Made by a program: the position numbers and the translations under genes
In this document: positions 1 through 64,000 of the stretch, in pieces
Layout of the letters: each line of letters begins with the position of its first letter
Position numbering within the stretch: position 1 is the first letter of the stretch
Source of the DNA: Candidatus Bipolaricaulota bacterium
GTDB taxonomy: Bacteria; Bipolaricaulota; Bipolaricaulia; UBA7950; UBA9294
NCBI GenBank assembly: GCA_018817505.1
Contig: JAHITR010000028.1
Location: forward strand, 13,736 to 77,735
Length of the DNA: 64,000 nt
Reading direction: 5' to 3'
Notes under the pieces: generated by a model
Databases searched by the model: none
What the model saw: the letters and a program-made list of their open reading frames with translations, nothing else
What the model was told of the DNA's origin: nothing

Positions 1-41
1 AGCAGGTACTCCAGATCACGGCAGCAACAGATCCCCAGAGA

Positions 42-2726
42 TTGCTCATCATCGATGGCCACTCATGGGCCTACCGCGCCTTCTATGGCATTCCCGATCT
101 GACATCGCCGACAGGTCAGCCGGTCGGCGCAATCTTCGGGTTCTGGCGAGCATTTGTGCAGATCATGCGCGCATTTCCTTCGGATCATGTTGCAGTCACC
201 TTCGATGCCTCTGGCCCGACATTCCGCCACAACATGTATCCGCAGTACAAGGCGACGCGCAGCCCGATGCCCGAAGAACTGCGTTCGCAGATTCCGTTGA
301 TCCAACGGCTGCTTGAAGAACTTGGTGTTCCTGTGTTTTCTGTATCTGGCGTTGAGGCCGATGATGTCATGGCCACCCTGGCCACTCAAGCCAGTCTCAA
401 TGGTTACACGAGCTTGATCGCCTCGTCAGACAAGGACTTGGCACAGCTTGTCAACGACGATATCTTCCTGCTCCGTCCAGCAGGTCGCGGAATCGATTCA
501 TCTTCTCAGATCATCGATGCCTATGGCGTGGAAGCCAAATTCGGCGTTCCTCCGGAAAAGATTGTCGATTTGCTATCGCTGATTGGCGACAGTTCGGATA
601 ACGTGCCCGGCGTTCCTGCAGTCGGAGAAAAGACAGCCACCAAGCTGCTGCAGCAATTCTCCACTCTCGCAAGTGTCTTGGCTTCGGCCGGGAAGGTAGG
701 CAATCGGCGCGTCGCCGAAAACCTAGTGACGTACGCCGATGATGCCCGGCGTGCTCAAGAACTAATTCGACTTAGGATAGATCTTGAGCTCGGCGACATC
801 CCTGCAGATTGTCGATTGAAAGGCATTAGCCTAGAGCCGCTGGTGCAAACATTGACGGAATTCGGATTCTCCAGCGTGCTGAATGAAATCGGACAAGCAC
901 CATCAGCACTGGCAGTCCCCAAATCGCCCGCCGTAGACGTCGCCTATTCCACCATTCTGAAGCCCGAACAGTTCGATGCGCTTCTGTCTGAGCTAGCAGG
1001 CGCCAGCATCGTGTCCATTGACCTGGAAACGACGAGCACCGATCCTCATCAAGCGGACATTGTTGGCATTGCTCTCTCCATGCAGCCGCTGGTCGGATAC
1101 TACATTCCCATCGGCCACAACACGCTCGATGCACCCGCGCAACTGGATTTGTCGTTGGTGTTGGAGGCGCTTCGCCCATTCCTTGAAGCTCAACAACCCC
1201 AGTTGATTGGCCAGAACATCAAATACGATCTCATCATTCTGAAGCGATACGGTATTCATCCCGCAGGCATCAGCTTCGATGCCATGATTGCCTCACACCT
1301 CACTCAGCCCGAGGAACACAGACACAATCTGGAGCGAATTGCAAGCGACGTGCTTGGATGCTCGATGATCAGTTTCGAAGATGTCGCAGGGAAAGACGGA
1401 TCCTTTGCCGCCGTGCCTGTGGAGAGCGCAACAATCTACGCAGCTGAGGACGCAGAGATCGTTCAGCGACTGCGTGAGCCGCTGCTTGGACGATTACAGG
1501 CTCAGAACCTGCTTTCTCTGTTTGACACCGTGGAGATGCCGCTCGTCCCCGTACTGGCTGGCATGGAACTCAACGGCATTTCTCTCGATGCTCATGTGCT
1601 GGCTGCACAAGGCGATGAGATCCGCAAAGAGTTGGAGATCCTTGAGTCCGATCTGTTTGACATCGCAGGCGAGCCCTTCAATCCAAATTCCCCCAAGCAG
1701 GTGGCTGAGATTCTCTTCTTTCGCCTTGGATTGCCCATGCTAGCCAAGACGAAGTCCGGACCTTCAACATCAGCCCAGGTGTTGACGCGACTGGCGGAGC
1801 TCCATCCGCTCCCTGGCAAGTTGATCGTTCATCGAGAGTTGCGGAAGCTGCTGTCGACATACATCGATCAGCTTCCCAAAGCGATCCATCCTGTAACTGG
1901 ACGCATTCACTCCTCATTCCATCAGACCTCAACCGCCACGGGCAGACTGTCTTCATCTGATCCCAATCTCCAAAACATCCCCACGCGGACGGAAACAGGA
2001 GGAAGAATCCGCAGTGCGTTCGTTGCACCTCCTGGCCACAGGTTCGTTGCCGCCGACTACTCACAAATCGAGCTTCGATTGCTAGCTCATTTCTCTCAAG
2101 ATGACAACCTGCTTGACGGCTTCCGCTCAGGCGTCGACCTGCATCGGCTAACTGCCAGTCACGTGTTCGGGTTGCCCGAGAACGAAGTAACCGACCAGCT
2201 CAGAGACGCGGCCAAGCGCATCAACTTCGGGATCCTCTACGGGATCAGCCCCTTCGGACTTGGACGCGAACTGCGAATTCCGCAATCTGAAGCCAAGGGC
2301 TACATTGATCGTTTCTTCGCCGCCTATCCCAAGGCCAAGGAAACTCTCGATCGACTCGTTGAGACAGCTACGCGAAATGGCTATGCGGAAACCCTAATGG
2401 GTAGGCGCAGGCCACTACCCAATCTGACTTCGCGCAACATGCAGCAGCGCAATTTCGATCGCCGCAACGCCGTCAACACGCCCATTCAGGGGAGTGCGGC
2501 CGATCTGATCAAGCTGGCCATGATTCACATCGACCAGAAGATTCGAAACCAGAGCCCGTCCGTGAAGATGATTCTCCAAATCCACGATGAATTGGTGTTT
2601 GAGGTTCCAGAACACCTTCTTGAACCAGCAATTGCTCTGATCCGCGATGGGATGGAAAACGTCTATCCGCTGAGCTTGCCGCTGACGGTCAAGGTGAGTA
2701 CAGGCATCAACTGGGGGGAGCTGTAG
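42..2726 (+). CDS. polA: DNA polymerase I (5'-3' exonuclease, 3'-5' exonuclease and polymerase domains)
   Basis: 894 aa. The N-terminal FEN-like motifs (IIDGHSWAYRAFY) and the C-terminal family-A polymerase motifs (RRxAKxxNFGIxYG, DYSQIELRLLAH, QIHDELVFEV) are visible in the translation. Confidence 0.95.
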   Translation: MLIIDGHSWAYRAFYGIPDLTSPTGQPVGAIFGFWRAFVQIMRAFPSDHVAVTFDASGPTFRHNMYPQYKATRSPMPEELRSQIPLIQRLLEELGVPVFSVSGVEADDVMATLATQASLNGYTSLIASSDKDLAQLVNDDIFLLRPAGRGIDSSSQIIDAYGVEAKFGVPPEKIVDLLSLIGDSSDNVPGVPAVGEKTATKLLQQFSTLASVLASAGKVGNRRVAENLVTYADDARRAQELIRLRIDLELGDIPADCRLKGISLEPLVQTLTEFGFSSVLNEIGQAPSALAVPKSPAVDVAYSTILKPEQFDALLSELAGASIVSIDLETTSTDPHQADIVGIALSMQPLVGYYIPIGHNTLDAPAQLDLSLVLEALRPFLEAQQPQLIGQNIKYDLIILKRYGIHPAGISFDAMIASHLTQPEEHRHNLERIASDVLGCSMISFEDVAGKDGSFAAVPVESATIYAAEDAEIVQRLREPLLGRLQAQNLLSLFDTVEMPLVPVLAGMELNGISLDAHVLAAQGDEIRKELEILESDLFDIAGEPFNPNSPKQVAEILFFRLGLPMLAKTKSGPSTSAQVLTRLAELHPLPGKLIVHRELRKLLSTYIDQLPKAIHPVTGRIHSSFHQTSTATGRLSSSDPNLQNIPTRTETGGRIRSAFVAPPGHRFVAADYSQIELRLLAHFSQDDNLLDGFRSGVDLHRLTASHVFGLPENEVTDQLRDAAKRINFGILYGISPFGLGRELRIPQSEAKGYIDRFFAAYPKAKETLDRLVETATRNGYAETLMGRRRPLPNLTSRNMQQRNFDRRNAVNTPIQGSAADLIKLAMIHIDQKIRNQSPSVKMILQIHDELVFEVPEHLLEPAIALIRDGMENVYPLSLPLTVKVSTGINWGEL

Positions 2727-2839
2727 ATCACGTGTCGAGCAGCAGCGTCGTGCCGAAACCCGACTCGCGGAGTACACTCAGGATGAAACTTCTTGCCTGG
2801 AGTCGTGTATTTGTGGGGCGTTCCTCAAAGGAGAGTCTC

Positions 2840-4480
2840 ATGGTCAGACGAGCACGGATCATTGTCCTATCGCTGTTGCTGTGTCTTGTTTCATTGACAG
2901 CAACTGCCTTGCCTGACTTGGTTATCTCGGAGATGCGCCTGGAGCCATCTCTCCCTCAAGCTGGAGAGTCCGTATTCATCGAGGTTACAGTCGTCAATGA
3001 CGGCCCCGATGACGTCGAGAAGCCCTTCTTCGTACACTTCTTGATGGATGGCCGCAAGATCGCCGTGCAATCCATTGTGGGAGGCGTTTCATCCAATCGA
3101 TCCAAACGTGTGGCCATCGAGTGGCTGGCGATCGCTGGCGTGCATACGCTCGTTGCTGAAGTCGATCCGCCCATCAGCCGCATTGATGAGTCCGATGTAT
3201 CGAATAATCAGCACTCTCTGATGTTCACCGTCGCTCTCAGTGAAGAGACTGTAGCCGCCATTGGTCCACTGAAGATCGTTGTTGCACCGTTCAGCGATTT
3301 GTCTGGGTCCGGTTTTCTCCGCGTGGGAGAAGGTGTCTCCGATAAATTGATGGATCAATTCCTGGGTATGGGCTTGCGTGTGCTGGAACGATCAGAGCTT
3401 GAATCCATCATGCAACGACGTGAACTCAATCCGTCTCTACCATCTGACCTCGCGCTCGCGGCACAAGAGTTGGGAGCTGACATCCTCATCGCAGGATCAG
3501 TGACCGCGCTTGACGTCCACGAAAGCTCCCTTCAGTTAGGTGTTCTCGCGATTCGTAGTGCTGAGGTGAATATCCGTCTGTCTGCTAGCCTTGTCGATGT
3601 ATACTCCGCAGAGATGGTTGGGGCTGTCGACGCGGAGGGATATGCCGAAGGAACAACTGGATTCTCATTCGATTTGACCGGATTTCTTGGAATCATGGCG
3701 TCAGATTCTGATGATCTCTGCGGCGGAGGCCTTCAGACTGCGCGATCTTGGTATAGCGTAGGCGAAGCTATCTCCATTGCCTATCACAATCCCGGGGCAG
3801 CTGACTGGTTTAGCATCGAAATATCAACATCCATCGGCTCGTTCGTACGATGGCTTGGCTGGCAGTTTGTCGACATGAATGCCTGCACTTTGTGGAATTG
3901 GAATCAACTCAATACCTCGAACCTCCAGATGTCTCCTGGCGTCTATACGGCCAAGATCTGGGACGGCATCGCCTATGTCGCTCAGGTAAGTTTCCAGATT
4001 CGCCCTGGCATCTCTCTGTCGGTTCTTCCCGCCACGGAGATCACCGTAGGTACCCCACAATTCGAAGACACGGTTGTAGGCAGTGCGCTCAATGCCGCCG
4101 TGGACAATTTGTCGGTGAACCTACTCAATTCACTGGAAACTGCCTCTGCTACCTTCGCTGAAGAAGCCATGGGATCCGCCGCGGCGAGAAGCCCGCTGTC
4201 CTCAAGACGAGAGGGCCAGATTGCCTCGCTTCTTCCTGACGGCCGCGTCGCCATCAATATTGGGGCTTCCGTAGGTGTCGCACAGGGTGAGTTGTTCGAA
4301 GTGCTCGGCGTAGCTAATGTCATCGTCGACCCCCAGACACTTGAGATCTTGGATTACGAAACGCTCTCCGTAAAGGGACAAATTGTGATCACCGAGGTTC
4401 GCGACAGGGTCTCATATGGCATGCGCACGTCCGACTTCCAACCGGCAATCGGCGATATCGTTCGATGGCTGGCTCCCTGA
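2840..4480 (+). CDS. secreted protein with an N-terminal CARDB-like domain and a central CsgG-like (curli secretion channel family) domain
   Basis: ATG at 2840 follows an AAAGGAGAG RBS and opens a signal peptide (MVRRARIIVLSLLLCLVSLTA). CARDB-like segment: LPDLVISEMRLEPSLPQAGESVFIEVTVVNDGPDDV. CsgG-like stretch: VVAPFSDLSGSGFLRVGEGVSDKLMDQF...ERSELESIMQRREL...ADILIAGSVTAL. Domain calls are motif recall only. Confidence 0.55.
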   Translation: MVRRARIIVLSLLLCLVSLTATALPDLVISEMRLEPSLPQAGESVFIEVTVVNDGPDDVEKPFFVHFLMDGRKIAVQSIVGGVSSNRSKRVAIEWLAIAGVHTLVAEVDPPISRIDESDVSNNQHSLMFTVALSEETVAAIGPLKIVVAPFSDLSGSGFLRVGEGVSDKLMDQFLGMGLRVLERSELESIMQRRELNPSLPSDLALAAQELGADILIAGSVTALDVHESSLQLGVLAIRSAEVNIRLSASLVDVYSAEMVGAVDAEGYAEGTTGFSFDLTGFLGIMASDSDDLCGGGLQTARSWYSVGEAISIAYHNPGAADWFSIEISTSIGSFVRWLGWQFVDMNACTLWNWNQLNTSNLQMSPGVYTAKIWDGIAYVAQVSFQIRPGISLSVLPATEITVGTPQFEDTVVGSALNAAVDNLSVNLLNSLETASATFAEEAMGSAAARSPLSSRREGQIASLLPDGRVAINIGASVGVAQGELFEVLGVANVIVDPQTLEILDYETLSVKGQIVITEVRDRVSYGMRTSDFQPAIGDIVRWLAP

Positions 4481-4536
4481 TTCATTCGTCCACGTCTGAT
4501 TGGCAATCAATCTGCCGATTCGATAGACTGCACCCG

Positions 4537-4989
4537 ATGAATCGAAACCTCGTACGCTATCTTGGCTTGGCCGCCATCTGTATTTGCTTCGGATTCGCCC
4601 AGGTGCAAGCAGAAGGGCTTCGTTCCATTGGCCTACGTGTGGCGATTTCTTGGAGTGATACGCCAATTTGGATCGGAATCGAAGCCTCGACGGAGCTATC
4701 GTTCTCAGTTCTTTCGGGATCCCTTTTCATCACGCCTGATGGGAAGACGCTATTTATGGCACATTTGGACGTTCCGCTGCAAGAGAATGGATCGGCATTT
4801 CTCAGATTGACTGGGGGCTTTTACTACTTCGGACCGAGGCAGCCACTCCCCTATCCGCTTGCGGGCGTAGGCCTCTCGTATCTTGCAATCGCCGTCAGCC
4901 CTATCTACTTTGCGTTCTCGGGTGAATTCGTTTATCCGCTCGCATTTCCTCTCCCCATGTTCTCCATCTCTGGAGGGTGGCTACCCTAG
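4537..4989 (+). CDS. small secreted beta-rich hypothetical protein
   Basis: Signal peptide MNRNLVRYLGLAAICICFGFAQVQA with an AxA cleavage site; Gly/aromatic-rich. No obvious RBS. Immediately downstream of the CsgG-like gene. Confidence 0.4.
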   Translation: MNRNLVRYLGLAAICICFGFAQVQAEGLRSIGLRVAISWSDTPIWIGIEASTELSFSVLSGSLFITPDGKTLFMAHLDVPLQENGSAFLRLTGGFYYFGPRQPLPYPLAGVGLSYLAIAVSPIYFAFSGEFVYPLAFPLPMFSISGGWLP

Positions 4990-4992
4990 ACC

Positions 4993-6327
4993 ATGACACA
5001 ATACTTCGGCACAGACGGCATCCGCGGAAAAGCCAATCAGCTGCTCACGCCTGAATTGGTCTTGGCCCTGTCCCGGGCCATCGCATCGACCATTGTTCCG
5101 CGCGGAGGTCGCGTTATTATTGGACGCGATACGCGAGTCAGCGGGCCGATGCTTGAAGCAGCGCTTTCTGCCGGTCTAGCATCTGCAGGTCTCGATGTGT
5201 GTCTGGCGGGGATCATTCCCACGCCAGCTATCTCCTTCCTCATCAAGGATGAACGCGCAGATCTGGGTATCGTCATCTCCGCATCACACAATCCTCCTGA
5301 AGACAACGGCATCAAACTGTTCGACCAAAAGGGCCAGAAGCTGTCCCAGGAGCAAGAGATACTGATCGAGAGTTCGCTCCAGGGACCCCATCCAGTGTCC
5401 CCATCGATCGGAAAGGTTTCTGTTTTGGAGGCAGCGGCCACTCGATATGCAGCGTTCCTCAGCGGCGCCATCGATTCAGAACATGTCGATCTGACAGGCA
5501 TGACCCTCGTTGTGGATTGCGCGTATGGATCCACCGCCCCCATTGCTCCGCACGTATTCCGCCATCTCGGAGCCACGGTGATTCCTATTCATTGCGAATT
5601 GGACGGAGAGAAAATCAACGTCGATTGTGGAGCCACCAACCTCGCGCAACTCCACGAGATCACAAGAGAGCACGGCGCAGACCTTGGCATCGCCTTTGAT
5701 GGCGATGGCGATCGTGTTCTCCTCGTCGATCCAGACGGATTCGAGATCGATGGCGACCGCATGATGGGTATTGCTGCGTCCAGTATGGCAGAACGCAATT
5801 TGCTTGAACCCTCTGCCATCGTAGCGACCATCCTCAGCAATCGCGGGCTCGAAGTGTGGCTGGAAGAACGCGGCATCGAGGTTCATCGGACAGATGTGGG
5901 GGATCGTCACGTGTCCCATCGAATGATCGAGGAGGGGATCCAAATCGGGGGCGAGGCTTCTGGCCACGTTATTTTCCGTGATCACTCGCCCACGGGTGAT
6001 GGCATTCTCACCGCCGTCAAGCTCCTGGAAATCGCCCATCATCATGGATGCGACCTGCCTACACTGGCGCGACAGATTCCTCTGTACCCACAGATTGCCC
6101 GCAACATCGTCTGCAGTTCCCCCAGTCAATTGGCAGTAGATCCGCGAGCGCAGGATCTTCTTCAGCAAGCTGAGAAAGCTCTCGGCCACACAGGCCGCGT
6201 TGTTCTTCGTCCATCAGGAACGCAGCCGATGTTGAGAATCATGATCGAGGCAGAGGATGCCAGCCGATGCGAGCAGATCGCAAATTCGCTCGAAGCAGGC
6301 TTGCAGAAAATCGCCCGCATCGACTGA
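4993..6327 (+). CDS. glmM: phosphoglucosamine mutase
   Basis: MTQYFGTDGIRGKAN N-terminus and SASHNPPEDNGIK active-site serine loop; 444 aa. Confidence 0.95.
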   Translation: MTQYFGTDGIRGKANQLLTPELVLALSRAIASTIVPRGGRVIIGRDTRVSGPMLEAALSAGLASAGLDVCLAGIIPTPAISFLIKDERADLGIVISASHNPPEDNGIKLFDQKGQKLSQEQEILIESSLQGPHPVSPSIGKVSVLEAAATRYAAFLSGAIDSEHVDLTGMTLVVDCAYGSTAPIAPHVFRHLGATVIPIHCELDGEKINVDCGATNLAQLHEITREHGADLGIAFDGDGDRVLLVDPDGFEIDGDRMMGIAASSMAERNLLEPSAIVATILSNRGLEVWLEERGIEVHRTDVGDRHVSHRMIEEGIQIGGEASGHVIFRDHSPTGDGILTAVKLLEIAHHHGCDLPTLARQIPLYPQIARNIVCSSPSQLAVDPRAQDLLQQAEKALGHTGRVVLRPSGTQPMLRIMIEAEDASRCEQIANSLEAGLQKIARID

Positions 6328-6342
6328 CTCTAGACGTTCGTG

Positions 6343-7791
6343 CTATTCGCCATCCAGCGGAACCTTCAACACCGGATTCTTGGCTGCCTGGGTTTGATCC
6401 AGGCGGCGGACTGAAGCACGCACTGGAGCATCATGCAGCAGTTGTGGATTCTCTTTCGCTTCTCGCGCGACGATCTCCATGATCTCAGCAAATCGATCGA
6501 GAGTTGCTTTGCTTTCAGTTTCCGTGGGCTCAATCATGATCGCTTCCTTCACTGTAAGCGGGAAGTAGATCGTCGGTGGGTGCACGCCGTAATCAATCAG
6601 GCGTTTAGCGATATCCAGCGTCGAGATCCCTTCTGCCAGCCCCTTCCCTGAGAGGACAAACTCATGTTTGCACAGTCCATCATAGGGCAAGGCATACGTC
6701 TTCTTGAGCCGCTGCTGAAGGTAGTTGGCGTTCAAAACTGCATTCTCGCTAACCTCGCGCAACCCGACATCCCCCAGTTGGAGGATATAGGCGAAGGCAC
6801 GCACGGCCACGAGGAAATTGCCGTAGAACGAATGCACGCTGCCAATTGAGTGTGGGCAATTCCAGTCCAGTTTGTACTGTTCGTTCTCAAGACGTACTCG
6901 AGGAACAGGCAGGTAGTCCACCAGCGCGTCAGAAACGGCAATCGGACCAGATCCCGGCCCGCCGCCGCCGTGTGGCGTCGACATCGTCTTGTGTAAGTTG
7001 AAATGGAAGACGTCTGCACCCATATCTCCGGGACGTGTCTTCCCCATGTAGGAATTGAGATTCGCCCCATCAAAGTAGCACAGACCGCCGGCGGCATGGA
7101 CCTTTTCTGTGACCTGCAAGATATCGGATTCAAAGATGCCCAATGTATTGGGGACCGTGAGCATAATTCCGGCAACCGTATCATCGAGGGCTTCATCCAG
7201 AGCAGCAAGATCAATCCTGCCTGTCTCGTCCGATGCCACTTCGGTCACCGAGAATCCCGCCAAAGCCGCGGATGCCGGATTCGTCCCGTGAGCTGTATCA
7301 GGCAGAAGGATTCGCTTGCGTTCGTGCTCTCCGCGAACCTGGAAATATTTCTTGAACAGGAACATGCCAGCCAACTCGCCGTGCGCTCCAGCGACCGGCT
7401 GAAGCGAGACATCGGCCATTCCAGCAATGCCTCGCAGGAATCCTGTGAGCTCAAACATCAGCTGAAGTGCGCCCTGTGATCGACTGACGTCACTGCGGGG
7501 ATGGAGTCCAGAAAATCCAGGCAACACAGCCATCGCTTCGTTGAGCTTCGGGTTGTACTTCATCGTACAGCTTCCCAGCGGATAGAAGCCATCATCCACG
7601 CCAAAATTGAGCTTAGATAATTTGGTGTAGTGCCTAGCCACCTGCGGTTCCGACAGATCGGGTAGGCGAAGGGGCTGCGTACGAACGTGCGCGGCGTCGA
7701 TGAGCCGTTCCACTCCCTGAGCAGGAACGTCCAGCTCGGGGAAGAGTCCTCCGACCTTTTCACTACATCGACAATCAAAGATAGTGCTCAT
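6343..7791 (-). CDS. gcvPB: glycine dehydrogenase (decarboxylating) subunit 2
   Basis: 482 aa. PLP-lysine context FHFNLHKTMSTPHGGGGPG typical of GcvPB; 4-nt overlap with gcvPA. Confidence 0.93.
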   Translation of the reverse strand: MSTIFDCRCSEKVGGLFPELDVPAQGVERLIDAAHVRTQPLRLPDLSEPQVARHYTKLSKLNFGVDDGFYPLGSCTMKYNPKLNEAMAVLPGFSGLHPRSDVSRSQGALQLMFELTGFLRGIAGMADVSLQPVAGAHGELAGMFLFKKYFQVRGEHERKRILLPDTAHGTNPASAALAGFSVTEVASDETGRIDLAALDEALDDTVAGIMLTVPNTLGIFESDILQVTEKVHAAGGLCYFDGANLNSYMGKTRPGDMGADVFHFNLHKTMSTPHGGGGPGSGPIAVSDALVDYLPVPRVRLENEQYKLDWNCPHSIGSVHSFYGNFLVAVRAFAYILQLGDVGLREVSENAVLNANYLQQRLKKTYALPYDGLCKHEFVLSGKGLAEGISTLDIAKRLIDYGVHPPTIYFPLTVKEAIMIEPTETESKATLDRFAEIMEIVAREAKENPQLLHDAPVRASVRRLDQTQAAKNPVLKVPLDGE

Positions 7792-9110
7792 CGACTCCCT
7801 CCCAGCACTCGAGTCAACCGATCGAGCTCGTTCTTCGTTCGCTTTTCTGTCACAGCGAACCGAAGCACACGGTCGAGACCAAATGATTGAAGAGCCTGCG
7901 GCGCTTCAACAGCGAAGCCTGCCTGCACCAATGCATCGTGAATCTCGGTTGCGTCGCCAGGCACATTCACAATGAATTCATTGAAGAAATCTCCCGCAAA
8001 CGCCAATTCATATCCATCAATCGCCGTGATTCGATCCGCCAAATAATGCGCCTTCTCCAAATTCAGCTTGGCCACTTGCCTCAATCCAGCAGATCCTGCA
8101 CTGGCCAAATAGATCGTGGTCGCCAACGCACAGAGCGCCGAATTGGTGCAGATATTGGACGTGGCCCGCTGGCGGCGAATATGCTGCTCACGCGTCTGAG
8201 CGGCCATTGCATAGCCCGTCTTGCCATCCACATCGACGGTTCGTCCTGCGATGCGTCCGGGCATCTGCCGCAGATGTTCTTCACGCGCCGCAAACAGTCC
8301 CAGTAGCGGACCTCCATAACCCATGGCCAATCCAAGGGACTGCCCTTCGGCAACGACAATGTCGGCTTTGTAGGCACCCGGAGGCTGAAGCAATCCTAGC
8401 GACAAGGGATTGCAGGACACAATGAGCAATGCATCGCCGATCCGCTCCTTCAGCCCGGCCAACGGCTCAATCACACCGAATGCATTGGGCGTTTGCACGA
8501 CCACTGCCGAAAGCTGCTCTGGAAGTGACTGCCAATCAGCCGTCCCGTCGGGGAGATAGTTCATTTCGTGAATTTGGATGTCTGTTGCCCAGCAGTACGT
8601 ATCCAACGTGCGGCGCAGGTGAGAGAAAAGCGAGCGGGGAACCGCGACTGCTCCTCTCTTGCGAATGCGCTCTGCCATCAACACGGCTTCTGCCATCGCC
8701 GTCGCGCCGTCATACATCGACGCATTGGCGATATCCATGCCCGTCAGCTCGCAGACGTAGGTTTGAAACTCAAACATCGCTGTGAGCGTTCCTTGACTGA
8801 TCTCTGGCTGATAGGGCGTATAGGCAGTAACGAATTCGGAACGAGACAGCAAATTGCCAACCACGCTGGGCACGTAATGATCGTAGATTCCCCCACCCAG
8901 CAAGCAGACGGCATCTGTTGGCTTGTTGCGATCCGCCATGTCGCTCACGATGGAGGCGACTTCCATCTCGCTACGCGGCGGCAGCCCCAGGGGCCGGAAA
9001 CAACTTCGAACCGATTCAGGAATATCCGCAAACAATGCTTCAATCGAAGAAACGCCGATCGACGCAAGCATCTCGTCTCGATCGGCAGACGTATTGGGGA
9101 TGTAGCGCAT
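7788..9110 (-). CDS. gcvPA: glycine dehydrogenase (decarboxylating) subunit 1
   Basis: 440 aa. MRYIPNTSADRDEMLASIGVSSIEALFADIP N-terminus typical of GcvPA. Confidence 0.93.
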   Translation of the reverse strand: MRYIPNTSADRDEMLASIGVSSIEALFADIPESVRSCFRPLGLPPRSEMEVASIVSDMADRNKPTDAVCLLGGGIYDHYVPSVVGNLLSRSEFVTAYTPYQPEISQGTLTAMFEFQTYVCELTGMDIANASMYDGATAMAEAVLMAERIRKRGAVAVPRSLFSHLRRTLDTYCWATDIQIHEMNYLPDGTADWQSLPEQLSAVVVQTPNAFGVIEPLAGLKERIGDALLIVSCNPLSLGLLQPPGAYKADIVVAEGQSLGLAMGYGGPLLGLFAAREEHLRQMPGRIAGRTVDVDGKTGYAMAAQTREQHIRRQRATSNICTNSALCALATTIYLASAGSAGLRQVAKLNLEKAHYLADRITAIDGYELAFAGDFFNEFIVNVPGDATEIHDALVQAGFAVEAPQALQSFGLDRVLRFAVTEKRTKNELDRLTRVLGGSR

Positions 9111-9115
9111 CGTGA

Positions 9116-9499
9116 CTAGGCTCCTGATACGAACGATTCGTATGCAGCCGCGTCCATCGTATCATCGAGACCGGCAAGATCGACGACCTCAAGATCCACA
9201 ATCCATCCACCTACGTGCGGTGCCGAATTGATCGTCTCGGGAGCAGATTCGAGTGCATCATTGATTCCCACAACTTTCCCAGAAGCGGGTGAGAAGACAT
9301 CGCCAACAGCCTTCACAGATTCGACAGTAGCGATATTGTCTCCCTTGTTGACGGATGTACCGATCGCAGGCAATTCCACGAACACGATGTCACCCAATTC
9401 GGCTTGTGCGTGATCTGTGATTCCAATGCGCGCTCGATTTCCCTTCAACTGAACCCACTCATGATCCTTGGTGTAACGATAGTCGGTTGGATAGGCCAT
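9116..9499 (-). CDS. gcvH: glycine cleavage system H protein
   Basis: The true start is the ATG at 9497-9499 (MAYPTDYRYTKDHEWV), preceded by AAAGGGGAAG. The tool ORF extends further 5' into dnaB. Lipoyl-lysine region present (ATVESVKAV). Confidence 0.9.
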   Translation of the reverse strand: MAYPTDYRYTKDHEWVQLKGNRARIGITDHAQAELGDIVFVELPAIGTSVNKGDNIATVESVKAVGDVFSPASGKVVGINDALESAPETINSAPHVGGWIVDLEVVDLAGLDDTMDAAAYESFVSGA

Positions 9500-9533
9500 T
9501 GCTTCCCCTTTCAATCCGTTAAAAAAGCCGCCC

Positions 9534-9562
9534 ATTATAGGCGCACACGCTACGTTTGGCCA
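9534..9562 (-). promoter_or_regulatory. candidate sigma70-like promoter for gcvH-gcvPA-gcvPB (TGGCCA-17-TATAAT on the minus strand)
   Basis: The minus strand reads tggccaaacgtagcgtgtgcgccTATAATgggcggcttttttaacggattgaaaggggaagcaATG. The TATAAT hexamer lies about 35 nt upstream of the gcvH start. Confidence 0.35.
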
Positions 9563-9587
9563 CGCTTCCATCAAGAGGCGCGGCTTC

Positions 9588-11063
9588 TCATTCCCCGCTG
9601 ACCGGGTAATAGCTTGCATAGGCCTTGTGAAACATGATGTCGATGTTCCCGACTGGCCCGTTTCTTTGCTTGGCAATAATCAATTCAGTCTGTGCCGACG
9701 CATCGCTGGGTGCGCCTGCTCCACCTTCGTCCTGCTGACGATGGTAATCCTCGCGATAAATGAACATGACGATGTCCGCGTCCTGCTCAATGGCTCCCGA
9801 TTCACGCAGATCTGCCAAGCGCGGCCGTTTCTCTGTCCGGCCTTCCACCCCACGGTTTAACTGTGAAGCCGCAATAACACAGATATTCAACTCGCGTGCC
9901 AATTTCTTGAGAGAACGTGAGATGTAGGCAACTTCCTGCTCGCGACTATCCGTGCGAACCCCGCCTTCCACCAGCTGTAGATAGTCCAGCATGAGTACGT
10001 CCAACCCGTGCTGGGCAGCCATGCGGCGTGCGCGAGCACGGATTTCGAGGATGGAAACGCCGGGAGTATCGTCTACGATGAATTTTGCCTTTTGCAGCTT
10101 GCTGGCCGCAGATGCCAGGTCACGCCACTTTTCTCCGGGAACGAATCCACCACGCAGATGATGAAGATTGACCTTGCCTTCGCCGCACAGCAGACGCTCC
10201 AGCAAGTGCTCTTTCTTCATTTCAAGAGAGAACATACCAATCGTGGCGTTGTCGCGTATGCTCATATGCCTTGCCATCGCCAGCAGAAGACTCGTCTTCC
10301 CCGTCCCCGGCCGCCCGGCGATGATCACCAAGTCAGATCGCTGCATGCCGGCAGTCATTCCATCCAGCTCGGGGAATCCCGTCGCATATCCGGTGATCGT
10401 ATGACGGCCGGGATCTCGATGCAGTTTCTCCAGCGTGTCGATATGCTCGTAAAGAAAATCGCTAATGAGGTAATACGAACTGCCTGTGTCGCGACTGGAA
10501 ACATCGAAGATGAGCTGCTCCGCCTTGTCCAAAATTTCTGCGGTCTCGCTGGTTTCATCGAATCCCAGCTCGGAGATGCGCCCGCCAGACTCAATGAGCG
10601 AACGCAACGTCGCCTTTCTCCTGACGATATCAGCGTAGTATTCGAGGCTTGCCGTGGTTGTGGTGCGATCGAGCAATTCGTTGAGATACATGCGCCCGCC
10701 CGCGCGCTCCATGTCGTCATTCTCTTCCAATCGATTGGCGAGAATAACGATGTCTGCGGGTTCGCCTCGATCAAACAACTCTCGGATTGTGCGAAAAATA
10801 ACACGGTGACGGCGTTCATAGAAGTGTTCAGGAACCAGCCTCTCCACGAGAATGGGGAGCGTACTATTCGGTTCCAGAATGGCAGAGCCAAGCACGACTT
10901 GTTCCGCTTCTATATTTTTCGGAAGCTCTCGCACCTCCGTGCGATCGACTCGTGTTGCATCCACGTGCTTCACCGCCTCAAATGTGGCATCATTATCACT
11001 CGTTGCACGGGCGACGAACAAGTGAAACCGAAGCAATTGTGAATCCGGTGTTCCCCAATGCAC
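9588..11063 (-). CDS. dnaB: replicative DNA helicase
   Basis: N-terminal PKNIEAEQVVLGSAIL motif and a RecA-like C-terminal domain with Walker A GRPGTGKTS. The exact start is uncertain (possibly an internal GTG). Confidence 0.9.
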   Translation of the reverse strand: MHWGTPDSQLLRFHLFVARATSDNDATFEAVKHVDATRVDRTEVRELPKNIEAEQVVLGSAILEPNSTLPILVERLVPEHFYERRHRVIFRTIRELFDRGEPADIVILANRLEENDDMERAGGRMYLNELLDRTTTTASLEYYADIVRRKATLRSLIESGGRISELGFDETSETAEILDKAEQLIFDVSSRDTGSSYYLISDFLYEHIDTLEKLHRDPGRHTITGYATGFPELDGMTAGMQRSDLVIIAGRPGTGKTSLLLAMARHMSIRDNATIGMFSLEMKKEHLLERLLCGEGKVNLHHLRGGFVPGEKWRDLASAASKLQKAKFIVDDTPGVSILEIRARARRMAAQHGLDVLMLDYLQLVEGGVRTDSREQEVAYISRSLKKLARELNICVIAASQLNRGVEGRTEKRPRLADLRESGAIEQDADIVMFIYREDYHRQQDEGGAGAPSDASAQTELIIAKQRNGPVGNIDIMFHKAYASYYPVSGE

Positions 11064-11131
11064 GTATTGCGGAAATACTGGGCTTTAGCTATACTTCGCC
11101 ATTATGATTCAGGACAGTTTGGGAGGGTAAT

Positions 11132-11992
11132 GTGGACGTCCTTACGATGAAAGAGCTGCTCGAAACCGGAGTGCATTTCGGGCATCGAACAAGAAAATGG
11201 AACCCCAAGATGGCGCGTTACATCTTCACAGAGCGCAAGGGTATTCACATCATCGATCTAGAACAAACGGTCGATTTGTTTAGAAAAGCCTACTACTCTG
11301 TGCGTGACTGCGTGGCCGCAGGGGGAGAAGTCGTGTTCGTCGGAACAAAGAAACAAGTTCAGGCAACGATTTCTGAAGAAGCCGTGCGTTGCGGAGCACA
11401 CTACGTCAACGAACGGTGGCTTGGCGGCACACTCACCAATTTCGCAACCATCAAGCTGAGTATCGAGCGAATGAAGAAGATGGAAGCCATGATTGAAGAT
11501 GGCTCCATTGAATTCATGCCGAACAAGGAAGCAAGCGCTATGCGTCGACGTTTGTCCAAGCTACAGCGCAACCTCGATGGATTGCGACACATGGAGAAGA
11601 AGCCCAGCCTGATGTACGTGATTGATCCGGATTCCGAGACCATCGCTGTGCACGAAGCCAATTTGGCCGGTGTTCCGGTGATCGCTATTGTCGATACCAA
11701 TTGCGACCCGGATCCCATCGATTTTCTCATTCCCGGAAACGATGATGCCATCAAAGCTACCAAGTTAATCACTTCTCGCATCGCTGATGCAATCATTGAA
11801 GGACGCGAAGGTCGACAGGGCGATGACGCGGGTTCTGCCAAAGCTGAGGTAGCCCAACCCGATGACGCTGAAGAAGCGATCGCCGAGCCAATTGAAGACG
11901 CGACCGATGCACGTGCTGTCGAAGCAGAAACCGTAGTTGAAGTGGCTTCTGAGGTCGAAGAGGACGAAGAAGAGGAAACGGATGACGATTAA
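11132..11992 (+). CDS. rpsB: 30S ribosomal protein S2 with an acidic C-terminal tail
   Basis: [22 protein letters not shown] motif. GGAGGG RBS at 11122-11127. The start could instead be the ATG at 11147. C-terminal [13 protein letters not shown] tail. Confidence 0.93.
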
Positions 11993-12584
11993 GATCGAAG
12001 ATATCAAGCGACTCCGTGAAGAGACCGGTATCGGCATGATGGACTGCAAGAAGGCCCTTACCGAAGCCAACGGCGATATCGAGCGGGCCAAAGAGATTCT
12101 GCGCGCGCAGGGTCTTGAGTTGATGGAGCAGATCGGCCGAGAAGCCCATGAGGGGCGCATCGTGTCCTACGTGCACCACACAGGCAAGGTGGGCGTGCTC
12201 CTTGAAATGGCGTGCAATACCGACTTCGCGGCCAAAGCCGCGGAATTCGTTCAGCTGGCCAATAACATCGCCATGCATATCGCCAGTGAAGCACCGCTTT
12301 ACGTGGCGCCTGACAGCGTTCCTGAGGAAGACATCGCGGCCAAGAAGGCGGACATGCGCAAGCAGCTCGAAGAGCAGGGCAAGCCCGCAGAGATCATCGA
12401 GAAGGCCGTCGAGGGAAGCATTGCCCGTTTCTTGAAGGATTCCTGTTTAATCAAGCAGCAGTTTGTCAAGAATCCAGAAGTCACAATCGAAGACATGCTT
12501 GCCGACCTGCGGACGAAGACCGGCGAGAATATTTACGTCGCGAAGTTCGTACGATTCTTCATTGGGAATGAAGAAGAGGCCTAG
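11982..12584 (+). CDS. tsf: elongation factor Ts
   Basis: [39 protein letters not shown]-like N-terminus; overlaps the end of rpsB. Confidence 0.9.
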
Positions 12585-12590
12585 GAGACG

Positions 12591-13280
12591 ATGGTCGAGA
12601 AGCCGAAGAGAATTCTACTCAAACTGAGCGGAGAAGCATTGAAGGGAGAGAACAGTCCGTTCTCTCCCTTTTCTCTGCAACGTATCTGCGCAGCCATCGC
12701 CTCGGTGCCCGTCGAATGGGCTATCGTCGTCGGAGCGGGCAACTTGATTCGAGGCGCCCGAAGTCCGTGGCTTGATCGCGTGGAAGCCGACACCATGGGA
12801 ATGCTCGCCACAGTGCTCAATGCGCTGGCTGTCCAATCCTGCCTCGTCAGTTTGGGAAAGAATGTGCTCATCCAATCGGCAGTAGATACCCAGCTGACTC
12901 GGCCGGTTTCTCCACGTCACGCTCAGGCAGCACTTGCGGCAGGAACGATCGTCATCTTTGCAGGTGGAACAGGGAGCCCGCTAGTCACGACAGACACGGC
13001 AGCAGCCATTCGTGCCGTTTCCATCGAAGCCGACCTGCTCATCAAGGGATCCAATGTGAACGGCGTTTACGACGGCGATCCTTCCAAGGATCGTTCTGCC
13101 CGTCTTATTGAGGAATTGAGCTACGATGACTTCTTGGCCCAGCGATACGGCGTGATGGATCAAGTGGCCGTTGAGATCTGCCGCGAGCACGGGATGCCAA
13201 TCGAGGTGTTCAATCTTGAACAGCCTGACGCATTGGCGTCCATCGCCAGCGGCACAAAGGTCGGAACGCGAATCCGATAG
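12591..13280 (+). CDS. pyrH: uridylate (UMP) kinase
   Basis: ILLKLSGEAL ... VVGAGNLIRGA amino-acid-kinase family motifs; 229 aa. Confidence 0.93.
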   Translation: MVEKPKRILLKLSGEALKGENSPFSPFSLQRICAAIASVPVEWAIVVGAGNLIRGARSPWLDRVEADTMGMLATVLNALAVQSCLVSLGKNVLIQSAVDTQLTRPVSPRHAQAALAAGTIVIFAGGTGSPLVTTDTAAAIRAVSIEADLLIKGSNVNGVYDGDPSKDRSARLIEELSYDDFLAQRYGVMDQVAVEICREHGMPIEVFNLEQPDALASIASGTKVGTRIR

Positions 13281-13315
13281 CGCTCGTCGATTGAGTCCCA
13301 GCCTCTGATCGCTGC

Positions 13316-15595
13316 CTATACGCGAATCCAGCGAATCATCTCGCCAAATCGTTGCTCAATCAAATCCGTCAACTCGGGTGAGATCCCCTGTGCATAGGCG
13401 GCCTTGGCCGCCTCACGGGCTCTGCGCATCAGATCGAGATCCCGCATCAAATCCACCGCTCGAAGCAGAGTGAAATACCCGTGTTGCTGCGTACCCACCA
13501 AGTCTCCTGGTCCTCGAATGCGCAAATCCTCCTCGGCAATGGCGAATCCATCCAAGTGCTCCTGGAACGCGGCAAGCCGTTCTTTCCCCTCTTCTGTCCC
13601 AGCATCAGCCAGTGCAAAGCACCAGGATGGCTGTCCCGCACGTCCGATGCGCCCTCGCAACTGATGAAGCTGAGACAACCCGAACCGATCCGCATCCTCA
13701 ATCACCATGAAGTCCGCATCCTGAACATCAATGCCCACCTCGATCACGGTCGTGGCCACAAGCAGTTGTGTCTCCCCGTCACGAAACGCTTCCATGGCTT
13801 TGGCCTTTTCTGCGGAAGCCAGGCGCCCATGGATCAGCCCCACACCGTGCACGGGAAAGCGATGCGTCAATTCGTTTGCCACCTGGATGGCCGCATTGGC
13901 CTCAACCTTCTCCGATTCTTCGACCAATGGGAGGACAACATAGCCCTTGCGCCCCTCGTCAAGCATTCGCCCGATTTTCTCGTACAACGCGTCCCGTTTA
14001 GACGCTTCGATCCACTGTGTCTCAATCGATCGCGGTCCCATCGGCATCTCATCCAGCACCGACGTGTCGAACTCGCCATACAACGTCAGGGTGATCGTGC
14101 GTGGAATGGGCGTTGCACTCATCACCAATAGATCCACACGATCCCCCTTTTCTTCGATCGCCGACCGCTGGACAACGCCGAAGCGATGTTGCTCATCGAT
14201 GATGACCAAGCCCAAATCCTTGAACGATACCGACTCTTGTATCAAGGCATGGGTCCCAACCAGCAGATCAACATCCCCATTCGCAATGCGCTCGTTGATC
14301 GTTGTCTTCCCCGCTGTGTTGCCTGTCAGGATCTGAACAGCAACCGGCAGCCCGCTCAACATGCGCTCAAAAGTGAGGGCATGCTGCTCTGCCAGGATTT
14401 CTGTCGGCGCCATGTAGGCAACCTGACATCCGCTGTCAATCACCGCGATTGCTGCCGCCAATGCGACCAGCGTCTTTCCTGATCCGACGTCTCCCTGGAG
14501 GAGCCTCATCATGCGAACCGGTTTGGACAGATCAGAGAGAATCTCATCGATAGCACCGCGCTGTGCGGCTGTCAAGGTAAAGCGCAGCCCGGCAAAGAAT
14601 GATTCCAGCAGACCGTTGTTCGCTGCATGGGTGCGGCCTACCTCAGATCGCGACGATCGCAGCAATCCCAGCTGCAACAAGAAGAATTCTTCAAAAGCTA
14701 GGGAACGTCGTGCGCGCTCGAATGCTGCCGGGTTTTGCGGACGATGAATGGTCTCCACAGCTTCACGCCGAGACATCAATCGAAACTGTGATCGCATGTC
14801 AGTTGACAAGGATTCGCGAACGCCTGGCAGGCAGCGATCCAGGTTCTTGTGAATCAGGGATCGAATGGACTTGACCGTAATCCCTTCAGTGGCTGGGTAC
14901 ACGGGAACCCAGCGACCTATCTCAACCCCCATCCCCTCAGGTTCCCAGATTGGGGACTTCATCTGCAATTCCCCATAGCTTCGCTCGACGTGCCCGAAAA
15001 CGTCAATCATCATCCCTCGCTTGATTTGGTCCGCCACCCATGGCTGATTGAACCACACCGCAGACAGGAAGCCTGTCCCATCTGCGATCGAGGCCTTCAC
15101 AAGGGTCATCCCGCGATTCATTCTCACCTTCTGAATCGCATGGACGGCTCCTCGTACTGAGACGTCCATGCCGTCCTTCAGCAATCCAATTCGTGTCACC
15201 TGAGTTCGGTCCTCCAATCGATGGGGGAAGAACATCAACAGGTCCTCCATCGTGTTCAGTCCGAGTTTGGCTAGGAGAGTTGCGCGTTTGGATCCAATGC
15301 CATGGGCCCTGCTAATCGGTTCAGTCAAATCAGGTTCATGGGGTAGCGAACTGGCTTGAGAAGCAGCTCGAACATCGTCACTGCTCAAGGAGCGGATGAG
15401 ATCATCGATCATGGATTGACGTGCCGCCGGAGTCGCTGCCGCGTACCCTTCGATCCATTGGATTGAGGCGGGATGCTGAAGTCGGACGAATGCCTCCAAA
15501 CCGCACGTCGCAGCTCGGTCGTCGTAGCCGGTCGCACGTTCCAGATCAAGCACTTTCCGAATGCGAATCTGCCAATCACTGTTCTCTTGTGGCAT
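13316..15595 (-). CDS. recG: ATP-dependent DNA helicase RecG
   Basis: Superfamily-2 helicase motifs (GDVGSGKT, VIIDEQHRFGV, QLRGRIGRAGQ) plus an N-terminal wedge region. The start is probably the ATG at 15593-15595 (MPQENSDW) rather than the tool start at 15634. Confidence 0.9.
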   Translation of the reverse strand: MPQENSDWQIRIRKVLDLERATGYDDRAATCGLEAFVRLQHPASIQWIEGYAAATPAARQSMIDDLIRSLSSDDVRAASQASSLPHEPDLTEPISRAHGIGSKRATLLAKLGLNTMEDLLMFFPHRLEDRTQVTRIGLLKDGMDVSVRGAVHAIQKVRMNRGMTLVKASIADGTGFLSAVWFNQPWVADQIKRGMMIDVFGHVERSYGELQMKSPIWEPEGMGVEIGRWVPVYPATEGITVKSIRSLIHKNLDRCLPGVRESLSTDMRSQFRLMSRREAVETIHRPQNPAAFERARRSLAFEEFFLLQLGLLRSSRSEVGRTHAANNGLLESFFAGLRFTLTAAQRGAIDEILSDLSKPVRMMRLLQGDVGSGKTLVALAAAIAVIDSGCQVAYMAPTEILAEQHALTFERMLSGLPVAVQILTGNTAGKTTINERIANGDVDLLVGTHALIQESVSFKDLGLVIIDEQHRFGVVQRSAIEEKGDRVDLLVMSATPIPRTITLTLYGEFDTSVLDEMPMGPRSIETQWIEASKRDALYEKIGRMLDEGRKGYVVLPLVEESEKVEANAAIQVANELTHRFPVHGVGLIHGRLASAEKAKAMEAFRDGETQLLVATTVIEVGIDVQDADFMVIEDADRFGLSQLHQLRGRIGRAGQPSWCFALADAGTEEGKERLAAFQEHLDGFAIAEEDLRIRGPGDLVGTQQHGYFTLLRAVDLMRDLDLMRRAREAAKAAYAQGISPELTDLIEQRFGEMIRWIRV

Positions 15596-15615
15596 CCCGA
15601 AGGCTACTTTATAAT
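15587..15615 (+). promoter_or_regulatory. candidate sigma70-like promoter TTGTGG-17-TATAAT for def-fmt, overlapping the recG start codon
   Basis: ttgtgg at 15587-15592 and tataat at 15610-15615. The def ATG at 15644 follows an AGAGGGG RBS. Confidence 0.4.
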
Positions 15616-15643
15616 GCCGGCATCTCGCATGCAAGAGGGGATC

Positions 15644-16135
15644 ATGGAACTTCGTACGTATGGAGACGCGGCCCTTCGCCGAAAGACGGAGCCCATTGGC
15701 GTCATCAATGATGAGGTCCGCGAGCTCTGCAAGCTCATGATTGAGGTCATGATTCGGGAGAACGGGGTTGGATTGGCGGCCCCCCAGATCGGCATTTCTA
15801 AACGCATATTTGTCCTGGATGCAAATGAAGAGCTTTATGTATTCATCAATCCGGAACTCGTCGAACTGTCAGAAGAAACCGAGGAGTCAAGAGAGGGCTG
15901 TCTGAGTGTGCCCGGCGTGGACGCCTCGGTCGCGCGATCCTCGCGAGCCGTCGTCGAGGGACTCAACGTGAGTGGAGAGCGAATCCGGCTGGAAGGAGAA
16001 GGCATGATTGCTCGAGCGATCCAACATGAAATGGATCACCTCAACGGCAATCTGTATTTCGATCACATCTCGACTGCGAGAAGGCAGAGCCTGATAAAGG
16101 AGTTCCAGCGAAAGCAACGCGAGGAGGACGAGTGA
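15644..16135 (+). CDS. def: peptide deformylase
   Basis: GVGLAAPQIG, EGCLSVPG and HEMDHLNG motifs (the three PDF signature motifs). Confidence 0.92.
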   Translation: MELRTYGDAALRRKTEPIGVINDEVRELCKLMIEVMIRENGVGLAAPQIGISKRIFVLDANEELYVFINPELVELSEETEESREGCLSVPGVDASVARSSRAVVEGLNVSGERIRLEGEGMIARAIQHEMDHLNGNLYFDHISTARRQSLIKEFQRKQREEDE

Positions 16136-17055
16136 ATCTCGCGTTTTTCGGCACCTCCACATTCGCCTGCCCGGCACTTCAATCACTAGATGATGCCTAC
16201 GGCATTCAGATGGTTGTGACGCAACCCGATCGTCCATCTGGCCGCCACGCGAAACCACAGCCCTCCGCCGTCAAGCAGATCGCACTCGAACGAGGACTGC
16301 CCCTGATGCAGCCAACGAACATCAATGATCCCGAGCCAATCGAGACGATGCAGGCTCTGTCTCTCGATGCCATTGTGGTCGCATCCTATGGACAGTTGCT
16401 GAAACCCGCTGTCTTCAATCTTCCAAGGCTAGGAACGATCAATATCCATGCCTCCCTCTTGCCAGCCTATCGAGGCGCAGCCCCTGTTCAGTGGGCCATC
16501 ATTCACGGCGAGAAGCGTACGGGCGTCGCCACGTTCTTCATCGAGAAAGGGCTAGACACGGGGGATGTTCTCATGATGGAGTCCCTTGATGTCGGCGTTG
16601 ATGAAACGTCCATCGACTTGGAAGCTCGCTTGGCGATGCTAAGCGCTGATGTCATTGTCAGAACCTTGCAGGGCTTGGAGAGGGGGACGCTACGTGCCAC
16701 GCCCCAACCCACGCAGGGCGTCTCGTTGGCCCCCAGTCTGTCGCGTGAGGACGGGCATATCAACTGGCATCAGTCCGCAGAGCGAATCCACAACCTCGTT
16801 CGAGGCACGCAACCTTGGCCTGGCGCGTGGACAACGATTGATCAATACCGCGTCAAGATTCAGCGCACGCAGGTGACCAACATCGCTTCCGGCGCTCTCC
16901 AACCTGGAGAGATCGGTCCTCCAGGGACAAATCGCCTACTAGTCGCTACTACGGACCAGCTGCTGGAGATCCTCCAACTGCAGCGTGAAGGCAAAACGAG
17001 CGTTCACGGTTGCGATTTCCTGCACAGCCTCCATTCGCCTGCGTTCTTCATCTAG
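16132..17055 (+). CDS. fmt: methionyl-tRNA formyltransferase
   Basis: N-terminal formyltransferase fold (FFGTSTFA ... INIHASLLPAYRGAAPVQWAII) and a C-terminal domain; 4-nt overlap with def. Confidence 0.93.
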   Translation: MNLAFFGTSTFACPALQSLDDAYGIQMVVTQPDRPSGRHAKPQPSAVKQIALERGLPLMQPTNINDPEPIETMQALSLDAIVVASYGQLLKPAVFNLPRLGTINIHASLLPAYRGAAPVQWAIIHGEKRTGVATFFIEKGLDTGDVLMMESLDVGVDETSIDLEARLAMLSADVIVRTLQGLERGTLRATPQPTQGVSLAPSLSREDGHINWHQSAERIHNLVRGTQPWPGAWTTIDQYRVKIQRTQVTNIASGALQPGEIGPPGTNRLLVATTDQLLEILQLQREGKTSVHGCDFLHSLHSPAFFI

Positions 17056-17062
17056 CAATCGC

Positions 17063-17515
17063 TCACCTGGGACGCGGAAACAGCCCCACAAGTCCGTTCG
17101 CTTCGAGTCGACGTTCCATGGCAATGCCCACCAAAGGTAGCAAGCCCATTTCCAGCGTGTTGTGGACAGTCGCCGAAATCAAGTGCCCGCCACAAACGAG
17201 TCCATCCTGCTGAGAGAGGCAGAGATGGACATGGGCAATTCGCCTCCCCTGTGCATCGACCGCTACATTCCCTTGAAGAGACACAAGCTCAGCTGGACCC
17301 GGGTAGGCGTGGACCTCATACTCACTCCCGTTCCAGAATCCCAGTTCGACATCTTTGAGCATGCCGATGCCCATCAGGATCAACGCGGCGTCGCTTTCCA
17401 ACGCCCGCAACGCATCCACAAGCACTTCGCCATCCTGGAGCCTGACCACCCACTGACCTGCGTTCTTGGCTTCGATCATAGTGATTGGATGGTATCGACC
17501 GATGAAGCGGCACAC
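17063..17515 (-). CDS. PPC-domain (DUF296) protein
   Basis: The pattern VVRLQDGEVLVDALRAL...ILMGIGMLKDVELGF...HVHLCLSQQDGLVCGGHL matches the PPC/DUF296 fold from memory. The start may be the internal M at 17479. Confidence 0.55.
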   Translation of the reverse strand: MCRFIGRYHPITMIEAKNAGQWVVRLQDGEVLVDALRALESDAALILMGIGMLKDVELGFWNGSEYEVHAYPGPAELVSLQGNVAVDAQGRRIAHVHLCLSQQDGLVCGGHLISATVHNTLEMGLLPLVGIAMERRLEANGLVGLFPRPR

Positions 17516-17556
17516 CAGTTGTTCTCAGCGTCCATGGCATCTATCCTCGCATCAAG

Positions 17557-18267
17557 ATGAATGATGCCGCGAAGATGATGTGGATTGCCAACAAGCTGAT
17601 CGAACGATTTGGAGCTCCTCTGGTTCAGATGCGTGATCCAGTGGAGAATCTTGTTCTCACCATCCTTTCTCAGAACACCAATGACATCAATCGAGATCGA
17701 GCGTTCGCATCCCTGATGGCCGCATTCGAAACGCTCGATCGGATTCAACTCGCACCACAGGATGCGGTTGCTCGGGCCATCCAAGTAGGAGGCATGCAGC
17801 ACCAGAAAGCGCGCTCGATTCGAGAGGCTCTGGAACGGATCACCAGCCATCGTGGCCATCTTGATCTCTCGTTCCTCGATGCTCTCTCCCTCTCGGAGGC
17901 CGTGAAATGGCTGACAGCGATTCCTGGTGTTGGACCCAAGACCGCAGGTATTGTTCTTCTGTTTTCGTTTGCGCGTCCCTACTTTCCTGCCGACACCCAC
18001 ATTCGGCGGATCATGAGCCGTATGGGACTCATCCCTGAGCGCGGCGATCCGCATCCGCGACTGAACGAACTTCTGCCTGCGGAACCCGTCCTCATGCAAC
18101 GTCTTCACTTGCTCGCCATTCGGCTAGGACGTGAGGTATGTCATCCCAGAGATCCCCAATGCAAGCCATGTCCGCTTCGAGATGAGTGCCTTTGGAATGC
18201 TTCTCATGGCTCAACAGGCAAAGATGAGGTAACGTCTCCGATCGAAAGAGGAGGCAGCCACTCATGA
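17557..18267 (+). CDS. endonuclease III-like HhH-GPD DNA glycosylase with a 4Fe-4S cluster loop
   Basis: HhH motif IPGVGPKTAGIVLLF and a C-terminal CHPRDPQCKPCPLRDEC (C-x6-C-x2-C-x5-C). Confidence 0.8.
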   Translation: MNDAAKMMWIANKLIERFGAPLVQMRDPVENLVLTILSQNTNDINRDRAFASLMAAFETLDRIQLAPQDAVARAIQVGGMQHQKARSIREALERITSHRGHLDLSFLDALSLSEAVKWLTAIPGVGPKTAGIVLLFSFARPYFPADTHIRRIMSRMGLIPERGDPHPRLNELLPAEPVLMQRLHLLAIRLGREVCHPRDPQCKPCPLRDECLWNASHGSTGKDEVTSPIERGGSHS

Positions 18268-18749
18268 ACCAGTCGACCCGCCTAGCCGCCCAGCTGGCAG
18301 AACAAGGCCTCTCGCTGGCTACTGCCGAATCCTGCACTGGCGGAGGGCTTTCGCACCTTCTGACGTCGATTCCTGGGGCCTCGGCATTCTTTGTGGGCGG
18401 CATCATCGCCTATCAGAACGACATTAAGGAAAGATTTCTCGGAGTGCCTAAACAGGTGCTGCAAGATTACGGCGCAGTCAGTTCGCAGACAGCCTTGGCC
18501 ATGGCTGACGGCTGCAGAAGTCGCTTTGGAACGGACATTGCAGTTAGCATTACCGGAATCGCCGGCCCCGGCGGAGGATCCGCTGAGAAGCCAATAGGTC
18601 TCGTCTATATCGCCGTAGCCGTGAATCAGGGCACACGCGCCACCGAATTCTTCTTCTCTGGGCAGCGCGAGCAGATCCGGAATGCAGCCATTTCCGCCGC
18701 GCTCGACCTCATTCTTGAGGCCCTCAATGAGAGACGAAGGCCCTATTGA
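18264..18749 (+). CDS. CinA C-terminal domain / nicotinamide-nucleotide amidohydrolase PncC-like protein
   Basis: LATAESCTGGGLSHLLTSIPGASAFFVGGIIAYQNDIK motif of the CinA-C family; 4-nt overlap with the upstream gene. Confidence 0.85.
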   Translation: MNQSTRLAAQLAEQGLSLATAESCTGGGLSHLLTSIPGASAFFVGGIIAYQNDIKERFLGVPKQVLQDYGAVSSQTALAMADGCRSRFGTDIAVSITGIAGPGGGSAEKPIGLVYIAVAVNQGTRATEFFFSGQREQIRNAAISAALDLILEALNERRRPY

Positions 18750-18792
18750 CACCTAATATGTCCCCTACGCAAGACACGACGGCTGTGATAGC

Positions 18793-19845
18793 ATGGCATC
18801 TATGAACATCCTACGAAACGGGTGGAAGATTCTCCTCTCGATTGCCATTGGATTGGCCATCCTGATGACGGTCATGTATTTCGTCGGATGGCAAAACATG
18901 TTCGCCGAGATGGTCGCTCTGGGAACCCTAGGCATTGTCAGCGTTCTTGGCAACGTTGTTCTCTCGATGACCTTCTGGATCCTCTGTTGGTGGGTCATTC
19001 TTCGTTCTTACGGCATTTCCCTTCCTTTGCGAAGCATTATCGGTGCGCGTCTTGCTGGCTACGCAGTGAGCTACCTTACGCCGACCTTGTACTTCGGCGG
19101 AGAACCCGTCCGGGCGATACTCGTGGTTGGCAAGTCGGACGCGCCTACAACGCGCATCTTTGCCACCATTGTCGTGGAGCGATTCCTTGGCGGGCTGAGC
19201 ATGATCGTCTTCATTCTGATGGGCAGCTTCTACGCACTGTCATCCGCCGAAATCCCTTGGGAGCAACGAAGGCTACTGGCACTCGTCATTGGCTTTGTCA
19301 CGTTCTGGATTCTTGTAGGGTTAATCGATTTCGCAGGAAATCTGAAGTGGATTAGTCGCACGATTCGCATGCTCGGTAGGCCATTTGCTCGATGGAAGAA
19401 CGCATTGGAGAGAGCGGCCAACAAGGTTTCGGAAACAGAAGACGAAGTCCATTTTGCCTTCACGAAGCACTGGAAGGGGACGTTGGTCGCATTCTTGTTA
19501 CAGACCGTAGCCACGTTCTTTGTCTACACGCGACCTCAGTTCTTCTTTCTCTTCTCGGCTGGATTGCATTTCACCGTACCTCAGCTATCGCTGATTTTTT
19601 CGTTCACGATCGTGCTGTCCTTCTTCTTGTGGATCACGCCTGGTGGATTGGGGACCGCAGAGGCGGCCTTGGTCGCCGTCTTTGCTCTCATCGTCCCTGC
19701 GGCCACGAGCGCTGGGGTTGTGGCTTACTCGTTGACCTTCAAGTTGGCTGAATCCATCTTCGTCGCCATGGGCATGGTCTATGTGACCAAACGGGGGATT
19801 CAGTACATGCGAAGCCGAGCAGATGCCGACGATTCAGCGAACTAG
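18793..19845 (+). CDS. polytopic membrane protein, UPF0104 / lysylphosphatidylglycerol-synthase-TM-like (flippase-like) family
   Basis: 350 aa with about 8 hydrophobic helices. The N-terminal pattern KILLSIAIGLAILMTVMYFVGW resembles that family. Family assignment is from memory. Confidence 0.5.
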   Translation: MASMNILRNGWKILLSIAIGLAILMTVMYFVGWQNMFAEMVALGTLGIVSVLGNVVLSMTFWILCWWVILRSYGISLPLRSIIGARLAGYAVSYLTPTLYFGGEPVRAILVVGKSDAPTTRIFATIVVERFLGGLSMIVFILMGSFYALSSAEIPWEQRRLLALVIGFVTFWILVGLIDFAGNLKWISRTIRMLGRPFARWKNALERAANKVSETEDEVHFAFTKHWKGTLVAFLLQTVATFFVYTRPQFFFLFSAGLHFTVPQLSLIFSFTIVLSFFLWITPGGLGTAEAALVAVFALIVPAATSAGVVAYSLTFKLAESIFVAMGMVYVTKRGIQYMRSRADADDSAN

Positions 19846-19880
19846 AGCGCTCGCGAAGAGGCGGATTGATCCGCCACCAG

Positions 19881-20726
19881 CTAGGGAAGTGGATCGAAGT
19901 CACGGCCATGAAGCAGGCTTGCGCCAAGAAGCCCCGACAGGCCGCCAAGCAATGTCCCCAATGCCAGGATCGTCATTCCAGCGCTCAGAATTCGCAAGCC
20001 ATTGAGCAGCCCTCCAAACAGCGAGAAGGCAACGACATGCGATAGGGCCAGTCGATGGAACAAATACAGCCCCGCCACCAAAAGGAGCCCTGCAAGCAAC
20101 CCCATCAGCACACCCAGCGCGACCACAAGAAGAATCACGACCCTCTCAGCGATACCGGACAATCGCAGCATGCGTATCTCCCCAGAGAATGAGGACAAAA
20201 GCTCATGGAACCCTCGTCGGAAGCAAAAGAGGCTCGCGGAGACCGTGGACACAAGAATGATGAGCAACGTAATTCGAACGATCAGAGAGACCGATGGCGT
20301 CTTGATCGCCAACTCGCGAGGGATTTCGACCACATCGATCACGCCATCCACGCCTCGAAACTCACTCGCAAGCGACGCGGCCATTTCCGGATCCGTTGGA
20401 GTCACGACAAACAGACCACCAGACGCGCTGTCATCGAATTCCTGCGCAAATTGGAAGCGCAGTGCAGCGATGTCATCACGCTCCCGCCAATCAAGGAACC
20501 ACTGATCGATTGTGGCAGATGACAGCCGTGGGGAGAGAAACACGCGAATCTCCTCAATGGGTTGTCCCTCCGTACTCCGAGCCACACTACCAGGAGAGAT
20601 CATGAAGAAACAGGCGATGGATGCCAAAAAAAGGAATAGGAGCAGACCTCCAAACAGAAAGAATGTCGCGCTCTTCGCTCGGATAGAGCCTAGCAACTCA
20701 CGAAAGAGGAACATCGGCATCGTCAT
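19881..20726 (-). CDS. ftsX: cell division permease FtsX-like
   Basis: One TM, then a large extracytoplasmic loop, then three C-terminal TMs. The start ATG at 20724-20726 (MTMPMFLF) overlaps the ftsE stop by 4 nt (ATGA). Confidence 0.75.
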   Translation of the reverse strand: MTMPMFLFRELLGSIRAKSATFFLFGGLLLFLFLASIACFFMISPGSVARSTEGQPIEEIRVFLSPRLSSATIDQWFLDWRERDDIAALRFQFAQEFDDSASGGLFVVTPTDPEMAASLASEFRGVDGVIDVVEIPRELAIKTPSVSLIVRITLLIILVSTVSASLFCFRRGFHELLSSFSGEIRMLRLSGIAERVVILLVVALGVLMGLLAGLLLVAGLYLFHRLALSHVVAFSLFGGLLNGLRILSAGMTILALGTLLGGLSGLLGASLLHGRDFDPLP

Positions 20727-21385
20727 GCTCCTTTCACCGTCCCATCCACCAAGCGGATACGCCGAAAGGCCTCCAACCCAGGTGGAACTGATCCTCGCGA
20801 TGCCACAAGTATGGTGAGATGCCCCGTATTCATCCGGCACAACAGGCGCGCCACCTCTGCCTTCTCCTCTTCTGCCAATCCTTCAAACGGCTCGTCAATC
20901 AACAGCAACAGGGGGTCGTGACAGATGGCCAACGTGATACCGAGCCGAACGCGATCGATTGACGAGAGTTCGAGCGCATCGACGCCCTGTTGGCGAATCA
21001 GACCTGTCGTCTCCAAAGCATACAACACCTTCTCTTCAGCTTGCTCGCGGTAATTGCCCAGCGCGCGAAGCTTGAACATCACATTGTCATGAACAGTACG
21101 TGGTAGAGGAACAAACCCCTGAGGATAGATGCCGATTCGCCGCCGTAGCGATAGCATCTTGTTAGGACCCAAACGAGCCACATTGCGACCGTGAACGAGT
21201 ATTTGCCCGCGTTGCGGACCGATCTGTGCCCCCAGCAGGCCCAGCAAGAGCGATTTTCCTGATGCAGCGGGCCCGACGATCACCATCAGTTCGCCTTGAT
21301 CCACACGAAGATGAATGTCTTCGAGCACCTTGACACCGTCTTCTGTGGAGAAGTGCAGTTCAGAGACTTGGATCATGATGGACAT
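20723..21385 (-). CDS. ftsE: cell division ATP-binding protein FtsE-like (ABC ATPase with a degenerate signature motif)
   Basis: Walker A GPAASGKS, Walker B LLLIDEP and an H-loop are present. The ABC signature reads LSSIDRVRLGI instead of LSGGQ. Confidence 0.75.
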   Translation of the reverse strand: MSIMIQVSELHFSTEDGVKVLEDIHLRVDQGELMVIVGPAASGKSLLLGLLGAQIGPQRGQILVHGRNVARLGPNKMLSLRRRIGIYPQGFVPLPRTVHDNVMFKLRALGNYREQAEEKVLYALETTGLIRQQGVDALELSSIDRVRLGITLAICHDPLLLLIDEPFEGLAEEEKAEVARLLCRMNTGHLTILVASRGSVPPGLEAFRRIRLVDGTVKGA

Positions 21386-22245
21386 CGCCCCACAACAAAC
21401 CGGTCCTTCTCTGCAATGTCACGCTCGACATGAACGTCGTCGAGCCCGGCACTCTCCAAGATCTGCTTGGCGTGATTGCCTTGTCGGTGACCGATTTCCA
21501 TGAGCACCACGCCATCAGGCCGAAGATGCGCCTGAAGTCCTGCGGCAATCTGACGGATTTTTTCCAGCCCATCGGGTCCGCCATCAAGTGCGACGGCGGG
21601 TTCGTGATCCTTGACTTCCGGCGCCAGATCTGACAGCTCATCGCTACGGATATAGGGAGGGTTGGTAGCAATGAAATCAAATTGCCCTTCAACCTGGTCA
21701 AACCAATCGGATTCAATGAATTCGATGCGATCGCCCACCTCATTCAACGCGGCATTTTCTCGTGCCGCACTAAGCGCAGTCGGTGATACATCAACGGCAA
21801 TGACCTCAGCCCTGGGAAGATAGCGCGCCATACAAACGGCAATCACACCCGTACCAGTGCCCAGATCTAAACATCGAATGTCTCGATCCCTTGGCGCTCG
21901 CTTGATGACTTGATCAAGCAACTCTTCGGTTTCCGACCGTGGGATCAGCGTTCTACGATCTACGCGGAACCTCAAACCATAGAAATTGACTTCCCCGATG
22001 ACGTGCTGAAGAGGGGTTCCCGAACGGCGTTCCTTCACCACATGACGATAGCGAGAACGCTCGTCACTCGTGAGCGGTTTGTCAGGAGCCATATAGAGAT
22101 GAAGGCGATCAACATCCAGAGCATGTGCAAGAAGAATCTCCGCTTCCAAACGCGGCTGCACGATTCCGGCATCCTCGAAGTATCCACGAGTCCAATTCAA
22201 AACCTCGCGGATGGTCCACTCAGTAGTCAGCGTAGTCCCCCCCAC
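21373..22245 (-). CDS. prmC: release factor glutamine N5-methyltransferase
   Basis: SAM motif LDLGTGTGVIAV and the NPPY active site (FIATNPPYI). Confidence 0.88.
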   Translation of the reverse strand: MGGTTLTTEWTIREVLNWTRGYFEDAGIVQPRLEAEILLAHALDVDRLHLYMAPDKPLTSDERSRYRHVVKERRSGTPLQHVIGEVNFYGLRFRVDRRTLIPRSETEELLDQVIKRAPRDRDIRCLDLGTGTGVIAVCMARYLPRAEVIAVDVSPTALSAARENAALNEVGDRIEFIESDWFDQVEGQFDFIATNPPYIRSDELSDLAPEVKDHEPAVALDGGPDGLEKIRQIAAGLQAHLRPDGVVLMEIGHRQGNHAKQILESAGLDDVHVERDIAEKDRFVVGRCPS

Positions 22246-22292
22246 CCACGAAGGCTAGGAGCCCTCATTTGCTGATTACAATAGCGAAATCT

Positions 22293-22320
22293 TGTAGTGA
22301 AAACAAGTGCTCCGTATAAT
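22293..22320 (+). promoter_or_regulatory. candidate sigma70-like promoter TTGTAG-16-TATAAT upstream of the yacL-like gene
   Basis: ttgtag at 22293-22298 and tataat at 22315-22320, inside an unusually AT-rich 60-bp patch between prmC and the next gene. Confidence 0.45.
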
Positions 22321-22381
22321 AGGATATCTGAGGAAAACGAGCAGAAACACCCATGATGTTTCTATTCGGGGCCAAAGGACG

Positions 22382-23446
22382 GTGGCGGGCGTGTTCTATT
22401 TCTTGTTGTTCTTATCATCCTCATTCATCTTCGGTGCTGCCATCTCAGTTGCCTACCGGCTACTTCCGCCGCTTGGACCACTCTCCATGTTCGTGTCCAA
22501 TCTGCTGCTCGGCGGGATGGCTGGCAGTGTATTGGCAGCAGGGATTGCGATGACCTGGAAGCGAATCTCTCACTCGTTTGAGGAGGAGGGCGCTGAGCAG
22601 CGACTGCTCAATAGCCTGTGGGTTGGTTTGGGAGGCACGGCGTTCGGCATCGTGCTTGCCTACGGGGTGACGTTGGCGTTCCCACTCACAGATGCAGTGA
22701 AGGTGGCCCGGGGGGTACTCCTCATGGGCTGTAGTTGCGCCGGGATTCGTATCGGATTTCTACTCCATAGCCCGATGGCTCGCCCTCGACAGGAGAATGG
22801 ACATCGCGTCACACGTAAGCCATCCAATACGCCAAAGAAGATCCTTGACACAAGCATCATCATCGACGGACGTATCAGTAGTCTGTTGGCAACTGGTTTT
22901 GTCGAGGGCGAAATTTTAGTTCCTGAATTTGTTCTCACTGAACTGCAAAACATCGCGGACTCCTCCAACAGCTTGCGCAGACGCAAGGGGCGGAGAGGCC
23001 TAGATGCACTCAACCAGCTCATGCAAGATGACAGTATCGCGATACGAGTCACAACACGTGACTATCCTTCGATCCGAGAGGTCGATCGCAAGCTGATCCA
23101 TCTTGCCAAGGATGAGTCCGCCGTTCTGATTACGACAGACTACAATCTCAATCGCGTCGCACAGGTTGAAGGCGTGGCCATTCTGAACGTCAATGAGCTC
23201 TCCAACGCCGTGAAGCCTCGCTTCATCCCTGGAGAGGAGATTTCCGTGGAAATCATCGACCGCGGCGAGGAGATCAACCAAGGTGTCGGCTACCTGGATG
23301 ATGGAACCATGGTTGTGGTGGAAAACGGGCGTCGTCACATTGGGCGAACCATCAAGGCCGTCGTCAAGAGCACGCTGCAAACGGATGCCGGACGCATGTT
23401 GTTTGTGGAGCCGGCCAGTGACGGTGCGCGCGGGGAGCAATCTTAA
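22382..23446 (+). CDS. PIN/TRAM-domain membrane protein (YacL-like)
   Basis: N-terminal TM helices, then a PIN domain (ILDTSIIIDGRISSL...EILVPEFVLTELQNIAD), then a C-terminal TRAM-like beta domain (ISVEIIDRGEEINQGVGYLDDGTMVVVENG). Start is placed at the GTG at 22382 (AAGGA upstream); the tool ORF start at 22307 lies inside the promoter. Confidence 0.7.
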   Translation: MAGVFYFLLFLSSSFIFGAAISVAYRLLPPLGPLSMFVSNLLLGGMAGSVLAAGIAMTWKRISHSFEEEGAEQRLLNSLWVGLGGTAFGIVLAYGVTLAFPLTDAVKVARGVLLMGCSCAGIRIGFLLHSPMARPRQENGHRVTRKPSNTPKKILDTSIIIDGRISSLLATGFVEGEILVPEFVLTELQNIADSSNSLRRRKGRRGLDALNQLMQDDSIAIRVTTRDYPSIREVDRKLIHLAKDESAVLITTDYNLNRVAQVEGVAILNVNELSNAVKPRFIPGEEISVEIIDRGEEINQGVGYLDDGTMVVVENGRRHIGRTIKAVVKSTLQTDAGRMLFVEPASDGARGEQS

Positions 23447-23453
23447 GGAAGGC

Positions 23454-23960
23454 ATGATGAACAAGAAGAGATGGATCCTTGTCGGGGCGGTTGCCGCTCT
23501 GCTGCTCGTGGTCTTTGTTGGGCGCGGCCTGTTCACGAGCAACGAAGCTGATTACACATACTGGGAACCTGTTCTCAGCCCAGATGGCAGCATGATCGTC
23601 TATGAATCCGTGACTGAGTTGAGCCTTGAGTTGTTCACGATGGATCTAGGCACACAGGCAGTGACGCAGCTGACAAACGATGAATACGCGAATTGGTCAC
23701 CTTCATGGTCCCCTGACGGCAACCGTGTCGCGTTCGCGTCCAGCCGCGACAAGAATGTCGACATTTTCGTGCTCGATGTTCATACTCTTGAGATCACGCG
23801 TCTGACATCGCATTCCGGTGATGATATCAACCCCAGCTGGGGAATCGATGGGGCCATCTATTTCAACTCCAATCGCTCCGAAACCTGGGAAGCCTACTCC
23901 ATCGATCCCGACAGCTTCGTGCTTCGGAAACTAACGTCACTCGACGCGACGAGCCCATGA
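23454..23960 (+). CDS. TolB-like WD40/PD40 beta-propeller repeat protein (short, secreted)
   Basis: ATG at 23454 after an AGGAAGG RBS; signal/TM segment MMNKKRWILVGAVAALLLVVFVG. PD40-like repeats: YESVTE, WSPSWSPDGNRVAFASSRDKNVDIFVLD, INPSWGIDG. Confidence 0.6.
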   Translation: MMNKKRWILVGAVAALLLVVFVGRGLFTSNEADYTYWEPVLSPDGSMIVYESVTELSLELFTMDLGTQAVTQLTNDEYANWSPSWSPDGNRVAFASSRDKNVDIFVLDVHTLEITRLTSHSGDDINPSWGIDGAIYFNSNRSETWEAYSIDPDSFVLRKLTSLDATSP

Positions 23961-24631
23961 GCATTAGTGCAGTGATTCTCGCAGCAGGCCGCGGGGATAG
24001 AATGCAAGCGGGGGGCAACAAAATGCTGCTGCCCCTTGAGGGTCACCCTTTGATCTGTTGGGCTGTGCGCGCATTCGCGCGAATCGATGAAATCGATGAC
24101 CTGATCATCGTTGTACAGGCTCACGAAGCGATGGAGATCCGACGACTCCTCCATCCCATCGCCCCCAATGCGCGGTTCATCGAGGGGGGAGTGACGCGAA
24201 GAGATTCAGCGTTAGCCGGTGTTCGCGCAACTCGCAACGAGTTGGCGTTGATCCATGATGGCGCGAGGCCTTTCCCGTCTGCAGCGCTCATCCACCGCGT
24301 CATTGCCAAGGCGAAAGTCACGGAAGCGGCAATCCCAGTTCTGCAGATCACGGACTTGCTTCATACGCTCGACTCTTCTGGGAGTACAGTCACGCAGTTG
24401 CCACCCTCCATCCCGTTGTTGGCTCGTGCGCAGACACCGCAGGGATTCTATCGTGCTCTCATTCTTCAATGTCTCGAGAACGCACCAGCCGAAATCCGAG
24501 ACGATGCCACTGCCGTCTTATGGACAGGCAGGGCCGTGTCGACCGTCCCTGGCGAAAGCGTGAATGTAAAGATCACCAAGCCGGATGACCTTCTCCTGGC
24601 CGAAGCCATCGCCGCACACTTGGAAGCCTAG
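23957..24631 (+). CDS. ispD: 2-C-methyl-D-erythritol 4-phosphate cytidylyltransferase
   Basis: SAVILAAGRGDRM N-terminus and the IHDGARPF motif; 224 aa. Confidence 0.9.
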   Translation: MSISAVILAAGRGDRMQAGGNKMLLPLEGHPLICWAVRAFARIDEIDDLIIVVQAHEAMEIRRLLHPIAPNARFIEGGVTRRDSALAGVRATRNELALIHDGARPFPSAALIHRVIAKAKVTEAAIPVLQITDLLHTLDSSGSTVTQLPPSIPLLARAQTPQGFYRALILQCLENAPAEIRDDATAVLWTGRAVSTVPGESVNVKITKPDDLLLAEAIAAHLEA

Positions 24632-24705
24632 GCAACTGAACTGTCTCGTTGTCAGATCCTGTGCATCCGGCTAGAATGCGTTATCACCGCGCCAAGGAGG
24701 CTGGT

Positions 24706-25398
24706 ATGATTCGAACCAAAAATCTGTGGTTGGTATTGGGTTTGGTCTTGAGCATGTCGCTCATCACGTTTGCCGCTACTCCATTTACGGAAACGTATGT
24801 TGTGGGTGGCACTGCAGTATGGTTGTTCAACAACACCACTGGAGAGACCGCGAACATTCTCCACCTGGAGTTTGCAGAGGACGTTACGCTCAGCGCGACA
24901 CTGGCAATCGGTGGGCAACTTGTCCCAATGGGCCCACTCACAGGCAAAGTCTTTGACTTCGCTGGATCCATCACCAAGGGCGGAACATTCCAGGTTTATG
25001 TGACCCCAGTCACTGCAGTTCCGGCTCTCGCACAGTGGCTCAAGATGGACGCGGTTGGCAATACCCTTCCGATTGGTTCTCCTTATTTCACGTCGCTCTC
25101 GGTTTTGGGACGACTATTTGGAATCGGTATTGTCGCATTGAGGGAAGCCAATCCAGCAGCTCTTGCTGCAGCATTCGAGCAGTTCTTCGCAGACAATGCG
25201 GATTATTTGGCTGGCCTCTCCGAATCGCTTGGCATGTCGCTTGCAGACTCCTTGATGCCCATTATTATGGCGTCTCCTGCAGAAGGCATCGAGAACTTCT
25301 TCAACACCATCATGGGGATGTTGGGAGTCACCAGTCTTGCTGAAGCCGTTACGGGAAGCGTGAACTGGACCGCCTTGTTTGCAGCGCTCGGGATGTAG
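24706..25398 (+). CDS. secreted hypothetical protein
   Basis: ATG at 24706 after an AAGGAGG RBS; signal peptide MIRTKNLWLVLGLVLSMSLITFAATPF. No recognisable domain. Confidence 0.5.
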   Translation: MIRTKNLWLVLGLVLSMSLITFAATPFTETYVVGGTAVWLFNNTTGETANILHLEFAEDVTLSATLAIGGQLVPMGPLTGKVFDFAGSITKGGTFQVYVTPVTAVPALAQWLKMDAVGNTLPIGSPYFTSLSVLGRLFGIGIVALREANPAALAAAFEQFFADNADYLAGLSESLGMSLADSLMPIIMASPAEGIENFFNTIMGMLGVTSLAEAVTGSVNWTALFAALGM

Positions 25399-25426
25399 AT
25401 CCCTGAAACGATTCGAGATAGCTTTC

Positions 25427-25456
25427 AGAGAAGGGCTTCGGCCCTTCTCTTTTTCT
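25427..25456. terminator. rho-independent terminator hairpin between convergent genes
   Basis: agagaagggc-ttcg-gcccttctct, a perfect 10-bp stem with a 4-nt loop followed by TTTTCT, sitting between the gene ending at 25398 (+) and the one ending at 25472 (-). Confidence 0.65.
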
Positions 25457-25471
25457 ACAGAAGAAGGTTGC

Positions 25472-27742
25472 TTAGGCCGATCGCAGCAATTCCGCGACGG
25501 TGCACGGTTCGAGGGGGTATTTGGTCGCCTGATGGCCCACAGCATGGCTTACAGCACTGGCCACAGCCGCATGAGCAGCCATAAGTGGCACTTCCCCCAA
25601 CCCTTTGGCTCCGAACGGGCCAGCCGAAAACTCGGCTTCAATAAAATCGACGCCCATATCGAGCACCACATCGCGGATCGTGGGTAGCCGATAGGTTGTC
25701 AGCCCGTTCACCATCAGGAACCCGTCCTTCTGGGGAATGTCCTCCATGAGCGCAAATCCTATGCCTTGCGCGACGCCTCCCTGTACCTGGCCCGTGGCCA
25801 ACGTACGATTGAGAATTCGGCCTGAATCGTGGACAGCCACAAAGTCAATGACGTCCGTTTCTCCAGTGACCGTGTCGACCTCAACTTCGGCAATATGGCA
25901 GGCGTACGCATAGACGGGATAGGCGTCTCCCAGGCCCGTCTGCGGATCCCAAGACACCGGTTCTGTCTTGGCCCAGCCTTCGACGGCGGGATCAAGGTTA
26001 TTCAGCCAGAACAAGTTGGCGATTTCGTCCCAACGCTGCCGAATTTCAGAGCGATCCATTCCGTTGCCAAGCGCAACCTCCTCAACACGTTCGCGGAGTT
26101 TCCTGGCTGCATCGAGCACGGCCAGTCCTGACATCATCGTTCCACGCGAAGCAACCGTCGGCCCTGAATCCGGAACGCGTGACGTATCCACAGGCGCCAG
26201 CTGAATTCGCTCGATAGAAACACCGAGCTCTTCTGCAGCAATTTGAAGCAGCGATGTGGTGAGCCCTTGTCCCATTTCCACAGTTCCCACGGCAACGGCA
26301 ACGGAACCGTCAGCTTCTAGCTTCATCGTCGCGCCAGCCTTGTCTAGGAAGGGAGCTTTTCCTCCTAATCCAACACCATACAGAACGCAGGAAATGCCAA
26401 GACCCCGCTTGATGTCGCGGTGTTGCTCATTGAAGGCGGCGATGGCTTCCAGTCGCTGATTCCATTCGACCATCTCTGTCGCACGGGCGAGCGAATCGGC
26501 CATTCCTACACTGGAATCAAGCAGTTGCTCGGTCGACGACCGATCGCCTTCGACAAGCACATTACGTCGTCGTATGTTTGCCCGATCCAAATTCAGCGCC
26601 TCAGCCAGCCGATCCAACTGCGCTTCGTGCGGGAAGATCACTTGCGGGCTTCCGAATCCTCGAAATGCACCATTGGGAACGGTGTTTGTCGCCACTGACT
26701 TAGCATTCACGCGAACATTGGGGATGCGATAGGGGCCTGCTGCCGTGCACAAACTTCGCCACAATACGGCAGAGCTGAGCGTTTGATAGGCACCCGCATT
26801 GAGGATGACATCCACATCAATGGCTGTGATCGTTCCGTCAAACATTGCTCCGGTTCGGTAATGCACACGGGACGGGTGGCGTTTGCTGGTCGTCAATACG
26901 TCTTCTCCGCGATCCAGGACCAGCTTCACAGGACGCCGAGTCTTCCAGGCCATGAGCGCGGCCAAGCTACAGATCTGCGACGGAACGTCTTCCTTGCCAC
27001 CGAATGCTCCTCCTGTCGTGGCCTGGATGACGCGGATCTTGGACATCGGAAGACCGAGCACCACAGAAACGGCCCGCTGCACATAGAATGGACACTGCAT
27101 CGATGCGTAGATGGCCATGCCACCGCCCTCTTCGGGAACAGCAATGGCCCCTTGGGTTTCAATATACGCGTGCTCTTGATAGCCCGTTTCGTAGTCACCC
27201 TCGATGATCACATCTGCTTGGGCAAAACCCGCATCTGCATCGCCCTTGTGCAAGACCATCTCATTAAATAGATTACCGCCCCCCTCAGCCGCAGCTTCAA
27301 GCGAGACGATGACGGGGGAATCAGAGCGAAGTGCCTCCACAGGATCGCTCACCACAGGCAATTCCTCATACGTGATCTTCATGCCCTCGGCTGCTTGCTT
27401 GGCCACTTTGCGGCTCGTTGCCGCGATAAGGGCCACGGGTTCGCCCACGTAGCGAACCACATCGCAAGCAAGCGCTGGCTGGTCATCGTAGATGACGTGA
27501 ACGACATTCTTGCCAGGCACGTCCTCATGGGTCACCAGACAACTCACATCCGGGTGAGAGAATGCTGACGCGAGATCCACGTGCATGACCTTGGCATGCG
27601 GAAGTGGACTGCGGACAACCCATCCATGGAGCATTCCGGGAAACGCGAGATCATCGACGTACTTCGCGTCACCGCGTACTTTGTCTACTGCGTCAGGACG
27701 CGATAGCCCAGCTCCAATCAGGGTTGTCCGCATGTGCGTCAT
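25472..27742 (-). CDS. xanthine dehydrogenase / aldehyde oxidase family molybdopterin-binding large subunit (stand-alone, no FeS or FAD domain)
   Basis: 756 aa. An N-terminal a/b-hammerhead region leads into the Mo-binding domains. Motifs: TTGGAFGGKED and PNGAFRGFGSPQ. The C-terminal motif reads ATGQVQGGVAQGIG where XDH has GQVEGAFVQGLG. Stop/start abutment with the carbamoyltransferase gene ending at 27745. Confidence 0.88.
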   Translation of the reverse strand: MTHMRTTLIGAGLSRPDAVDKVRGDAKYVDDLAFPGMLHGWVVRSPLPHAKVMHVDLASAFSHPDVSCLVTHEDVPGKNVVHVIYDDQPALACDVVRYVGEPVALIAATSRKVAKQAAEGMKITYEELPVVSDPVEALRSDSPVIVSLEAAAEGGGNLFNEMVLHKGDADAGFAQADVIIEGDYETGYQEHAYIETQGAIAVPEEGGGMAIYASMQCPFYVQRAVSVVLGLPMSKIRVIQATTGGAFGGKEDVPSQICSLAALMAWKTRRPVKLVLDRGEDVLTTSKRHPSRVHYRTGAMFDGTITAIDVDVILNAGAYQTLSSAVLWRSLCTAAGPYRIPNVRVNAKSVATNTVPNGAFRGFGSPQVIFPHEAQLDRLAEALNLDRANIRRRNVLVEGDRSSTEQLLDSSVGMADSLARATEMVEWNQRLEAIAAFNEQHRDIKRGLGISCVLYGVGLGGKAPFLDKAGATMKLEADGSVAVAVGTVEMGQGLTTSLLQIAAEELGVSIERIQLAPVDTSRVPDSGPTVASRGTMMSGLAVLDAARKLRERVEEVALGNGMDRSEIRQRWDEIANLFWLNNLDPAVEGWAKTEPVSWDPQTGLGDAYPVYAYACHIAEVEVDTVTGETDVIDFVAVHDSGRILNRTLATGQVQGGVAQGIGFALMEDIPQKDGFLMVNGLTTYRLPTIRDVVLDMGVDFIEAEFSAGPFGAKGLGEVPLMAAHAAVASAVSHAVGHQATKYPLEPCTVAELLRSA

Positions 27743-27744
27743 GC

Positions 27745-28767
27745 TTACAGACGCCCTCCCATGGTGAGGGTCATGATCGCCTTCTGAGTATGCAGTCGGT
27801 TCTCTGCTTGGTCATAAATCCACGACAGATCGTTGTCGCAGACATCAGGCATGGCCTCATGTCCTCGATCTACTGGCATGCACTGGAGTAGATGCCCGGG
27901 ACTGGTAAGCGCCTGCTTTTCAGCGGTGTAGCACCAGTTCTTGTACTTGAGGGCAATCTCGTGCTCCTTCTCTTTGCCAATATCGTATCGATCCTTGGTG
28001 AACCAATTGCGCGGGAAGACGACCGTGGCACCAGCAAGAGCTTTGTCCAAATCGTTCTCCACCGTGAATTGGCCCCCAGTCTGCTTGGCCAAATCCCGGC
28101 ACTGCTGCATGACGTTGGGATCCATGTCATACTCCGGCGGATGGGCAACAACAACGTCCATGCCGTACATCGACGAAATCAGTGCCGTTCCCTGAACAGA
28201 GCAGAGACCGCGGATCCACGGCGTGTAGGCCCACATAATGACAATCTTCCTTCCCTTGACCTTGCCTTCCAGTTTTTCGTGCATGGTGTAGATGTCTGTC
28301 AGCGACTGGCAGGGATGGTTGATGTCTGATGCCATGTTGATGACGGGAACGCCGGCATGTTCGCCGAACATTCTCATCACTTGGTCGCCAAAGCCGTAAT
28401 GGTCGATGGCGTCATCGAGCAGACGAATACCAATACCATCGCAGAACCGAGCCATCGCCTTGGCGGTATCCTTGACGGTTTCGCCGGCTCCTGGCTTGTC
28501 TTCGAGAGAGATGCGCATGGTCGACGGGTTGAGGAACTGGGCATGTCCGCCCAATTGTGTCATACCCGTTTCAAAAGACATCCGCGTGCGCGTCGATCCG
28601 GCAAAGAACAGCATGGCGAACGTCTTGTCTTCGAGAGTGTGATGCGGTTTCCTGCTGTAGTAGGCACCCTTCAGCTGATCCGTGACCTTCATCGCGATAT
28701 CGTACTCTTCGCGCGTCCAGTCAATCTCGCTGATGAGATTGCGACCTGCTAGATCAAACCAGCTCAT
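27745..28767 (-). CDS. YgeW-like knotted carbamoyltransferase, paralog B (divergent)
   Basis: ATG at 28765-28767 (MSWFDL) after an AGGAGG RBS. Carbamoyl-phosphate binding STRTR (FAGSTRTRMSF), HPCQ (HPCQSLTD), an IMWAYTPW block, and LLQCMPVDRG in place of the HCLPA motif. Confidence 0.8.
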   Translation of the reverse strand: MSWFDLAGRNLISEIDWTREEYDIAMKVTDQLKGAYYSRKPHHTLEDKTFAMLFFAGSTRTRMSFETGMTQLGGHAQFLNPSTMRISLEDKPGAGETVKDTAKAMARFCDGIGIRLLDDAIDHYGFGDQVMRMFGEHAGVPVINMASDINHPCQSLTDIYTMHEKLEGKVKGRKIVIMWAYTPWIRGLCSVQGTALISSMYGMDVVVAHPPEYDMDPNVMQQCRDLAKQTGGQFTVENDLDKALAGATVVFPRNWFTKDRYDIGKEKEHEIALKYKNWCYTAEKQALTSPGHLLQCMPVDRGHEAMPDVCDNDLSWIYDQAENRLHTQKAIMTLTMGGRL

Positions 28768-28845
28768 GCTTCCTCCTTGGAGGCGGCGCTCATCGCGGAG
28801 TTCGTAGCGCTTGACGCTACGAACCCCGCACAATGAATCGCAGCT

Positions 28846-29880
28846 TTACCCCATAATCAGGGCCATCATGCCCTTCTGCGCATGCAGACGGTTGGCGGCC
28901 TCTTCGATAATGACCGAGCTAGGGCCGTCAATGACTTCGTCAGTCACTTCCATATCCCGATCTGCTGGCAAACAATGCATGTAGATGGCGTCATTGGTGA
29001 GCTCCATCTTGTCCTGGGTGCAGATCCAATCCTTGTTCGCCTCAAAGATTTCCTTCGCAGCAGCCTCATCCCATGCGCGACCATCCGTTGCCTGCACAGT
29101 CCAAGCCTTGGGGTAGACAACGACGGCGTCCTTGAATGAGTCATCCATGTCGTGGGAGATCTGGAATGCACCACCATTCTTCTTGGCCAGATCCTTGGTT
29201 GCCTGCAGAATGCGGGGATCAAGATCCAATCCCTTGGGATGAGCCAACGTGACGTCCATGCCCATCATGGCCGCTGAGATGATGGCCGACTGAGGAACAG
29301 CCAGCGGTTTGGCTACTGACCCGGAATAGGCCCAGGACATCACGAATTTCTTGCCCTGCAGGTTGTTGCTGAGCTTCTCCTGCATGGTCATGACGTCTGC
29401 CAATGCCTGGCATGGATGGTAGATGTCGTCTTCCATGTTAATCACGGGGATCTTGGACCATTTGGCAAATTCACGCACAATGCGGTCGCCTTTTCCATAT
29501 TCCCAACCCGTCGGCTTTCCGTAGATGCGGATGGCAATCGCGTCACCCATTTCAGCCAATACTCGTGCAACGTCAGAGATGCGCTCTGTGGAGTAGGCCA
29601 CTTCATCGCCTTTGAGAGCTGGCGTGTAAACGGCACCCGGCTGAAGGAAGTGAGCGTGTCCGCCCATCTGCGTCATGCCAGCCTCGAACGAGTTACGTGT
29701 TCGAAGCGAGGAATTGTAGAACATCATGTGTAGCGTTTGCCCATCGAGCACTTTGTGCGGTTCGCGACGGATGAACTTCCTCTTCAGGTCGTGAGCTGTA
29801 TCAAGCATCGCCTCGATTTCGTCGCGGGAGAAGTCAAGCCACGTAATGAAATCGCGGCCACGAAGTGTTGTACTAGACAT
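28846..29880 (-). CDS. YgeW-like knotted carbamoyltransferase, paralog A
   Basis: AGGAGG RBS before MSSTTLRG. Motifs SLRTR, HPCQALAD, KKFVMSWAYSGSVAKPLAVPQ, MDVTLAHPKG and KDWICTQDKMELTNDAIYMHCLPAD closely follow the E. coli YgeW pattern as I remember it. Confidence 0.82.
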   Translation of the reverse strand: MSSTTLRGRDFITWLDFSRDEIEAMLDTAHDLKRKFIRREPHKVLDGQTLHMMFYNSSLRTRNSFEAGMTQMGGHAHFLQPGAVYTPALKGDEVAYSTERISDVARVLAEMGDAIAIRIYGKPTGWEYGKGDRIVREFAKWSKIPVINMEDDIYHPCQALADVMTMQEKLSNNLQGKKFVMSWAYSGSVAKPLAVPQSAIISAAMMGMDVTLAHPKGLDLDPRILQATKDLAKKNGGAFQISHDMDDSFKDAVVVYPKAWTVQATDGRAWDEAAAKEIFEANKDWICTQDKMELTNDAIYMHCLPADRDMEVTDEVIDGPSSVIIEEAANRLHAQKGMMALIMG

Positions 29881-29897
29881 AGAAATGCCTCCTAAAC

Positions 29898-30854
29898 CTA
29901 ATTCTTGGTAATCGTTGTTCCGGCGTTGCCTTCCAGGGCAGCAACTGCCTGATTGAGAGAGGTGATGATTGCCTTCTCCCCGCCCGCTTCGACAAATCGA
30001 ACGGCCGCTCGAACCTTGGGCTCCATGGAGCCCTTGGCAAAGTGGCCCTCTTCCGCATACTTCTTGGCTTCGGCAACAGTCATCTTCGAGAGGGATTTCT
30101 CGTCCGAAGTCTTGTAATTCAACCGTACACTGTCCACATCCGTGAGAACCATGAAGATCGACGCACCCACGTCGACAGCCAAACGTTCTCCTGCCAGATC
30201 CTTGTCAATGACTGCATCGACGCCAACAAGCTTCCCATCCTCGCGGATGACGGGGATGCCTCCGCCGCCGGAGGCAATGACGATCGCCTTGGCTTCCACG
30301 AGATGTCGGATCGAATCCTTCTCATGAATGGAGATCGGATCTGGCGAAGGCACAACTCGGCGCCAGCCACGGCCCGCGTCCTCACGAACGTTGTAGCCCT
30401 TATCCGATTCCAGGGCCTTGGCTTCGGCTTCAGAATAGAAGGGGCCTACGGGCTTGGTTGGATTGGAGAATGCCGGATCCTGCTTGTCTACGACAACCTG
30501 GGTCACGATGGTAGCGACAGGTATGTCGCCTCGACCCTGCTCTGCAAGCAGATTGCCCAGGTTCTGTTGAATCATGAGGCCGATGAACCCCTGCGATTCG
30601 GCCCCCAAAGCAAACAAAGGCATCGGTGCAGCGACCTCTTTGCCCGCTTCGTTTTGAAGCAGCAGGTTGCCCACCTGAGGTCCGTTGCCATGGGTGACCA
30701 CAACACGATACTTGCCGGACTCCACCATGTGTGCCAACTGCACGCACGTAACATGCACATTGGCCATCTGTTCTTCGTATGTGCCCTTCTGTCCCGGTTG
30801 AAGAATCGCATTGCCACCGAGAGCGACTACTACTGTCTTCTTTCCACCATCCAT
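29898..30854 (-). CDS. arcC: carbamate kinase
   Basis: TVVVALGGNA N-terminus and GGGGIPV motif of the amino-acid-kinase family; 318 aa. Confidence 0.9.
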   Translation of the reverse strand: MDGGKKTVVVALGGNAILQPGQKGTYEEQMANVHVTCVQLAHMVESGKYRVVVTHGNGPQVGNLLLQNEAGKEVAAPMPLFALGAESQGFIGLMIQQNLGNLLAEQGRGDIPVATIVTQVVVDKQDPAFSNPTKPVGPFYSEAEAKALESDKGYNVREDAGRGWRRVVPSPDPISIHEKDSIRHLVEAKAIVIASGGGGIPVIREDGKLVGVDAVIDKDLAGERLAVDVGASIFMVLTDVDSVRLNYKTSDEKSLSKMTVAEAKKYAEEGHFAKGSMEPKVRAAVRFVEAGGEKAIITSLNQAVAALEGNAGTTITKN

Positions 30855-30990
30855 TGGATCACCTTTTCGTACTTCAGTTTTTTAATCTATTCGTTCAGAT
30901 TCGCCACAGCAGATCGGTCTACATGCAACGTCACGATCACCCTCGTCACAGAGGATTTTCGCTCACTGATGGTCAAGAGCAACGCCTGCG

Positions 30991-31698
30991 TCATGCCTCC
31001 CAGATCTCTCGCATGCGATCCCAATGCTCGACCGTCTTGGCAAAGGCCGTATCGGCATCGCGTACCACAATGGCACCAAGTATCTCTTGATGAAGATCCA
31101 CCACATGCTGAATGTCATCCACATTCTTCAGGTAGTAATGCCTGGTGAATTCCCGATACACAAGCTGATCCATGGTGTCCAACAAGGGCGTTAGCGCAGC
31201 AGTAATCAGCGCGTTTCCTACGGCATCGGCCAATTCAGTATGGAATCGTTTGTCCGCATCGAAATAGGCATCAAAGTCGTCTTTGGCTGCATTTTCGCGC
31301 ATATCCTCGATGGACTTGCGCAACCGTGCTACCACTGCGCCCGATGCCTTGGACGCAACCAGAGCCGCAATGGGCGGTTCCAGTACGCCCCGTGCTTCCA
31401 TCACTTCGAGACATCCCATTTCGGATTCAATCAGATGGACTGCGGCAGTTTCATCGGAGGAACTGGGCTTACGCATGACGTAGTTGCCGCTTCCCGGACG
31501 GGATTCAATAATCGACATCGCTTGCAGCGCAGACAATGCTTCCCGGATGGATGGCCGACTCACACCCATCAATTCAGCCAGCTCGAATTCTGAGGGCAGT
31601 TTGCTGCTCACTGGATAATCGCCACGTTGAATCGCATCCACGATCTGCTCAGCAGCAATGGCGCTTACCTTGCGAGGTCGAACCTTCTTGAAAGACAT
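30991..31698 (-). CDS. GntR-family transcriptional regulator (FadR/FCD subfamily)
   Basis: N-terminal wHTH (LPSEFELAELMGVSRPSIREAL) and a C-terminal all-helical FCD-like domain. AGGAGG RBS. Confidence 0.85.
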   Translation of the reverse strand: MSFKKVRPRKVSAIAAEQIVDAIQRGDYPVSSKLPSEFELAELMGVSRPSIREALSALQAMSIIESRPGSGNYVMRKPSSSDETAAVHLIESEMGCLEVMEARGVLEPPIAALVASKASGAVVARLRKSIEDMRENAAKDDFDAYFDADKRFHTELADAVGNALITAALTPLLDTMDQLVYREFTRHYYLKNVDDIQHVVDLHQEILGAIVVRDADTAFAKTVEHWDRMREIWEA

Positions 31699-31775
31699 CC
31701 AGCCTCCTGATGGTATTCCTGTCCCTTGACGTCAACCTGTATGATAGCCTGACGGGTTTGCATCCGCAAAAAACG

Positions 31776-33134
31776 CTAAGGGAGGGCACGGAACAGGAAC
31801 TTCCCGCGACCTTCTTCAGCAAGCAATTCTCCATCCTGAACGATGATCTCGCCTCGAGAGATTGTCGATACGGCCTTGCCTGTCATCTCCCATCCTTCGT
31901 ACGGAGAGAAATCGGTTCTCATGTGCAGGAATGTCGCTTCAATCTCCCACTCCAGAGCCGGATCAAAGATCACCAAGTCCGCGTCCATGCCAATCTCAAT
32001 CGATCCTTTGTGACCATCTAGTCCGTAGATCTGAGCCGGCCCTTCGCTGAGAAGGCGAGGAATGTCCGTCACAGACAGCAATCCCTTCCCCACTCCCTCG
32101 GAGTAGAGAATCGGAAGAAGCGTCTCCACTCCAGGAAGACCATACGGAAGATCCACGAACGACCCTCGCCAGGTCTTTTGCTCGCGCGTAAACGGACAGT
32201 GGTCCGTGGCGACAAAGTCGATCACCCGATTCCTCAATCCGTTCCACAGCATCGTTTGATCCCCCAACGTGCGGAGCGCTGGGCTGGCAGAGAAGAGGTG
32301 TCCATCCATGCGCTCATAGGAATCGGCGCCCAGAACAAGATACTGCGGGCACGTCTCAGCAGTCATCGCTGCTCCTGACTTGCGCGCCTCTTGAACAGCC
32401 ATGATCCCCTTGGCAGAAGAGACGTGCACAATGTGAGTACGACAGCCTGTCTCAGCGGCCGCACGCCCGACCTGTGAGATCGCTGTCGATTCACAGAGTG
32501 CTGGACGCGCCCGCGCCAGGATGGACATGTCCGTCATCTGTTCGGGAGAAAGCGACTCCATGATCGAACGGATCAGATCTTCATCCTCACAATGAACGAG
32601 TGCCACGCAATCCAAGTCCGCCAAATGTTCGAACGCCCGCCGCATAATGGCAGGCGTCGTGCGCCGCCCTGACGACTCATAGGCCGTATAAAACTTGAAG
32701 CTCGTCACTCCGCGTCGCCGAGCTTCTGCAAACTCGCCCGATTCTTCGGGCTTCCACCCAACCACTTCTGCATGCAAGCCCACATCGATAATCGCGGGCT
32801 GGATATTCTCCATCCGTCGATCGATGTCCAGGGGAATCGAAGAACGCAAGGACCCCACCGTAAAGTCAAGAATGCTTGTCACTCCGCCAAACGCGGCAGC
32901 CACAGTCCCCGTGTAGAAATCGTCTGAGGATCGAGTCCCTGCGACGGGGAGATCCATGTGCGTGTGAGCATCGATGACTCCAGGGAACACCAACATTCCG
33001 TCTGCGTCAAGCACACGATGGCCAGACAATGCTGTTCCGAGAGCGGAAATGGTCTCTCCGTCAATCCCAATGTCCAGCTTTTGCGCGGACAGCGGCGTAA
33101 CCACTGTGCCGTTTCGAATGACAAGATCATGCAT
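31776..33134 (-). CDS. cyclic amidohydrolase of the hydantoinase / dihydropyrimidinase / allantoinase family
   Basis: PGVIDAHTHMDLP metal-binding His pair; GTVAAAFGGVTSILDF; a carbamylated-lysine context GVTSFKFYTAY. The start is probably the ATG at 33132-33134 (MHDLVIRNGTVV); the tool start at 33164 is a TTG. Confidence 0.85.
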   Translation of the reverse strand: MHDLVIRNGTVVTPLSAQKLDIGIDGETISALGTALSGHRVLDADGMLVFPGVIDAHTHMDLPVAGTRSSDDFYTGTVAAAFGGVTSILDFTVGSLRSSIPLDIDRRMENIQPAIIDVGLHAEVVGWKPEESGEFAEARRRGVTSFKFYTAYESSGRRTTPAIMRRAFEHLADLDCVALVHCEDEDLIRSIMESLSPEQMTDMSILARARPALCESTAISQVGRAAAETGCRTHIVHVSSAKGIMAVQEARKSGAAMTAETCPQYLVLGADSYERMDGHLFSASPALRTLGDQTMLWNGLRNRVIDFVATDHCPFTREQKTWRGSFVDLPYGLPGVETLLPILYSEGVGKGLLSVTDIPRLLSEGPAQIYGLDGHKGSIEIGMDADLVIFDPALEWEIEATFLHMRTDFSPYEGWEMTGKAVSTISRGEIIVQDGELLAEEGRGKFLFRALP

Positions 33135-33234
33135 AGGATGTCTCGATACCCTTTCAAGATGCAACTTGGAAAGTTGCCAAGCTGCATGATAGCATTACAG
33201 CTACAACTCCACAATCAAATCGAGGTAAAACGCC

Positions 33235-34704
33235 ATGATTGACCTGACGATACACGAAGGCAAGCTTCAGAATACCGTGCGCCGTGCGCGCGAGCGCGGT
33301 ATTGTTATTCCTACGTTCGAGCAGATGAAGAACCCGTCGCTCATTCCCGCAACCGTCAAGGCTGGATTGAAAGCCCACGGCTTGTGGGACCTTCATCCAC
33401 TCAACCTGTATCGCATCACCTGGAAGAACGAGCCCGTTCTTCAAGGCGGCGGCTTTGGCGGCGTCAATTATATCGAATTCCCATCTGCGCTCACGGGCGT
33501 CGACGCTCGCATCATTGCCCTCATCGGCAAGTGGTTCCCAACCGGAGCCCACAAAGTGGGAGCCACATTCGGTTGCCTCGTCCCTCGCTTGGTGACCGGT
33601 CAGTTCGACCCAACGTTCCACAAGGCCGTGTGGCCATCCACAGGAAATTTCTGCCGCGGCGGCGCCTACAACTCGGCACTGCTCGGCTGTGACTCCATTG
33701 CCATCTTGCCCGAGGAGATGTCCAAGGAACGATTTGCATGGTTGTCCAAGGTAGCTGGAGAGGTCATCGCTACACCGGGTTGCGAATCGAATGTTTGGGA
33801 GATTTTTCAGAAGTGCAAAGAGCTGCAAGCGACGCGGGACAACGTCATGATCTTCGACCAATTTGAGGAATTCGGAAACCATCTCTGGCACTACGACGTC
33901 ACTGGACATGCCATGCAAGACGTGCTGAACATCGAGCTCAAGGGCGGCCGATATGCTGGTGTCGTCTTGACCTCAGGATCAGGCGGCACCATGGGCTGTG
34001 GCGATTATCTGAAAGAACAGTATCCCGGCTCCAAGCTCATTGCCTCAGAGGCTCTTCAGTGCCCGACGATGCTTGAGAATGGGTTCGGCGGCCATCGCAT
34101 CGAAGGCATCGGCGACAAGCACATCCCATGGATTCACAACGTTCGGAATACAGACTTCGCGGTCGCCATTGATGACGAGGATCCCATGCACTTGATTCGG
34201 TTGTTCAATGAACCTGAGGGCAAGAAACATCTGCAATCGCTGGGGCTGTCGCCTGCATACGTGGAAGCGCTGGAACAGCTAGGCATCTCTGGCGTGGCCA
34301 ACGTGCTGGCTTCCATCAAATTCGCCAAGTACAACGAGTTGACGAGTTCCGACGTTGTACTCACGGTATTGACCGATTCCATGGAAATGTATGGTACGCG
34401 TCTTCAAGAACTGAATGAGTCCCTGGGGCCCTATACCACGAATCAGGCTGCCATCGATCACAGTCGACACATGCTGGGTCAGAAGACTGACTCCATGCAG
34501 GAATTAGGCTATCGTGATCGAAAGCGCATCCACAACCTGAAGTACTTCACATGGATCGAGCAGATGGGCCGGAGTGTCGCTGAACTCGATCGGCAATGGT
34601 ACGACTACGACGCCTACTGGGGGGGCATTCACAGCATGGTGCCCGCTATTGACAAGTTGATCGTGGAATTCAACGAAGCCGTCGGCCTGGAAGCCAAGCG
34701 CTAA
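33235..34704 (+). CDS. fold-type II (tryptophan-synthase-beta / cysteine-synthase-like) PLP-dependent enzyme, subfamily unknown
   Basis: Candidate PLP-lysine in FPTGAHKVGA. Downstream WPSTGNFCRGGA and LPEEMSKERFAWLSKVAGEV align by eye to the cysteine-synthase core. Long N-terminal extension (about 110 aa); 489 aa total. Confidence 0.7.
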   Translation: MIDLTIHEGKLQNTVRRARERGIVIPTFEQMKNPSLIPATVKAGLKAHGLWDLHPLNLYRITWKNEPVLQGGGFGGVNYIEFPSALTGVDARIIALIGKWFPTGAHKVGATFGCLVPRLVTGQFDPTFHKAVWPSTGNFCRGGAYNSALLGCDSIAILPEEMSKERFAWLSKVAGEVIATPGCESNVWEIFQKCKELQATRDNVMIFDQFEEFGNHLWHYDVTGHAMQDVLNIELKGGRYAGVVLTSGSGGTMGCGDYLKEQYPGSKLIASEALQCPTMLENGFGGHRIEGIGDKHIPWIHNVRNTDFAVAIDDEDPMHLIRLFNEPEGKKHLQSLGLSPAYVEALEQLGISGVANVLASIKFAKYNELTSSDVVLTVLTDSMEMYGTRLQELNESLGPYTTNQAAIDHSRHMLGQKTDSMQELGYRDRKRIHNLKYFTWIEQMGRSVAELDRQWYDYDAYWGGIHSMVPAIDKLIVEFNEAVGLEAKR

Positions 34705-34705
34705 A

Positions 34706-35692
34706 ATGGAACCCGTCTTTGGATCTCCACTCGCGCCGGTCGTTGAACTCATCCGTGCGCAAATGGAGAAACAGAGAAAGAAACAGCCTATCTTGCTCGT
34801 TGGCGGCATCGGATCGGGCAAGACGGCAGCCGGCCTCCGACTTTTGTCCCTGCTTCGCAGCTACGGGATTCAAGTCGGAGGCATTCTTGCTCCCCGCATT
34901 CTCAAGGGAGAGGAGACGATCGGATATTCGATCATCGACCTTGCCACCAATGCGACCCATCCCTTTGCTGGCTTGGAGCCATCGGATGTGCAAATCGGCA
35001 AGTACTACCTGTCCCAAGCCGGATTGGATCTGGCTGAACGAACGATCCGCAACGCCCTCAATGAACGGCCAGTCGTGTTCATCGACGAGGTGGGCCGATT
35101 AGAGCTTGAGGGCGGCGGACACGCACAGGCTATTCGCCAGCTGCTGAAATCCAACAGCGTGCCTGTGCTTCTGGTTCGTGATACGCTTGTTGAACAGGCC
35201 ATTCGCACGTTCGACATTACGAGTCCTTTCATCTTCCACGCTTCTGAAATGCAAGACACCGAAGAAATGGCACCCGGTGGCGCGCAGACGTTTTGGCAGA
35301 TCGTTGATTCCATCCCCTATCCCTTGCTTGTCACCATTAGCTCTCTCGATGGATTTCCTCAGTCACGCCCAATGCACTTGATCGATCACGATGCTCGGAC
35401 GGTATGGTTCGCCACATCCAGAGCATCGAACAAGATCAAGCAGATCGAGGGCAATTCACACGTGACCGTTTTGTTTGTCGATTCGGCCCGCTACAACTAC
35501 GCCGCGTTCCATGGCCATGCCCGTATCGTCGATGACGCCGATCGTGAACGAACGCTTTGGCGCAACGAGTGGGAGGAGGATTGGCCGGAAGGCCCTTCGG
35601 ATCCTGATTATGTTCTCATCCGCATCGACGGCATCCGAGGCCACTTTCTGCGTGGAGCTACGGGTGAGTCTGGTGAAGTCGAATTGGGCTAG
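34706..35692 (+). CDS. fusion protein: N-terminal P-loop NTPase (THEP1/DUF2478-like) and C-terminal pyridoxamine-5'-phosphate-oxidase-like FMN-binding split-barrel
   Basis: Walker A LLVGGIGSGKTAAG and Walker B VVFIDEVGRLE in the first 180 aa. The C-terminus (LLVTISSLDGFPQSRPMHLIDHDARTVWFATSRASNKIKQIEGNSHVTVLF) resembles the PNPOx / general-stress-protein-26 fold. Start is 2 nt after the PLP gene stop. Confidence 0.6.
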   Translation: MEPVFGSPLAPVVELIRAQMEKQRKKQPILLVGGIGSGKTAAGLRLLSLLRSYGIQVGGILAPRILKGEETIGYSIIDLATNATHPFAGLEPSDVQIGKYYLSQAGLDLAERTIRNALNERPVVFIDEVGRLELEGGGHAQAIRQLLKSNSVPVLLVRDTLVEQAIRTFDITSPFIFHASEMQDTEEMAPGGAQTFWQIVDSIPYPLLVTISSLDGFPQSRPMHLIDHDARTVWFATSRASNKIKQIEGNSHVTVLFVDSARYNYAAFHGHARIVDDADRERTLWRNEWEEDWPEGPSDPDYVLIRIDGIRGHFLRGATGESGEVELG

Positions 35693-35896
35693 ATGATTTC
35701 GATCCCACGTGGAGGGTGATTCGGCCGCTCAGCATGACTGGGATTCCCTGCAAGCGTTCAAGTGCAAAGCGCCCTCTCACTGAAGAATGCGGGACACATC
35801 GCTTTGTGAAACTCCGATGCTCTCGTTTCTGTGCCCTGGACTATTCCTCGTATACTCTGCTGGCTCATTCGTTCGTTCTTTGATTGGAGGGATGTC

Positions 35897-37123
35897 ATGG
35901 AGTGGCTGTATCTGGGGATCGGGCTCATCGTCGGGGCGTTTGTCAGTTGGCTGCTCGTTCGCGCCCGCGCTCAAGAAAAAGTGACGACACTGCGTGTCAG
36001 TGCGGCCAAATTGGAGGAAGAACTCCGCGCTGAGCGCGATAAGGCCGCATCGACGGACGTCCTCCAGGATCGAATGAAAGCGATGTTTGAGTCTTTGGCC
36101 CATCAAGCCCTGACATCCAACTCTGAGCAGCTTCTAGCACGCTCTCGTGAGCAGCTGGCCGGTCTCCTGCAGCAAGTCCGTGGCGATTGGGGCACACAAA
36201 AGGAGCAACTCAAGGGCTTGGTCGATCCGCTTAGCAAGGCATTAACGACTATGGATGAGCAGGTGCGTGCCATGGAACAGAAGCGCGAGGGAGCCTATCA
36301 GGGGCTTGGCGAGCAACTGCGCAATTTGGGCGATGCACAGATCCAACTTCGACAATCAACGATTCGGTTGGAGCAATCGCTCAAATCATCGACAGCCCGA
36401 GGACGCTGGGGAGAAATGCAACTGCGCCGCGTCGTCGAACTAGCAGGCATGACCAAGCATGTCGATTTCTCGGAGCAGGTATCAGGCGATCAGGGCCGCC
36501 CTGACATGATCGTCCGACTCCCCAATGAAGGCATTCTGCCAATCGACGCCAAGGCTCCGGCTGCCGCCTATCTGGATGCCATGAATCATGAAGGAGAAGC
36601 TCGCGCGCAGAAGCTGATCGAACATGCCAAAGCGATGCGCTCGCGCATTCAGGAACTATCGCGCAAGGCCTACATGGATCAATTCGAGAAGTCACCAGAG
36701 ATTGTCGTCATGTTCGTCCCGTTTGAATCCGCCTTATCAGCAGCATTCGAAAGCGATCCCGGCCTGCTAGAGTATGGCATCCAGCAGCGCATCCTGGTTG
36801 CTTCGCCAGTGACCTTGTTGGCGCTGCTCCGAGCAGCTGCCTTTGGATGGCAGCAATACCATATCGCAGAGCACGCGCAGCTTATCGCCAACCAGGGGCG
36901 CGAACTCTACACGCGATTTCTCAATGTCATCAAACCCATCGGCGATGCCGGAGACAAGCTCGGCAAAGCAGTCGATGCCTATAACAAGGCCATCAGCTCT
37001 ATTGAGACACGCCTCATGCCAGCACTGAGAAATCTCAAAGATTCGACTGCCGTGTCAGAGGAAGTGCCGGTTCTTGAGCCGCTTGAGCAGAACCCGCGAT
37101 TGCCTCTCGACGACGCACGCTAG
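35897..37123 (+). CDS. rmuC: DNA recombination protein RmuC
   Basis: N-terminal TM helix, a long coiled-coil region, and a conserved C-terminal nuclease-like core (IVVMFVPFESALSAAFESDP). Confidence 0.85.
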   Translation: MEWLYLGIGLIVGAFVSWLLVRARAQEKVTTLRVSAAKLEEELRAERDKAASTDVLQDRMKAMFESLAHQALTSNSEQLLARSREQLAGLLQQVRGDWGTQKEQLKGLVDPLSKALTTMDEQVRAMEQKREGAYQGLGEQLRNLGDAQIQLRQSTIRLEQSLKSSTARGRWGEMQLRRVVELAGMTKHVDFSEQVSGDQGRPDMIVRLPNEGILPIDAKAPAAAYLDAMNHEGEARAQKLIEHAKAMRSRIQELSRKAYMDQFEKSPEIVVMFVPFESALSAAFESDPGLLEYGIQQRILVASPVTLLALLRAAAFGWQQYHIAEHAQLIANQGRELYTRFLNVIKPIGDAGDKLGKAVDAYNKAISSIETRLMPALRNLKDSTAVSEEVPVLEPLEQNPRLPLDDAR

Positions 37124-37437
37124 AAATCACACGACAACGTTTGCTGCGGCCACAATCAAGCCGAGGCTCGCGAGTCGCATCTCGTGTGCTTGCCATGGCA
37201 GGAATCGACTTCCTTCTCTCCAAGCTCTAGCTTCTTCAGCGATCCGTTCAAAGCTCAACCAGGGATTGTCACCTCGTCAAGCATGTTCGCCGATTGCTGA
37301 TTGGCGACTGTGATAGTATTCCGTTTCTCCCACGTGCTGACCATCTCAGAGCCAACCGGAAACGCCAATCGCGACCGGTCTCACTGGACAATTCGCAAGG
37401 CCGCGGCTACGCTACTCGGCCTTACGAAGGGGGCATC

Positions 37438-38643
37438 TTGTTTCGGGTTTTTGCCAGCTTGTTCTTCGCGACGGCCACTGCGCAGCTTGGTTTGGGAATC
37501 ATCTCCCCCATTCTTCCGTTGTATGCCAAGACGTTTGCTGCCAGTGCAACTCAGATCGGCCTCGTGTTCACGGCGTTCTCCATTTCGCGCGCCTTGCTCG
37601 GGCCATTTGTCGGGCGTCTATCCGATCGCATCGGTCGCCGCCCGCTCATTCTTGGCGGGCTTCTCATCTACGCCGTCGTATCCGTCCTTTACGCGTCAGC
37701 AACGAGCCTCTTGACGCTCGGCGCGTTCAGATTGCTGCAAGGTGTTGCGTCGGTGATGGTGACTCCCATCGCGCAGGCCTACGTGGGCGATCTCACACCC
37801 AAAGGTCGCGAGGGGCGCTATCTGAATGCCTTCTATTCGTCGCAATTCATTGGCATGGCATTCGGCCCATTGCTGGGTGGCATCATTGGCGGCATGTGGT
37901 CCTATGCCGCCGCCTTCTACGTCATGGGCGGGTTGAGCGTGCTGTCTCTCGTTCTCGTCTATCTGACCGTGCCCGTCGATCAAACAGCGCGAGAAAGGCG
38001 ACAAGTCAAGCCCAAGTCCATCACGCCGCTCCGAGAAGTTGTCGGCAATGACGCGGTCAAGGCGATGCTCGCCTACTTCATCACACGAGGGTTCTGGCGC
38101 CAGTCGTTCAACGCGTTTTATCCGCTGTATGCTGTCGTTGCATTCTCATCGGGTGAGGCCAACGTCGGTCTTGTTCTTTCCTCATACATGTTCGCTGAAG
38201 GCCTGCTGCAGATCCCGTTCGGGTTCCTTGCCGATCGATACCCTCGTATTCGTCAGATTGTGATTGGAAGCGTTTTCGCCCCCCTCATCTTACTGGCAGT
38301 CCCGTTCGTCAACTCGCCGTGGGCAGTGGCCGTGCTCACGTTCGTGATGGGGGCGTTCTCTGCCTTGGGCCGCTCCTCGCTTGTGGCCATCCGGACGGAG
38401 CTGGGGCGAACGCATGGCATGGCAACGCTTGCGGGAATTCAAGGTAGTGCTTTCGCTGTCGGCCAAGCTCTCGGACCGCTGCTCACCGGCCTGATTGTGG
38501 ACGCGGTAGGACTGCTTGCCGTGTTCCCCTTTGGAAGTGCTGTCGGTTGTGTCGGAACGGTGTTGGTTCTTTCCTGGCTGACCCGATGGAAACGAACCAA
38601 TCCCGATGCAGCTGCCATGTCACGCGCGCGGACATCTCGCTAG
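37438..38643 (+). CDS. MFS transporter
   Basis: About 12 TM segments with the MFS loop motif GRLSDRIGRRPL between TM2 and TM3. Start is assigned to the TTG at 37438 after an AAGGGGG RBS; the tool ORF starts at 37294. Confidence 0.75.
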   Translation: MFRVFASLFFATATAQLGLGIISPILPLYAKTFAASATQIGLVFTAFSISRALLGPFVGRLSDRIGRRPLILGGLLIYAVVSVLYASATSLLTLGAFRLLQGVASVMVTPIAQAYVGDLTPKGREGRYLNAFYSSQFIGMAFGPLLGGIIGGMWSYAAAFYVMGGLSVLSLVLVYLTVPVDQTARERRQVKPKSITPLREVVGNDAVKAMLAYFITRGFWRQSFNAFYPLYAVVAFSSGEANVGLVLSSYMFAEGLLQIPFGFLADRYPRIRQIVIGSVFAPLILLAVPFVNSPWAVAVLTFVMGAFSALGRSSLVAIRTELGRTHGMATLAGIQGSAFAVGQALGPLLTGLIVDAVGLLAVFPFGSAVGCVGTVLVLSWLTRWKRTNPDAAAMSRARTSR

Positions 38644-38889
38644 GATCAATTCAACCGTAGCTTCAATGCCATGTCCGACAACGTTGTTTTTCGTCAAGCG
38701 AATTCGTCTGACACGGGAAACAGTCAACACAAGACGAGCGCTACTGCATGGCCCAAATCATCGATGCCAGAGGCATTTGGAATTCATTGGGGCGCGCACC
38801 AACGAATGCTGCGGTCCGTTTGCGAGCACCCGCAAAGGTGAGCGGATTATCCCATCTCGTAGTGAGTCTCTTCCCCTCCAAGGCTCACG

Positions 38890-39174
38890 TTACCTGGTCA
38901 TCAACAGATCCATGTCCTGGAGGAATGCGGCAATGCCCTGTGCGATTTCCGCTTCATTCACCGTGTAGTATCGAGTCTGTGCCGTCTGTTTGAATACCAC
39001 GAGACCCTGCATTCGTAGAAGCTGCAAGTGCTGAGACACTGTGGAAACGTTGACTCCAATTCGCAGGGAGAGGTCATCCACAGTGAGGCTGCTATCTTCA
39101 TGGAGCAGCTTGAGAATCTCCACCCGTGTGCGTGCCGAAAGCATTTTGAAGAATGAAGAATGTGTTCTGGGCAT
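38890..39174 (-). CDS. ArsR/SmtB-family transcriptional regulator
   Basis: 94 aa wHTH: LSARTRVEILKLL...LTVDDLSLRIGVNVSTVSQHLQLLRMQGLV. Confidence 0.8.
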   Translation of the reverse strand: MPRTHSSFFKMLSARTRVEILKLLHEDSSLTVDDLSLRIGVNVSTVSQHLQLLRMQGLVVFKQTAQTRYYTVNEAEIAQGIAAFLQDMDLLMTR

Positions 39175-39200
39175 CTGCTTCCTCCTTCACAGACGATCGC

Positions 39201-39229
39201 TTGACAAGCTGCTGAGCAACAGTATAATG
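39201..39229 (+). promoter_or_regulatory. consensus sigma70 promoter TTGACA-17-TATAAT
   Basis: ttgacaagctgctgagcaacagtataat is a perfect match to both hexamers with a 17-bp spacer, between the divergent ArsR and zinc-ribbon genes. Confidence 0.55.
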
Positions 39230-39249
39230 TCTTTTGCCTAGTTAGTCAA

Positions 39250-39273
39250 TTGCGCAACTGGCGTGTTGCGCAA
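39250..39273 (+). promoter_or_regulatory. tandem palindromes TTGCGCAA-n8-TTGCGCAA in the 5'UTR (candidate operator, possibly for the adjacent ArsR)
   Basis: ttgcgcaactggcgtgttgcgcaa lies between the predicted TSS (about 39236) and the AGGAGG RBS at 39274. Each 8-mer is self-complementary. Confidence 0.35.
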
Positions 39274-39283
39274 GGAGGAAATC

Positions 39284-39520
39284 ATGAGCACGAAGCTGCT
39301 CAAATTCAAGCACAGGTTGACGTGCCCAGCATGTCATATACGAGTCCGATTTCAGGCGGCAACCGATGGCCTTGGGACGTGTCCCAGTTGTGGGGAGTGG
39401 CTGGCCCAGCACGGATTGTTCCCCAGAATCACCGTGCGCTTGAACGAAGAGCCAGGAAGAGATTTCGACGATACAGACGCGTGGGAGAAGGCGTTGACCA
39501 GAGAGATCAACTCGCGATGA
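39284..39520 (+). CDS. small zinc-ribbon protein (CPAC-x17-CPSC) with an acidic C-terminus
   Basis: AGGAGG RBS 5 nt before the ATG. 78 aa: MSTKLLKFKHRLTCPACHIRVRFQAATDGLGTCPSCGEW. Confidence 0.55.
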   Translation: MSTKLLKFKHRLTCPACHIRVRFQAATDGLGTCPSCGEWLAQHGLFPRITVRLNEEPGRDFDDTDAWEKALTREINSR

Positions 39521-39643
39521 CCCATCCGTCGTCAATGGATTCGCAAATGAGAGCAGTTGCCGTCTGTTCCGCCACAGAGCTTGCCAGATAGCCCGTCGAA
39601 GTGCCCGCGTGAGCGCTTCGGGAGCGCTCAGAGGAGATCGAAA

Positions 39644-41479
39644 ATGAGAAGATTGACCTATCTTGTTGCGCTCATTGCGTTGAGCTACCTGGCGAGCGGG
39701 CAACCAGCTCCACTGGGCATCTACGTAGAACCTCCCGCATCAGAAGGGCTCACCGTTCGAGTTTGGATGGACAAGCCAGTGTACGCCGTCGGGGAATCAG
39801 TGCAGGCATCGTTCCAGATCAATCGCAGTGCCTACGTCTACATTTGGGATATCGAGCCAACGGGGACTGTGAGGCAGATCTTCCCCAACCAATACGACAC
39901 CAGCAACTACTTCCAAGCAGGCGTCTACAGAATTCCTAGTGCTGGAAAACTCTATCGATTGGCTGTGACCCCGCCCACAGGAACCGAGTGGCTCCAGATC
40001 ATGGCGGTCACGTCTCCTGCAGTTGGAGTATTCGGGACGACAACCGCTCTGAGTCCATTCCCGGTTCTTGGACAGAATCCAGCGGTGTGGAGCGCTCAAC
40101 TGCAGGTTCAGATCAAGGGTATCGTGCCTTCTCAAGCAGATCGTGCTTTCGACTTCACGAAGTTCGATATTATCTCTGGCACTGCTCCAGCATATGGCAC
40201 GCTGCAGATCAACTCAACCCCTGCATCTGCGGAACTGTATGTCGATTCAGTGTTCCGCAGCTGGACGCCTCGCAGCATCGTGCTTACAGCCGGGACGCAT
40301 GACATCATGGTTCGAAAGGCCGGATACCAAGATCACACAACTCGCGTCTATGTTCGATCCGCTTCGACGCAAACGCTTACCGTGACCTTGGCGTCAATTT
40401 CAACGAACCTGCCTCCAATCGCGCAGTTCTCGGTCTCACCATCAGCGCCTCGCGTTGGCGAAGCCATCCAACTCGATGGTTCGACATCAACTGACGCAGA
40501 CGGGACGATCTCGTCTTATCAATGGGACTTCAACGGAGATGGCATCACCGATCAAACGGGAAGAACGGCAACGTGGCAGTACATGGTCTCAGGCGCCGCC
40601 ACCGTGCGACTGACTGTAACAGACAACCGAGGTGCAACCGGTCAAGCACTACAAACTCTCAATGTTCGTGCTGCCAATCAAGCTCCTGTGGCCCTCTTCT
40701 ACACGACGCCAGCCACTCCAACAATTTGGAGTCCCGTTATTCTGGACGCCAGTTCGTCATACGATCCTGATGGTGCAATTGCCACCTACCAATGGGATTC
40801 CGATGGAGACGGTCTCATCGATCAGACGGGGCGGACCATCACCAGGACGTACTACTCACCAGCGAGCTACTGGGTCACGCTGTACGTAACCGACCTGTTG
40901 GGTGCAACCGGAATTCGAACGCTGCCTTTGGTCGTCGGCCCGTCTTCAGTTCCAGGAATGCCGGCCATGGGGAACGTTCCTGGATTCTATGTCTGGGGAA
41001 TGGATGCATGGCGAATCACGGTCAACGGGTCACCCCTGTGGACTACACCACGCCCCTATCGCATCGAGTTGCGCACCGACGGCGTCTTCCTCAGTGCATC
41101 TTCTGGATCTGGCGTGTCACCCACGGGCCTTGTCCCAACACAAAACTCTGAGGGCTGGAAGTTGATTCTTGAGGGAAGTGTCGGCATATCAGCACAAACC
41201 TACGTATTCCAGGCAGTTGGCGCATCGTCAATCTATATGGACCTCGCGCTGGATATGGATGGCGATGGATACGTAAACCGCTCGACTGGGTTCGTTCGGC
41301 TTGGCCAGTCCATGGTCACTGCGCCGCGCAATCCTATCGTGATCGGCAAGCCAGACTGGTACTCTGGCGCCCTCACTCCGAATTTGAACTACAAGTTGGG
41401 CACGCCCGCGCTGTATTCAGAGAGCTCGCGCGTCATCTTCTACTTCACGACGATTGGAGCTCTCGGAGGAACCCCATAA
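39644..41479 (+). CDS. large secreted protein: DUF4384-like N-terminal domain, PEGA domain and two PKD domains
   Basis: Signal peptide MRRLTYLVALIALSYLASG. PEGA-like LQINSTPASAELYVDSV...IMVRKAGYQDHTTRVYV. Two PKD repeats: QLDGSTSTDADGTISSYQWDFNGDGITDQTGRTATW and LDASSSYDPDGAIATYQWDSDGDGLIDQTGRTITRTY. Confidence 0.7.
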   Translation: MRRLTYLVALIALSYLASGQPAPLGIYVEPPASEGLTVRVWMDKPVYAVGESVQASFQINRSAYVYIWDIEPTGTVRQIFPNQYDTSNYFQAGVYRIPSAGKLYRLAVTPPTGTEWLQIMAVTSPAVGVFGTTTALSPFPVLGQNPAVWSAQLQVQIKGIVPSQADRAFDFTKFDIISGTAPAYGTLQINSTPASAELYVDSVFRSWTPRSIVLTAGTHDIMVRKAGYQDHTTRVYVRSASTQTLTVTLASISTNLPPIAQFSVSPSAPRVGEAIQLDGSTSTDADGTISSYQWDFNGDGITDQTGRTATWQYMVSGAATVRLTVTDNRGATGQALQTLNVRAANQAPVALFYTTPATPTIWSPVILDASSSYDPDGAIATYQWDSDGDGLIDQTGRTITRTYYSPASYWVTLYVTDLLGATGIRTLPLVVGPSSVPGMPAMGNVPGFYVWGMDAWRITVNGSPLWTTPRPYRIELRTDGVFLSASSGSGVSPTGLVPTQNSEGWKLILEGSVGISAQTYVFQAVGASSIYMDLALDMDGDGYVNRSTGFVRLGQSMVTAPRNPIVIGKPDWYSGALTPNLNYKLGTPALYSESSRVIFYFTTIGALGGTP

Positions 41480-41561
41480 TGCCCGACTATAATGGTTCAA
41501 AGTCGCATGTGATTGTCCGTGCCGGGGGCTATAACTCTCGGCACCCGAATGGAGGTGTGTC

Positions 41562-42668
41562 ATGAGAAGAAATCAAGTGTGGACAATGGTCGCTTTGGCT
41601 GTGGCGCTGATGTCACTCACAGCGCAGGGAATGCCCCTCTGTAGCTACCAAGCACCCGAGACGTTGCTATTGGATGCAACAACCTCGTTTTCCTATCAGT
41701 ACTTTGACGATGCAAATACGCCGGGCACCGATGTGAATACTGGCAGAGTTGATTTCAGCTTCAGTCGTCTTCGTGACGCAGAAACCTATGGCTCCACACT
41801 GCGATTGAATGGCTTGATGGGTTTGTCAGACTTCCTGCCCACTCAATGGATGAGCGAGGGAACTGCGTCGTACCGCTACTACGTTTCATCGAGTCTCCCG
41901 CTGTTTGGATTCGGCGGCATCCACGGACTTTTCAACACCAGCCAAACGCAGCTTGGCCTGGAAATACAGTCAGGTTTTGGATTCGGTAGATTCGGCGATG
42001 TAACCCCACTTGCCAAGGCCATGCTCGTGGACATCAATCTTCAGAAGAACAAGGTAACCTACGTCCCATTACCAGACAGCGTGTTGACAACAATGGCCCA
42101 AACGATTGGCTCCTTGTCTGCTGAGAACTCCATCGAGACCGTGGTCGCCTTGCTTGAGTCCATCATCGAGACAACAACCGGTTTGCAGCTGGATGCTCGC
42201 ACGTTGCTGATGATTGAAGATGTCGTTGCCAACTCTGATACACAGCGGTATTGCGGGTTCACAGCCCGAGCGGGACTAGGATACGAACTCCTTGATCCTT
42301 ATGGCGGACCACAGAGTTTCTTGCTCGCCTTGTCAGCCGATGCGGCCTATGCCCCTGATCCGAACGGACAGATGCAATGGCACTTGAGCTTTTCCGGTCC
42401 ATTCGATGTCGCAAGTGAGAACACGCTGACCGGATCTTTCTCCTACGAGGTTATGGTCTCAGACGCGAATTCTCTAGAAGCCAACTACTCCTTCCAGCGT
42501 ATCCAGCCTGCAGGCGGTGTGGCGGTCACTTCACATGTCGTCACATGCAATTGGGTGATCAAGGTCGCAGCGGTTGACACGCTTGTCGGATTCTCCATCG
42601 CCCGCACGAGCGAAGATGCTGGATGGTCCATCACGTTTTCGCTATCTACGGCCATGGATCTGATCTAG
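41562..42668 (+). CDS. secreted protein, paralog 1 of an uncharacterised family (possible beta-barrel)
   Basis: Signal peptide MRRNQVWTMVALAVALMSLTAQG. Conserved blocks shared with 44805-45941: LCSYQAPE/VCSYEPPE, GRFGDVTPLAKA/GRFRDVTPLAQA, DARTLLMIEDVVANSDTQRYCG/DVRGLLAIEEILKSSDVTRLCG. Amphipathic beta-like C-terminus. Confidence 0.6.
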   Translation: MRRNQVWTMVALAVALMSLTAQGMPLCSYQAPETLLLDATTSFSYQYFDDANTPGTDVNTGRVDFSFSRLRDAETYGSTLRLNGLMGLSDFLPTQWMSEGTASYRYYVSSSLPLFGFGGIHGLFNTSQTQLGLEIQSGFGFGRFGDVTPLAKAMLVDINLQKNKVTYVPLPDSVLTTMAQTIGSLSAENSIETVVALLESIIETTTGLQLDARTLLMIEDVVANSDTQRYCGFTARAGLGYELLDPYGGPQSFLLALSADAAYAPDPNGQMQWHLSFSGPFDVASENTLTGSFSYEVMVSDANSLEANYSFQRIQPAGGVAVTSHVVTCNWVIKVAAVDTLVGFSIARTSEDAGWSITFSLSTAMDLI

Positions 42669-42774
42669 TCCGGGGAGGTTCTCAGCAGGCGAATGCCTAC
42701 GAGCATACTCGGCGCGAGTTGGCACTTCAGCCGTCTCGGGTGCATCGCACACTAGGTGCATCCTAGATGACAAC

Positions 42775-42809
42775 GGTGGGGCGATGAAGGAACCCTTCAA
42801 CGCCCCACC
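42775..42809. terminator. hairpin between convergent genes (9-bp GC-rich stem, 17-nt loop)
   Basis: ggtggggcg ... cgccccacc. There is no T-tract after it, so terminator function is uncertain. Confidence 0.25.
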
Positions 42810-42856
42810 GAATGCCATTCAACCTTGAGGCCTGATTCACCTCTCAAGTCAGCCGG

Positions 42857-44071
42857 CTACGCGGTATAGGCTTGCCGTCGCATGCTGATAACACTCAACA
42901 ACAGTGTGACGACAGCGATGGCGCCGAGGACGGACAACTCGAAGGTCAATGCGCCCAAGCCCTGACCTGTAAGCATGATCTTTCTCAAGGCAGAATTGGC
43001 GTACGTCAAGGGAATCGCGTAGGAGATCGCACGCATGGTCGCTGGCATGGTTTCCAGCGGCCAGAAGACGCCACTGAGCATGATCGATGGTATCAGCAAG
43101 AACAGCACGAATTGCATCGCTTGAGCTTCGTTCTTGGCGACCGTAGACATCAGTGTCGCGATGCCCTGCAGGCCTACAGCAAACAAGACGATCACGAGAA
43201 TCACGGCTCCTGGATCGCCGACAAATCGAATGTCAAACAGCCACAGCGAAACGAGAAACAGTTCAGCGGCTTGGAACAGCGCAATGAGGCTGAATGCCAA
43301 CGTATAGCCCATCGTCACTTCCCACGCACTGATTGGGGCAATGAGAATACGCGTCAGCGTTCCGCCCGTTCGTTCACGAACGACGGCCATCGCTGTCAGC
43401 ATGACGGTAATCAACGTCATGGCGAATCCAATGATGCCTGGCGCTGTGAAGTCGAGCATACGAATCTTGCCTTCATAGAGTCGCTGCACATTGAGCAGTG
43501 ATTCTACAGTCACTGACGATTGTTGCGTCTCCAACACGGCCGTAAATGCATCGTTGAATGCAGCGATCACCGCGCTGGCAACAAGTGGATTGGAATCATC
43601 AATGACCAGTCGCGTGGGGGGGCCGGCATCAATCTCGCTAGGGAGCAGAGTTACACTACTGCCTTCAAACTGGACCTTGCGCTCTCCACTAGAACGTATG
43701 GCTTGGCTAACCACAGCGTTGGAAAAGGATTTGGGAAAGGCAAGAGCTGCCCATGCCTCAGTGCCGACCATGGAGAACGCTTCGTCCGCATCATCGAGGA
43801 TAACGATGTCAAAGACATCTGGATCGAGCGCGCTGACGAACGCTGCTGCCAAATCGACAGTCAGGGTGATGCGCCCCACTTCCTGGGTGCGGACTGAGGC
43901 AAGCCCGTTGTCTGCATTGACAATGACAATGGTTAAGTCAGAGTAGGAACCCGAGAATGAGTTGCCATAAATGAGCACAAAGAACAGCGGAAGGATGATG
44001 ATCAGCGCCAATGTGCGCCCATCTCTAAGAATGCGGCGCAGGACGTTTCGTGCGACAGCTAGACTGGTCAT
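42857..44071 (-). CDS. ABC-2 family transporter permease with a large extracytoplasmic loop
   Basis: N-terminal TM (LALIIILPLFFVLIY), a loop of about 200 aa, then five C-terminal TMs. 4-nt ATGA overlap with the ATPase gene. Confidence 0.8.
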   Translation of the reverse strand: MTSLAVARNVLRRILRDGRTLALIIILPLFFVLIYGNSFSGSYSDLTIVIVNADNGLASVRTQEVGRITLTVDLAAAFVSALDPDVFDIVILDDADEAFSMVGTEAWAALAFPKSFSNAVVSQAIRSSGERKVQFEGSSVTLLPSEIDAGPPTRLVIDDSNPLVASAVIAAFNDAFTAVLETQQSSVTVESLLNVQRLYEGKIRMLDFTAPGIIGFAMTLITVMLTAMAVVRERTGGTLTRILIAPISAWEVTMGYTLAFSLIALFQAAELFLVSLWLFDIRFVGDPGAVILVIVLFAVGLQGIATLMSTVAKNEAQAMQFVLFLLIPSIMLSGVFWPLETMPATMRAISYAIPLTYANSALRKIMLTGQGLGALTFELSVLGAIAVVTLLLSVISMRRQAYTA

Positions 44072-44805
44072 GAGGGCACCTCGCCACGTTCTTGGAGCAC
44101 GATGAAGGCATCGTCCAGATTATCTGTCCCCGTTTGTGCAAGGATCTCCTCTGGCTTGCCTTGTGTGAGCAGCTTCCCTGCCATCAGGAAACCGACAAGA
44201 TGGCAGCGCTGTGCTTCTTCGACGAGGTGTGTGGTCACCACGAGAGTCACATCTTGGTCAGCAAGGGCATTGAAGTAATCCCAGAACGAACGACGGAGTT
44301 TCGGGTCCACTCCCGCTGTCGGCTCATCCAAGAATGCCAATCGCGGTTTGTGAAGCAGGCTAATGGCCAGCGAAACGCGTCTGCGCATGCCGCCTGAGAA
44401 CGTGCCCACACGATCCCGTTTGCGGTCTGTCAGTTGAACGAGATCGAGAAGCTCATCGGCCCGCTCACGAACTTGCGCACGTCGCAAGCTGTATAGCTGC
44501 CCGAAGAATTCCAGATTTTGCATGACGCTCAAGTCGTTATAAACAGCGAAATCCTGTGGCATGTAGCCGAGCTGTGATCGAACGCGCGTACTTGGCATCT
44601 TCCATCCAAGCAAGGTGGCTTCCCCCTCATCCGGCCGAAGCAGACCACAGAGTGTGCGGATGAGCGTGGTCTTCCCTGCACCATTGGGGCCCGCTAATCC
44701 ATACAACTGACCTTGGGCAACAGACAGACTTAGTCCATCAAGAGCCGCTCTCTTGCCATACACTTTGCGCAATCCCTGCGCGCGGATGACGTGTTCGGCG
44801 GTCAT
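44068..44805 (-). CDS. ABC transporter ATP-binding protein
   Basis: Walker A GLAGPNGAGKTT, signature LSGGMRRRVSLA, Walker B LAFLDEPTAGVD. Confidence 0.9.
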   Translation of the reverse strand: MTAEHVIRAQGLRKVYGKRAALDGLSLSVAQGQLYGLAGPNGAGKTTLIRTLCGLLRPDEGEATLLGWKMPSTRVRSQLGYMPQDFAVYNDLSVMQNLEFFGQLYSLRRAQVRERADELLDLVQLTDRKRDRVGTFSGGMRRRVSLAISLLHKPRLAFLDEPTAGVDPKLRRSFWDYFNALADQDVTLVVTTHLVEEAQRCHLVGFLMAGKLLTQGKPEEILAQTGTDNLDDAFIVLQERGEVPS

Positions 44806-45941
44806 TAGAAAAGGTCCGTTTCCATGTACACGGCCAGCGAACTCGTCATTTCTTCATCGCCGGTCCTGTATTGCAGGCTGCCCACTAGACTGAGCCCAAC
44901 GGAGCCGAATATCTTTGTCGTCAGGCTGCCAGAGGCTGCATGTGCAGTTGCCGTGACATTGGAAGTTGTCCACAACCGATCGACAGTCACACGATACTCC
45001 GCGCGAGCGGTCCATCCATCTGGCAAGCGGCGCGTATACGAAGCGCCCGCCTTGATGTTCATCTGCTCAGGATGAGCAAGCCGAATCTTAGCCTCAGCGC
45101 TGGAATTAAACTGCGAAACAGGATCTGGAACCGCAGCATAGCGAATGAGGACGATGCCTGTTGAAGCAACGCTGAACTCGGGATAAACCATGGCAGAAAC
45201 ACCAAGACGTGCCTGCAAATCACGTCCGCACAGGCGCGTCACGTCGCTTGATTTGAGGATCTCCTCAATCGCAAGCAACCCGCGAACGTCGAGATCCTGA
45301 CCAGATACCAATTCAGTCGAAACCAGTTTGGCAACCAATGTGACGACCTTCTCATCGTCTGCCAAATCAATGCTTCCTAAAATCTGAGCCAGGTCCAACA
45401 GGGTCTCGTTGCTGACAGGAGCCAGCAATTCGCCAAGGTCAAGCAATTCATTTTGAATCGATATCGCCTGTGCCAGTGGGGTAACATCACGGAATCTCCC
45501 CGTACCTAGGCCTCCAGTCAGATCAAGTTCAAGGCCTTCTTGCGTGGATGCAGAGAATCCGACTACGCCAACGCCAAAGATATCTGCGTAGGCTGGGGTA
45601 TCGGCAGCAAAGAAGCTGCTCAAGCTGCCTGACCCGAACACGCTGGCCGCCCATCCACTGCCATCGGCGCGAATCTCGGTTCGTGCATCCAATGCCTGCC
45701 CAAAGGCTGCAGAAGAGTAGATGCCGGTGTAGTCGCCGACGAGGCTTGCAGACATCGTTCGATTGCGATCGTCCGCAAAGGGGCCGTCATACCAGTTGAA
45801 TGAGCCCAAGAGGCCAAAATCGGAAATGCGGCTCTCTGGCGGTTCGTACGAGCAGACGGATAAGGCAGCTCCACAGGCAGCGAGACCCGCCATGAATCCA
45901 AGGAATGCCGTGGTCACCACGACAAGCATCGTGCGTTTCAT
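44805..45941 (-). CDS. lipoprotein, paralog 2 of the same uncharacterised secreted family
   Basis: GGAGGA RBS, then ATG at 45939-45941 (MKRTMLVVVTTAFLGFMAGLAAC; lipobox LAAC). C-terminal ...AVYMETDLF ends in Phe, as in outer-membrane beta-barrels. 1-nt overlap (TAATG) with the ATPase start. Confidence 0.65.
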   Translation of the reverse strand: MKRTMLVVVTTAFLGFMAGLAACGAALSVCSYEPPESRISDFGLLGSFNWYDGPFADDRNRTMSASLVGDYTGIYSSAAFGQALDARTEIRADGSGWAASVFGSGSLSSFFAADTPAYADIFGVGVVGFSASTQEGLELDLTGGLGTGRFRDVTPLAQAISIQNELLDLGELLAPVSNETLLDLAQILGSIDLADDEKVVTLVAKLVSTELVSGQDLDVRGLLAIEEILKSSDVTRLCGRDLQARLGVSAMVYPEFSVASTGIVLIRYAAVPDPVSQFNSSAEAKIRLAHPEQMNIKAGASYTRRLPDGWTARAEYRVTVDRLWTTSNVTATAHAASGSLTTKIFGSVGLSLVGSLQYRTGDEEMTSSLAVYMETDLF

Positions 45942-45999
45942 GATCCTCCGATACTGCGTAGGCATCTGAGATAACACTACAGTGATTCGATGGAGGCGG

Positions 46000-47208
46000 T
46001 CAAGAAATCGAGGCATGGCTTGGCCGCAGCAGGGTTTCCAACATCTGATGCTTGATGCCGTAGGTTTCCTTCAGCGTCTCAATCTGCTTGTACGTTTCCT
46101 CTCTTGAAGCAGGCGGATCCCCACGAATCGCAAGGATCAGCTTGTTCTTGCTTGTATGTTCTAGAGACACGAACTCGAGAATCTGCGTCTTGTAGCCGTG
46201 CGCCTCCAATAGCAGCGCACGAAGCGCGTCAGTCACCATGTCGGCTTCTTGCCCCATGTGCACGCCATACTTGAGGACAGGCAGCAGATTCGCCGGACTC
46301 TTGATCTGCTGACGAACTTCCTTGTGGCAGCAGGGCGAACACATGATGATGCCAGCACCTGAGCGGATGCCCAAATGAATGGCGAGGTCCGTTGCCGTGT
46401 CGCAGGCATGCAGCGCAATCAGCGCATCCATCGTTTCCGGGGCCGAACTGCGGACATCGCCGATACGAAAATGCAATCCACCCATCTGAAGACGAACGGC
46501 AAGATCTGTGCACAGATTCACGAGCTCTTCTCTCAGTTCCACGCCCGTCACCACAGTTTCCTTGTCCAACACGGACTGAAGATAGTCATAAATGGCAAAC
46601 GTCAAGTAGCCCTTGCCTGATCCGAAGTCGACGACGCGAATGGCATCCTTTGTTGTGAGCTCCGAAGAGGCTACGGCGTGATCAAAGATCTCAATGAACT
46701 TGTTGATTTGTTTCCATTTGCGCGCCATCGCAGGCACAATGCGCTCGCTAGGACCGGTCACGCCGAGCGTTCGCAAGAATGGGCGCGATGAATCCACATA
46801 GCGCCGCTTCTGTCGGTCGTGTTCTATCTCCTGAACAGTCGAACGCGACGGATTTCCAGTTCCCAGCTTCGCTTTGCCCTTCTTGCTGAATTCGATCTGA
46901 ACATCCTGCGTTTCGGTGAACAGGTGAGCGGCCTTGAAAGCCACTCCGAGGAGACCACGGATTTTGTCAAGGCCATGACCCTGTGGGCCATTCTTGGTGA
47001 TGTCACGCGTTTCGTAGCGATAGACAAACGACAGATGCGGCTGCCCCTTCAGGATGACCCGGCGAATGACAAGCCGCTTCAGATCGGGCTGTTCGCCGCG
47101 ATACTTGGTCAGCAGTAGCTCAATGAAACTGCCGTCAGTCAATGCGGACGCGACCGTACCGAGAAACGCCTCCGTCTTCTCCTGATCAGTATTCCTTGTC
47201 GTTCCCAT
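46000..47208 (-). CDS. SAM-dependent methyltransferase (METTL25/Methyltransf_32-like)
   Basis: VVDFGSGKGYLTFAIYD glycine-rich SAM loop. Family recall from memory. Confidence 0.6.
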   Translation of the reverse strand: MGTTRNTDQEKTEAFLGTVASALTDGSFIELLLTKYRGEQPDLKRLVIRRVILKGQPHLSFVYRYETRDITKNGPQGHGLDKIRGLLGVAFKAAHLFTETQDVQIEFSKKGKAKLGTGNPSRSTVQEIEHDRQKRRYVDSSRPFLRTLGVTGPSERIVPAMARKWKQINKFIEIFDHAVASSELTTKDAIRVVDFGSGKGYLTFAIYDYLQSVLDKETVVTGVELREELVNLCTDLAVRLQMGGLHFRIGDVRSSAPETMDALIALHACDTATDLAIHLGIRSGAGIIMCSPCCHKEVRQQIKSPANLLPVLKYGVHMGQEADMVTDALRALLLEAHGYKTQILEFVSLEHTSKNKLILAIRGDPPASREETYKQIETLKETYGIKHQMLETLLRPSHASIS

Positions 47209-47259
47209 GGTAGTGCTAGAATACCGCAGGACAGGTTCAATTGCTTTGCTGCCTAGGGG

Positions 47260-48435
47260 CTACAGCCCAGTCAATGGGTACTGACGCCGCATAGCATCCA
47301 TCTCTTCCGGGTTGTTGGCTGTCGGAATGACGATGCTTCCATCGAGAATGCCTGCCTCCAACTCAGCGACGGCATCCCAAATCCAGGCCGGCACGGTTGC
47401 ACGGTTTGCTGACCAATGGGCCAACGTCGTGTAGAAGGCATCGCTGTCAAGGGCTTGCGCTTGGATACCGAAGTCGATGAATTCAAGCAGGTCCTCTACG
47501 TCGCTCATCCCGACGCCACCTTCTGCCAATCCAAGGCTGGTCACGCCTCCCACAAAAGTGCCCCGAGCAACCGCATTAACCGCCTGGATCGTGGCCACGT
47601 CAATACGCTTCATCCCGCTAGCCAACCCGTGGAAACCGCCGCCAAGGTAGTCCTGGTTCGCATCAACACCAAAGAAATAGGGTGGTCCGTAGCTCGTGTC
47701 AGCCAGCTCGTGATATTCGGCAATGGCCTGCAAATCGCCCAATCCCAACGCGCCCGCCACGTTGAAGATCGAAGCGGCCCCTTGGGCAAGCATCGCTTCA
47801 GATGCCGCTTTGCCAACGGCAATGTCCTGGAATGTGCCCGCATAGGTATAGAGCATGCCGACACTCACCGGATTTCCCGTGACTTGTGTATAGCGCGCGA
47901 GCCCCCAGTCCATGCCGAATCGATAGCCTGCCTCAAAGTGATAGAGAACGGGAATCTCAATGCCCAGAACCATTCCCGCGTAGGCATAGCCGTGATACCC
48001 AGCGGTCAATGCTGCCAGAGCACCGACAAGGGCTGACATTTCGTTTTCACGGAATGTAATCGACATCACATTGGCTAGGTTTGAGACGAAGCCACCCACG
48101 GTCACGAATCGTTGCGTCGGATACTCGCCAGCCGCTTGCGCAACGGCATCGGCGAACAAGGAGCCGAAGCTGAGGATGACATCGAACTGTTGGGTTCGTG
48201 CCAGATCGCGAAGCGTGGGAAGATAATCGGCCGTCGAAACGCTCTGAGCGGTGGTCAACGACAATCCCAGCTGTTCCGCAGCCTCTGAAGCGCCTTTGAA
48301 GCCCATGTCATTGAAGGAAAGGTCTCCGCGTCCCCCGCCAAGCACAATCGCCATCTTGCCCGTTGAGGCACAGCCCATGGCTGCGATCATCACGACGAGA
48401 AGGATTAACAGACTCAGACTACTCAATGTACGCAT
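47260..48435 (-). CDS. BMP-family (PnrA/Med-like) ABC-transporter substrate-binding lipoprotein
   Basis: GAAGGAG RBS, then MRTLSSLSLLILLVVMIAAMGCAS (lipobox). IVLGGGRGDLSFNDMG and FGSLFADAV blocks typical of basic membrane lipoproteins. Confidence 0.82.
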   Translation of the reverse strand: MRTLSSLSLLILLVVMIAAMGCASTGKMAIVLGGGRGDLSFNDMGFKGASEAAEQLGLSLTTAQSVSTADYLPTLRDLARTQQFDVILSFGSLFADAVAQAAGEYPTQRFVTVGGFVSNLANVMSITFRENEMSALVGALAALTAGYHGYAYAGMVLGIEIPVLYHFEAGYRFGMDWGLARYTQVTGNPVSVGMLYTYAGTFQDIAVGKAASEAMLAQGAASIFNVAGALGLGDLQAIAEYHELADTSYGPPYFFGVDANQDYLGGGFHGLASGMKRIDVATIQAVNAVARGTFVGGVTSLGLAEGGVGMSDVEDLLEFIDFGIQAQALDSDAFYTTLAHWSANRATVPAWIWDAVAELEAGILDGSIVIPTANNPEEMDAMRRQYPLTGL

Positions 48436-48479
48436 GAAACGACTCCTTCGCTTTTCACCCTGGGTTGACTTCATCAATT

Positions 48480-48507
48480 TTCGACAATCAGTTGCCAAAG
48501 ATTGTCA
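48480..48507. promoter_or_regulatory. imperfect inverted repeat TCGACAAT-n12-ATTGTCAA upstream of the BMP lipoprotein gene (candidate operator)
   Basis: The half-sites match 7 of 8 as reverse complements. The repeat lies about 45-70 nt upstream of the start codon on the minus strand. Confidence 0.25.
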
Positions 48508-48659
48508 ACTATAGAGGACGGGCGATGCAAAGTCCCCCCGCTACGCGCTGCGTCCACCAGGCGAATCCTCTCATCGTGACATCAACGGGGATAGGAGCCT
48601 TCTTCTTGCAGGTTCACTCCTGCCGCACAAGTCCAACCACAGCTGTGAGCCTGGGCTGG

Positions 48660-49640
48660 CTAAGGCGTGTCGTGCTCGTCCATCAGACGTTCAAGTTTCT
48701 TCAGTCGATGCGTGGACTGCATTCTGCGGACCGTGCCCGTCAGTCCGCGAATGACAATGCTCTCCGTGACCGCACCGCCACCGAAGTATTCGACGCCTTT
48801 GAGTAGCTCGCCATCGGTTACGCCCGTGGCTGCGAATAGCACGTGGTCTGATGCCACCAAATCGTCCACATAGAGAGGATCTCCCAAACTGAAACCGTCC
48901 CAGTTGATGATATCGTGTGGAAAAGTCACAAGCTGCGCCTGGAAATCGCCCCCCAATGCGCGCACTGCGCAGGCAGCGAGCAACCCTTCCGGGCTTCCGC
49001 CGATGCCCAACATGAGGTCGATGCCTGTGTGTTCCCAACACGTCATCAAGGCAGCGGCGACATCACATTCCTTGATCATGCGAATCCGTGCGCCGCAGGC
49101 TCGAACGTCGTCGATCAGGGTCTCATTGCGAGGGCGATCCATGATGACGACCGTCAAATCGGCGACGTCGCACGACTCCGCTTTGGCCAACACACGAAGG
49201 TTATGGGCCACAGGCCGGGTGATATCGACCAATCCTCGTGCCTTGGGGCCAACAGCCATCTTGTTCATGTACATGGCGCGCCCCGGATCGAGCATGGTTC
49301 CGCGGGGGGAGGCAGCGATCACTGAAATCGAATTCAGAGTCCCTGCCGCCAAGGAACGTGTGCCATCGATTGGATCGACAGCGAAGTCAAGCAGCGGAGG
49401 GACACCCGTTCCGACAGATTCTCCGCAATAGAGCATGGGCGCATTGTCCTTCTCCCCTTCACCAATGACGATCCGTCCGTCGACCTGAACGGACTGAAGC
49501 GCAGTGCGCATGGCATCCACGGCCACTTGATCAACCACGTGGCTGTCACCGCGCCCCATGAAACGTGCAGCCGCAAGCGCAGCGAATTCTGTGACGCGCA
49601 CCAGTTCGAGTGCCAGATTGCGAGAGTGCTGAGGAAGCAT
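48660..49640 (-). CDS. glpX: class II fructose-1,6-bisphosphatase (GlpX-type)
   Basis: GGAGGA RBS before MLPQHSRNLALELVRVTE. VDAMRTA, RIVIGEGEKDNAPMLY and AVDPIDGT motifs. Confidence 0.85.
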   Translation of the reverse strand: MLPQHSRNLALELVRVTEFAALAAARFMGRGDSHVVDQVAVDAMRTALQSVQVDGRIVIGEGEKDNAPMLYCGESVGTGVPPLLDFAVDPIDGTRSLAAGTLNSISVIAASPRGTMLDPGRAMYMNKMAVGPKARGLVDITRPVAHNLRVLAKAESCDVADLTVVIMDRPRNETLIDDVRACGARIRMIKECDVAAALMTCWEHTGIDLMLGIGGSPEGLLAACAVRALGGDFQAQLVTFPHDIINWDGFSLGDPLYVDDLVASDHVLFAATGVTDGELLKGVEYFGGGAVTESIVIRGLTGTVRRMQSTHRLKKLERLMDEHDTP

Positions 49641-49813
49641 GGAATCCTCCGGAAGCTGAAAGTGCGGCGATTGTACACGTCTCGCGGCCATTTGGCAGGT
49701 CCCACATGCAGAAGAGCAACATGTCTGGCATCGACCCGAATTGCGTGTCTCGCAGAACCCGGAAGAGCCGTATGGCTCTTCCGGGTATGCAGCATTCGAT
49801 CGTGTCCTTGTTC

Positions 49814-51325
49814 CTAGGACAGCCCGTAAATCTTCGAGAACTTCTCTTCTACGTAGCGCACGAAGTGTGAAGCATCCAAAGGAGCCCCGGTGATTCGCGT
49901 CATGAGTTCATCAGGTTGATAAACACCGCCGGAACGATGGACGTGGGTTCGAACCCACTCAGTCAATGCGTGAATGTCACCTACAGCGATCCGCTCATCG
50001 AGATCTGGCAGATCTTGTCGAATCTTTGTCGCCATCTGAGCTGCGTAAAGGTTTCCCAGCATGTAGGAAGGAAAATAGCCAAAGTAGCCGATGGACCAAT
50101 GAACATCCTGCAGGACACCTCGCGCATCATCGGGCGGCGTGATGCCAAGGTAACGCTCCATGGCTTCGTTCCAATGCCTCGGCAGATCAGCCACTTGGAT
50201 TTCGCCAGCAATCAGCGAGGCTTCGAGCTCGGCTCGAAGCATGATATGCAGGTTGTAGGTCACTTCGTCCGCTTCCACACGAATCAGAGAGGGGGCCACG
50301 AGGTTGACTGCGCGGTACAACACATCAGGCGAGATCTGCTGGAATTGAGGGAAAACACCGGCGAGAATGGGCTGAAAGTGCTTCCAGAAGGGCAAATCGC
50401 GCCCAAGCAGGTTTTCGATCATTCGCGATTGAGACTCATGGATGCCATTGGATGAGCCTCCGCTCAGGCGCAGTGCGTACAAGTTCTCAGGCATCCCTTG
50501 GTTGTAGAGCGCGTGTCCGCCCTCGTGTAGCGCGCCAAACAATCCAGATGTCAGCAAGTTTTCAAGATAGCGATTGGTCACGCGAACGTCGTCAAAGGCA
50601 ATGGCTGTGGTGAATGGATGCGCCACATCATCCAGAGAACCCGCAGCGAAGTCATAGCCAATAAGGTCCAGTGCGATGCGTGCCATGTGCCGCTGTTTAT
50701 CTACATCGAAGAAGCCCTCGACAACAGACGTATCCGGTGGCGTACCTTCAGTGGCCAGCCGTTTCATGAATGGCACGAGCTGCTGGCGCAATGGATCGAT
50801 GATCATCTGCAATTGCTTGACCGTCATTCCCGGCTCGAATCCTTCGAGCAATGCATCGTAGGGATGCTCCTCGTAGCCGTAGTAGTCGGCAAAGCGACGC
50901 GCATAGTCGACCATCTTCGTCAGCAGTGGCTGGAACACGGAAAAGTCCGACTGCTTGCGCGCCTCCACCCAAGCTGCCTGGGATTGAGATTGGACAATCG
51001 CATGTTCTTCGATGAGCGCTGGTGGAATCGCCTTCTGGCGATGATATTCCTTGGCCATATCGCGCACACTGGCACGCTCTTCAAGGGTCAGGGAACCATC
51101 CGCTGCCAATGCATCCAAGTACTCGCCGAGTACGGGCGCGACGCTCAGCTCAAACAGCTTCTTCGTGAAGCGCCCTGTAACCTGAGATCGAGCGCCAATG
51201 CCGCGCGATGGCATGTACGTCTCTTGATCCCAAGAGAGAAGCGCCAGAGCAGAGGAGAGAAGATTCATCTCCTTCAGGTGTTCCTTGTAAGAAGTAAGCG
51301 TGTCCACGTTGTTCCCTTCAAGCAT
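49814..51325 (-). CDS. M32 family carboxypeptidase (Taq-type metallocarboxypeptidase)
   Basis: HEGGHALY zinc motif, with HPF, DVR and GYF-type blocks; 503 aa. Confidence 0.88.
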   Translation of the reverse strand: MLEGNNVDTLTSYKEHLKEMNLLSSALALLSWDQETYMPSRGIGARSQVTGRFTKKLFELSVAPVLGEYLDALAADGSLTLEERASVRDMAKEYHRQKAIPPALIEEHAIVQSQSQAAWVEARKQSDFSVFQPLLTKMVDYARRFADYYGYEEHPYDALLEGFEPGMTVKQLQMIIDPLRQQLVPFMKRLATEGTPPDTSVVEGFFDVDKQRHMARIALDLIGYDFAAGSLDDVAHPFTTAIAFDDVRVTNRYLENLLTSGLFGALHEGGHALYNQGMPENLYALRLSGGSSNGIHESQSRMIENLLGRDLPFWKHFQPILAGVFPQFQQISPDVLYRAVNLVAPSLIRVEADEVTYNLHIMLRAELEASLIAGEIQVADLPRHWNEAMERYLGITPPDDARGVLQDVHWSIGYFGYFPSYMLGNLYAAQMATKIRQDLPDLDERIAVGDIHALTEWVRTHVHRSGGVYQPDELMTRITGAPLDASHFVRYVEEKFSKIYGLS

Positions 51326-51431
51326 CTCCGACCGAGCGGAGCGAGATGGTTTTCAGTATACCCGACGGACTATCCGGAAAGAGCGCTATTCGTAGTGTGC
51401 TCCCCCATCTCCCGTGCGCCTTGATCCCAGA

Positions 51432-52223
51432 CTAGAAGGCAGACGAGTCCGCAAACGCCGCCATCAGCGGCGTGTGATCCGATGGCTTGTCAGCCGTCCT
51501 CGGCTCAAGATCAATCCAACTGTTGATTGATCGGTCGGCAAGTGGTTTGGTCGCTTGGATATGATCGATCCGCCAACCCACCCCGTTGGCGATGGCGTTG
51601 CGAGCACGATAATCATAGTAAGTGTAGTGCCCACCTTCAGGCACATGTTTGCGGAACACGTCGACAAATCCCCAATCCGTCACCTTGTGGAACGCATCGG
51701 TCACTTGAGGATTGAAGCAAACGTGACCGAGCAGCCGCTTGGGGTCGTGAATGTCGATGTCTGTCGGCGCCACATTGATATCGCCCACCCAGACAATCGG
51801 CTGATCGCGAGTGAACTGCGTCTCGAACAACGCGCGAAGCCGGTCGAACCACGCCAGCTTGTATTGATACATCTCGTGCTCGACATCGCGGCCCTGCGGC
51901 ACGTAGGTATTCACAACCGTGATACCGGCGATTTCGGCAATCAGTAGGCGTGCTTCGTCAGCAGGGCCTCCATCATCGAATCCATTGATCACAGACGAAG
52001 GCTCACTTTTCGATAGGATGGCGACGCCGTTGTAGGACTTTTGTCCCTTGAACGTCACGTGATAGCCCGCCTCCTGGAAAGGCGCGGCCGGATACTCCTC
52101 GTCTTGAACCTTGGTCTCCTGCAAGCAGACGATGTCCGGCGATGTCTTTTCCAGCCACGGCAGCAGAATAGGCATGCGCGAGCGGACGGAGTTCACGTTG
52201 AACGTAGCGATCAACAATGGCAT
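51432..52223 (-). CDS. xth: exodeoxyribonuclease III
   Basis: IATFNVNS N-terminus, CLQETK, and the C-terminal SDHTPL of the EEP nuclease family. Confidence 0.9.
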   Translation of the reverse strand: MPLLIATFNVNSVRSRMPILLPWLEKTSPDIVCLQETKVQDEEYPAAPFQEAGYHVTFKGQKSYNGVAILSKSEPSSVINGFDDGGPADEARLLIAEIAGITVVNTYVPQGRDVEHEMYQYKLAWFDRLRALFETQFTRDQPIVWVGDINVAPTDIDIHDPKRLLGHVCFNPQVTDAFHKVTDWGFVDVFRKHVPEGGHYTYYDYRARNAIANGVGWRIDHIQATKPLADRSINSWIDLEPRTADKPSDHTPLMAAFADSSAF

Positions 52224-52236
52224 GGGGCCTCCCGGT

Positions 52237-53061
52237 TCACGCGGGAATGATGCCGCTCAATGTCGTCACTTCAATCCCCTCGCCGCGCAATCGATCGATA
52301 TAGGGGTTGATTCCGATCGAGTCAGACACAACGTGTCCTGTGACGATCAAATTGACGTTGTCGCCAAAGTCAGCGATCAGTTTCTTGGAGTCTGCGGGAC
52401 GGCAGTGAATGTAAATGACCGTGTTGATACCGTGATCAAAGTAGGCCTTGGCGACAGGATACCCGCCATTGGTCCCCGCGCCGTGTGACATGACCACCCT
52501 GCCGATCGGGCGATCTAATTGCCCCACTCGTAGTTCAATCTGAGTGTCTGCGTGGCGGAACTCACCAAAGGAGGACTGGAAGTGAGCGATCAATTCTGCA
52601 ACGGTGTTGGTGGGCGCCAATTCATCTGCAGCATCCTGCAATCTTCGGCGTCCGATTTCATCAAGCGGCGTGTGGATGTTCATATAAGGCATGTCGAGCA
52701 GACGGGCCACGGATGGATCATGATCGTAGTTGGACATCGACGCCATCACTCGATGCTCTTCAGCCAGGTCATCGATGATGGTTTGGACGGCCTTCAAGGG
52801 AACGCCCGCTGCGGTGAGTTGATCCAGATGCCGGTACAGCACTTTGTGAAACTGCAGACGCGCCTGCCCTCCGGTCGGGTGATGACTCATGGCCACGTCA
52901 AAACCCAAGTCAGCAGCCATCTTGACTTCTGGCGCCTTGACGTCAATGCCGAACATCACTTTGTGCAGGTTTTGGCCAGGATGGTAGATCGCACTATCGC
53001 CAGGGATCTCTGTCAATCCTGCCATTTCCAGGGCCAGCGACATCAGTTGATCGGTATTCAT
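52237..53061 (-). CDS. Nif3-like dinuclear-metal-centre protein
   Basis: DVAMSHHPTGG and TGHVVSDS resemble Nif3 His-cluster motifs. Assignment is moderate. Confidence 0.5.
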   Translation of the reverse strand: MNTDQLMSLALEMAGLTEIPGDSAIYHPGQNLHKVMFGIDVKAPEVKMAADLGFDVAMSHHPTGGQARLQFHKVLYRHLDQLTAAGVPLKAVQTIIDDLAEEHRVMASMSNYDHDPSVARLLDMPYMNIHTPLDEIGRRRLQDAADELAPTNTVAELIAHFQSSFGEFRHADTQIELRVGQLDRPIGRVVMSHGAGTNGGYPVAKAYFDHGINTVIYIHCRPADSKKLIADFGDNVNLIVTGHVVSDSIGINPYIDRLRGEGIEVTTLSGIIPA

Positions 53062-54857
53062 GGTGTAGGGGCTTCTCCTTTGGCGGCGTTCGAGCGACTG
53101 GGGCCATCACTGTTGCCGTTAAGCGGTGCTACGGCGAAATCGCGCAATGTGGACCCACCAATGAATTCGCGCAAGATCGAATTGGACGGGATGTTGTCGG
53201 TTTCTAGCGGTTCAAACCATCGCAGCAAGGACAGCAATCGATCTGCCTCCACGCGCATAATGGGATCCTGAATCTGCCGTAAATGCGATTCGACGAACGG
53301 CTTGAGCACGCTCAGTTCATAGCTCAAGGCGGAATTGAACATCATGTCAGCTTCTTCTTGATACGGGAAGATGTAATTCTTTTCTCCGCGTCTGACGTTG
53401 TCCCAAAGCCTCAGCGTGTCCTCTGCTGGATATCCGCGGAATACGGCATCTCGCACAATGCGACGGATGAGGCGCGTATCCGTTGTGGATACGCGATTGT
53501 GGGCATCCAGATTCAGCTGAGTCAACGCGGATACGAAGATCCGCACGCTGGCGTCAGTCGGCGAGCCATCCAGAATCTCGGGATTGAGCCCGTGAATACC
53601 CTCAACCAGCAGGATCTGATCTGGAGCAAGCTGAATCGTCGGCCCCGGTTCTCGCTCCCCTGTAAGGAAATTGAAATGGGGCAGCGTCACCGACTCTCCA
53701 CGTCCCAGCCGATGAAGATGCTCTTGGAGGAGCGGAATGTCCATGGCGCTTGGTGCGTCTAGGTCGATGTTGCTTCCGTATCTCTCCGCCATCACGGTTC
53801 GCGGATTGAAGTATTCGTCCATACCCAGCGGATAGGGCTGCAATCCAGAAGCTAACAACTGGATGGACAGCCGTTTCGAGAACGTGGTTTTGCCCGAGGA
53901 GGAAGGTCCGGCAACAAAGACCAAGCGCGCGCCTTCAGCATGCCGTCGCTTGAGCACGGCCGCAATCTCGGCGATACGCTTCTCATGTAGCGCCTCAGAG
54001 ATGAGGATAATCTGGTTGATACGCTCCGATCGAATGGCCTGATTGAGGGATCCGACATCGCGAACGCCGATGACCTTGAGCCACTGCCCATATTCGTCGA
54101 ACACTTTGCGCAATGCCTTGAACTTCACGTTGGGAACAAGCCGGGTCGGATCCTCACGCCGAGGGAACCGCAGCACAAAGCCGCCTTCACAAGGCTCAAT
54201 TCCGAATGTCTTGAGCACGCATGTGGATGCAACCATATAGCCGTAGAAATAATCCGTCATGCCATTCAGCTCGTACAAGTGATAGTGATCCTCGTTGAGC
54301 CAACTGACGAGTTGTTCTTTGTCCATATCGCCCTGCGCACGAAATGCTGCTTGTGCTTCCTGAAGCGTGACCCGCTTGCGTCGAATGGGAAGGTCAGCAG
54401 CCACCAATTCCTTCATCCGCCGCTTAATCTGCTTCAATTCCTCATTGCTGAACGGATCACGCGCCTTGAGGTGGCAGACATACCCCCCATAGGGGACCGA
54501 GTAGTCGATGTAGACGCGGACTTGCGGAAACAGCTCGCGTACCACAATGACCAAGAGGAAGGATAGACTCCGAGCGTAAATGCGCGCCCCATCAGAATCC
54601 TTCAAGAAGACGGGGGTCACCGCAGTGTCCCAATTCAAAGGACGTGACGATTCCACCAACACGCTGTTTATCACTGCCGCTACCGGCTGATTATCGGAGT
54701 CATAGGCAAGTCGAAACACGTCAACCAGCGGCGTGCCACGTTCGAATTCAAACACACGCTCATCAGGAAGCTGAACCTGAACCGTAGGACGCAACGTTGT
54801 CTGGTGAACCTTGAATTTGTGCTGAGGGTGTAGCGCGTTGTTGTTGGACACGATCAT
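53058..54857 (-). CDS. uridine kinase / phosphoribulokinase-family P-loop kinase with an N-terminal TGS-like domain
   Basis: P-loop FVAGPSSSGKTTFSKRL preceded by about 250 aa whose beginning (VQVQLPDERVFEFERGTPLVDVF) resembles a ThrRS-type TGS domain. Start ATG at 54855-54857 after GGAG. Confidence 0.7.
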   Translation of the reverse strand: MIVSNNNALHPQHKFKVHQTTLRPTVQVQLPDERVFEFERGTPLVDVFRLAYDSDNQPVAAVINSVLVESSRPLNWDTAVTPVFLKDSDGARIYARSLSFLLVIVVRELFPQVRVYIDYSVPYGGYVCHLKARDPFSNEELKQIKRRMKELVAADLPIRRKRVTLQEAQAAFRAQGDMDKEQLVSWLNEDHYHLYELNGMTDYFYGYMVASTCVLKTFGIEPCEGGFVLRFPRREDPTRLVPNVKFKALRKVFDEYGQWLKVIGVRDVGSLNQAIRSERINQIILISEALHEKRIAEIAAVLKRRHAEGARLVFVAGPSSSGKTTFSKRLSIQLLASGLQPYPLGMDEYFNPRTVMAERYGSNIDLDAPSAMDIPLLQEHLHRLGRGESVTLPHFNFLTGEREPGPTIQLAPDQILLVEGIHGLNPEILDGSPTDASVRIFVSALTQLNLDAHNRVSTTDTRLIRRIVRDAVFRGYPAEDTLRLWDNVRRGEKNYIFPYQEEADMMFNSALSYELSVLKPFVESHLRQIQDPIMRVEADRLLSLLRWFEPLETDNIPSNSILREFIGGSTLRDFAVAPLNGNSDGPSRSNAAKGEAPTP

Positions 54858-54867
54858 GACTCCATTT

Positions 54868-55989
54868 CTATCTCTGCATTCGTTTGAGCACATGCGCCTT
54901 CAGATGGTTGAGAGTGCCATCCAAGTCGCTTAATACGTGATCGGGAGAGAGGGTCAACTCATTCGAACCACGCAATCGAGAGGCGGCCACATCATACACG
55001 GCCGCCTCAGTCATCCATTCGGCGGGAATCTCATCGGCGAGTGTTCGATCCAGCATCGTCGCCCAAGCCAGTGTCCAGGCACGCACAACATTGGCCACGT
55101 CATAGCCCCCGCCACCAATTGCAATCCATGGAAGGCCCAGAGATCTGAACTGTTGCAGACATCTCTCGAACCCACGCAAGGACAGGCGTAAGTTGGCGAC
55201 AATGTCACCGATCACTGCATCTGATCCCAATTGAGTGACCAACACATCCGGTTGAAAGGCTTGAAGCAGAGGCAGAATGATTTCCGAAAACGCTCGTTCG
55301 TAGGCATCGTCGCCAGCGCCGGGAGCAAGGGGAATATTGGCAGAAAAACCCAGGCCTTCGCCCTCCCCGACGTCACTGGCAAAACCCGTGCCAGGGAAGA
55401 TGGTACGCCCCGTTTGATGGATCGAAATGGTGAGTACATCCGAGCGTTTGTAGAAGGCATGTTCAACGCCATCGCCGTGATGGGCGTCAAGATCCACGTA
55501 CGCCACTCGCTTGCCTGCTTTCGTCAGAGCTTGAATCGCCAGAACTCCGTCATTGATGTGACAGAAGCCCGAGGCGTAGGAGGGCATCGCATGATGGAGT
55601 CCGCCTGCCGGATTGAATGCCCGCTCCGCGTTCCCAGATAGGATCTCTTCCGCGCAAAGAATCGATGAACCTGCCACAGACATGGCCCAGTCATAGACAC
55701 CGGGGAATACGGGATTGTCAGAACTTCCTAGCCCATGGGTGAACAGGTTGGGAGTCCACGTTCCGTCACTCGAGAGGCGCAAACACTCCAGATACCCCTG
55801 AGCATGGAAAGTCATGGCCTCAGGATCTGTGGCCATGCGCGGCGACAACACGCGAATGTCAGCGCCATCGACCATGTGATAGGCTTCCATCAAACTGTAT
55901 GCGAGTCCAAGTCGGTAGATCTTGAACGGATGGTATGCCCCAAAGTCATACTGCAACAATGTTCTCGGATCAATCAGACTGTGGTTCAC
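54868..55989 (-). CDS. histone deacetylase superfamily protein (AcuC/acetoin-utilisation type)
   Basis: N-terminal DFGAYHPF; catalytic FCHINDG... and DLDAHHGDGVE zinc-binding motifs. Confidence 0.85.
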   Translation of the reverse strand: MNHSLIDPRTLLQYDFGAYHPFKIYRLGLAYSLMEAYHMVDGADIRVLSPRMATDPEAMTFHAQGYLECLRLSSDGTWTPNLFTHGLGSSDNPVFPGVYDWAMSVAGSSILCAEEILSGNAERAFNPAGGLHHAMPSYASGFCHINDGVLAIQALTKAGKRVAYVDLDAHHGDGVEHAFYKRSDVLTISIHQTGRTIFPGTGFASDVGEGEGLGFSANIPLAPGAGDDAYERAFSEIILPLLQAFQPDVLVTQLGSDAVIGDIVANLRLSLRGFERCLQQFRSLGLPWIAIGGGGYDVANVVRAWTLAWATMLDRTLADEIPAEWMTEAAVYDVAASRLRGSNELTLSPDHVLSDLDGTLNHLKAHVLKRMQR

Positions 55990-56042
55990 AACACCTCACT
56001 TGGACCGTTTCCGGTCCCTTTGAGCCTTATTTCGCTGCAATC

Positions 56043-57044
56043 TCACGGTTCGGGGAACGACCATAGCTCTGCCAGGTCACTTTCGTCAAGCCCCCAGGGA
56101 TCGCACCCGAGGCCGTAAACGCCGACATCGACGGCCGACTCGGCAATAACGAACGTGCCATCGCTCCAAGTGAAGGGAACGATCTCGGCTGCACAGGTCA
56201 GTTCAGACAACTGTCGACTTGACACGGCAACCAATGCAAGCACGTGATCCGGCGTACCGTCGCCATCCGTGTCGACAAACGCCAATTTGCACGCAACATC
56301 CATCGCCTTCAACAGGCTGACGAACAAAATGGCCGTGTCCTCGCAATCCCCATCGCCATCGGCCAGGGTTTCCAATGGATACAGCGGGTGTTCAATTCCC
56401 GGAGGATCCGCCTGGTACTTGATCGCCCCTTGCACAAAAGCCAGCGTCTCTTCAACAAACTCGCTCTGATTCTGGCCTGCACGATTCCAAAGCTCCATGG
56501 CATAGTCATGCAGGGTGGGATCATCGAGCGGATCGCGAACGAAATCGACGTACTTGTCTATATAGGGACTGTTGCGCAAACGCCCCTTGTAGTCTTGATA
56601 AAGGTCGTAGGGAATCAGCATATCCCACGTTCGCGGCTCACCCTCTCTTTCCCAGCGAAACGTTCGCAGTGTGAAGCCATCGGGAATGGCGCGAACGACG
56701 ATCGGGACGATCACTGAAGCGACCTTGCCCTCCGTATCGACAAGGGTCACGCGAACCTTATACGTCCCAGCCTTCCTGTAGGAATGCGTGATCAGCGAGC
56801 CCGTGGCTGTCTGGCCATCACCGAAATCCCACTGAATGGTCACGGCTGTACCCTCAGGATCGAAGGACTTCGATGCGTCGAAGCTCACGACTAACGGCGT
56901 GTATCCCTCACGTGGCAGCACATCCAACACAGCAACCGGAGCGCGGTTGGTTGCCGGAAAAAGACATCCCGACAATCCCAAACAGATCACCAAGCTGACA
57001 ACGAACAGCATGTTTCGAATCGCTAAATACGTGTTCTTCCTCAT
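56043..57044 (-). CDS. lipoprotein with a PKD domain and a transglutaminase-like cysteine-protease core
   Basis: Lipobox LGLSGC. PKD repeat PLVVSFDASKSFDPEGTAVTIQWDFGDGQTATG. Transglutaminase-like GDCEDTAILFVSLLKAMD. Confidence 0.6.
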   Translation of the reverse strand: MRKNTYLAIRNMLFVVSLVICLGLSGCLFPATNRAPVAVLDVLPREGYTPLVVSFDASKSFDPEGTAVTIQWDFGDGQTATGSLITHSYRKAGTYKVRVTLVDTEGKVASVIVPIVVRAIPDGFTLRTFRWEREGEPRTWDMLIPYDLYQDYKGRLRNSPYIDKYVDFVRDPLDDPTLHDYAMELWNRAGQNQSEFVEETLAFVQGAIKYQADPPGIEHPLYPLETLADGDGDCEDTAILFVSLLKAMDVACKLAFVDTDGDGTPDHVLALVAVSSRQLSELTCAAEIVPFTWSDGTFVIAESAVDVGVYGLGCDPWGLDESDLAELWSFPEP

Positions 57045-57176
57045 CTCTGGCCGATTGTAGGTCCTTTGTGTACGGGACTCAATGTCAGAATCCTTTCCTG
57101 TTGTACATTCCGAGGATTTCGCGCGTTGACCCAAGATTTCATCTATGCTACCATCGAGCACGGTAAGGGGGCTTCA

Positions 57177-57845
57177 ATGTATATGATCATTGTGGGGGCA
57201 GGCAGTATCGGTACGAGCTTGATCGATATTGCCGTTTGCGAGAAGAACAACGTTGTTGTTATCGACTCAAGCGCGGAGCGTGCACGCGAAATCAGCAACA
57301 AATACGACATTACCGTCCTCAGTGGCGATGCCACATCCGCAGATACGATTCGCGAGGCTGGTGCCGAAAGGGCCGATGCACTCGTCGTCACGACATCGGA
57401 TGATGCGGTCAATCTGATGGTTGTTTCCATTGCCGCGCATCTGGACATTCCATCCATCGTGTCCATCGTCAATGAAACAGAGCATGCGGATTTCTTCCGG
57501 AAGCTCGGTGCGAATGTCATGGAAAACCCAGAGGAGGTCGTGGCTCAGCATTTGTACAATGCAGTGAAACAGCCCAATGTGCAGGACTTCGCGCTGCTTC
57601 CTCAAGGCGCACAGATCTTCAGGCTACAAATCAACGAAGAGTCCCCTCTCGCTGGCCGTTCCATTGCCGACAGTATTCAGCGAGGATTCATTCCGGAAGC
57701 TATCCGAGTCCTGGCCATCGCACGCGAAGACGAGGACACGCAATCCATCGCGATGGGTGATTCCATTCTCGCGGAAGGTGATATCCTTACCCTGTTCTCT
57801 CTGCAGCGCGTCAGCGATGAAACCATCGCGAAATTGATAGGATGA
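57177..57845 (+). CDS. trkA: Trk/Ktr system NAD-binding subunit
   Basis: AAGGGGG RBS before the start. Rossmann loop IIVGAGSIGTSL, then a C-terminal TrkA-C domain. Confidence 0.85.
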   Translation: MYMIIVGAGSIGTSLIDIAVCEKNNVVVIDSSAERAREISNKYDITVLSGDATSADTIREAGAERADALVVTTSDDAVNLMVVSIAAHLDIPSIVSIVNETEHADFFRKLGANVMENPEEVVAQHLYNAVKQPNVQDFALLPQGAQIFRLQINEESPLAGRSIADSIQRGFIPEAIRVLAIAREDEDTQSIAMGDSILAEGDILTLFSLQRVSDETIAKLIG

Positions 57846-59359
57846 GCTCATCGATCTTTCGCGCCAAACAGGACTTGTTCATTGTCCTTCGAGACTTGGG
57901 ATTGCTAATTCCAGTCGTTGGATTGATGGCTCTTGTTTCCATGGCAATACCACTCATCTATGGCGAAACCTTCGCGCTGGTGCCGTTTGCCATCACTGCA
58001 GCGACATCCTTTGCCTTGGGCGCGTCGCTTTATTTTCCGCTCCGCAAAGTCGCTGGAGATACACAACTCAAGCACGGGCTGATCATCGCTGCCATTGGGT
58101 GGCTGATCATCGCTGCGCTGGGATCCATGCCCTTCGTGTTGACAGCCGTCATGGTCGACGCGAATGCGTCCACAGAAACACTCCAGGTCTTTCATGATCC
58201 CGCAAGCGCTTTCTTCGAATCGATCTCCGGCTACACGGGGACCGGCCTGACGATGGCCGCTCGTGCGGATCTACTCCCAAAAAGCCTCCAATGGTGGCGC
58301 AGCTTCATCGAATGGATTGGGGGAATGGGCGTTATCGTACTCATGCTATCTATCCTAGCTGGACCTCGACCTGGGGCAGCCAGTCACAGCTTGTACTATG
58401 CCGAAGCCCGGTCCGAGCGCATCCATCCGAGCATCAATTCAACGCTACGCACGATGTGGTGGATCTTCTTCCTCTACACCTTCATTTCCGTGATCGCCTT
58501 GTGGGGCGCGGGCATGCCCATGTGGGAATCGATCAACCATGCCATGACCGCCATCTCAACGGGCGGATTCAGTGTGACAGACAATTCGATTGCCTCCTAC
58601 AACAGTGTGGCCATCGAGTTGACGTTGATTCCGATCATGCTGCTGGGGGCCATTAGCTTTGCCGTGCACTACGAGATGATGCGGGGCAATGGCTGGATCC
58701 TTTGGCGCGATTTTCAAACGCGCTGGTTCCTCATCCTGACGGCCATAGGAATTGCCGTGCTCACCCTGGAGAATTTCGGAATCATCGGCGGATTCCAATC
58801 CCTGCGAGATTCCGCTTTCCAAATGGTATCTTCAATCACCTGTACGGGCTTCCAAACCGCCGATTTGAGCGTGTGGAGTCCCACAGGGAAGCTCTTGCTT
58901 GCTGCCGCCATGTTCATCGGCGGTGCTGCAGGATCGACGGCTGGAGGCATCAAGGTCATGCGAATGCTCATCCTGATGAAGGGCGTGCAGTGGCGATTTC
59001 GCAAAATCGTGTCCCCTCGACAGGCCATCGTTCCATTCCGAATCGGAACATCGACTGTGGATGAGTCGCAAGTCGGACAACGGTTGGAAGACGCCTCGCT
59101 CATTACGTTTTTGTGGCTCATCTTCCTTGGGTTGGGTATTGTCGTGCTTTTGCACACCGTTCCTCCAGAGTACACGCTGTCTGATGTCGTATTTGAAGTC
59201 GCCAGTGCTCAGGGGAACGTTGGGTTATCCGTTGGAATCACGCACCCGGCAATGTCGTTGCTCAGCAAGCTTACCCTGTGTTTCAACATGTGGATCGGTC
59301 GTTTGGAAATCATCCCCGTTCTCATGCTCGTTCGGGCCCTGTTCTTTGGCGTGCAGTAA
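57842..59359 (+). CDS. trkH: Trk/Ktr potassium uptake membrane subunit
   Basis: 505 aa polytopic protein with repeated pore-loop GxG motifs (TGTGLT, STGGFS, ITCTGFQ); 4-nt overlap with trkA. Confidence 0.88.
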   Translation: MSSSIFRAKQDLFIVLRDLGLLIPVVGLMALVSMAIPLIYGETFALVPFAITAATSFALGASLYFPLRKVAGDTQLKHGLIIAAIGWLIIAALGSMPFVLTAVMVDANASTETLQVFHDPASAFFESISGYTGTGLTMAARADLLPKSLQWWRSFIEWIGGMGVIVLMLSILAGPRPGAASHSLYYAEARSERIHPSINSTLRTMWWIFFLYTFISVIALWGAGMPMWESINHAMTAISTGGFSVTDNSIASYNSVAIELTLIPIMLLGAISFAVHYEMMRGNGWILWRDFQTRWFLILTAIGIAVLTLENFGIIGGFQSLRDSAFQMVSSITCTGFQTADLSVWSPTGKLLLAAAMFIGGAAGSTAGGIKVMRMLILMKGVQWRFRKIVSPRQAIVPFRIGTSTVDESQVGQRLEDASLITFLWLIFLGLGIVVLLHTVPPEYTLSDVVFEVASAQGNVGLSVGITHPAMSLLSKLTLCFNMWIGRLEIIPVLMLVRALFFGVQ

Positions 59360-59428
59360 GTCAACAATTCCTTCACATCTCTGCCATATCGGACCCGTAT
59401 ACTACGATCGATAACCAAAGGAGGAAAT

Positions 59429-61276
59429 GTGACGAAACGCTTCGTTCTTCTCTCTTGCCTTCTGCTTATTTTGTCTAGCAGTCCGGCATGGGCCTATGAC
59501 CGCTCCGAATTCTTGTTCCTTGATGAGATCGAAATCGGGATGACGGGCATCGGAAAGACCATCGTCGCTGGAGATATCATCGAGGAATTCACTGTGGATG
59601 TACTCGGTGTGATTGATCAGCCAGGAACCCTATCGGACTTCATTGTCGTGCAGGTCTCAGGCGATGTCATCGGTCGAACGGGCGGCATTGCTCAAGGGAT
59701 GAGCGGCAGCCCAGTCTACGTCGATGGGAAGCTCATCGGGGCCATTTCCCGCGCTGCCAATTGGTCCAAGGCGATCACCCCCATCGGACTGGTGACGCCT
59801 ATCGAGCCGATGTTGGAGGTTCTTGATCGCGCCCGCCAAGCGACCATCCTGGCCTCTCCCGCCCCGTCCGCTGTCCTCGCAGACGTCGGACTCCTTGAGA
59901 TGAAGGGGCAGGCTCAAGACGACCTCGTCGCCGCGCTGCCAGACGTCATCTTTTCCTATCCCGTGTCCTCACCGTTCATCACAACCGGAATGTCTGGCCG
60001 GTCGCTTGACATTCTGATGTCTGGACTCCCAACGCATGGGACGTCGACCAAGATGATCACTGACATCCTGGACATCGGTTTTCAACCAACGTTCCGTGGG
60101 TTGGCTTCGTTGGGACTCTCGTTGATTCCTCTGGCAGGCTCTGCCTCGGGTGCGACCACAGATCCGGCGACACTGGTCGCTGGTGGTTCTGTAGGCGTCG
60201 CCCTAGCCACAGGAGACATGGCTGCTGGTTCGCTGGGAACCATCACCTATCGCGATGGCGACACCCTTGTGGGCTATGGGCACCCGTTCATCAACAACGG
60301 CTCGTCCCAGTTTCCACTGGCGAGTGTGTCGATTATCAGCACGATGAAGTCGTTCGAGGCTTCATTCAAGCTTGGCACCCTTGGCGAGCCACTCGGGACC
60401 ATTCTTGAGGACCGAAGCGCAGCCATTGGGGGGCGATTGGGCCCCGTGGCCGACCTTATTGATTTGTTGTTGACTGTCGAGGATGTCGATCGCAATCTGA
60501 CGCAGGAGTACAGCATCGGATTGGTCAAGGAACCTCAGCTTGTTCCTAATTTGCTTCTGTCCATGGGGTATCAAGCGATTGATACCACGCTTGATCGCGT
60601 GGGTCAAGGAACTGTTGAGGTCACTTATGAAATCCAGGGCGACAATATGCCGTTCCCGCTGGAGCGCAGGGACGTGTTCTTCAGCTCTGCAGACATTGCC
60701 ATCTATGCCCCCTGGCAACTGGCAAGCATCGTCGCCTTCCTTGAGTACAACGCCTATGATGACCCCAAGATCACCAGCATTTCGGCATCCATGCAAATCA
60801 CCGAGGAAATACGGGGCATTCAAATCAATGGCCTCGTACTGGACCGTTCCTACTATGCACCAGGAGACACGGTGAATTACGAGGTGGCGCTGCAGACGTT
60901 CCAAGGCGAGGCTCGCGTCGAACGAGGTTCCCTGCAGATTCCAGCTGATCTCATTTCAGATATAGTCGTCATTCGCGCCTACGGAGGTCCCCGTTATCTC
61001 GAGGATGGTGAAGCTCCGCGCGAATTCGATGGATTGGCAGACTTGATTGACGCAATCGAAACCATCCCTGCCTACGATGAACTGACCGTCGAGTTGTTTG
61101 CCGTCAATCTGTTGGGCGTCGATCCATCAGCGTTGTTTGGTGTCGGCGACGAGATGGTCACGTTCCCTGGCTACGTCATTTATGATGAGCGAGAGGTCGC
61201 TGTACCTTTGCTGCTCGACGCAAACTCGGCGGCCACAACGGAACCCGATACGCCACCGAGAGGACCTGGGTGGTAG
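59429..61276 (+). CDS. secreted S55-family (SpoIVB-like) serine peptidase
   Basis: GTG start after an AGGAGG RBS; signal peptide. GGIAQGMSGSPVYVDGKLIGAI matches the SpoIVB catalytic-serine motif GMSGSP. Confidence 0.65.
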   Translation: MTKRFVLLSCLLLILSSSPAWAYDRSEFLFLDEIEIGMTGIGKTIVAGDIIEEFTVDVLGVIDQPGTLSDFIVVQVSGDVIGRTGGIAQGMSGSPVYVDGKLIGAISRAANWSKAITPIGLVTPIEPMLEVLDRARQATILASPAPSAVLADVGLLEMKGQAQDDLVAALPDVIFSYPVSSPFITTGMSGRSLDILMSGLPTHGTSTKMITDILDIGFQPTFRGLASLGLSLIPLAGSASGATTDPATLVAGGSVGVALATGDMAAGSLGTITYRDGDTLVGYGHPFINNGSSQFPLASVSIISTMKSFEASFKLGTLGEPLGTILEDRSAAIGGRLGPVADLIDLLLTVEDVDRNLTQEYSIGLVKEPQLVPNLLLSMGYQAIDTTLDRVGQGTVEVTYEIQGDNMPFPLERRDVFFSSADIAIYAPWQLASIVAFLEYNAYDDPKITSISASMQITEEIRGIQINGLVLDRSYYAPGDTVNYEVALQTFQGEARVERGSLQIPADLISDIVVIRAYGGPRYLEDGEAPREFDGLADLIDAIETIPAYDELTVELFAVNLLGVDPSALFGVGDEMVTFPGYVIYDEREVAVPLLLDANSAATTEPDTPPRGPGW

Positions 61277-62634
61277 CATCCATGTTCCCTGTGGAGAAGA
61301 TCGCCCGCACAGTCCAGGGTGAGCTTCTCCACAGGGAGAACGTCACTCCTCCCACACGCGCCATCCACGACTCCAGGCTCGTCGAGCCCGGAGATCTGTT
61401 CATTGCCCTGCGCGGACGGCGATCCGATGGACACGATTTCCTGTCCGATGCCTTCCGCCGTGGAGCGAGCGCCGCCCTGGTCTCTGACACCAACGATCTG
61501 CCTCCCAATGCTCGCAACATCATATGCGTCCCAGATCCAGTGCTCGCGCTGCAACAATGGGCAACTGCCTGGAGACAGCGTCTGAATGCCACGTTCATCG
61601 GCATCACCGGCACCAACGGCAAGACCACGGTCAGAGCACTGCTGGGGCATCTTCTACAGACTCATGGCCATGCCTACGTCTCCCCCTACAACTACAACAC
61701 GGAAATTGGTCTTCCGATGGCCTTGCTCTCCATGCCGATGGATGCCGACATCGGCGTGTTTGAATTGGGGGCGGAGAATCCCGGAGACATCGCCACGCTC
61801 GCTCGTATCTTGCAGCCGCACATGGGAATCGTGACAACCCTGGGCCCCGGCCATCTGGATGGATTCCAAACAATGGATGGCGTGGCGACAGAGAAATGGT
61901 CCCTAGTCGAGCATCTGCCTGAGAACGGAACGGCCCTGATCAATGCGGACGTGCCTCGCCTTCTTGAGATGGCAGCCACAGCAACGATCAACGTCCTCTC
62001 CGTTGGCCTGAACCACGGCGATTTGCGAGGCCATTTGCTTCAGTCCGTCCCCCATTTGGAACTCACATTGGCGGGGCATAACGAGATCCTACGTTGTCCA
62101 CTGGTCGGGGAGCATAACGCAATCAATGTGCTGCTGGCTTCGGTCGCCGCCCACACGCTTGGGGTCCGTTGGGAAGTCATCGCTCATCGGATGGCATCCT
62201 TTGTGCCCATCGCCCACAGATTGAGTCCGATCCAAACCTCATTCGGAACCATCCTCGACGACACCTACAACGCGAACCCTGCATCGATGAGAGCTGCATT
62301 GGACGTGCTCGCGACATTTGGCACCGAGATCCCCAAACGGCTGTTCGTTTTTGGAGACATGTTGGGACTGGGAACCGCAAGTGAGCGATTCCATCGCGAA
62401 GTGGCTCAGCTCGCGCTACAGCTTCCCATCGACGTGATCCTGCCCGTGGGCCAGGCTGCGATTGCCGCCTGTCAAGCTGTCGCACCTGCTTCCGACAGTT
62501 CAAAGATCGTTATTCTCCCTCGGAATGAGGTCAGTTCATGGATTGTCGCCTACTCACCGGCCATGGTGGTATTGGTGAAGGGATCACGCGGCCTGGCTCT
62601 TGAGACCCTTGCCGCCGAGCTGCAAGATTTCTAG
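61270..62634 (+). CDS. murF: UDP-N-acetylmuramoyl-tripeptide--D-alanyl-D-alanine ligase
   Basis: IHDSRLVEPGDLFIALRGRRSDGHDF N-terminal domain and the Mur-ligase P-loop GITGTNGKTT. Overlaps the preceding peptidase gene by 7 nt. Confidence 0.88.
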   Translation: MVASMFPVEKIARTVQGELLHRENVTPPTRAIHDSRLVEPGDLFIALRGRRSDGHDFLSDAFRRGASAALVSDTNDLPPNARNIICVPDPVLALQQWATAWRQRLNATFIGITGTNGKTTVRALLGHLLQTHGHAYVSPYNYNTEIGLPMALLSMPMDADIGVFELGAENPGDIATLARILQPHMGIVTTLGPGHLDGFQTMDGVATEKWSLVEHLPENGTALINADVPRLLEMAATATINVLSVGLNHGDLRGHLLQSVPHLELTLAGHNEILRCPLVGEHNAINVLLASVAAHTLGVRWEVIAHRMASFVPIAHRLSPIQTSFGTILDDTYNANPASMRAALDVLATFGTEIPKRLFVFGDMLGLGTASERFHREVAQLALQLPIDVILPVGQAAIAACQAVAPASDSSKIVILPRNEVSSWIVAYSPAMVVLVKGSRGLALETLAAELQDF

Positions 62635-62662
62635 GGCACGGTGCAGGACGGCTGCCGAAAAA

Positions 62663-64000
62663 TCAGCGTTCTGCTGCTCCGTCGTCTGGGGCAAATCCGC
62701 GAGCCTGTAGTGCATCGCTGTCTGAATGGGGCAATCGCTCCTCGTTAACGAGCTGCTCATCCTCATGTCCCTTGCCTGCCAACACGATCAGGTCGCCTGC
62801 CTCGGCCTGCTCAATCGCGATGTCGATGGCCTGCATGCGATCCTGAACAATGCAAACGGGTATTCGTGCATTTCCTATGCCCGTTTGGATCTCCTCAGCG
62901 ATGGCAGCCGCGCGTTCACGTTTGGGATTATCCGCTGTCAGAATGATGCGGTCTGCCCAGCGAGCGCTGGCGCGTCCCATCGATACCCTTTTCTCTGTCT
63001 CTCCATCACCTGGACAACCAAATACGACGATGATTCGTGCCCAATTGGGTCGAAGCGTCGAGAGCAGGGCTTCAAGAGAAGCGCCATTGTGCGCGAAGTC
63101 GACGACGGCACTGAGTCCATCCACACGTCGGAAGAAGATGCTCCTTCCGGGAATGGGTAGGACGTGCGTCAATCGATCCAGCATGGTTGAAGGCGCGATG
63201 CCGACAATCTCTCCAACGCTTAGGGCTGCCAGGGCATTGGAGATATTGTGACGTCCTGGCACAGGCAAACGCACGCTCATCGTACGGTGTCCGCGAAGTG
63301 AAACCGAGAACTGGCTGTTGCGCTTTCCCAGGACAATGTCTGACGCGCGCGCATCCACGTTCCCCTCGCACCCATACCTCAAGATCTGTGCGTTTGTGCC
63401 AGCAACAATCGTCTCAGCCATTGGATCATCGGCATTGACGATCGCCCATGCCTCTGGCTTGAGCGTCTCAAAGAGCTTCAGCTTGGCCTTTCGATAGGCC
63501 GCCAATCCACCGTGATGCCGCACGTGCTCAAGAGACAGATTGGTGAAGACACAAGCGTCAAAGTCAATCGAACCCACGCGGTCTTGCTCAATCCCGGCAG
63601 ATGACGCCTCAACGATTAGATGTCTCATTTTGGCGACCACCGCGTCACGAGCCAAAGATTGAATCACCGGACTTGGCGGCGTGGTGAGTCCGGCAAAGCC
63701 CAGGACGGGGGTTCGTACCGTCGACAAGACGCTTGAGTGGCTGCGTCCAAGAATGTCGGCAATCCAATGACAAACGGTCGTCTTCCCGTTCGTGCCGGTC
63801 ACCCCCACGGTGAACAGCTCGGAGGTGGGATGATCGTAGAACGCAGCAGCAAGTTGAGCCAACGCCGTCCGTGCAGATGAAGTAACAAGGACAGGTACGG
63901 ATGCTGAGAAGGCATGCTCGGCCAGCACCGCCACTGCTCCGTGCTCGATCGCATCATCAACAAACTCGCAACCATCCCGACGATGACCAGGAATAGCAAC
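62663..64000 (-). CDS. murE: UDP-N-acetylmuramoyl-L-alanyl-D-glutamate--2,6-diaminopimelate ligase (5' end beyond the window)
   Basis: GVTGTNGKTT P-loop and the DNPKRE motif (MurE DNPR). The frame stays open to the window edge at 64000, so the N-terminal domain is truncated by the window. Confidence 0.88.
   Translation of the reverse strand, partial: VAIPGHRRDGCEFVDDAIEHGAVAVLAEHAFSASVPVLVTSSARTALAQLAAAFYDHPTSELFTVGVTGTNGKTTVCHWIADILGRSHSSVLSTVRTPVLGFAGLTTPPSPVIQSLARDAVVAKMRHLIVEASSAGIEQDRVGSIDFDACVFTNLSLEHVRHHGGLAAYRKAKLKLFETLKPEAWAIVNADDPMAETIVAGTNAQILRYGCEGNVDARASDIVLGKRNSQFSVSLRGHRTMSVRLPVPGRHNISNALAALSVGEIVGIAPSTMLDRLTHVLPIPGRSIFFRRVDGLSAVVDFAHNGASLEALLSTLRPNWARIIVVFGCPGDGETEKRVSMGRASARWADRIILTADNPKRERAAAIAEEIQTGIGNARIPVCIVQDRMQAIDIAIEQAEAGDLIVLAGKGHEDEQLVNEERLPHSDSDALQARGFAPDDGAAER

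Follow-up and report, generated by a model that had tools for sequence, protein, structure and literature searches.

The stretch of DNA analysed here (the window) is 64 kb of a Candidatus Bipolaricaulota MAG and includes the following features, given in order along the forward strand:

25472–27742, minus strand: xanthine dehydrogenase (XDH)-family molybdopterin subunit (PF01315, PF02738, PF20256), with no genes for FAD or [2Fe-2S] subunits nearby
27745–28833, minus strand: second carbamoyltransferase, OTC2, ~40% identical to OTC1
28846–29880, minus strand: carbamoyltransferase OTC1, AOTCase/YgeW-like (PF02729, PF00185; NF003384, 318.9 versus 288)
29898–30854, minus strand: carbamate kinase of the YqeA/ArcC type (TIGR00746, 435.5 bits versus a cut-off of 358)
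30991–31698, minus strand: GntR/FCD-family transcription regulator (PF00392, PF07729)
31776–33134, minus strand: hydantoinase/dihydropyrimidinase-like cyclic amidohydrolase (HyuA-like), 452 aa (TIGR02033, 368.6 bits, just under the cut-off of 393)
33135–33234, no strand: divergent intergenic region with a dyad, TGCAACTTGG-n7-CCAAGCTGCA, and a conserved box, TTGCCAAGCTGCATGATAGCATT
33235–34704, plus strand: fold-type II PLP enzyme of the CysK/CBS/SbnA branch, 489 aa, ATG start; candidate C3-amino-acid beta-eliminating lyase in the YgeX slot
34706–35692, plus strand: fusion protein, 328 aa, ATG start, consisting of a THEP1-type P-loop NTPase, a linker and a GSP26/COG3871 PNPOx-like split barrel (PF03266, PF16242, Foldseek)
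35831–37123, plus strand: RmuC-family gene (PF02646 match), a syntenic neighbour

The PLP gene and the fusion are divergent from a ureide cluster on the minus strand, as the first-pass annotation had described, and the arrangement is tightly syntenic. E. coli HyuA is 38–40% identical to the Bipolaricaulota hydantoinase homologues, the carbamate kinase homologues are 46–48% identical to E. coli YqeA, and OTC1 homologues in related loci are 33–37% identical to YgeW. OTC1 itself is 73–95% identical across Bipolaricaulota, and the place of OTC2 is taken by an M20 hydrolase in one locus (L088). The GntR/FCD regulator was found in 40 of the 85 loci that we compared around the PLP gene, all of the Bipolaricaulota type. 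A 249-aa ORF (24649–25398), conserved upstream of the XDH gene, has no Pfam match, a hydrophobic N-terminal stretch and no evident link to the locus.

The hydantoinase most likely starts at ATG 33134 (452 aa) and not at TTG 33164; the corresponding gene of a related locus (L083), as called, likewise encodes 452 aa, equal to the window gene from ATG 33134. With this start, the intergenic region shared by the two divergent transcription units is 33135–33234. The GntR-like palindrome that had been noted there, CTTGG-n7-CCAAG (33165–33181), is present and lies inside a longer dyad, TGCAACTTGG-n7-CCAAGCTGCA (33160–33186), with 9 of 10 arm positions matching, but it is only partially conserved: the exact palindrome occurs in the window and in none of 76 other upstream regions checked. 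When 13 related intergenic regions were aligned, what relatives retained was the core CTTG-N9-CAAG (in ~9 of 12 close loci) and, next to it, a box of 23 nt, TTGCCAAGCTGCATGATAGCATT (33174–33196), which is strongly conserved in relatives and unique within the window. The dyad is a plausible candidate GntR operator. A scan of the intergenic region for consensus sigma-70 elements revealed no promoter, and reading TTGGAA-18-TAGCAT, with its TG extension, as a putative promoter is unsupported.

The PLP ORF ends with TAA at 34702–34704, and its product is deposited under a generic name only (MBU1048783.1). It had been proposed to be a fold-type II PLP enzyme with a cysteine-synthase-like core, a long N-terminal extension and no well-known subfamily, and each of these points is borne out. 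PF00291 is the sole Pfam match (residues 129–326, 52.7 bits versus a gathering score of 35), and the nearest solved relatives are CysK and CBS (7n2t, E = 1.5e-19, residues 86–330). The CysK-like core spans approximately residues 86–390 and is preceded by an extension of ~85 aa and also followed by one of ~100 aa; the extra ~160 residues have no counterpart in the PDB (TM to query ~0.55). The structure is predicted confidently, and the nearest folds are those of enzymes that catalyse beta-elimination or beta-replacement, among them SbnA and CmnB, which form DAP. Motifs aligning with the Schiff-base lysine, the substrate Asn loop, the Gly-rich phosphate loop and the Ser contacting the pyridine N of CysK (K107, S135-T-G-N-F139, G248-S-G-G-T252 and S352, respectively) are at least 90% conserved among 22 members of the family; judged from the sequence, the CysK-type catalytic residues are intact.

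The enzyme scored far under the cut-offs of all curated NCBIfam models (cysK, 88.7/351; CBS, 70.2/510; SbnA, 39.3/350; CysM, 35/394), it does not belong to YgeX/diaminopropionate ammonia-lyase as defined by TIGR01747 / NF006058, and it shows no clear orthology to E. coli YgeX. OrtB (2-amino-4-oxopentanoate thiolase), which is of similar length, was rejected, as NF040741 matched neither the enzyme nor its 30–45%-identical relatives. By sequence, the clade is a large, very conserved and unnamed family within the CysK/CBS/SbnA branch, encoded in at least 366 species-level genomes of Bipolaricaulota, Cloacimonadota, Halanaerobiales, Clostridia, Synergistota and others, and a literature search found no paper describing it.

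The main point, which the first-pass annotation missed, is that the PLP enzyme recurs in reductive urate-pathway clusters that lack YgeX, the member of this cluster in E. coli (bioRxiv 10.1101/2025.05.19.654654, 10.1101/2025.04.24.650524). Its gene lies in reductive uric-acid (2,8-dioxopurine) pathway clusters at 85 loci, which represent at least seven groups of phylum rank. Encoded in these clusters are XDH, YgfK or UacX, SsnA, HyuA, YgeY, YgeW-like carbamoyltransferases and carbamate kinase, but a search of all 85 loci and of the window detected no YgeX orthologue. Of the 28 species-level loci flanked by 8 kb or more on each side, 25 carry XDH, OTC, carbamate kinase (CK) or hydantoinase genes; three well-flanked loci (L016, L073 and L079) contain no purine genes, which counts against the pathway reading. 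In other phyla, the PLP enzyme is 59–70% identical and lies beside bona fide pathway genes, namely those for YgfK (TIGR03315, 1049 bits), D-hydantoinase, the XDH Mo, FAD and Fe-S subunits, and YgeY (70% identical to the E. coli protein; TIGR03526, 731 bits). SsnA-like amidohydrolases near the PLP gene are 34–37% identical to E. coli SsnA. Wherever the map of a well-flanked locus shows carbamoyltransferase genes, the PLP gene is accompanied by two or more candidate deureidating enzymes (OTC+OTC, OTC+M20, or 3 OTC+M20), a content that fits a fully deureidated substrate of the PLP enzyme, and the tightest sub-module is OTC-OTC-CK adjoining the PLP gene (L040, L053, L058, L085).

The window itself includes the HyuA-like hydantoinase, the YgeW-like carbamoyltransferase and the YqeA-like carbamate kinase. 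For the upstream steps it holds an orphan Mo subunit only: neither an XdhD-type Mo enzyme with an electron-transfer partner nor YgfK/UacX nor SsnA was found, and a search of the 64 kb for genes of YgfK, SsnA, UacX, AFOR, XDH FAD/Fe-S, ThrC-like and M20 proteins found none. The orphan state of the Mo subunit is shared by all 16 Bipolaricaulota loci with both this subunit and the NTPase, where, as in the window, tblastn detected no XDH FAD or Fe-S subunits. The missing upstream steps are represented in sister clades, whose locus also includes AFOR genes and genes for an SsnA-like amidohydrolase and a UacX-like reductase (DHO_dh+Fer4); genes that the window lacks for these steps are present in the related loci L017, L040, L045 and L085. 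Their lack in the window counts against the pathway reading. The YgfK/UacX, SsnA and XDH FAD/Fe-S genes may lie elsewhere in the genome from which the window derives, for which the upstream half of the pathway is putative.

We read the locus, with a confidence slightly short of even, as a Bipolaricaulota variant of the anaerobic reductive uric-acid pathway in which the PLP enzyme replaces YgeX and the fusion is a lineage-specific accessory. The genomic context and the absence of YgeX from the 85 loci suggest that the PLP enzyme probably performs the last step to pyruvate. The hydantoin intermediate of the published pathway is ureidomethyl-hydantoin. In the proposed scheme, the HyuA-like hydantoinase would open a 5-substituted hydantoin intermediate to yield 2,3-diureidopropionate, the two carbamoyltransferases would phosphorolyse both ureido groups just before the PLP step, and carbamate kinase would convert the two carbamoyl phosphates into ATP. 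The PLP enzyme, as a non-orthologous replacement of YgeX, would then turn 2,3-diaminopropionate into pyruvate and 2 NH3 by CysK-type chemistry, with an external aldimine on K107, beta-elimination to aminoacrylate and hydrolysis. Together, the PLP gene and the fusion would make up the plus-strand side of a divergent locus under GntR control, with the fusion co-transcribed with the lyase as an accessory specific to the Bipolaricaulota lineage. Gene content, domain identities, conserved catalytic motifs, synteny and the lack of YgeX were observed directly; the substrate, the reaction and everything proposed about the role of the fusion are inferred.

Stereochemistry counts against a diaminopropionate (DAP) lyase: the product of the published pathway is (R)-, that is, D-2,3-diaminopropionate, of which YgeX takes both isomers, whereas CysK-branch enzymes normally act on L-amino acids. 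Furthermore, a second, ThrC-like PLP protein, encoded beside the PLP enzyme in 14 non-Bipolaricaulota loci, is slightly closer to YgeX (21–25% identity) and could therefore be the lyase in those loci. With a CysK-branch fold and motifs that are suited to beta-substituted L-alanines, the enzyme might act on another intermediate or C3 amino acid, either eliminating urea from albizziin (3-ureidoalanine) or serving as a PLP-type L-serine (or cysteine) ammonia-lyase in the glycine-to-serine-to-pyruvate branch by which purines are fermented, a possibility that we regard as rather unlikely. One published version of the pathway proceeds through albizziin (10.1101/2025.05.19.654654), but nearly all clusters encode two or more deureidating enzymes, for which a beta-elimination releasing urea would leave no need. 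Serine hydroxymethyltransferase is encoded in L038, L054 and L064, and in the latter two its gene immediately precedes the PLP gene, but such proximity is rare (3 of 85 loci), and the surroundings of the PLP gene in Bipolaricaulota showed no genes of the glycine or formiminoglycine pathways.

The second plus-strand gene, which under the YgeX-replacement reading would be an accessory, starts after a single base (A) behind the PLP stop codon and is called by NCBI as one 328-aa protein with a generic name only (MBU1048784.1). Its earlier description as a P-loop NTPase fused to a PNPOx-like split barrel is corroborated by Pfam matches to both halves, an AF2 model and Foldseek. PF03266 (NTPase_1) covers residues 29–160 (~nt 34790–35185) with 78.9 bits versus a gathering score of 23.9, and PF16242 (Pyrid_ox_like) covers residues 194–312 (~nt 35285–35641) with 76.5 versus 28.8 bits, a profile signature of the PNPOx fold. 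The model shows two domains separated by a disordered linker of low pLDDT (residues 185–190), of which the N-terminal one matches THEP1 (1ye8, TM 0.72) and the C-terminal one 2i02, 2hq7 and 2fhq (TM 0.83–0.89; E = 1.7e-12 for 2i02). Walker A (G33-x4-GKT40) and Walker B (D127-E128, hhhhDE) are invariant across 23 homologues. A missed stop between two separate genes was excluded, given that the same two-domain architecture occurs in at least 120 database clusters at 50–89% identity and that NCBI calls a single ORF.

The finer labels attached to the two halves stand only in part. The NTPase had been called THEP1/DUF2478-like: THEP1 holds by virtue of PF03266, and DUF2478 is borderline (PF10649, 22.2 versus a cut-off of 22.3). 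Several homologues carry a precomputed PF10649 match, a literature search on DUF2478 yielded nothing useful, and the domain misses the cut-off of the NCBIfam equivalog NF010248 (78 versus 156 bits). The barrel had been ascribed to a fold that binds FMN, F420 or PLP; it is of the GSP26/COG3871 type, and both PdxH (TIGR00558, 16.7 versus 180 bits, the match covering only ~70 residues) and the F420-dependent PPOX class (TIGR03618, 38.6 versus 79 bits) were rejected.

The fusion, considered not seen before in the first-pass annotation, is not unique and recurs throughout Bipolaricaulota. Of the 35 species-level loci that encode both domains, 15 have them fused and 20 have them as separate neighbouring genes, a pattern indicating that the two domains are functionally linked. 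Fused or split, the pair is always downstream of the PLP gene and is restricted to Bipolaricaulota. Recurrence beside YgeW and hydantoinase genes, raised earlier as a check, was found as well: five of five independently sampled fused homologues (50–65% identical) lie directly 3' of the PLP gene in the same synteny. Outside Bipolaricaulota, the PLP enzyme is always without the fusion, and in one sister clade the fusion partner of the NTPase is a methyltransferase.

Synteny in this phylum should be interpreted with care. In 21 loci the next gene after the fusion is that for RmuC, which probably does not belong to the system, and because the synteny of RmuC is equally conserved, adjacency in Bipolaricaulota need not mean shared function. 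The fusion could likewise be a general-stress-type flavoprotein with an NTPase that is merely syntenic with the locus, in line with its confinement to one phylum and with the description of GSP26 proteins as stress proteins elsewhere (PDB titles). We consider this improbable, since the junction with the PLP gene is a one-base gap in the window and an overlap or a gap of at most 32 nt in other fused loci, since gene order is kept though NTPase identity drops to 33–40%, and since the pair stays together whether fused or split.

Our best guess for the accessory, a weak one that we think unlikely to be right as it stands, is an NTP-driven, flavin-binding factor for cofactor handling or maturation of cluster enzymes, possibly of the orphan molybdopterin subunit. 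In support of an accessory role, an XdhC-like Moco-insertion (XdhC/YqeB-like) gene adjoins the NTPase, between it and the PLP gene, in eight loci, and 16 loci have orphan Mo subunits. Persistence of the fusion in L008, L011, L016 and L044, with no XDH or AFOR within 10 kb, its absence outside Bipolaricaulota and the clade with a methyltransferase-fused NTPase weigh against it. Replacement of the YgfK/UacX reductase by the PNPOx-like domain is weakened as an option by L017, which has both a DHO_dh/Fer4 reductase and the fusion. We give little credence to a still more novel system, an energy-optimised urate/ureide pathway in which both ureido groups yield ATP by way of two carbamoyltransferases, a structurally new CysK-derived lyase replaces YgeX and the fusion is a new kind of NTP-dependent accessory without counterpart in E. 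coli or Clostridium, for instance one that activates, repairs or delivers electrons to the orphan Mo subunit or the PLP enzyme.

The XdhC-like gene, located after the PLP gene also in L046, raises the question of whether the PLP enzyme, the XdhC-like protein, the NTPase and the PNPOx-like domain form a maturation module for a molybdo- or tungsto-pterin enzyme, with the PLP enzyme as a cysteine desulfhydrase supplying S (or Se) and the NTPase acting in a YqeC/CoxD-like manner. XDH or AFOR genes are often neighbours, and the H2S-producing CysK homologues Fn1220 and Fn1055 are the top structural matches. Nevertheless, such a module is very unlikely: the PLP enzyme (66–91%) is far more conserved than a usual accessory or than the NTPase (33–90%), its tightest partners are CK and the OTCs and not XDH, which is lacking nearby in L040, L053, L058 and L008, and known Moco sulfuration uses fold-type I NifS/IscS enzymes. 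The parallel drawn earlier with YqeC is not upheld either, as the P-loop half has no TIGR03172 match and aligns with YqeC over only 36 columns around Walker A (hhalign probability, 8%), so that the shared position is an analogy only.

Alternatively, the fusion might serve the PLP cofactor, its P-loop kinase and PNP/PMP-oxidase-like domains salvaging or regenerating PLP, for instance after abortive transamination to PMP. A kinase–oxidase fusion would join two consecutive salvage steps, and the pair directly adjoins the PLP gene and is kept with it in loci without XDH. This is hard to reconcile with the failed PdxH membership, with the PLP enzyme doing without the fusion in all other phyla and with the NTPase–methyltransferase clade; moreover, we know of no GSP26/COG3871 member shown to have PNP oxidase activity, nor of THEP1-type proteins acting as small-molecule kinases instead of NTPases. 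We accordingly deem PLP salvage quite doubtful.

The reductive urate pathway was worked out only in 2025, in gut bacteria, with YgeX as its defined exit to pyruvate. Here, a large, highly conserved and unnamed PLP family takes the position of YgeX in environmental anaerobes, and surveys scoring this step by PF00291 alone would lump the two. Assigning the family would make pathway reconstructions complete for widespread phyla of the subsurface and of sediments and would add to YgeX another enzyme, of distinct structure, that carries out the terminal step. In addition, the two-carbamoyltransferase arrangement suggests a yield of up to two ATP per substrate from the ureido groups. Finally, the fused or split pair places the THEP1 and GSP26 families, which to our knowledge have no known physiological role, in a genomic context.

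Comparison with known systems brings out both the kinship and the distinctness of the two proteins. Like YqeC of the selenium-dependent molybdenum hydroxylase island, the NTPase is a small P-loop protein near an XDH-family gene, adjoined by an XdhC/YqeB-like gene in eight related loci, but the two share no homology beyond Walker A, and YqeC has no match in any related locus. With THEP1/NTPCR proteins (Aquifex aq_1292, human NTPCR), the NTPase shares the invariant Walker A/B motifs and a structure similar to 1ye8 and 2i3b, but, unlike these and DUF2478 proteins, it is fused to a split barrel (or to a methyltransferase in the sister clade) and stays below the equivalog cut-off. The C-terminal domain resembles the FMN/FAD-binding split barrels of GSP26/COG3871 (2i02, 2hq7, 2fhq, 3ec6, 3u34) in its PF16242 match and fold, yet it is joined to an NTPase, its gene is part of a catabolic operon, and its flavin binding is putative. 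The PLP enzyme is only 22–26% identical to CysK/CysM/CBS and SbnA/CmnB, which catalyse O-acetyl- or O-phosphoserine-dependent beta-replacement, and differs from the CysK/SbnA branch in its ~160 additional residues, in the wide margin by which it misses every curated model and in its context, catabolic purine/ureide breakdown as opposed to sulfur assimilation or siderophore synthesis. As for YgeX/DpaL of the E. coli and Clostridium reductive urate pathway, both enzymes are fold-type II PF00291 proteins and appear to share one genomic role, as the sole PLP enzyme for free amino acids among HyuA-, YgeW- and YqeA-like neighbours; in all 85 loci examined, the presence of one excludes the other.

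The PLP enzyme and fusion genes lie on the plus strand, separated by a TAA stop, one base and an ATG, and six minus-strand genes, from the XDH-family subunit to the hydantoinase, diverge from the pair; other genes of the window are listed with them:

6343-9110, minus strand: two glycine-cleavage P-protein subunits, unlinked to the locus
24649-25398, plus strand: Pfam-less ORF, 249 aa as listed, with a hydrophobic N-terminal stretch
25472-27742, minus strand: XDH-family molybdopterin subunit
minus strand: OTC2, an OTCase-fold carbamoyltransferase ~40% identical to OTC1
28846-29880, minus strand: OTC1, an OTCase-fold carbamoyltransferase (318.9 bits against the N-acetylornithine carbamoyltransferase NCBIfam equivalog; cut-off, 288 bits)
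minus strand: carbamate kinase (TIGR00746 above cut-off)
minus strand, divergent side: GntR/FCD regulator
minus strand, divergent from the PLP enzyme gene: hydantoinase/dihydropyrimidinase-like amidohydrolase
33235..34704, plus strand: PLP enzyme, 489 aa, public as MBU1048783.1, 'pyridoxal-phosphate dependent enzyme' (exact sequence match)
34706..35692, plus strand: fusion, 328 aa, public as MBU1048784.1, 'pyridoxamine 5'-phosphate oxidase family protein' (exact match)
35831-37123, plus strand: RmuC-family gene, next after the fusion in 21 related loci, with no obvious functional link
47260-48498, minus strand: PnrA/Bmp-type nucleoside-binding ABC substrate-binding protein, unlinked to the locus

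Both database entries belong to a 92-kb contig of a Candidatus Bipolaricaulota MAG. The remaining genes are housekeeping (PolA, glycine-cleavage P protein, DnaB, S2, RecG, IspD, ABC transporters); the PnrA/Bmp-type protein and the P subunits could bear on the purine/glycine metabolism of the organism. In two related loci, L083 and L084, the Pfam-less ORF (225 aa there) has the same place, upstream of the XDH gene and divergently oriented. OTC1 scores as an N-acetylornithine carbamoyltransferase, but its setting next to carbamate kinase is a catabolic ureide/purine cluster, so that it is probably misnamed by automatic annotation; E. coli YgeW shares 33-37% identity with the OTC1 homologues of related loci. 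For the hydantoinase, the ATG at 33134 is the most likely start (452 aa), matching the gene call in L083, so that the shared intergenic region spans 33135-33234. The palindrome CTTGG-n7-CCAAG noted there by the first-pass annotation is present at 33165-33181 and lengthens to a 10-nt dyad with 9/10 matches (33160-33186); with one mismatch allowed, ~2 chance occurrences of the pattern are expected per window. None of the 76 related upstream regions examined contains the exact palindrome. In an alignment of 13 related regions, a CTTG-N9-CAAG core was conserved in ~9 loci, and the box TTGCCAAGCTGCATGATAGCATT (33174-33196), which occurs once in the window, was far more strongly conserved than this core. 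A consensus sigma-70 scan of the intergenic region found no promoter. The region plausibly holds a regulatory site, which may be a GntR operator.

The PLP enzyme had been described as CysK-like but outside the known subfamilies, and database searches agree: PF00291 is its sole Pfam match, and every NCBIfam match (CysK, CysM, CBS, SbnA, cysteate synthase) fell far under cut-off. The closest solved structures are CysK and CBS, with 22-26% identity across residues 86-330. The catalytic motifs known from the CysK branch are intact, with K107 aligned to the Schiff-base lysine, S135-T-G-N-F139 as the Asn loop, G248-S-G-G-T252 as the phosphate loop and S352 within a GIS-G motif; P26, P34, N57, L58, W63 and P83 of the N-terminal extension are also invariant. 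This is a large family of unusually high conservation. A word-indexed search returned at least 8000 candidates, the best 120 all at least 72% identical, and relatives are encoded in 366 species-level genomes. In a library clustered at 50% identity, the family comprises one main representative and ~10 full-length relatives at 30-45% identity, none of which matches any curated family. The enzyme belongs to a widespread, unnamed and structurally elaborated group of the CysK branch.

To place this group in context, proteins of the window, of the E. coli ygeW-xdhD island and of related loci were mapped onto 85 loci carrying a relative of the PLP enzyme. The recurrent Bipolaricaulota order, XDH(Mo)-OTC2-OTC1-CK-GntR-(hydantoinase) <> PLP-NTPase/PNPOx-RmuC, is kept down to 68% identity of the PLP enzyme. 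XDH, OTC, CK or hydantoinase genes were found in 25 of the 28 loci flanked by 8 kb or more on each side. Three well-flanked loci (L016, L073 and L079) are without purine genes; in their place, ORFs as large as ABC-transporter genes, judged by size alone, occur in L016 and probably in L079. Outside Bipolaricaulota, the same enzyme is embedded among unmistakable genes of the reductive uric-acid/2,8-dioxopurine pathway in Halanaerobiales, Clostridiales, Desulfotruncus arcticus, Ca. Formimonas warabiya, Synergistales, Fraserbacteria, Ca. Phoenicimicrobium and Cloacimonadota. Its neighbours there include YgfK (TIGR03315, 1049 bits), a true YgeY 70% identical to that of E. coli, SsnA-like amidohydrolases, D-hydantoinase, XDH Mo/FAD/Fe-S subunits, carbamate kinase and one to three carbamoyltransferases.

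In this pathway, described in 2025 (bioRxiv 10.1101/2025.05.19.654654; 10.1101/2025.04.24.650524), XdhD converts urate to 2,8-dioxopurine, reduction (YgfK/UacX) and ring opening (SsnA) give ureidomethyl-hydantoin, HyuA yields 2,3-diureidopropionate, YgeW (with YqeA making ATP) and YgeY release 2,3-diaminopropionate, and YgeX converts the latter to pyruvate and ammonia. No YgeX orthologue was found in the 85 mapped loci or in the window. The simplest reading, based on gene neighbourhood, is that the PLP enzyme would form pyruvate from the C3 amino acid left after full deureidation and would thus be a non-orthologous displacement of YgeX. The Zhang-lab survey scored 'YgeX' by the presence of PF00291 and therefore would not have told YgeX and the 489-aa enzyme apart.

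Wherever carbamoyltransferase genes were mapped in a sufficiently flanked locus, two or more putative deureidating enzymes are encoded (OTC+OTC, OTC+M20, or three OTC + M20), and the tightest recurrent sub-module is OTC-OTC-CK adjoining the PLP gene (L040, L053, L058, L085). An albizziin urea-lyase is an alternative assignment for the PLP enzyme. Another is a PLP-type serine/cysteine lyase, consistent with an SHMT gene adjoining in three loci. In one fused-type locus (L088:1-1135), the place of the second carbamoyltransferase is taken by an M20 peptidase gene (M20-OTC-CK-GntR-hydantoinase <> PLP-fusion), suggesting that one ureido group can be removed either by hydrolysis or by phosphorolysis.

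YgfK/UacX, SsnA and the XDH Fe-S/FAD subunits were not found in the 64-kb window. In sister clades (L017 and L019), the same locus encodes a UacX/PydA-like DHO_dh+Fer4 reductase, an SsnA-like amidohydrolase and two tungsten-type aldehyde:ferredoxin oxidoreductase (AFOR) genes; these extra genes sit between GntR and hydantoinase (L017:1996-8330 and L019, in Bipolaricaulota/Thermotogota-labelled MAGs). With two AFOR genes and no XDH, these loci may use a variant of the pathway whose first step is AFOR-based. L045 encodes YgfK-like and XDH small-subunit proteins close by. The XDH-family molybdopterin subunit (25472-27742) is an orphan: neither the window nor any of the 16 loci pairing it with the NTPase contains XDH FAD/[2Fe-2S] genes. 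XDH clusters of other phyla, beside the same PLP enzyme and without the NTPase, mostly include FAD and Fe-S genes. A further alternative for the PLP enzyme, though an unlikely one, is a desulfhydrase feeding Moco sulfuration. In 14 non-Bipolaricaulota loci, all purine clusters, the enzyme is adjoined by a ThrC-like PLP protein of ~415 aa (L072:11501-12751, L040:7530-8804, L085:15115-16368 and 11 other loci), with an N-terminal zinc ribbon (CxxC...CxxC) and a score just under the cut-off of the threonine synthase model NF006050 (298.6 vs 303 bits); in these loci it could be the lyase of the YgeX step, or a racemase.

The fusion was reported as a THEP1-like NTPase joined to a PNPOx-like barrel in one ORF, and profile and fold matches bear this out. 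Residues 29-160 are a THEP1/NTPase_1 domain at 78.9 bits, in which both Walker motifs, A (G33...GKT40) and B (D127-E128), are invariant, and a profile search recovered the PNPOx signature in the C-terminal half (residues 194-312; GSP26/COG3871 split barrel, 76.5 bits). The AF2 model (pLDDT 86) contains two well-folded domains and a disordered linker (185-190); Foldseek matched the N-terminal domain to THEP1 1ye8 (TM 0.72) and human NTPCR 2i3b, and the C-terminal domain to 2i02, 2hq7 and 2fhq (TM 0.83-0.89). Membership of PdxH (16.7 vs 180 bits) and of the F420 PPOX class (38.6 vs 79 bits) was rejected. The first-pass annotation was correct in its observation and right in part in its interpretation; the proposed parallel with YqeC ends at the P-loop (hhalign probability 8%).

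Nor is the fusion an artefact of a missed stop: of 156 homologous clusters (E<=1e-5), the best 120, at 50-89% identity, all contain both domains. Where both follow the PLP gene, they are fused in 15 of 35 species-level loci and split into adjacent genes in 20 (as in CP070725.1, a complete genome), and five of five fused homologues sampled independently from the fusion side lie directly 3' of the PLP gene in the same synteny. The gene pair is real and lineage-specific, and its fused and split forms make it a Rosetta-stone case. Across the 85 loci, the pair was found only in Bipolaricaulota-type loci and nearly excludes the ThrC-like gene, the two co-occurring only in L045. In eight loci, an XdhC-like Moco-insertion gene separates the PLP gene and the NTPase; three of these (L062:11466-14519, L063 and L049) encode an NTPase fused to a SAM-dependent methyltransferase and a separate PNPOx-like gene, and the NTPase domain is thus not tied to one fusion partner.

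The XdhC-like gene and the 16 loci without XDH FAD and Fe-S genes hint that the fusion may be an NTP-dependent accessory flavoprotein that handles cofactors or aids maturation. We regard this role as tentative and rather doubtful, because the pair is kept where no XDH or AFOR gene lies within 10 kb, RmuC synteny is as conserved as that of the pair, and the families of the fusion have, to our knowledge, no member of known function. That the fusion has no functional link to the locus at all is unlikely, and a role in PLP salvage more unlikely still.

The PLP enzyme is the more interesting result. CysK-branch enzymes usually act on L-amino acids, whereas the 2,3-diaminopropionate of the published pathway is the (R)/D isomer, which counts against assignment to the YgeX step. 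Further caveats are the ThrC-like neighbour in other phyla, the upstream pathway genes missing from the window and the three loci without purine genes. Gene content suggests displacement of YgeX, and the clade appears to occupy this step in environmental forms of the pathway, which has been known only since 2025; if so, the locus combines a candidate YgeX substitute with two carbamoyltransferases and a carbamate kinase.

Follow-up and report, generated by a model that had tools for sequence, protein, structure and literature searches.

Overlapping divergent promoters and a periodic 8-bp box array beside an ArsR/SmtB-type regulator gene of Bipolaricaulota: a candidate switch for stress and envelope operons

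Repressors of the ArsR/SmtB family often control divergent metal operons, and their operators consist of one or two 12-2-12 inverted repeats. Bacterial heat-shock genes are held by repressors of other kinds, among them HrcA-CIRCE (groESL), HspR-HAIR, RheA-hsp18, and CtsR with its zinc-finger partner McsA. CtsR is itself a heat sensor (PMC6305308). In archaea, hsp20 and other heat-shock genes are controlled by the heat-shock repressors Phr (PF1790) and HSR1, which have an ArsR-type winged helix and recognize a palindromic site that spans the transcription start (PMC6316755, PMC10746257).

The locus described here lies in a 64-kb stretch of Bipolaricaulota DNA (the window), where a small ArsR-type gene stands divergent to an operon that encodes a zinc-ribbon mini-protein, a DUF4384 protein and a 368-aa protein. 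Its features are listed below, with P(+) denoting the outward promoter and P(-) the regulator's own.

38890-39174, minus strand: ArsR/SmtB-family winged-helix regulator, 94 aa (Pfam HTH_5, PF01022, 9.5e-12)
39180-39185, minus strand: Shine-Dalgarno GGAGGA of the ArsR gene (TCCTCC on the plus strand), from the sequence
39201-39228, plus strand: P(+), TTGACA-16-TATAAT, 12/12 consensus, predicted start near 39235
39221-39249, minus strand: P(-), TTGACT-17-TATACT, 10/12 consensus, from the promoter scan
39234-39273, no strand: putative operator of five tandem 8-bp quasi-palindromic units, register conserved in 48 aligned loci
39250-39257, no strand: unit 3, a perfect TTGCGCAA, centre of the 40-bp dyad and directly abutting the -35 of P(-)
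39266-39273, no strand: unit 5, a perfect TTGCGCAA, directly abutting the Shine-Dalgarno
39274-39279, plus strand: Shine-Dalgarno GGAGGA of the zinc-ribbon gene, from the sequence
39284-39520, plus strand: zinc-ribbon mini-protein, 78 aa, CPxC-x15-CPxCGEW
39610-39630, plus strand: 9-bp hairpin TGAGCGCTT-CGG-GAGCGCTCA, just upstream of the DUF4384-gene Shine-Dalgarno
39644-41479, plus strand: DUF4384-PEGA-PKD-PKD protein, 611 aa (Pfam)
41562-42668, plus strand: 368-aa signal-peptide protein with no family match, a recurrent member of these operons

The regulator falls within the ArsR/SmtB family by both models applied, scoring 45 bits against PF01022 (cut-off 22) and 69.9 against NCBIfam NF033788, named 'metalloregulator ArsR/SmtB' (cut-off 55), and its closest solved structures are HlyU, SmtB, NolR and Rv0081. 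It has fold, family and small size in common with SmtB-smtA, CzrA and CadC, and with non-metal HlyU, NolR, BigR and SdpR. Two narrower assignments were rejected, namely an SdpR-type autorepressor (NCBIfam NF033789, 45.8 against a cut-off of 100) and a Phr-type protein (NCBIfam NF053602, 15.9 against a cut-off of 320, with only residues 9-61 matching). The likeness to Phr and HSR1 lies in an ArsR-type repressor linked to hsp20 (through the related loci described below) and in a palindromic site at the transcription start, where binding is here putative. Proteins of the Phr type run to ~190-200 aa and end in a helical domain (the model has 191 positions), whereas the 94-aa regulator has no C-terminal domain and, unlike its archaeal counterparts, is bacterial, with sigma-70-type promoters and a different operator sequence.

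The original prediction placed a perfect TTGACA/TATAAT promoter in the ArsR intergenic region. A promoter scan of the window bears this out (TTGACA at 39201-39206, TATAAT at 39223-39228), with a spacer of 16 nt rather than 17 and an end at 39228 rather than 39229. The promoter is as rare as was claimed, being the sole such site in 64 kb on both strands with one mismatch allowed (0.05 expected by chance), although the DNA, at 55% G+C, is only moderately GC-rich. Hexamers set within the 16-18 nt range upstream of a gene with a ribosome-binding site, here the zinc-ribbon gene with its ATG at 39284, mark P(+) as a predicted sigma-70-type promoter. The earlier reading overlooked P(-), which serves the ArsR gene and whose -10 overlaps that of P(+) by 4 bp.

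Between the predicted P(+) start and the ribosome-binding site runs the box array, whose units are, in order, TTGCCTAG, TTAGTCAA, TTGCGCAA, CTGGCGTG and TTGCGCAA (consensus YTGNNCAR); unit 2 is the -35 of P(-). The two TTGCGCAA octamers first noticed, 8 nt apart at 39250-39273, are indeed present and GGAGGA (39274-39279) follows directly, but the picture of two palindromes blocking the ribosome-binding site was incomplete, as these boxes are units 3 and 5 of five, the best copies in the array. Because the array begins at the predicted start and holds the regulator's -35, promoter occlusion with autorepression is no less likely than blocked translation initiation. All units, and the junctions between them as well, are palindromic, and dyad axes recur every 4 bp while the 8-bp register is kept, so that no single dimer register stands out and half-sites are not assignable. 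As in other ArsR/SmtB autorepressor systems, the putative operator overlaps the promoters of both the regulator and the adjacent operon and forms an imperfect dyad, yet it is a five-unit 8-bp periodic array in place of one or two inverted repeats.

The array is singular within the window. The TTGCGCAA octamer occurs seven times against 1.7 expected (none of 100 shuffles reached seven), and a motif search for the TTGCGCAA-n8-TTGCGCAA pair, as the original prediction had proposed, returned one occurrence, at this site. The 40-bp array profile scored 54.4 here and -0.5 at the next independent match, and no further operator site was found in the window with the 40-mer, 22-mer or 10-mer profiles. 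The other five copies of the octamer are isolated and were read as lying within coding sequence.

Comparison with related loci ties the boxes to the ArsR gene, as first proposed. The promoter-plus-box architecture adjoins ArsR homologues in about 70 (73) non-redundant loci and appears almost nowhere else in ~600 kb of related DNA. Across the 73 loci, P(+) scores 12/12 in 58 and 11/12 in 12, and the P(-) hexamers TTGACT-17-TATACT are identical in 56. Apart from these control regions, the perfect P(+) promoter occurs in the ~600 kb at one extra site (L012:8195); in two related loci (L086, L036) the operon strand has no other promoter-like site. In the alignments the array is the sole conserved non-promoter sequence of the intergenic region, and a wing residue of the regulator changes together with the box type (Fisher p = 7e-5, with no correction for phylogeny). 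Six loci carry an additional 8-bp unit between units 3 and 5. At spacings of 8 or 16 bp the units fall on different faces of the helix, and this geometry (8/16-bp spacing, with extra units in six loci) is unusual for cooperative dimer binding. At the level of sequence, the comparison supports the original view, in which this region controls an operon that can be strongly repressed.

In relatives the driven operon usually runs zinc-ribbon-hsp20-groES-groEL-usp, with MFS and secreted proteins also carried; Hsp20, GroES/GroEL or USP is encoded on the operon strand in 24 of 41 informative loci, and the zinc-ribbon gene comes first in 27 of the 41. None of hsp20, groES, groEL or usp was found in the 64-kb window. 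The DUF4384 protein is thus not the typical cargo, as it never occurs in the related loci save in one sister genome found separately (L101), where the same DUF4384 gene follows an ArsR homologue with the same control region. In the window's protein the DUF4384, PEGA and two PKD domains first described are confirmed by Pfam, at a length of 611 rather than 612 aa; the protein opens with a hydrophobic, signal-like segment, and its C-terminal ~200 aa have no domain assignment. The hairpin at 39610-39630 has no T-run and was not scored as a terminator, and the 368-aa protein is a paralogue of a 403-aa protein at 44805-46016.

The zinc ribbon is a 78-aa protein, as predicted, but its motif is CxxC-x15-CxxC (C14, C17, C33, C36) and not CxxC-x17-CxxC; a basic N-terminus and an acidic C-terminal FDE..DxWE helix complete it. 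Homologue searches placed it in a small, unnamed family, and together with Pfam and NCBIfam they detected no similarity to any named family; a structure model built from a 32-sequence alignment was poor (pLDDT 54.5).

On this evidence we consider it fairly probable, though by no means secure, that the array serves as operator for an ArsR/SmtB repressor of the non-metal kind, which regulates itself and silences the consensus-strength promoter of a stress/envelope regulon. We infer from co-occurrence with the boxes that it is the ArsR protein that binds them. A point against is that, in the subfamily alignment, the window's regulator departs from the family at two positions, S44 and Q48 standing in place of P and R. 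The region 39201-39279 would then form a compact two-way switch of opposite sigma-70-type promoters with overlapping -10s, the consensus-strength promoter serving the zinc-ribbon/DUF4384/368-aa operon and the weaker one the ArsR-family gene. The 94-aa protein would bind the array as several dimers and, when bound, would shut both promoters, so that the operon would be tightly repressed and the regulator would hold down its own expression; a signal that frees it from the array would allow the consensus promoter to fire strongly. This signal is probably not a metal, since all the canonical metal ligands that were checked are missing from the regulator. The most likely inducer is heat, or some other stress of the proteotoxic or envelope kind, because the same switch heads the hsp20-groES-groEL-usp operons of relatives; for the window's own operon the stress link is indirect, the window having no hsp20, groESL or usp. 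The proposed system would differ from metal-sensing ArsR/SmtB autorepressors in having no canonical metal sites, and in a cargo of chaperones, USP and envelope proteins in place of metal resistance genes.

A repressor holding a strong chaperone promoter, as proposed here, would resemble the bacterial heat-shock systems. The divergent arrangement, with its proposed autoregulation, recalls rheA-hsp18, the repeated units of the putative operator recall CtsR, and, as with mcsA, the regulator gene is accompanied by one for a small zinc-binding protein. The regulator, however, belongs to a different protein family from HrcA, HspR, RheA and CtsR, and the zinc ribbon, unlike McsA, has one CxxC-x15-CxxC site and no named-family similarity. 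CIRCE (TTAGCACTC-N9-GAGTGCTAA) was absent from the related loci and the window with up to two mismatches allowed in each arm, so that in the related loci none precedes groES, and only two HAIR-like pattern matches were found (L010, L017), both far from chaperone genes. A bolder reading, which we put forward tentatively and as something short of probable, is that a Bipolaricaulota chaperonin and small-heat-shock operon is governed not by HrcA-CIRCE but by an undescribed minimal ArsR/SmtB-type repressor, which would sense heat or unfolded protein, either by itself or via the zinc ribbon, and bind a periodic 8-bp array over overlapping divergent promoters. The window would then hold the same switch recruited to a DUF4384/PEGA/PKD cell-surface operon, and the repressor would be a bacterial counterpart of archaeal Phr, arisen within the canonical bacterial family branch.

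Literature searches on ArsR-type control of hsp20/groES, on Bipolaricaulota stress regulation and on the octamer as an operator found nothing relevant, and no regulatory knowledge for Bipolaricaulota was found in them. If correct, our assignment would give a whole uncultured phylum a candidate master regulator of its stress/chaperone regulon, together with the operator. It would also extend the ArsR/SmtB family by a bacterial branch that is linked to chaperones and not to metals, and would provide an operator profile by which the regulon could be recognized in MAGs directly. The case in the window suggests joint regulation of surface/envelope proteins and chaperones in this lineage. The consensus-strength promoter and compact operator would also make a ready-made, tightly repressible expression cassette.

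The same repeats may be read at the level of RNA, though we regard this as unlikely: the two TTGCGCAA copies would pair in the mRNA as a 5'-UTR hairpin beside the Shine-Dalgarno, acting as a transcript stabilizer, a thermometer-like element or a protein-binding stem-loop, with the DNA-level repeat secondary. The window's UTR does fold into a 9-bp stem (centroid -14.4 kcal/mol), and across 48 loci 90% of the 6-bp stem cells are paired, seven being changed on both sides (including L038, TGTGCA...TGCACA) and most one-sided changes yielding G-U pairs. The 8-bp insertions fall in the would-be loop, where they are easier to tolerate than in cooperative dimer binding, and unit 5 is always flush with the Shine-Dalgarno, an adjacency to GGAGG that is retained even in loci with the extra unit and that a DNA-only mechanism would not need. 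Pair counts nevertheless fail to separate the two models because each box is itself palindromic, and parallel change of two DNA sites also preserves pairing. In the TTAG-type clade (L067, L085, L087) the stem is impossible and the register is still kept, while elsewhere the predicted folds differ by clade, pairing units 3 with 5, 1 with 5, or 2 with 4. Fold z-scores are slight (median only -0.9 over the 68 UTRs folded; -0.09 for the window), the Shine-Dalgarno is not sequestered in the predicted fold, and Rfam 15, which includes RNA thermometers, yielded nothing across 38600-41700 at E-values up to 1 and only chance-level matches for L086. Conservation is just as strong in units 1 and 2, although their position is at or upstream of the predicted start and they contain the regulator's -35. 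Taken together, the pair counts and the folding of 68 UTRs lean against one conserved helix.

It is also quite improbable that the boxes are bound by another factor, for example the zinc-ribbon protein or an unlinked regulator, with ArsR acting elsewhere or only on its own promoter. Such a reading would accommodate a recognition helix, TVSRHLQLLR, that is invariant even in loci with altered boxes, as well as the first place of the zinc-ribbon gene in most loci. The array is, however, retained where the first gene is not a zinc ribbon and where that gene is absent (L012-14, L046, L101), and therefore tracks the regulator or its regulon rather than the zinc ribbon. An unlinked binder might be suggested by a locus (L100) whose boxes persist with no adjacent ArsR gene, only the -35 of the ArsR promoter having decayed, to TTTACT; that genome does encode an ArsR homologue, on another contig beside a DUF4384 operon with the same switch. 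Nor does the intergenic region offer any other conserved non-promoter element to serve as an ArsR site.

Least of all do we credit the earlier suggestion of a metal-sensing repressor that releases a metal-responsive surface-protein operon: the match to a generic model named for metalloregulators and the family's established place at divergent metal operons speak for it, but the regulator has no Cys, TVD at the alpha3 CxC position (aligned to CVC of the CadC-like Lmo1102) and no His in its C-terminal helix (its three are at positions 5, 25 and 49), and so neither an alpha3/alpha3N CxC nor an alpha5 Asp/His/His/Glu set. The subfamily alignment likewise has no conserved ligand set, Cys or C-terminal His, and the operons compared carry genes for chaperones, USP, MFS and secreted proteins, among which no metal transporter, metallothionein or reductase was identified, nor any metal efflux, sequestration or reduction gene in the adjacent operon of the window or its relatives. 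The nearest solved relatives include the non-metal HlyU, NolR and Rv0081.

The elements named in the original prediction (an ArsR-family ORF, a promoter, a pair of octamers, a Zn-ribbon gene and a large ORF) lie where it placed them, with some details corrected. The outward promoter has perfect sigma70 hexamers separated by 16 rather than 17 nt; the 78-aa mini-protein is a zinc ribbon with cysteines at C14, C17, C33 and C36, hence CxxC-x15-CxxC rather than CxxC-x17-CxxC; the DUF4384-PEGA-PKD-PKD protein has 611 rather than 612 aa; and the DNA, described as GC-rich, is 55% G+C across the window.

Features of the control region and its flanking genes
38890-39174, minus strand: ArsR-family ORF (the regulator), RBS at 39180-39185
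39201-39206 and 39223-39228, plus strand: outward promoter, TTGACA and TATAAT, spacer 16
39234-39241: array unit 1, TTGCCTAG
39242-39249: array unit 2, TTAGTCAA, containing the -35 of the ArsR promoter
39250-39257: array unit 3, first copy of the octamer TTGCGCAA
39258-39265: array unit 4, CTGGCGTG
39266-39273: array unit 5, second copy of TTGCGCAA
39274-39279: GGAGGA, the SD of the Zn-ribbon gene, directly after the second TTGCGCAA
39284-39520, plus strand: Zn-ribbon ORF, 78 aa, ATG at 39284
39644-41479, plus strand: 611-aa ORF with DUF4384, PEGA and two PKD domains

Even with one mismatch allowed, the TTGACA/TATAAT pattern occurs once in 64 kb (0.05 expected). The octamer TTGCGCAA is present seven times in the window (1.7 expected), and the octamer pair, for which a search elsewhere had been proposed, is present in the window at this site only; the combination of promoter and octamers is not due to chance. 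A promoter scan revealed a second promoter, on the minus strand, that the original prediction had missed while correctly seeing the first promoter and the two octamers: TTGACT (39249-39244), 17 nt, TATACT (39226-39221), correctly positioned for the ArsR gene. Its -35, which reads AGTCAA on the plus strand, is placed directly between the sequence 3' of the outward promoter's -10 and the first copy of TTGCGCAA. Its -10 shares 4 bp with that of the perfect promoter on the opposite strand, so the two promoters are overlapping and divergent, and the 5' ends of both transcripts would be mutually antisense.

From MAGs labelled Bipolaricaulota, Acetothermia or 'uncultured Thermotogae', a profile scan recovered 18 loci, and from metagenomes 80 further ones (handles such as L003 denote these related loci). 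Among 73 non-redundant loci, the outward promoter matches the consensus at 12/12 positions in 58 and at 11/12 in 12, and the regulator promoter is TTGACT-17-TATACT in 56. Across ~600 kb of related loci, a perfect TTGACA-16/17-TATAAT is confined to these regions and L012:8195. This extra copy (L012:8195-8264, plus strand), which carries box-like units (TTGACA-16-TATAAT ... GTGCGCAA TTGGGCAT), is separated from the ArsR gene by 4 kb and is divergent from an MFS gene; the locus stops before the driven gene.

The intergenic regions of the related loci, placed in the window's orientation, align without gaps, and the consensus 3' of the -10 reads TATAATGCCAG CTGCCCAG ATAGTCAA CTGCGCAA CTGACAAG CTGCGCAA GGAGG. 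The 40-bp array profile scores 54.4 at 39234-39273, against -0.5 for the next independent site in the window. In a dyad-symmetry scan of 49 loci, peaks recur at 4-bp intervals between the -10 and the SD, a periodicity that is the signature of tandem palindromic 8-bp units (YTGNNCAR) with palindromic junctions (CAA|YTG). The full array is an imperfect palindrome centred on unit 3, and in L003 and L040 its central 18-22 bp are perfectly palindromic, (TT)GTCAATTGCGCAATTGAC(AA). Six loci carry one additional spacer-type unit (e.g. CTAACACG CTAACAAA), which we read as probable slippage duplications preserving the 8-bp register; one clade has TTAG-type units (TTAGCTAA, TTAGACAA, TTAGGCAA) in an unchanged register, and in more distant homologues (L016, 45% identical) GTTAGCTA occurs twice, 16 bp apart.

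The regulator belongs to the ArsR/SmtB family: it passes the generic family models, and its nearest relatives are HlyU, SmtB, NolR and Rv0081. Homologues of ~95 aa are numerous (50-73% identical), one of them named Candidatus Bipolaricaulota. Metal sensing, as originally suggested, finds no support in its residues. The protein lacks cysteine, has histidines at 5, 25 and 49 only, and aligns TVD with the CVC of a CadC-like protein; across the 34-sequence subfamily alignment neither a Cys nor a C-terminal His is conserved. These features place the regulator, by all appearances, outside the metal-sensing subgroup. Membership of Phr (15.9 bits vs 320) and of SdpR was rejected.

Comparison of loci argues that the array is the binding site of the regulator. 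Apart from the promoters, nothing else between the start codons of the two divergent genes is conserved in related loci. The array adjoins regulator homologues irrespective of the first downstream gene, which is the Zn-ribbon gene in 27 of 41 informative loci and, in others, encodes a membrane protein or a 368-aa protein or is a micro-ORF. The box type of unit 3 covaries with the residue after the conserved RYY of the wing (H vs E/S; Fisher p = 7e-5, kinship ignored), but the recognition helix, TVSRHLQLLR, is constant while the boxes change, which counts against the regulator as box binder. The window's own regulator has S44 and Q48 (minus-strand codons 39044-39046 and 39032-39034), in and before this helix, P44 and R48 being conserved to at least 90% among subfamily members (STVSQHLQLLR vs PTVSRHLQLLR); even so, its boxes belong to the common TTGCGCAA type.

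Two loci of a sister genome, assembly GCA_963986125.1, bear on the same question. On contig CAXCWG010000015.1 (L100), a 72%-identical Zn-ribbon gene stands behind TTGACA-16-TATACT with no ArsR gene alongside; the units read TTGCCTAA TTAGTAAA TTGCGCAA CTGGCATA TTGCGCAA, decay is confined to the -35 of the ArsR promoter, and the order is MFS, switch (promoters plus array), Zn-ribbon, 368-aa gene, adjoining an ABC-2 operon. On contig CAXCWG010000010.1 (L101), an ArsR homologue is divergent from a perfect promoter and array, in the order ArsR, switch, micro-ORF, 611-aa DUF4384/PEGA/PKD, 368-aa gene, 145-aa gene, DUF4230. With an array lacking an adjacent ArsR gene on one contig and the homologue on another, the array acts like a trans-acting site of a small regulon. 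The window arrangement is split over these two loci and therefore looks like a fusion of both, and the DUF4384 operon appears to be a genuine member of this regulon in the sub-lineage of the window and GCA_963986125.1.

The main rival, in which units 3 and 5 act in RNA, is improbable. A stem of these units has 90% of cells paired, with a few double changes, insertions fall in the would-be loop, and unit 5 is flush with the SD in all cases; however, the boxes are palindromic, so that pair counts are uninformative, and the TTAG clade is unable to form the stem. Folding helices differ between clades (median z-score merely -0.9), the SD is free in the predicted fold, units 1-2 are conserved to the same degree as units 3 and 5, and Rfam gave no match.

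In the proposed mechanism the array is instead the regulator's operator and would be occupied by regulator dimers. Units 1-2 would cover the predicted start of the strong promoter (~39235) and, in the promoter from which the regulator itself is transcribed, the spacer and the -35; units 3-5 would carry the complex on to the SD. The outcome would be tight repression of the consensus promoter with negative autoregulation, and release of the regulator would produce a very strong burst. The tightly repressed, inducible operon originally proposed is retained in its layout, the control region with its array being kept at regulator homologues, but two boxes become five units.

Operon content of the relatives was established by ORF inspection, tblastn and Pfam. 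The typical order is Zn-ribbon, Lys-rich micro-ORF with hairpin, Hsp20, 42-aa ORF with hairpin, GroES and GroEL, sometimes followed by a 146-aa or 368-aa secreted protein, then USP and MFS. Among the non-redundant loci, 41 extend for 1.6 kb or more on the operon side; there the operon strand encodes Hsp20, GroES/GroEL or USP in 24 (Hsp20 in 14, GroES/GroEL in 12, USP in 14), the 368-aa type in 6 and DUF4384 in none. The related loci contain no CIRCE element and just two HAIR-like pattern matches, far from chaperone genes. Apart from the perfect promoter, 4 kb of L086 and of L036 show neither promoter-like nor terminator-like sites on the operon strand. The window contains no hsp20, groESL or usp genes; its switch drives the Zn-ribbon, DUF4384/PEGA/PKD and 368-aa proteins.

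The ArsR-family protein Phr represses hsp20 and binds DNA across the start site (PMC6316755, PMC10746257). Because of this precedent, the chaperone cargo of the relatives and the lack of ligand residues, the inducing signal is most likely heat or proteotoxic or envelope stress. More speculatively, a basic N-terminus, a single zinc ribbon and a C-terminal helix of acidic character would make the Zn-ribbon protein a possible partner of the regulator. Repressor-controlled chaperone operons (HrcA-CIRCE, HspR-HAIR, RheA-hsp18, CtsR, Phr) work alike, whereas protein and operator are different here, and literature searches returned no description of this system. As a feature of the window it is a well-built yet ordinary autoregulated switch; what makes it interesting is the link to chaperones across the phylum.

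The conserved Lys-rich micro-ORF (19-23 aa, consensus MATKKxKKxTKKTPKAASxKGR, strong SD) separates the Zn-ribbon gene from hsp20 or stands immediately 3' of the operator array (L086:3621-3559, L002:3615 and L101:5824, all minus strand, and at least 20 other related loci) and is absent from the window. A GC hairpin of conserved sequence (GGGGAGCGGGC...GCCCGCTCCCC), without a T-run, follows 8-12 nt past its stop; the micro-ORF may encode either a leader peptide, combined with an attenuator, or a genuine small basic protein. At the corresponding place in the window, directly 5' of the DUF4384-gene SD, is a 9-bp hairpin (39610-39630, plus strand, TGAGCGCTT-CGG-GAGCGCTCA), also without a T-run, in a spacer whose overall fold is ordinary (z = +1.4). 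A second conserved small ORF (~42 aa, Arg-rich, C-terminus ...QPKSWRERT), with a hairpin CCGGGCGGCG...CGCCGCCCGG 3' of it, separates hsp20 from groES in the L086:2937-2817 region (minus strand) and at the equivalent position in L081, L036, L039, L006 and L073.

Two paralogues with signal-like N-termini, of 368 aa (41562-42668, plus strand) and 403 aa (44805-46016, minus strand), had no Pfam or NCBIfam match. The former lies 3' of the DUF4384 gene and the latter is the first gene of an ABC-2 transporter operon in convergent orientation (42857-44805); the 368-aa type likewise occurs 3' of groEL in L033, L036, L053 and L073 and is thus recurrent in these operons.

Follow-up and report, generated by a model that had tools for sequence, protein, structure and literature searches.

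In the diderm trans-envelope systems MacAB-TolC, LptB2FGC-LptA-LptDE, and Wzm/Wzt or KpsMT with Wza/KpsD, the genes for an ABC exporter of the inner membrane, which has a large periplasmic part, are accompanied by a gene for a dedicated outer-membrane barrel. The locus described here follows the same logic with a different exporter type. Its ABC pair is related to the type V exporters ABCA, ABCH and DrrAB, which include the insect ABCH-9C lipid 'squeeze pump' and the bacterial YbhFSR, NatAB and SagGHI; to our knowledge, a dedicated outer-membrane barrel partner is known for none of these systems. The cargo of bacterial ABC-2 relatives is very diverse, comprising drugs, cations, peptides and lipids, and the substrate class is therefore only weakly constrained.

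The DNA comes from a Candidatus Bipolaricaulota bacterium, and the homologs recovered in searches carry the names Bipolaricaulota or Acetothermia. Bipolaricaulota are described as atypical diderms whose outer membrane is toga-like and whose envelope lacks LPS (PMC6092417; bioRxiv 10.1101/2025.11.21.689855); alongside this membrane, the phylum has a gene for a BamA-like 'surface antigen' (PMC6092417; bioRxiv 10.1101/2025.11.21.689855; 10.1101/2021.05.31.446380). Mla is absent from the phylum (PMC10665443), and a first isolate has been described in a preprint (bioRxiv 10.1101/2025.11.21.689855).

In the window (the whole stretch of 64,000 nucleotides that was analysed), a three-gene operon lies on the minus strand. 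Its first gene encodes P2, a predicted outer-membrane beta-barrel of 378 aa (44805..45941), which starts at the ATG at 45941, with GGAGGA just upstream; the ATG at 46016, which gives a longer ORF, is not the true start. The second gene encodes an ABC transporter ATPase of 245 aa consisting only of the NBD (44068..44805; PF00005 at 1.1e-32), and the third encodes an ABC-2 (type V) permease of 404 aa (42857..44071; PF01061 at 3.4e-31, PF12698 at 5e-31, and PF12679). P1, a paralogous predicted outer-membrane barrel of 368 aa (41562..42668, plus strand), converges on the operon. Both barrel ORFs were found where the initial annotation had placed them. The ATPase start overlaps the P2 stop (ttcTAATGacc), and the permease start overlaps the ATPase stop (ctcATGAcc), exactly as read earlier when translational coupling through TAATG and ATGA was proposed.

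An ABC_tran NBD together with a six-TM ABC2_membrane permease identifies the pair as an ABC-2/type V exporter. The best NCBIfam model for the ATPase is TIGR01188 drrA (7.7e-71), at 238.8 bits, which is under the model cutoff of 312.45. Among solved structures, the ATPase is nearest to the NBDs of ABCA3, ABCA7 and ABCA1 (E 1e-59 to 1e-66), followed by ABCH, NosF and LptB. By hydropathy, the permease has TM1, an extracytoplasmic domain of ~170 aa (residues ~40–207), and TM2–TM6; the 200-aa loop described earlier is thus shorter than was stated. The permease resembles the RbbA C-terminal, DrrB, SagH and YhgE/Pip models of NCBIfam below their cutoffs. It matches the solved ABCH lipid pump 8z01 over its whole length (E 2.6e-21), the loop after TM1 included; ABCH is a ceramide/lipid pump (PMC12578276). 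Unlike the ABCA/ABCH/DrrAB-type relatives, the operon encodes NBD and TMD as separate polypeptides.

P1 and P2 are, from their alignment, true but diverged paralogs of an unannotated secreted family. Pairwise BLASTP with compositional adjustment aligned 336 residues at E=6e-22, 26% of them identical and 44% positive, and all three colinear blocks quoted by the initial annotation fall inside this alignment. In phmmer searches of 1.84 billion representatives, P2 finds P1-clade proteins (P0038 at 4.6e-25, P0009 at 3.3e-16), and the matches of the two paralogs are reciprocal. Each has more than 100 homolog clusters, which bridge the P1 and P2 clades, and sparse homologs outside the phylum occur in one Poribacteria and one Gammaproteobacteria genome. 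The statement that no known domain is recognisable holds for P1 and P2 themselves, neither of which matches Pfam or NCBIfam, but the family does have relatives: besides those homologs, among curated families only DUF481 (PF04338), with its member YdiY, shows weak similarity repeatedly. Weak DUF481 matches at E<=1 occur in 10 of 52 family members (best 1.4e-5), and the gathering score is passed by two distant members, P0190 and P0199, whose matches fall within the C-terminal barrel half. Even with the threshold at E<=0.1, neither P1 nor P2 matched DUF481, and hhalign of the family profile with E. coli YdiY gave a probability of 0.6%. YdiY, a putative acid-inducible outer-membrane protein, has 252 aa, too few to accommodate the helical insert or the GRFxDVTPLA motif described below.

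Structure prediction, as the initial annotation had proposed, was done with AF2 and gave a confident closed antiparallel barrel of 14 strands for both paralogs, and P1 and P2 belong to a family of 14-stranded beta-barrels as modelled. P2 (pLDDT 85.5, pTM 0.75) presents a signal peptide, six strands, a four-helix insert, eight strands and a terminal Phe; the model of P1 has the same 6-strand/4-helix/8-strand architecture. According to DSSP on the models, the insert lies between strands 6 and 7, covering aa 154–231 in P2 (45249..45482, minus strand) and aa 148–223 in P1 (42003..42230, plus strand). Its conservation in P2 is slightly higher than that of the strands (0.65 vs 0.60). The extracellular loops are very short in both models, and from the loop lengths and the parity of the strand count we infer that the insert faces the periplasm. 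Foldseek matches of P2 in the PDB are exclusively outer-membrane barrels, and the structural matches of P1 are likewise integral outer-membrane barrels. Residues along the strands alternate between lipid-facing and polar: the two faces of the strands differ in hydrophobicity, on average, by 2.03 in P1 and 2.49 in P2, vs ~1.0±0.2 after shuffling (1.03±0.20 for P2), and the observed value was reached in 0 of 2000 within-strand shuffles. Both C-termini carry a beta-signal with an aromatic or hydrophobic last residue. P2 ends in ...YMETDLF, with terminal F in 100 of 134 P2-clade members, in agreement with the barrel-like terminal Phe noted earlier; P1 ends in ...AMDLI, and terminal L, hydrophobic and not aromatic, is found in 94 of 128 P1-clade members. 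The beta-like C-termini noted before for both proteins agree with the models, the Foldseek matches and the dyad pattern, and an outer-membrane location is accordingly predicted from the models for P1 and P2.

At the N-terminus, both proteins have a basic n-region, a hydrophobic h-region of 15–20 residues, and a conserved L-x-x-C-x-Y segment. This n-/h-region pattern, which is kept in the homologs, is that of a Sec signal peptide. In the conserved segment, the Cys of LSVC is preceded by Val or Leu (position -1), and its presence covaries with that of a second Cys. In P2 the pair consists of Cys30, in LSVCSYEPPE (45852..45854, minus strand), and Cys238, in RLCG at the start of strand 7 (45228..45230, minus strand), both in invariant columns; by alignment, the counterparts in P1 are Cys27, in LCSYQAPE (41640..41642, plus strand), and Cys231, in RYCG (42252..42254, plus strand). 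Among the 274 members in which the scan located the anchoring motif [DN][VAI][TS]P[LM], 253 have both cysteines, 14 have neither, one has the N-terminal Cys alone, and six have the second alone. Four of these six are just 332–333 aa long and probably truncated at the N-terminus. Because the two cysteines covary, a disulfide is proposed, which probably connects the base of strand 7 with the N-terminal segment. The hallmark motif of the family, GxGxGRFxDVTPLA, is kept in the distant Poribacteria and Gammaproteobacteria members. In P2 it reads GxGxGRFRDVTPLA and lies where strand 6 passes into helix 1 (aa 144–157; 45471..45512, minus strand), with G144, G146, G148, R149, F150, D152, V153, T154, P155 and A157 invariant or nearly so. 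In P1 it is GFGFGRFGDVTPLA (aa 138–151; 41973..42014, plus strand), with G138, G140, G142, D146, V147 and P149 in invariant columns.

The nearest channel folds are the 14-stranded FadL, CymA and OmpG and the 12-stranded Tsx, KdgM/NanC and PcoB, at 4–11% identity and TM-scores of just 0.26–0.39; neither P1, P2 nor the family members match the Pfam families of these channels. The extra element of P1 and P2 is the four-helix domain at strands 6/7 and not an N-terminal hatch or plug. The P2 operon differs from the trans-envelope systems named at the outset in its permease, which is of the ABC-2/type V and not of the MacB/FtsX or LptF/G type, and it encodes no membrane-fusion adaptor, LptA/C-like bridge, or TolC- or Wza-type duct. 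Its outer-membrane partner is a predicted barrel of 14 strands that brings a helical periplasmic domain of its own. In this window and at four other loci, neither the operon nor its flanks contain an HlyD/MFP or OEP domain. Tripartite efflux of the MacAB-TolC or HlyBD-TolC kind was rejected: there is no adaptor or TolC-family factor, and no TolC-like fold among the barrel matches. An Lpt bridge was rejected as well, the permease being ABC2_membrane and not YjgP_YjgQ, LptB a distant relative of the NBD, and LptD absent among the matches listed.

The toga barrels of Thermotoga maritima (pOMPs, Omp-beta) come from the same clade (Thermotogae-Bipolaricaulota-Fraserbacteria) and envelope type as the host. 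Like them, the P1/P2 family is phylum-restricted and has several paralogs (PMC10160955; bioRxiv 10.1101/2021.05.31.446380). In gene context, P1 and P2 adjoin neither an SLH/Omp-alpha gene nor csaB, the neighbours by which Omp-beta is identified.

Comparison of related loci revealed a P2-type gene followed by the ATPase and permease genes, head-to-tail, in all 28 informative cases, which span 29–71% barrel identity and have unrelated flanking genes. At sequence level, P2, the ATPase and the permease thus make up a three-gene unit that is translationally coupled and strictly conserved. Divergence is much quicker in the barrel (29–71% identity) than in the ABC proteins (48–92%; ATPase 54–92%, permease 48–91%); such a rate is normal for surface proteins, yet also expected of a loosely coupled partner. 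P1-type genes stand alone at ~20 other loci, without ABC genes and with neighbours that vary by locus, and P1 adjoins the operon only here and in one 71%-identical relative. The earlier picture of two paralogs bracketing the operon is therefore right for this genome and near relatives, where P1 converges on it, and does not extend to the other loci. Likewise, the idea of a self-contained envelope export module fits P2 with the ABC pair and leaves P1 out.

We propose, with fair confidence, that P2 is the dedicated outer-membrane component of an exporter unit and P1 a stand-alone paralog of the same barrel family. The ABCA/ABCH/DrrA-like ATPase and the permease with its periplasmic domain would move a substrate, probably an amphipathic or lipidic one, from the inner membrane or cytoplasm, and the P2 barrel would be its route across the outer membrane. 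The pairing suggests a two-membrane export route. As no adaptor is encoded, bridging would have to come from the permease periplasmic domain and the helical domain of the barrel. P1 is most likely an independent diffusion or specific channel, one of the several paralogs that each genome has, and most likely stands next to the operon by a local accident of gene order. In the related T. maritima the periplasm is ~70 nm wide (PMC10160955), and over such a distance the ~170-aa permease domain and the ~80-aa barrel insert could hardly touch directly, unless Bipolaricaulota have a narrower periplasm or additional partners take part. The candidate Lpt-like lipid transporter already present in Thermotoga-type envelopes (PMC10160955) also speaks against the proposal.

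An identity of just 26% between two Ser/Thr/Gly/Ala-rich proteins could arise from composition or chance, which would make the family an artefact; the probability of this is virtually nil, being refuted by the E-value, obtained despite compositional adjustment, the bridging homolog clusters, the colinear motifs and Cys pair, and the identical predicted architectures. P2 was previously taken for a lipoprotein, and it might be a periplasmic or lipid-anchored accessory (substrate-binding) subunit of the transporter instead of a barrel. Its residues 20–23 are indeed L-A-A-C, and some ABC-2 systems do come with accessory lipoproteins, such as NosL with NosDFY. This lipobox is, however, unique to this genome: the orthologs read ...ALGDTLSVC, ...ASGAGLSVC, SLGA, PLAA and similar at the site, no lipobox [LVI][ASTVI][GAS]C is conserved in the P2 family, and the family has ordinary signal peptides. 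With two confident models of closed barrels, structural matches that are all integral outer-membrane barrels, and strands with a lipid-facing dyad pattern, an accessory lipoprotein is highly improbable.

Both paralogs might also be general structural or porin parts of the toga-like outer membrane, like the Thermotoga pOMPs, with the operon reflecting co-expression or a shared regulon; the exporter product would then leave the periplasm through any available pore, with no mechanistic coupling. The several paralogs per genome, mostly stand-alone, the small diffusion channels among the structural neighbours, and the missing adaptor gene speak for it, as do the Thermotoga togas, which are arrays of lineage-specific barrels (PMC10160955). 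Set against these are a gene order invariant in 28/28 loci, down to 29% barrel identity and with flanks fully turned over, the overlapping stop and start codons, and the separate P2 clade with its own C-terminal signature. Co-expression alone is hard to accept because the order is conserved without conservation of the flanks, which leads one to expect functional dependence, and we consider it unlikely. A bolder form of the coupled reading, that of a minimal adaptor-less trans-envelope exporter of lipid or glycolipid, appears distinctly improbable. In this form, an amphipathic molecule would be taken out of the inner membrane by the ABCA/ABCH-like pump and passed by the permease periplasmic domain to the helical domain of P2, and the barrel would insert or release it at the toga-like outer membrane.

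The outer membranes of Bipolaricaulota, Fraserbacteria and Thermotogae are atypical, without LPS or recognisable Mla, and the proteins in them are for the most part specific to the lineage and uncharacterised. One such barrel family is defined here: it has a diagnostic motif, carries an unusual insert of helices, and is likely to contain a disulfide. The P2 clade, tied to an ABCA/ABCH-like exporter, offers a concrete candidate, open to testing, for the passage of material across both membranes, and the reported isolate (bioRxiv 10.1101/2025.11.21.689855) makes tests of this coupling feasible. If the coupling is co-expression alone, the result would still be useful for annotating a major family of outer-membrane proteins in a phylum about which little is known; a minimal lipid exporter, if true, would represent a previously unknown supply of outer-membrane or surface lipid in a deep-branching diderm phylum that lacks LPS and Mla.

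P1 (41562-42668, + strand, 368 aa) and P2 (44805-45941, - strand, 378 aa) encode two diverged members of one protein family. P2 belongs to a minus-strand operon convergent with P1, and is followed by genes for an ABC ATPase (44068-44805, -, 245 aa) and an ABC-2 permease (42857-44071, -, 404 aa). P2 starts at the ATG at 45941 and not in a longer ORF reaching 46016: GGAGGA stands just before this ATG, and the end of the methyltransferase gene upstream is at 46000. The operon junctions read ttcTAATGacc and ctcATGAcc, which gives overlaps of one and four bases between successive genes, as the initial annotation had reported. The large extracytoplasmic permease loop described there was also found, although hydropathy gives it about 170 residues (~40-207) instead of 200, between an N-terminal transmembrane segment and five further ones. 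Around the operon, scans for promoters and terminators gave results at or below shuffle expectation. The GC content of the window is even (53-57%), with no hint that the operon lies in a foreign island, and no tRNA gene or Rfam family at gathering score was found in positions 1-64000. The gene that ends 58 nt upstream of P2 is of the Methyltransf_32 family (46000-47208, -). It also precedes P2 in the close relatives L011 and L055 and not in more distant loci; since it is present only beside the P2 of close relatives, it is probably outside the operon unit.

BLASTP aligned P1 and P2 over 336 residues (E=6e-22, 26% identity, 44% positives). The conserved blocks noticed earlier are colinear in this alignment, and at the sequence level the paralogy is real. 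AlphaFold2 models built with family alignments reached pLDDT 86.1 and pTM 0.79 for P1, and pLDDT 85.5 and pTM 0.75 for P2, with a common architecture: a signal-peptide helix, a short conserved N-terminal segment, six strands, four helices and eight strands. The family-averaged hydrophobicity alternation of the strands was 2.03 and 2.49, against ~1.0±0.2 in within-strand shuffles, none of 2000 being as high. On the basis of this architecture and alternation, P1 and P2 are predicted to be outer-membrane-type barrels without a close solved relative, in agreement with the beta-barrel character first suspected from sequence. The four-helix insert (residues 148-223 in the P1 model and 154-231 in that of P2) would be on the same side as both termini because of strand parity, and the loop lengths agree: turns on the termini side have 2-6 residues and loops on the opposite side 2-8. 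In known outer-membrane proteins the side holding the two termini is periplasmic, and we infer the same location for the insert.

Neither P1 nor P2 matched a Pfam or NCBIfam family, and a profile built from the family alignment and searched against PDB sequences yielded a marginal barrel match (6r2q_B, E 0.003) and otherwise noise. The proposal that no known domain is present holds for these two proteins but not entirely for their relatives, since 10 of 52 family members weakly matched DUF481, the YdiY-like putative outer-membrane proteins (best 1.4e-5). Two distant members passed the gathering score of this family, in the C-terminal half of the barrel. The window's P1 and P2 gave no DUF481 match, and their membership was rejected after hhalign of the family profile with E. 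coli YdiY returned a probability of 0.6%. DUF481 is treated here, from sequence comparison, as a remote cousin of the barrel family, not its home.

The most conserved stretch of the family is GxGxGRFxDVTPLAxA, where strand 6 meets helix 1; the most distant members keep it as G-[LV]-G-[YF]-G-R-[FV]-x-[DN]-[AV]-T-P-L. The Bipolaricaulota clades also have a near-invariant cysteine pair, one after the signal peptide (LCxY) and the other at the start of strand 7 (RxCG). A regular-expression scan of the 274 members with an anchoring [DN][VAI][TS]P[LM] motif found both cysteines in 253, neither in 14, the first alone in one and the second alone in six. Among the 14 is P0069, a P1-clade member with Ser at both positions; four of the six are probably N-terminally truncated, as they are 332-333 aa long. 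The joint gain and loss of the two residues argues for a putative disulfide, which would fasten the N-terminal segment at the insert's base. P2 also carries one more cysteine, Cys23 (45873-45875, -), through which its signal peptide contains a sequence resembling a lipobox, L-A-A-C. This residue is in none of the orthologs compared, and the lipoprotein status once assigned to P2 was discarded for that reason.

A phmmer search with P2 against 1.84 billion representative proteins found 108 relatives, P1-clade members among them; most have 350-400 aa and the remainder resemble fragments. Word-indexed searches returned 103 clusters for P1 and 138 for P2. When 300 near-full-length members were clustered, most fell into two large clades and the others into a few that are small and distant. 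The P2-type clade has 134 members, 100 of them ending in Phe; the P1-type clade has 128, with a C-terminal Leu in 94. All named close matches are from Candidatus Bipolaricaulota, Acetothermia or Bipolaricaulia, including an NCBI protein from a Bipolaricaulota MAG that is 100% identical to P2. Two P1-like loci belong to Candidatus Fraserbacteria, and distant members occur as stand-alone genes in one Poribacteria and one Gammaproteobacteria genome. Other members were found in MAGs that serve as GTDB representatives and whose records are titled "uncultured Thermotogae bacterium", "Candidatus Atribacteria bacterium" or "Thermotoga sp." (L011, L012, L015, L016, L018, L020-L026, L028, L033, L034, L037, L040 and L041). 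Most of these records carry the operon, with an ATPase up to 92% identical to that of the window. Where the operon is near-identical, as in L011 (ATPase 91% identical), the titles look like placeholder, mis-binned or mis-assigned labels of Bipolaricaulota bins.

Gene context was compared at 41 loci found when GTDB genomes, one per species, were scanned with a narrower family alignment (A3), and on contigs from exact protein look-up; the window proteins were mapped onto all loci by tblastn. At every one of the 28 loci where the sequence continues downstream of the barrel (L008-L026, L028-L031, L033-L037), a P2-type gene (29-71% identity) is succeeded on its own strand by the ATPase (54-92%) and then the permease (48-88%), the gaps being zero to about 15 bases. 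Beyond the trio, the search for conserved neighbours gave the Methyltransf_32 gene in close relatives (L011, L055) and completely different flanks elsewhere. At L034 (3303-4455) the permease ortholog matches in two tblastn pieces that overlap (query 1-136 and 129-404), which suggests a frameshift or assembly error. On the other hand, the P1-type loci L004-L007, L038-L051, L056 and L057 have no ABC gene within ~6 kb. The sole exception is L055, where a P1 ortholog (71% identical) lies convergent to the operon, in the very arrangement found in the window. Because the trio is present at 28 of 28 loci, and P1 adjacency just in the window and L055, the trio is an old, fixed unit and the bracketing by P1 a recent local arrangement. 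Thus, of the two paralogs first described as bracketing an ABC-2 operon, only P2 has a lasting link to it.

P1 is preceded by a secreted DUF4384-PEGA-PKD-PKD protein of 611 aa (39644-41479, +), 82 nt upstream on the same strand. The set of ArsR-type HTH, DUF4384-PEGA-PKD protein and P1-type barrel recurs, with no ABC genes near, at a separate locus of the L055 genome (L056, GCA_963986125.1), where the barrel is a second P1-type copy (64%). The pairing is absent at more distant P1-type loci, and the PKD protein may be a surface partner of one P1 subclade. A 78-aa protein with two CxxC pairs (CPAC...CPSC, zinc-ribbon-like; 39287-39520, +) has no Pfam match; it is kept in L055 (6619-6852) directly upstream of the P1 ortholog, while in the window the PKD gene intervenes. 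Small ORFs upstream of the barrel genes were common to the window and L055 only, those of other loci being unrelated. Elsewhere in the window, immediately after polA (42-2726), a 582-aa protein with CARDB and CsgG domains (2732-4480, +) is a further candidate envelope or secretion component, CsgG being the curli secretion channel.

The ATPase is a plain nucleotide-binding domain, and its best solved relatives are those of ABCA3, ABCA7 and ABCA1 (E 1e-59 to 1e-66), all phospholipid exporters, followed by insect ABCH, NosF and LptB. The entire permease could be aligned with ABCH-9C in its transmembrane half (E 2.6e-21), a "squeeze pump" for ceramide and lipophiles (PMC12578276). The nearest NCBIfam models of the ABC pair were drrA/drrB, the RbbA C-terminal region, SagH and YhgE/Pip, none at its curated equivalog or subfamily cutoff, and a permease homolog search gave, among the matches listed, only same-phylum orthologs (68-91% identity). 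By these sequence relationships the pair is a type V ABC-2 exporter. Known relatives of this type move lipids, lipophilic drugs, peptides or cations, a range that constrains the cargo only weakly.

Members of the phylum stain Gram-negative and have an S-layer as well as a toga-like outer envelope layer (bioRxiv 10.1101/2025.11.21.689855). LPS genes are absent and a BamA-like "surface antigen" gene is present (PMC6092417), a Mla system is not recognisable (PMC10665443), and there is an Omp-alpha/Omp-beta tether of the Thermotoga type (bioRxiv 10.1101/2021.05.31.446380). In Bipolaricaulota, Omp-beta reportedly has Omp-alpha/SLH and csaB as neighbours (bioRxiv 10.1101/2021.05.31.446380), whereas no SLH domain occurs among the annotated neighbour genes of the paralogs and operon in the window; a reading of the paralogs as Omp-beta, the outer-membrane partner of the tether, was set aside on this ground. 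In Thermotoga maritima, lineage-specific beta-barrels arranged in arrays make up the toga, above a periplasm of ~70 nm (PMC10160955).

We favour, with reasonable though not strong confidence, a coupled export module formed by the P2-ABC trio. The ABC-2 pump would export a substrate, probably amphipathic, and the P2 barrel would be its dedicated outer-membrane passage. The envelope export module of the initial annotation is retained here for P2 and the ABC pair, given the fixed trio, and not for P1, whose relatives lack ABC genes save at L055. P1 and the other stand-alone paralogs would most simply be channels that work independently in the toga-like membrane. Neither the operon nor the examined loci encode a membrane-fusion adaptor, a TolC-type duct or an Lpt-like bridge; for this reason, if pump and barrel touch, the only candidates for contact would be the ~170-aa periplasmic domain of the permease and the ~80-aa helical domain of the barrel. 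A Thermotoga-like 70-nm periplasm (PMC10160955) would speak against such direct contact. P2 as a porin merely co-expressed with the exporter is an unlikely reading that deserves some weight. Besides the coupled module and the co-expressed porin, little remains. The boldest reading, in which the operon is a minimal trans-envelope lipid export route, is improbable.

Barrels and ABC-2 exporters are already known kinds. What is new is an unannotated barrel family with a helical insertion between strands 6 and 7, its diagnostic motif and covarying cysteine pair, and an apparently strict, adaptor-less pairing of one barrel clade with an ABCA/ABCH-like exporter. The phylum that has this pairing branches deeply, and the biology of its outer membrane is barely charted.
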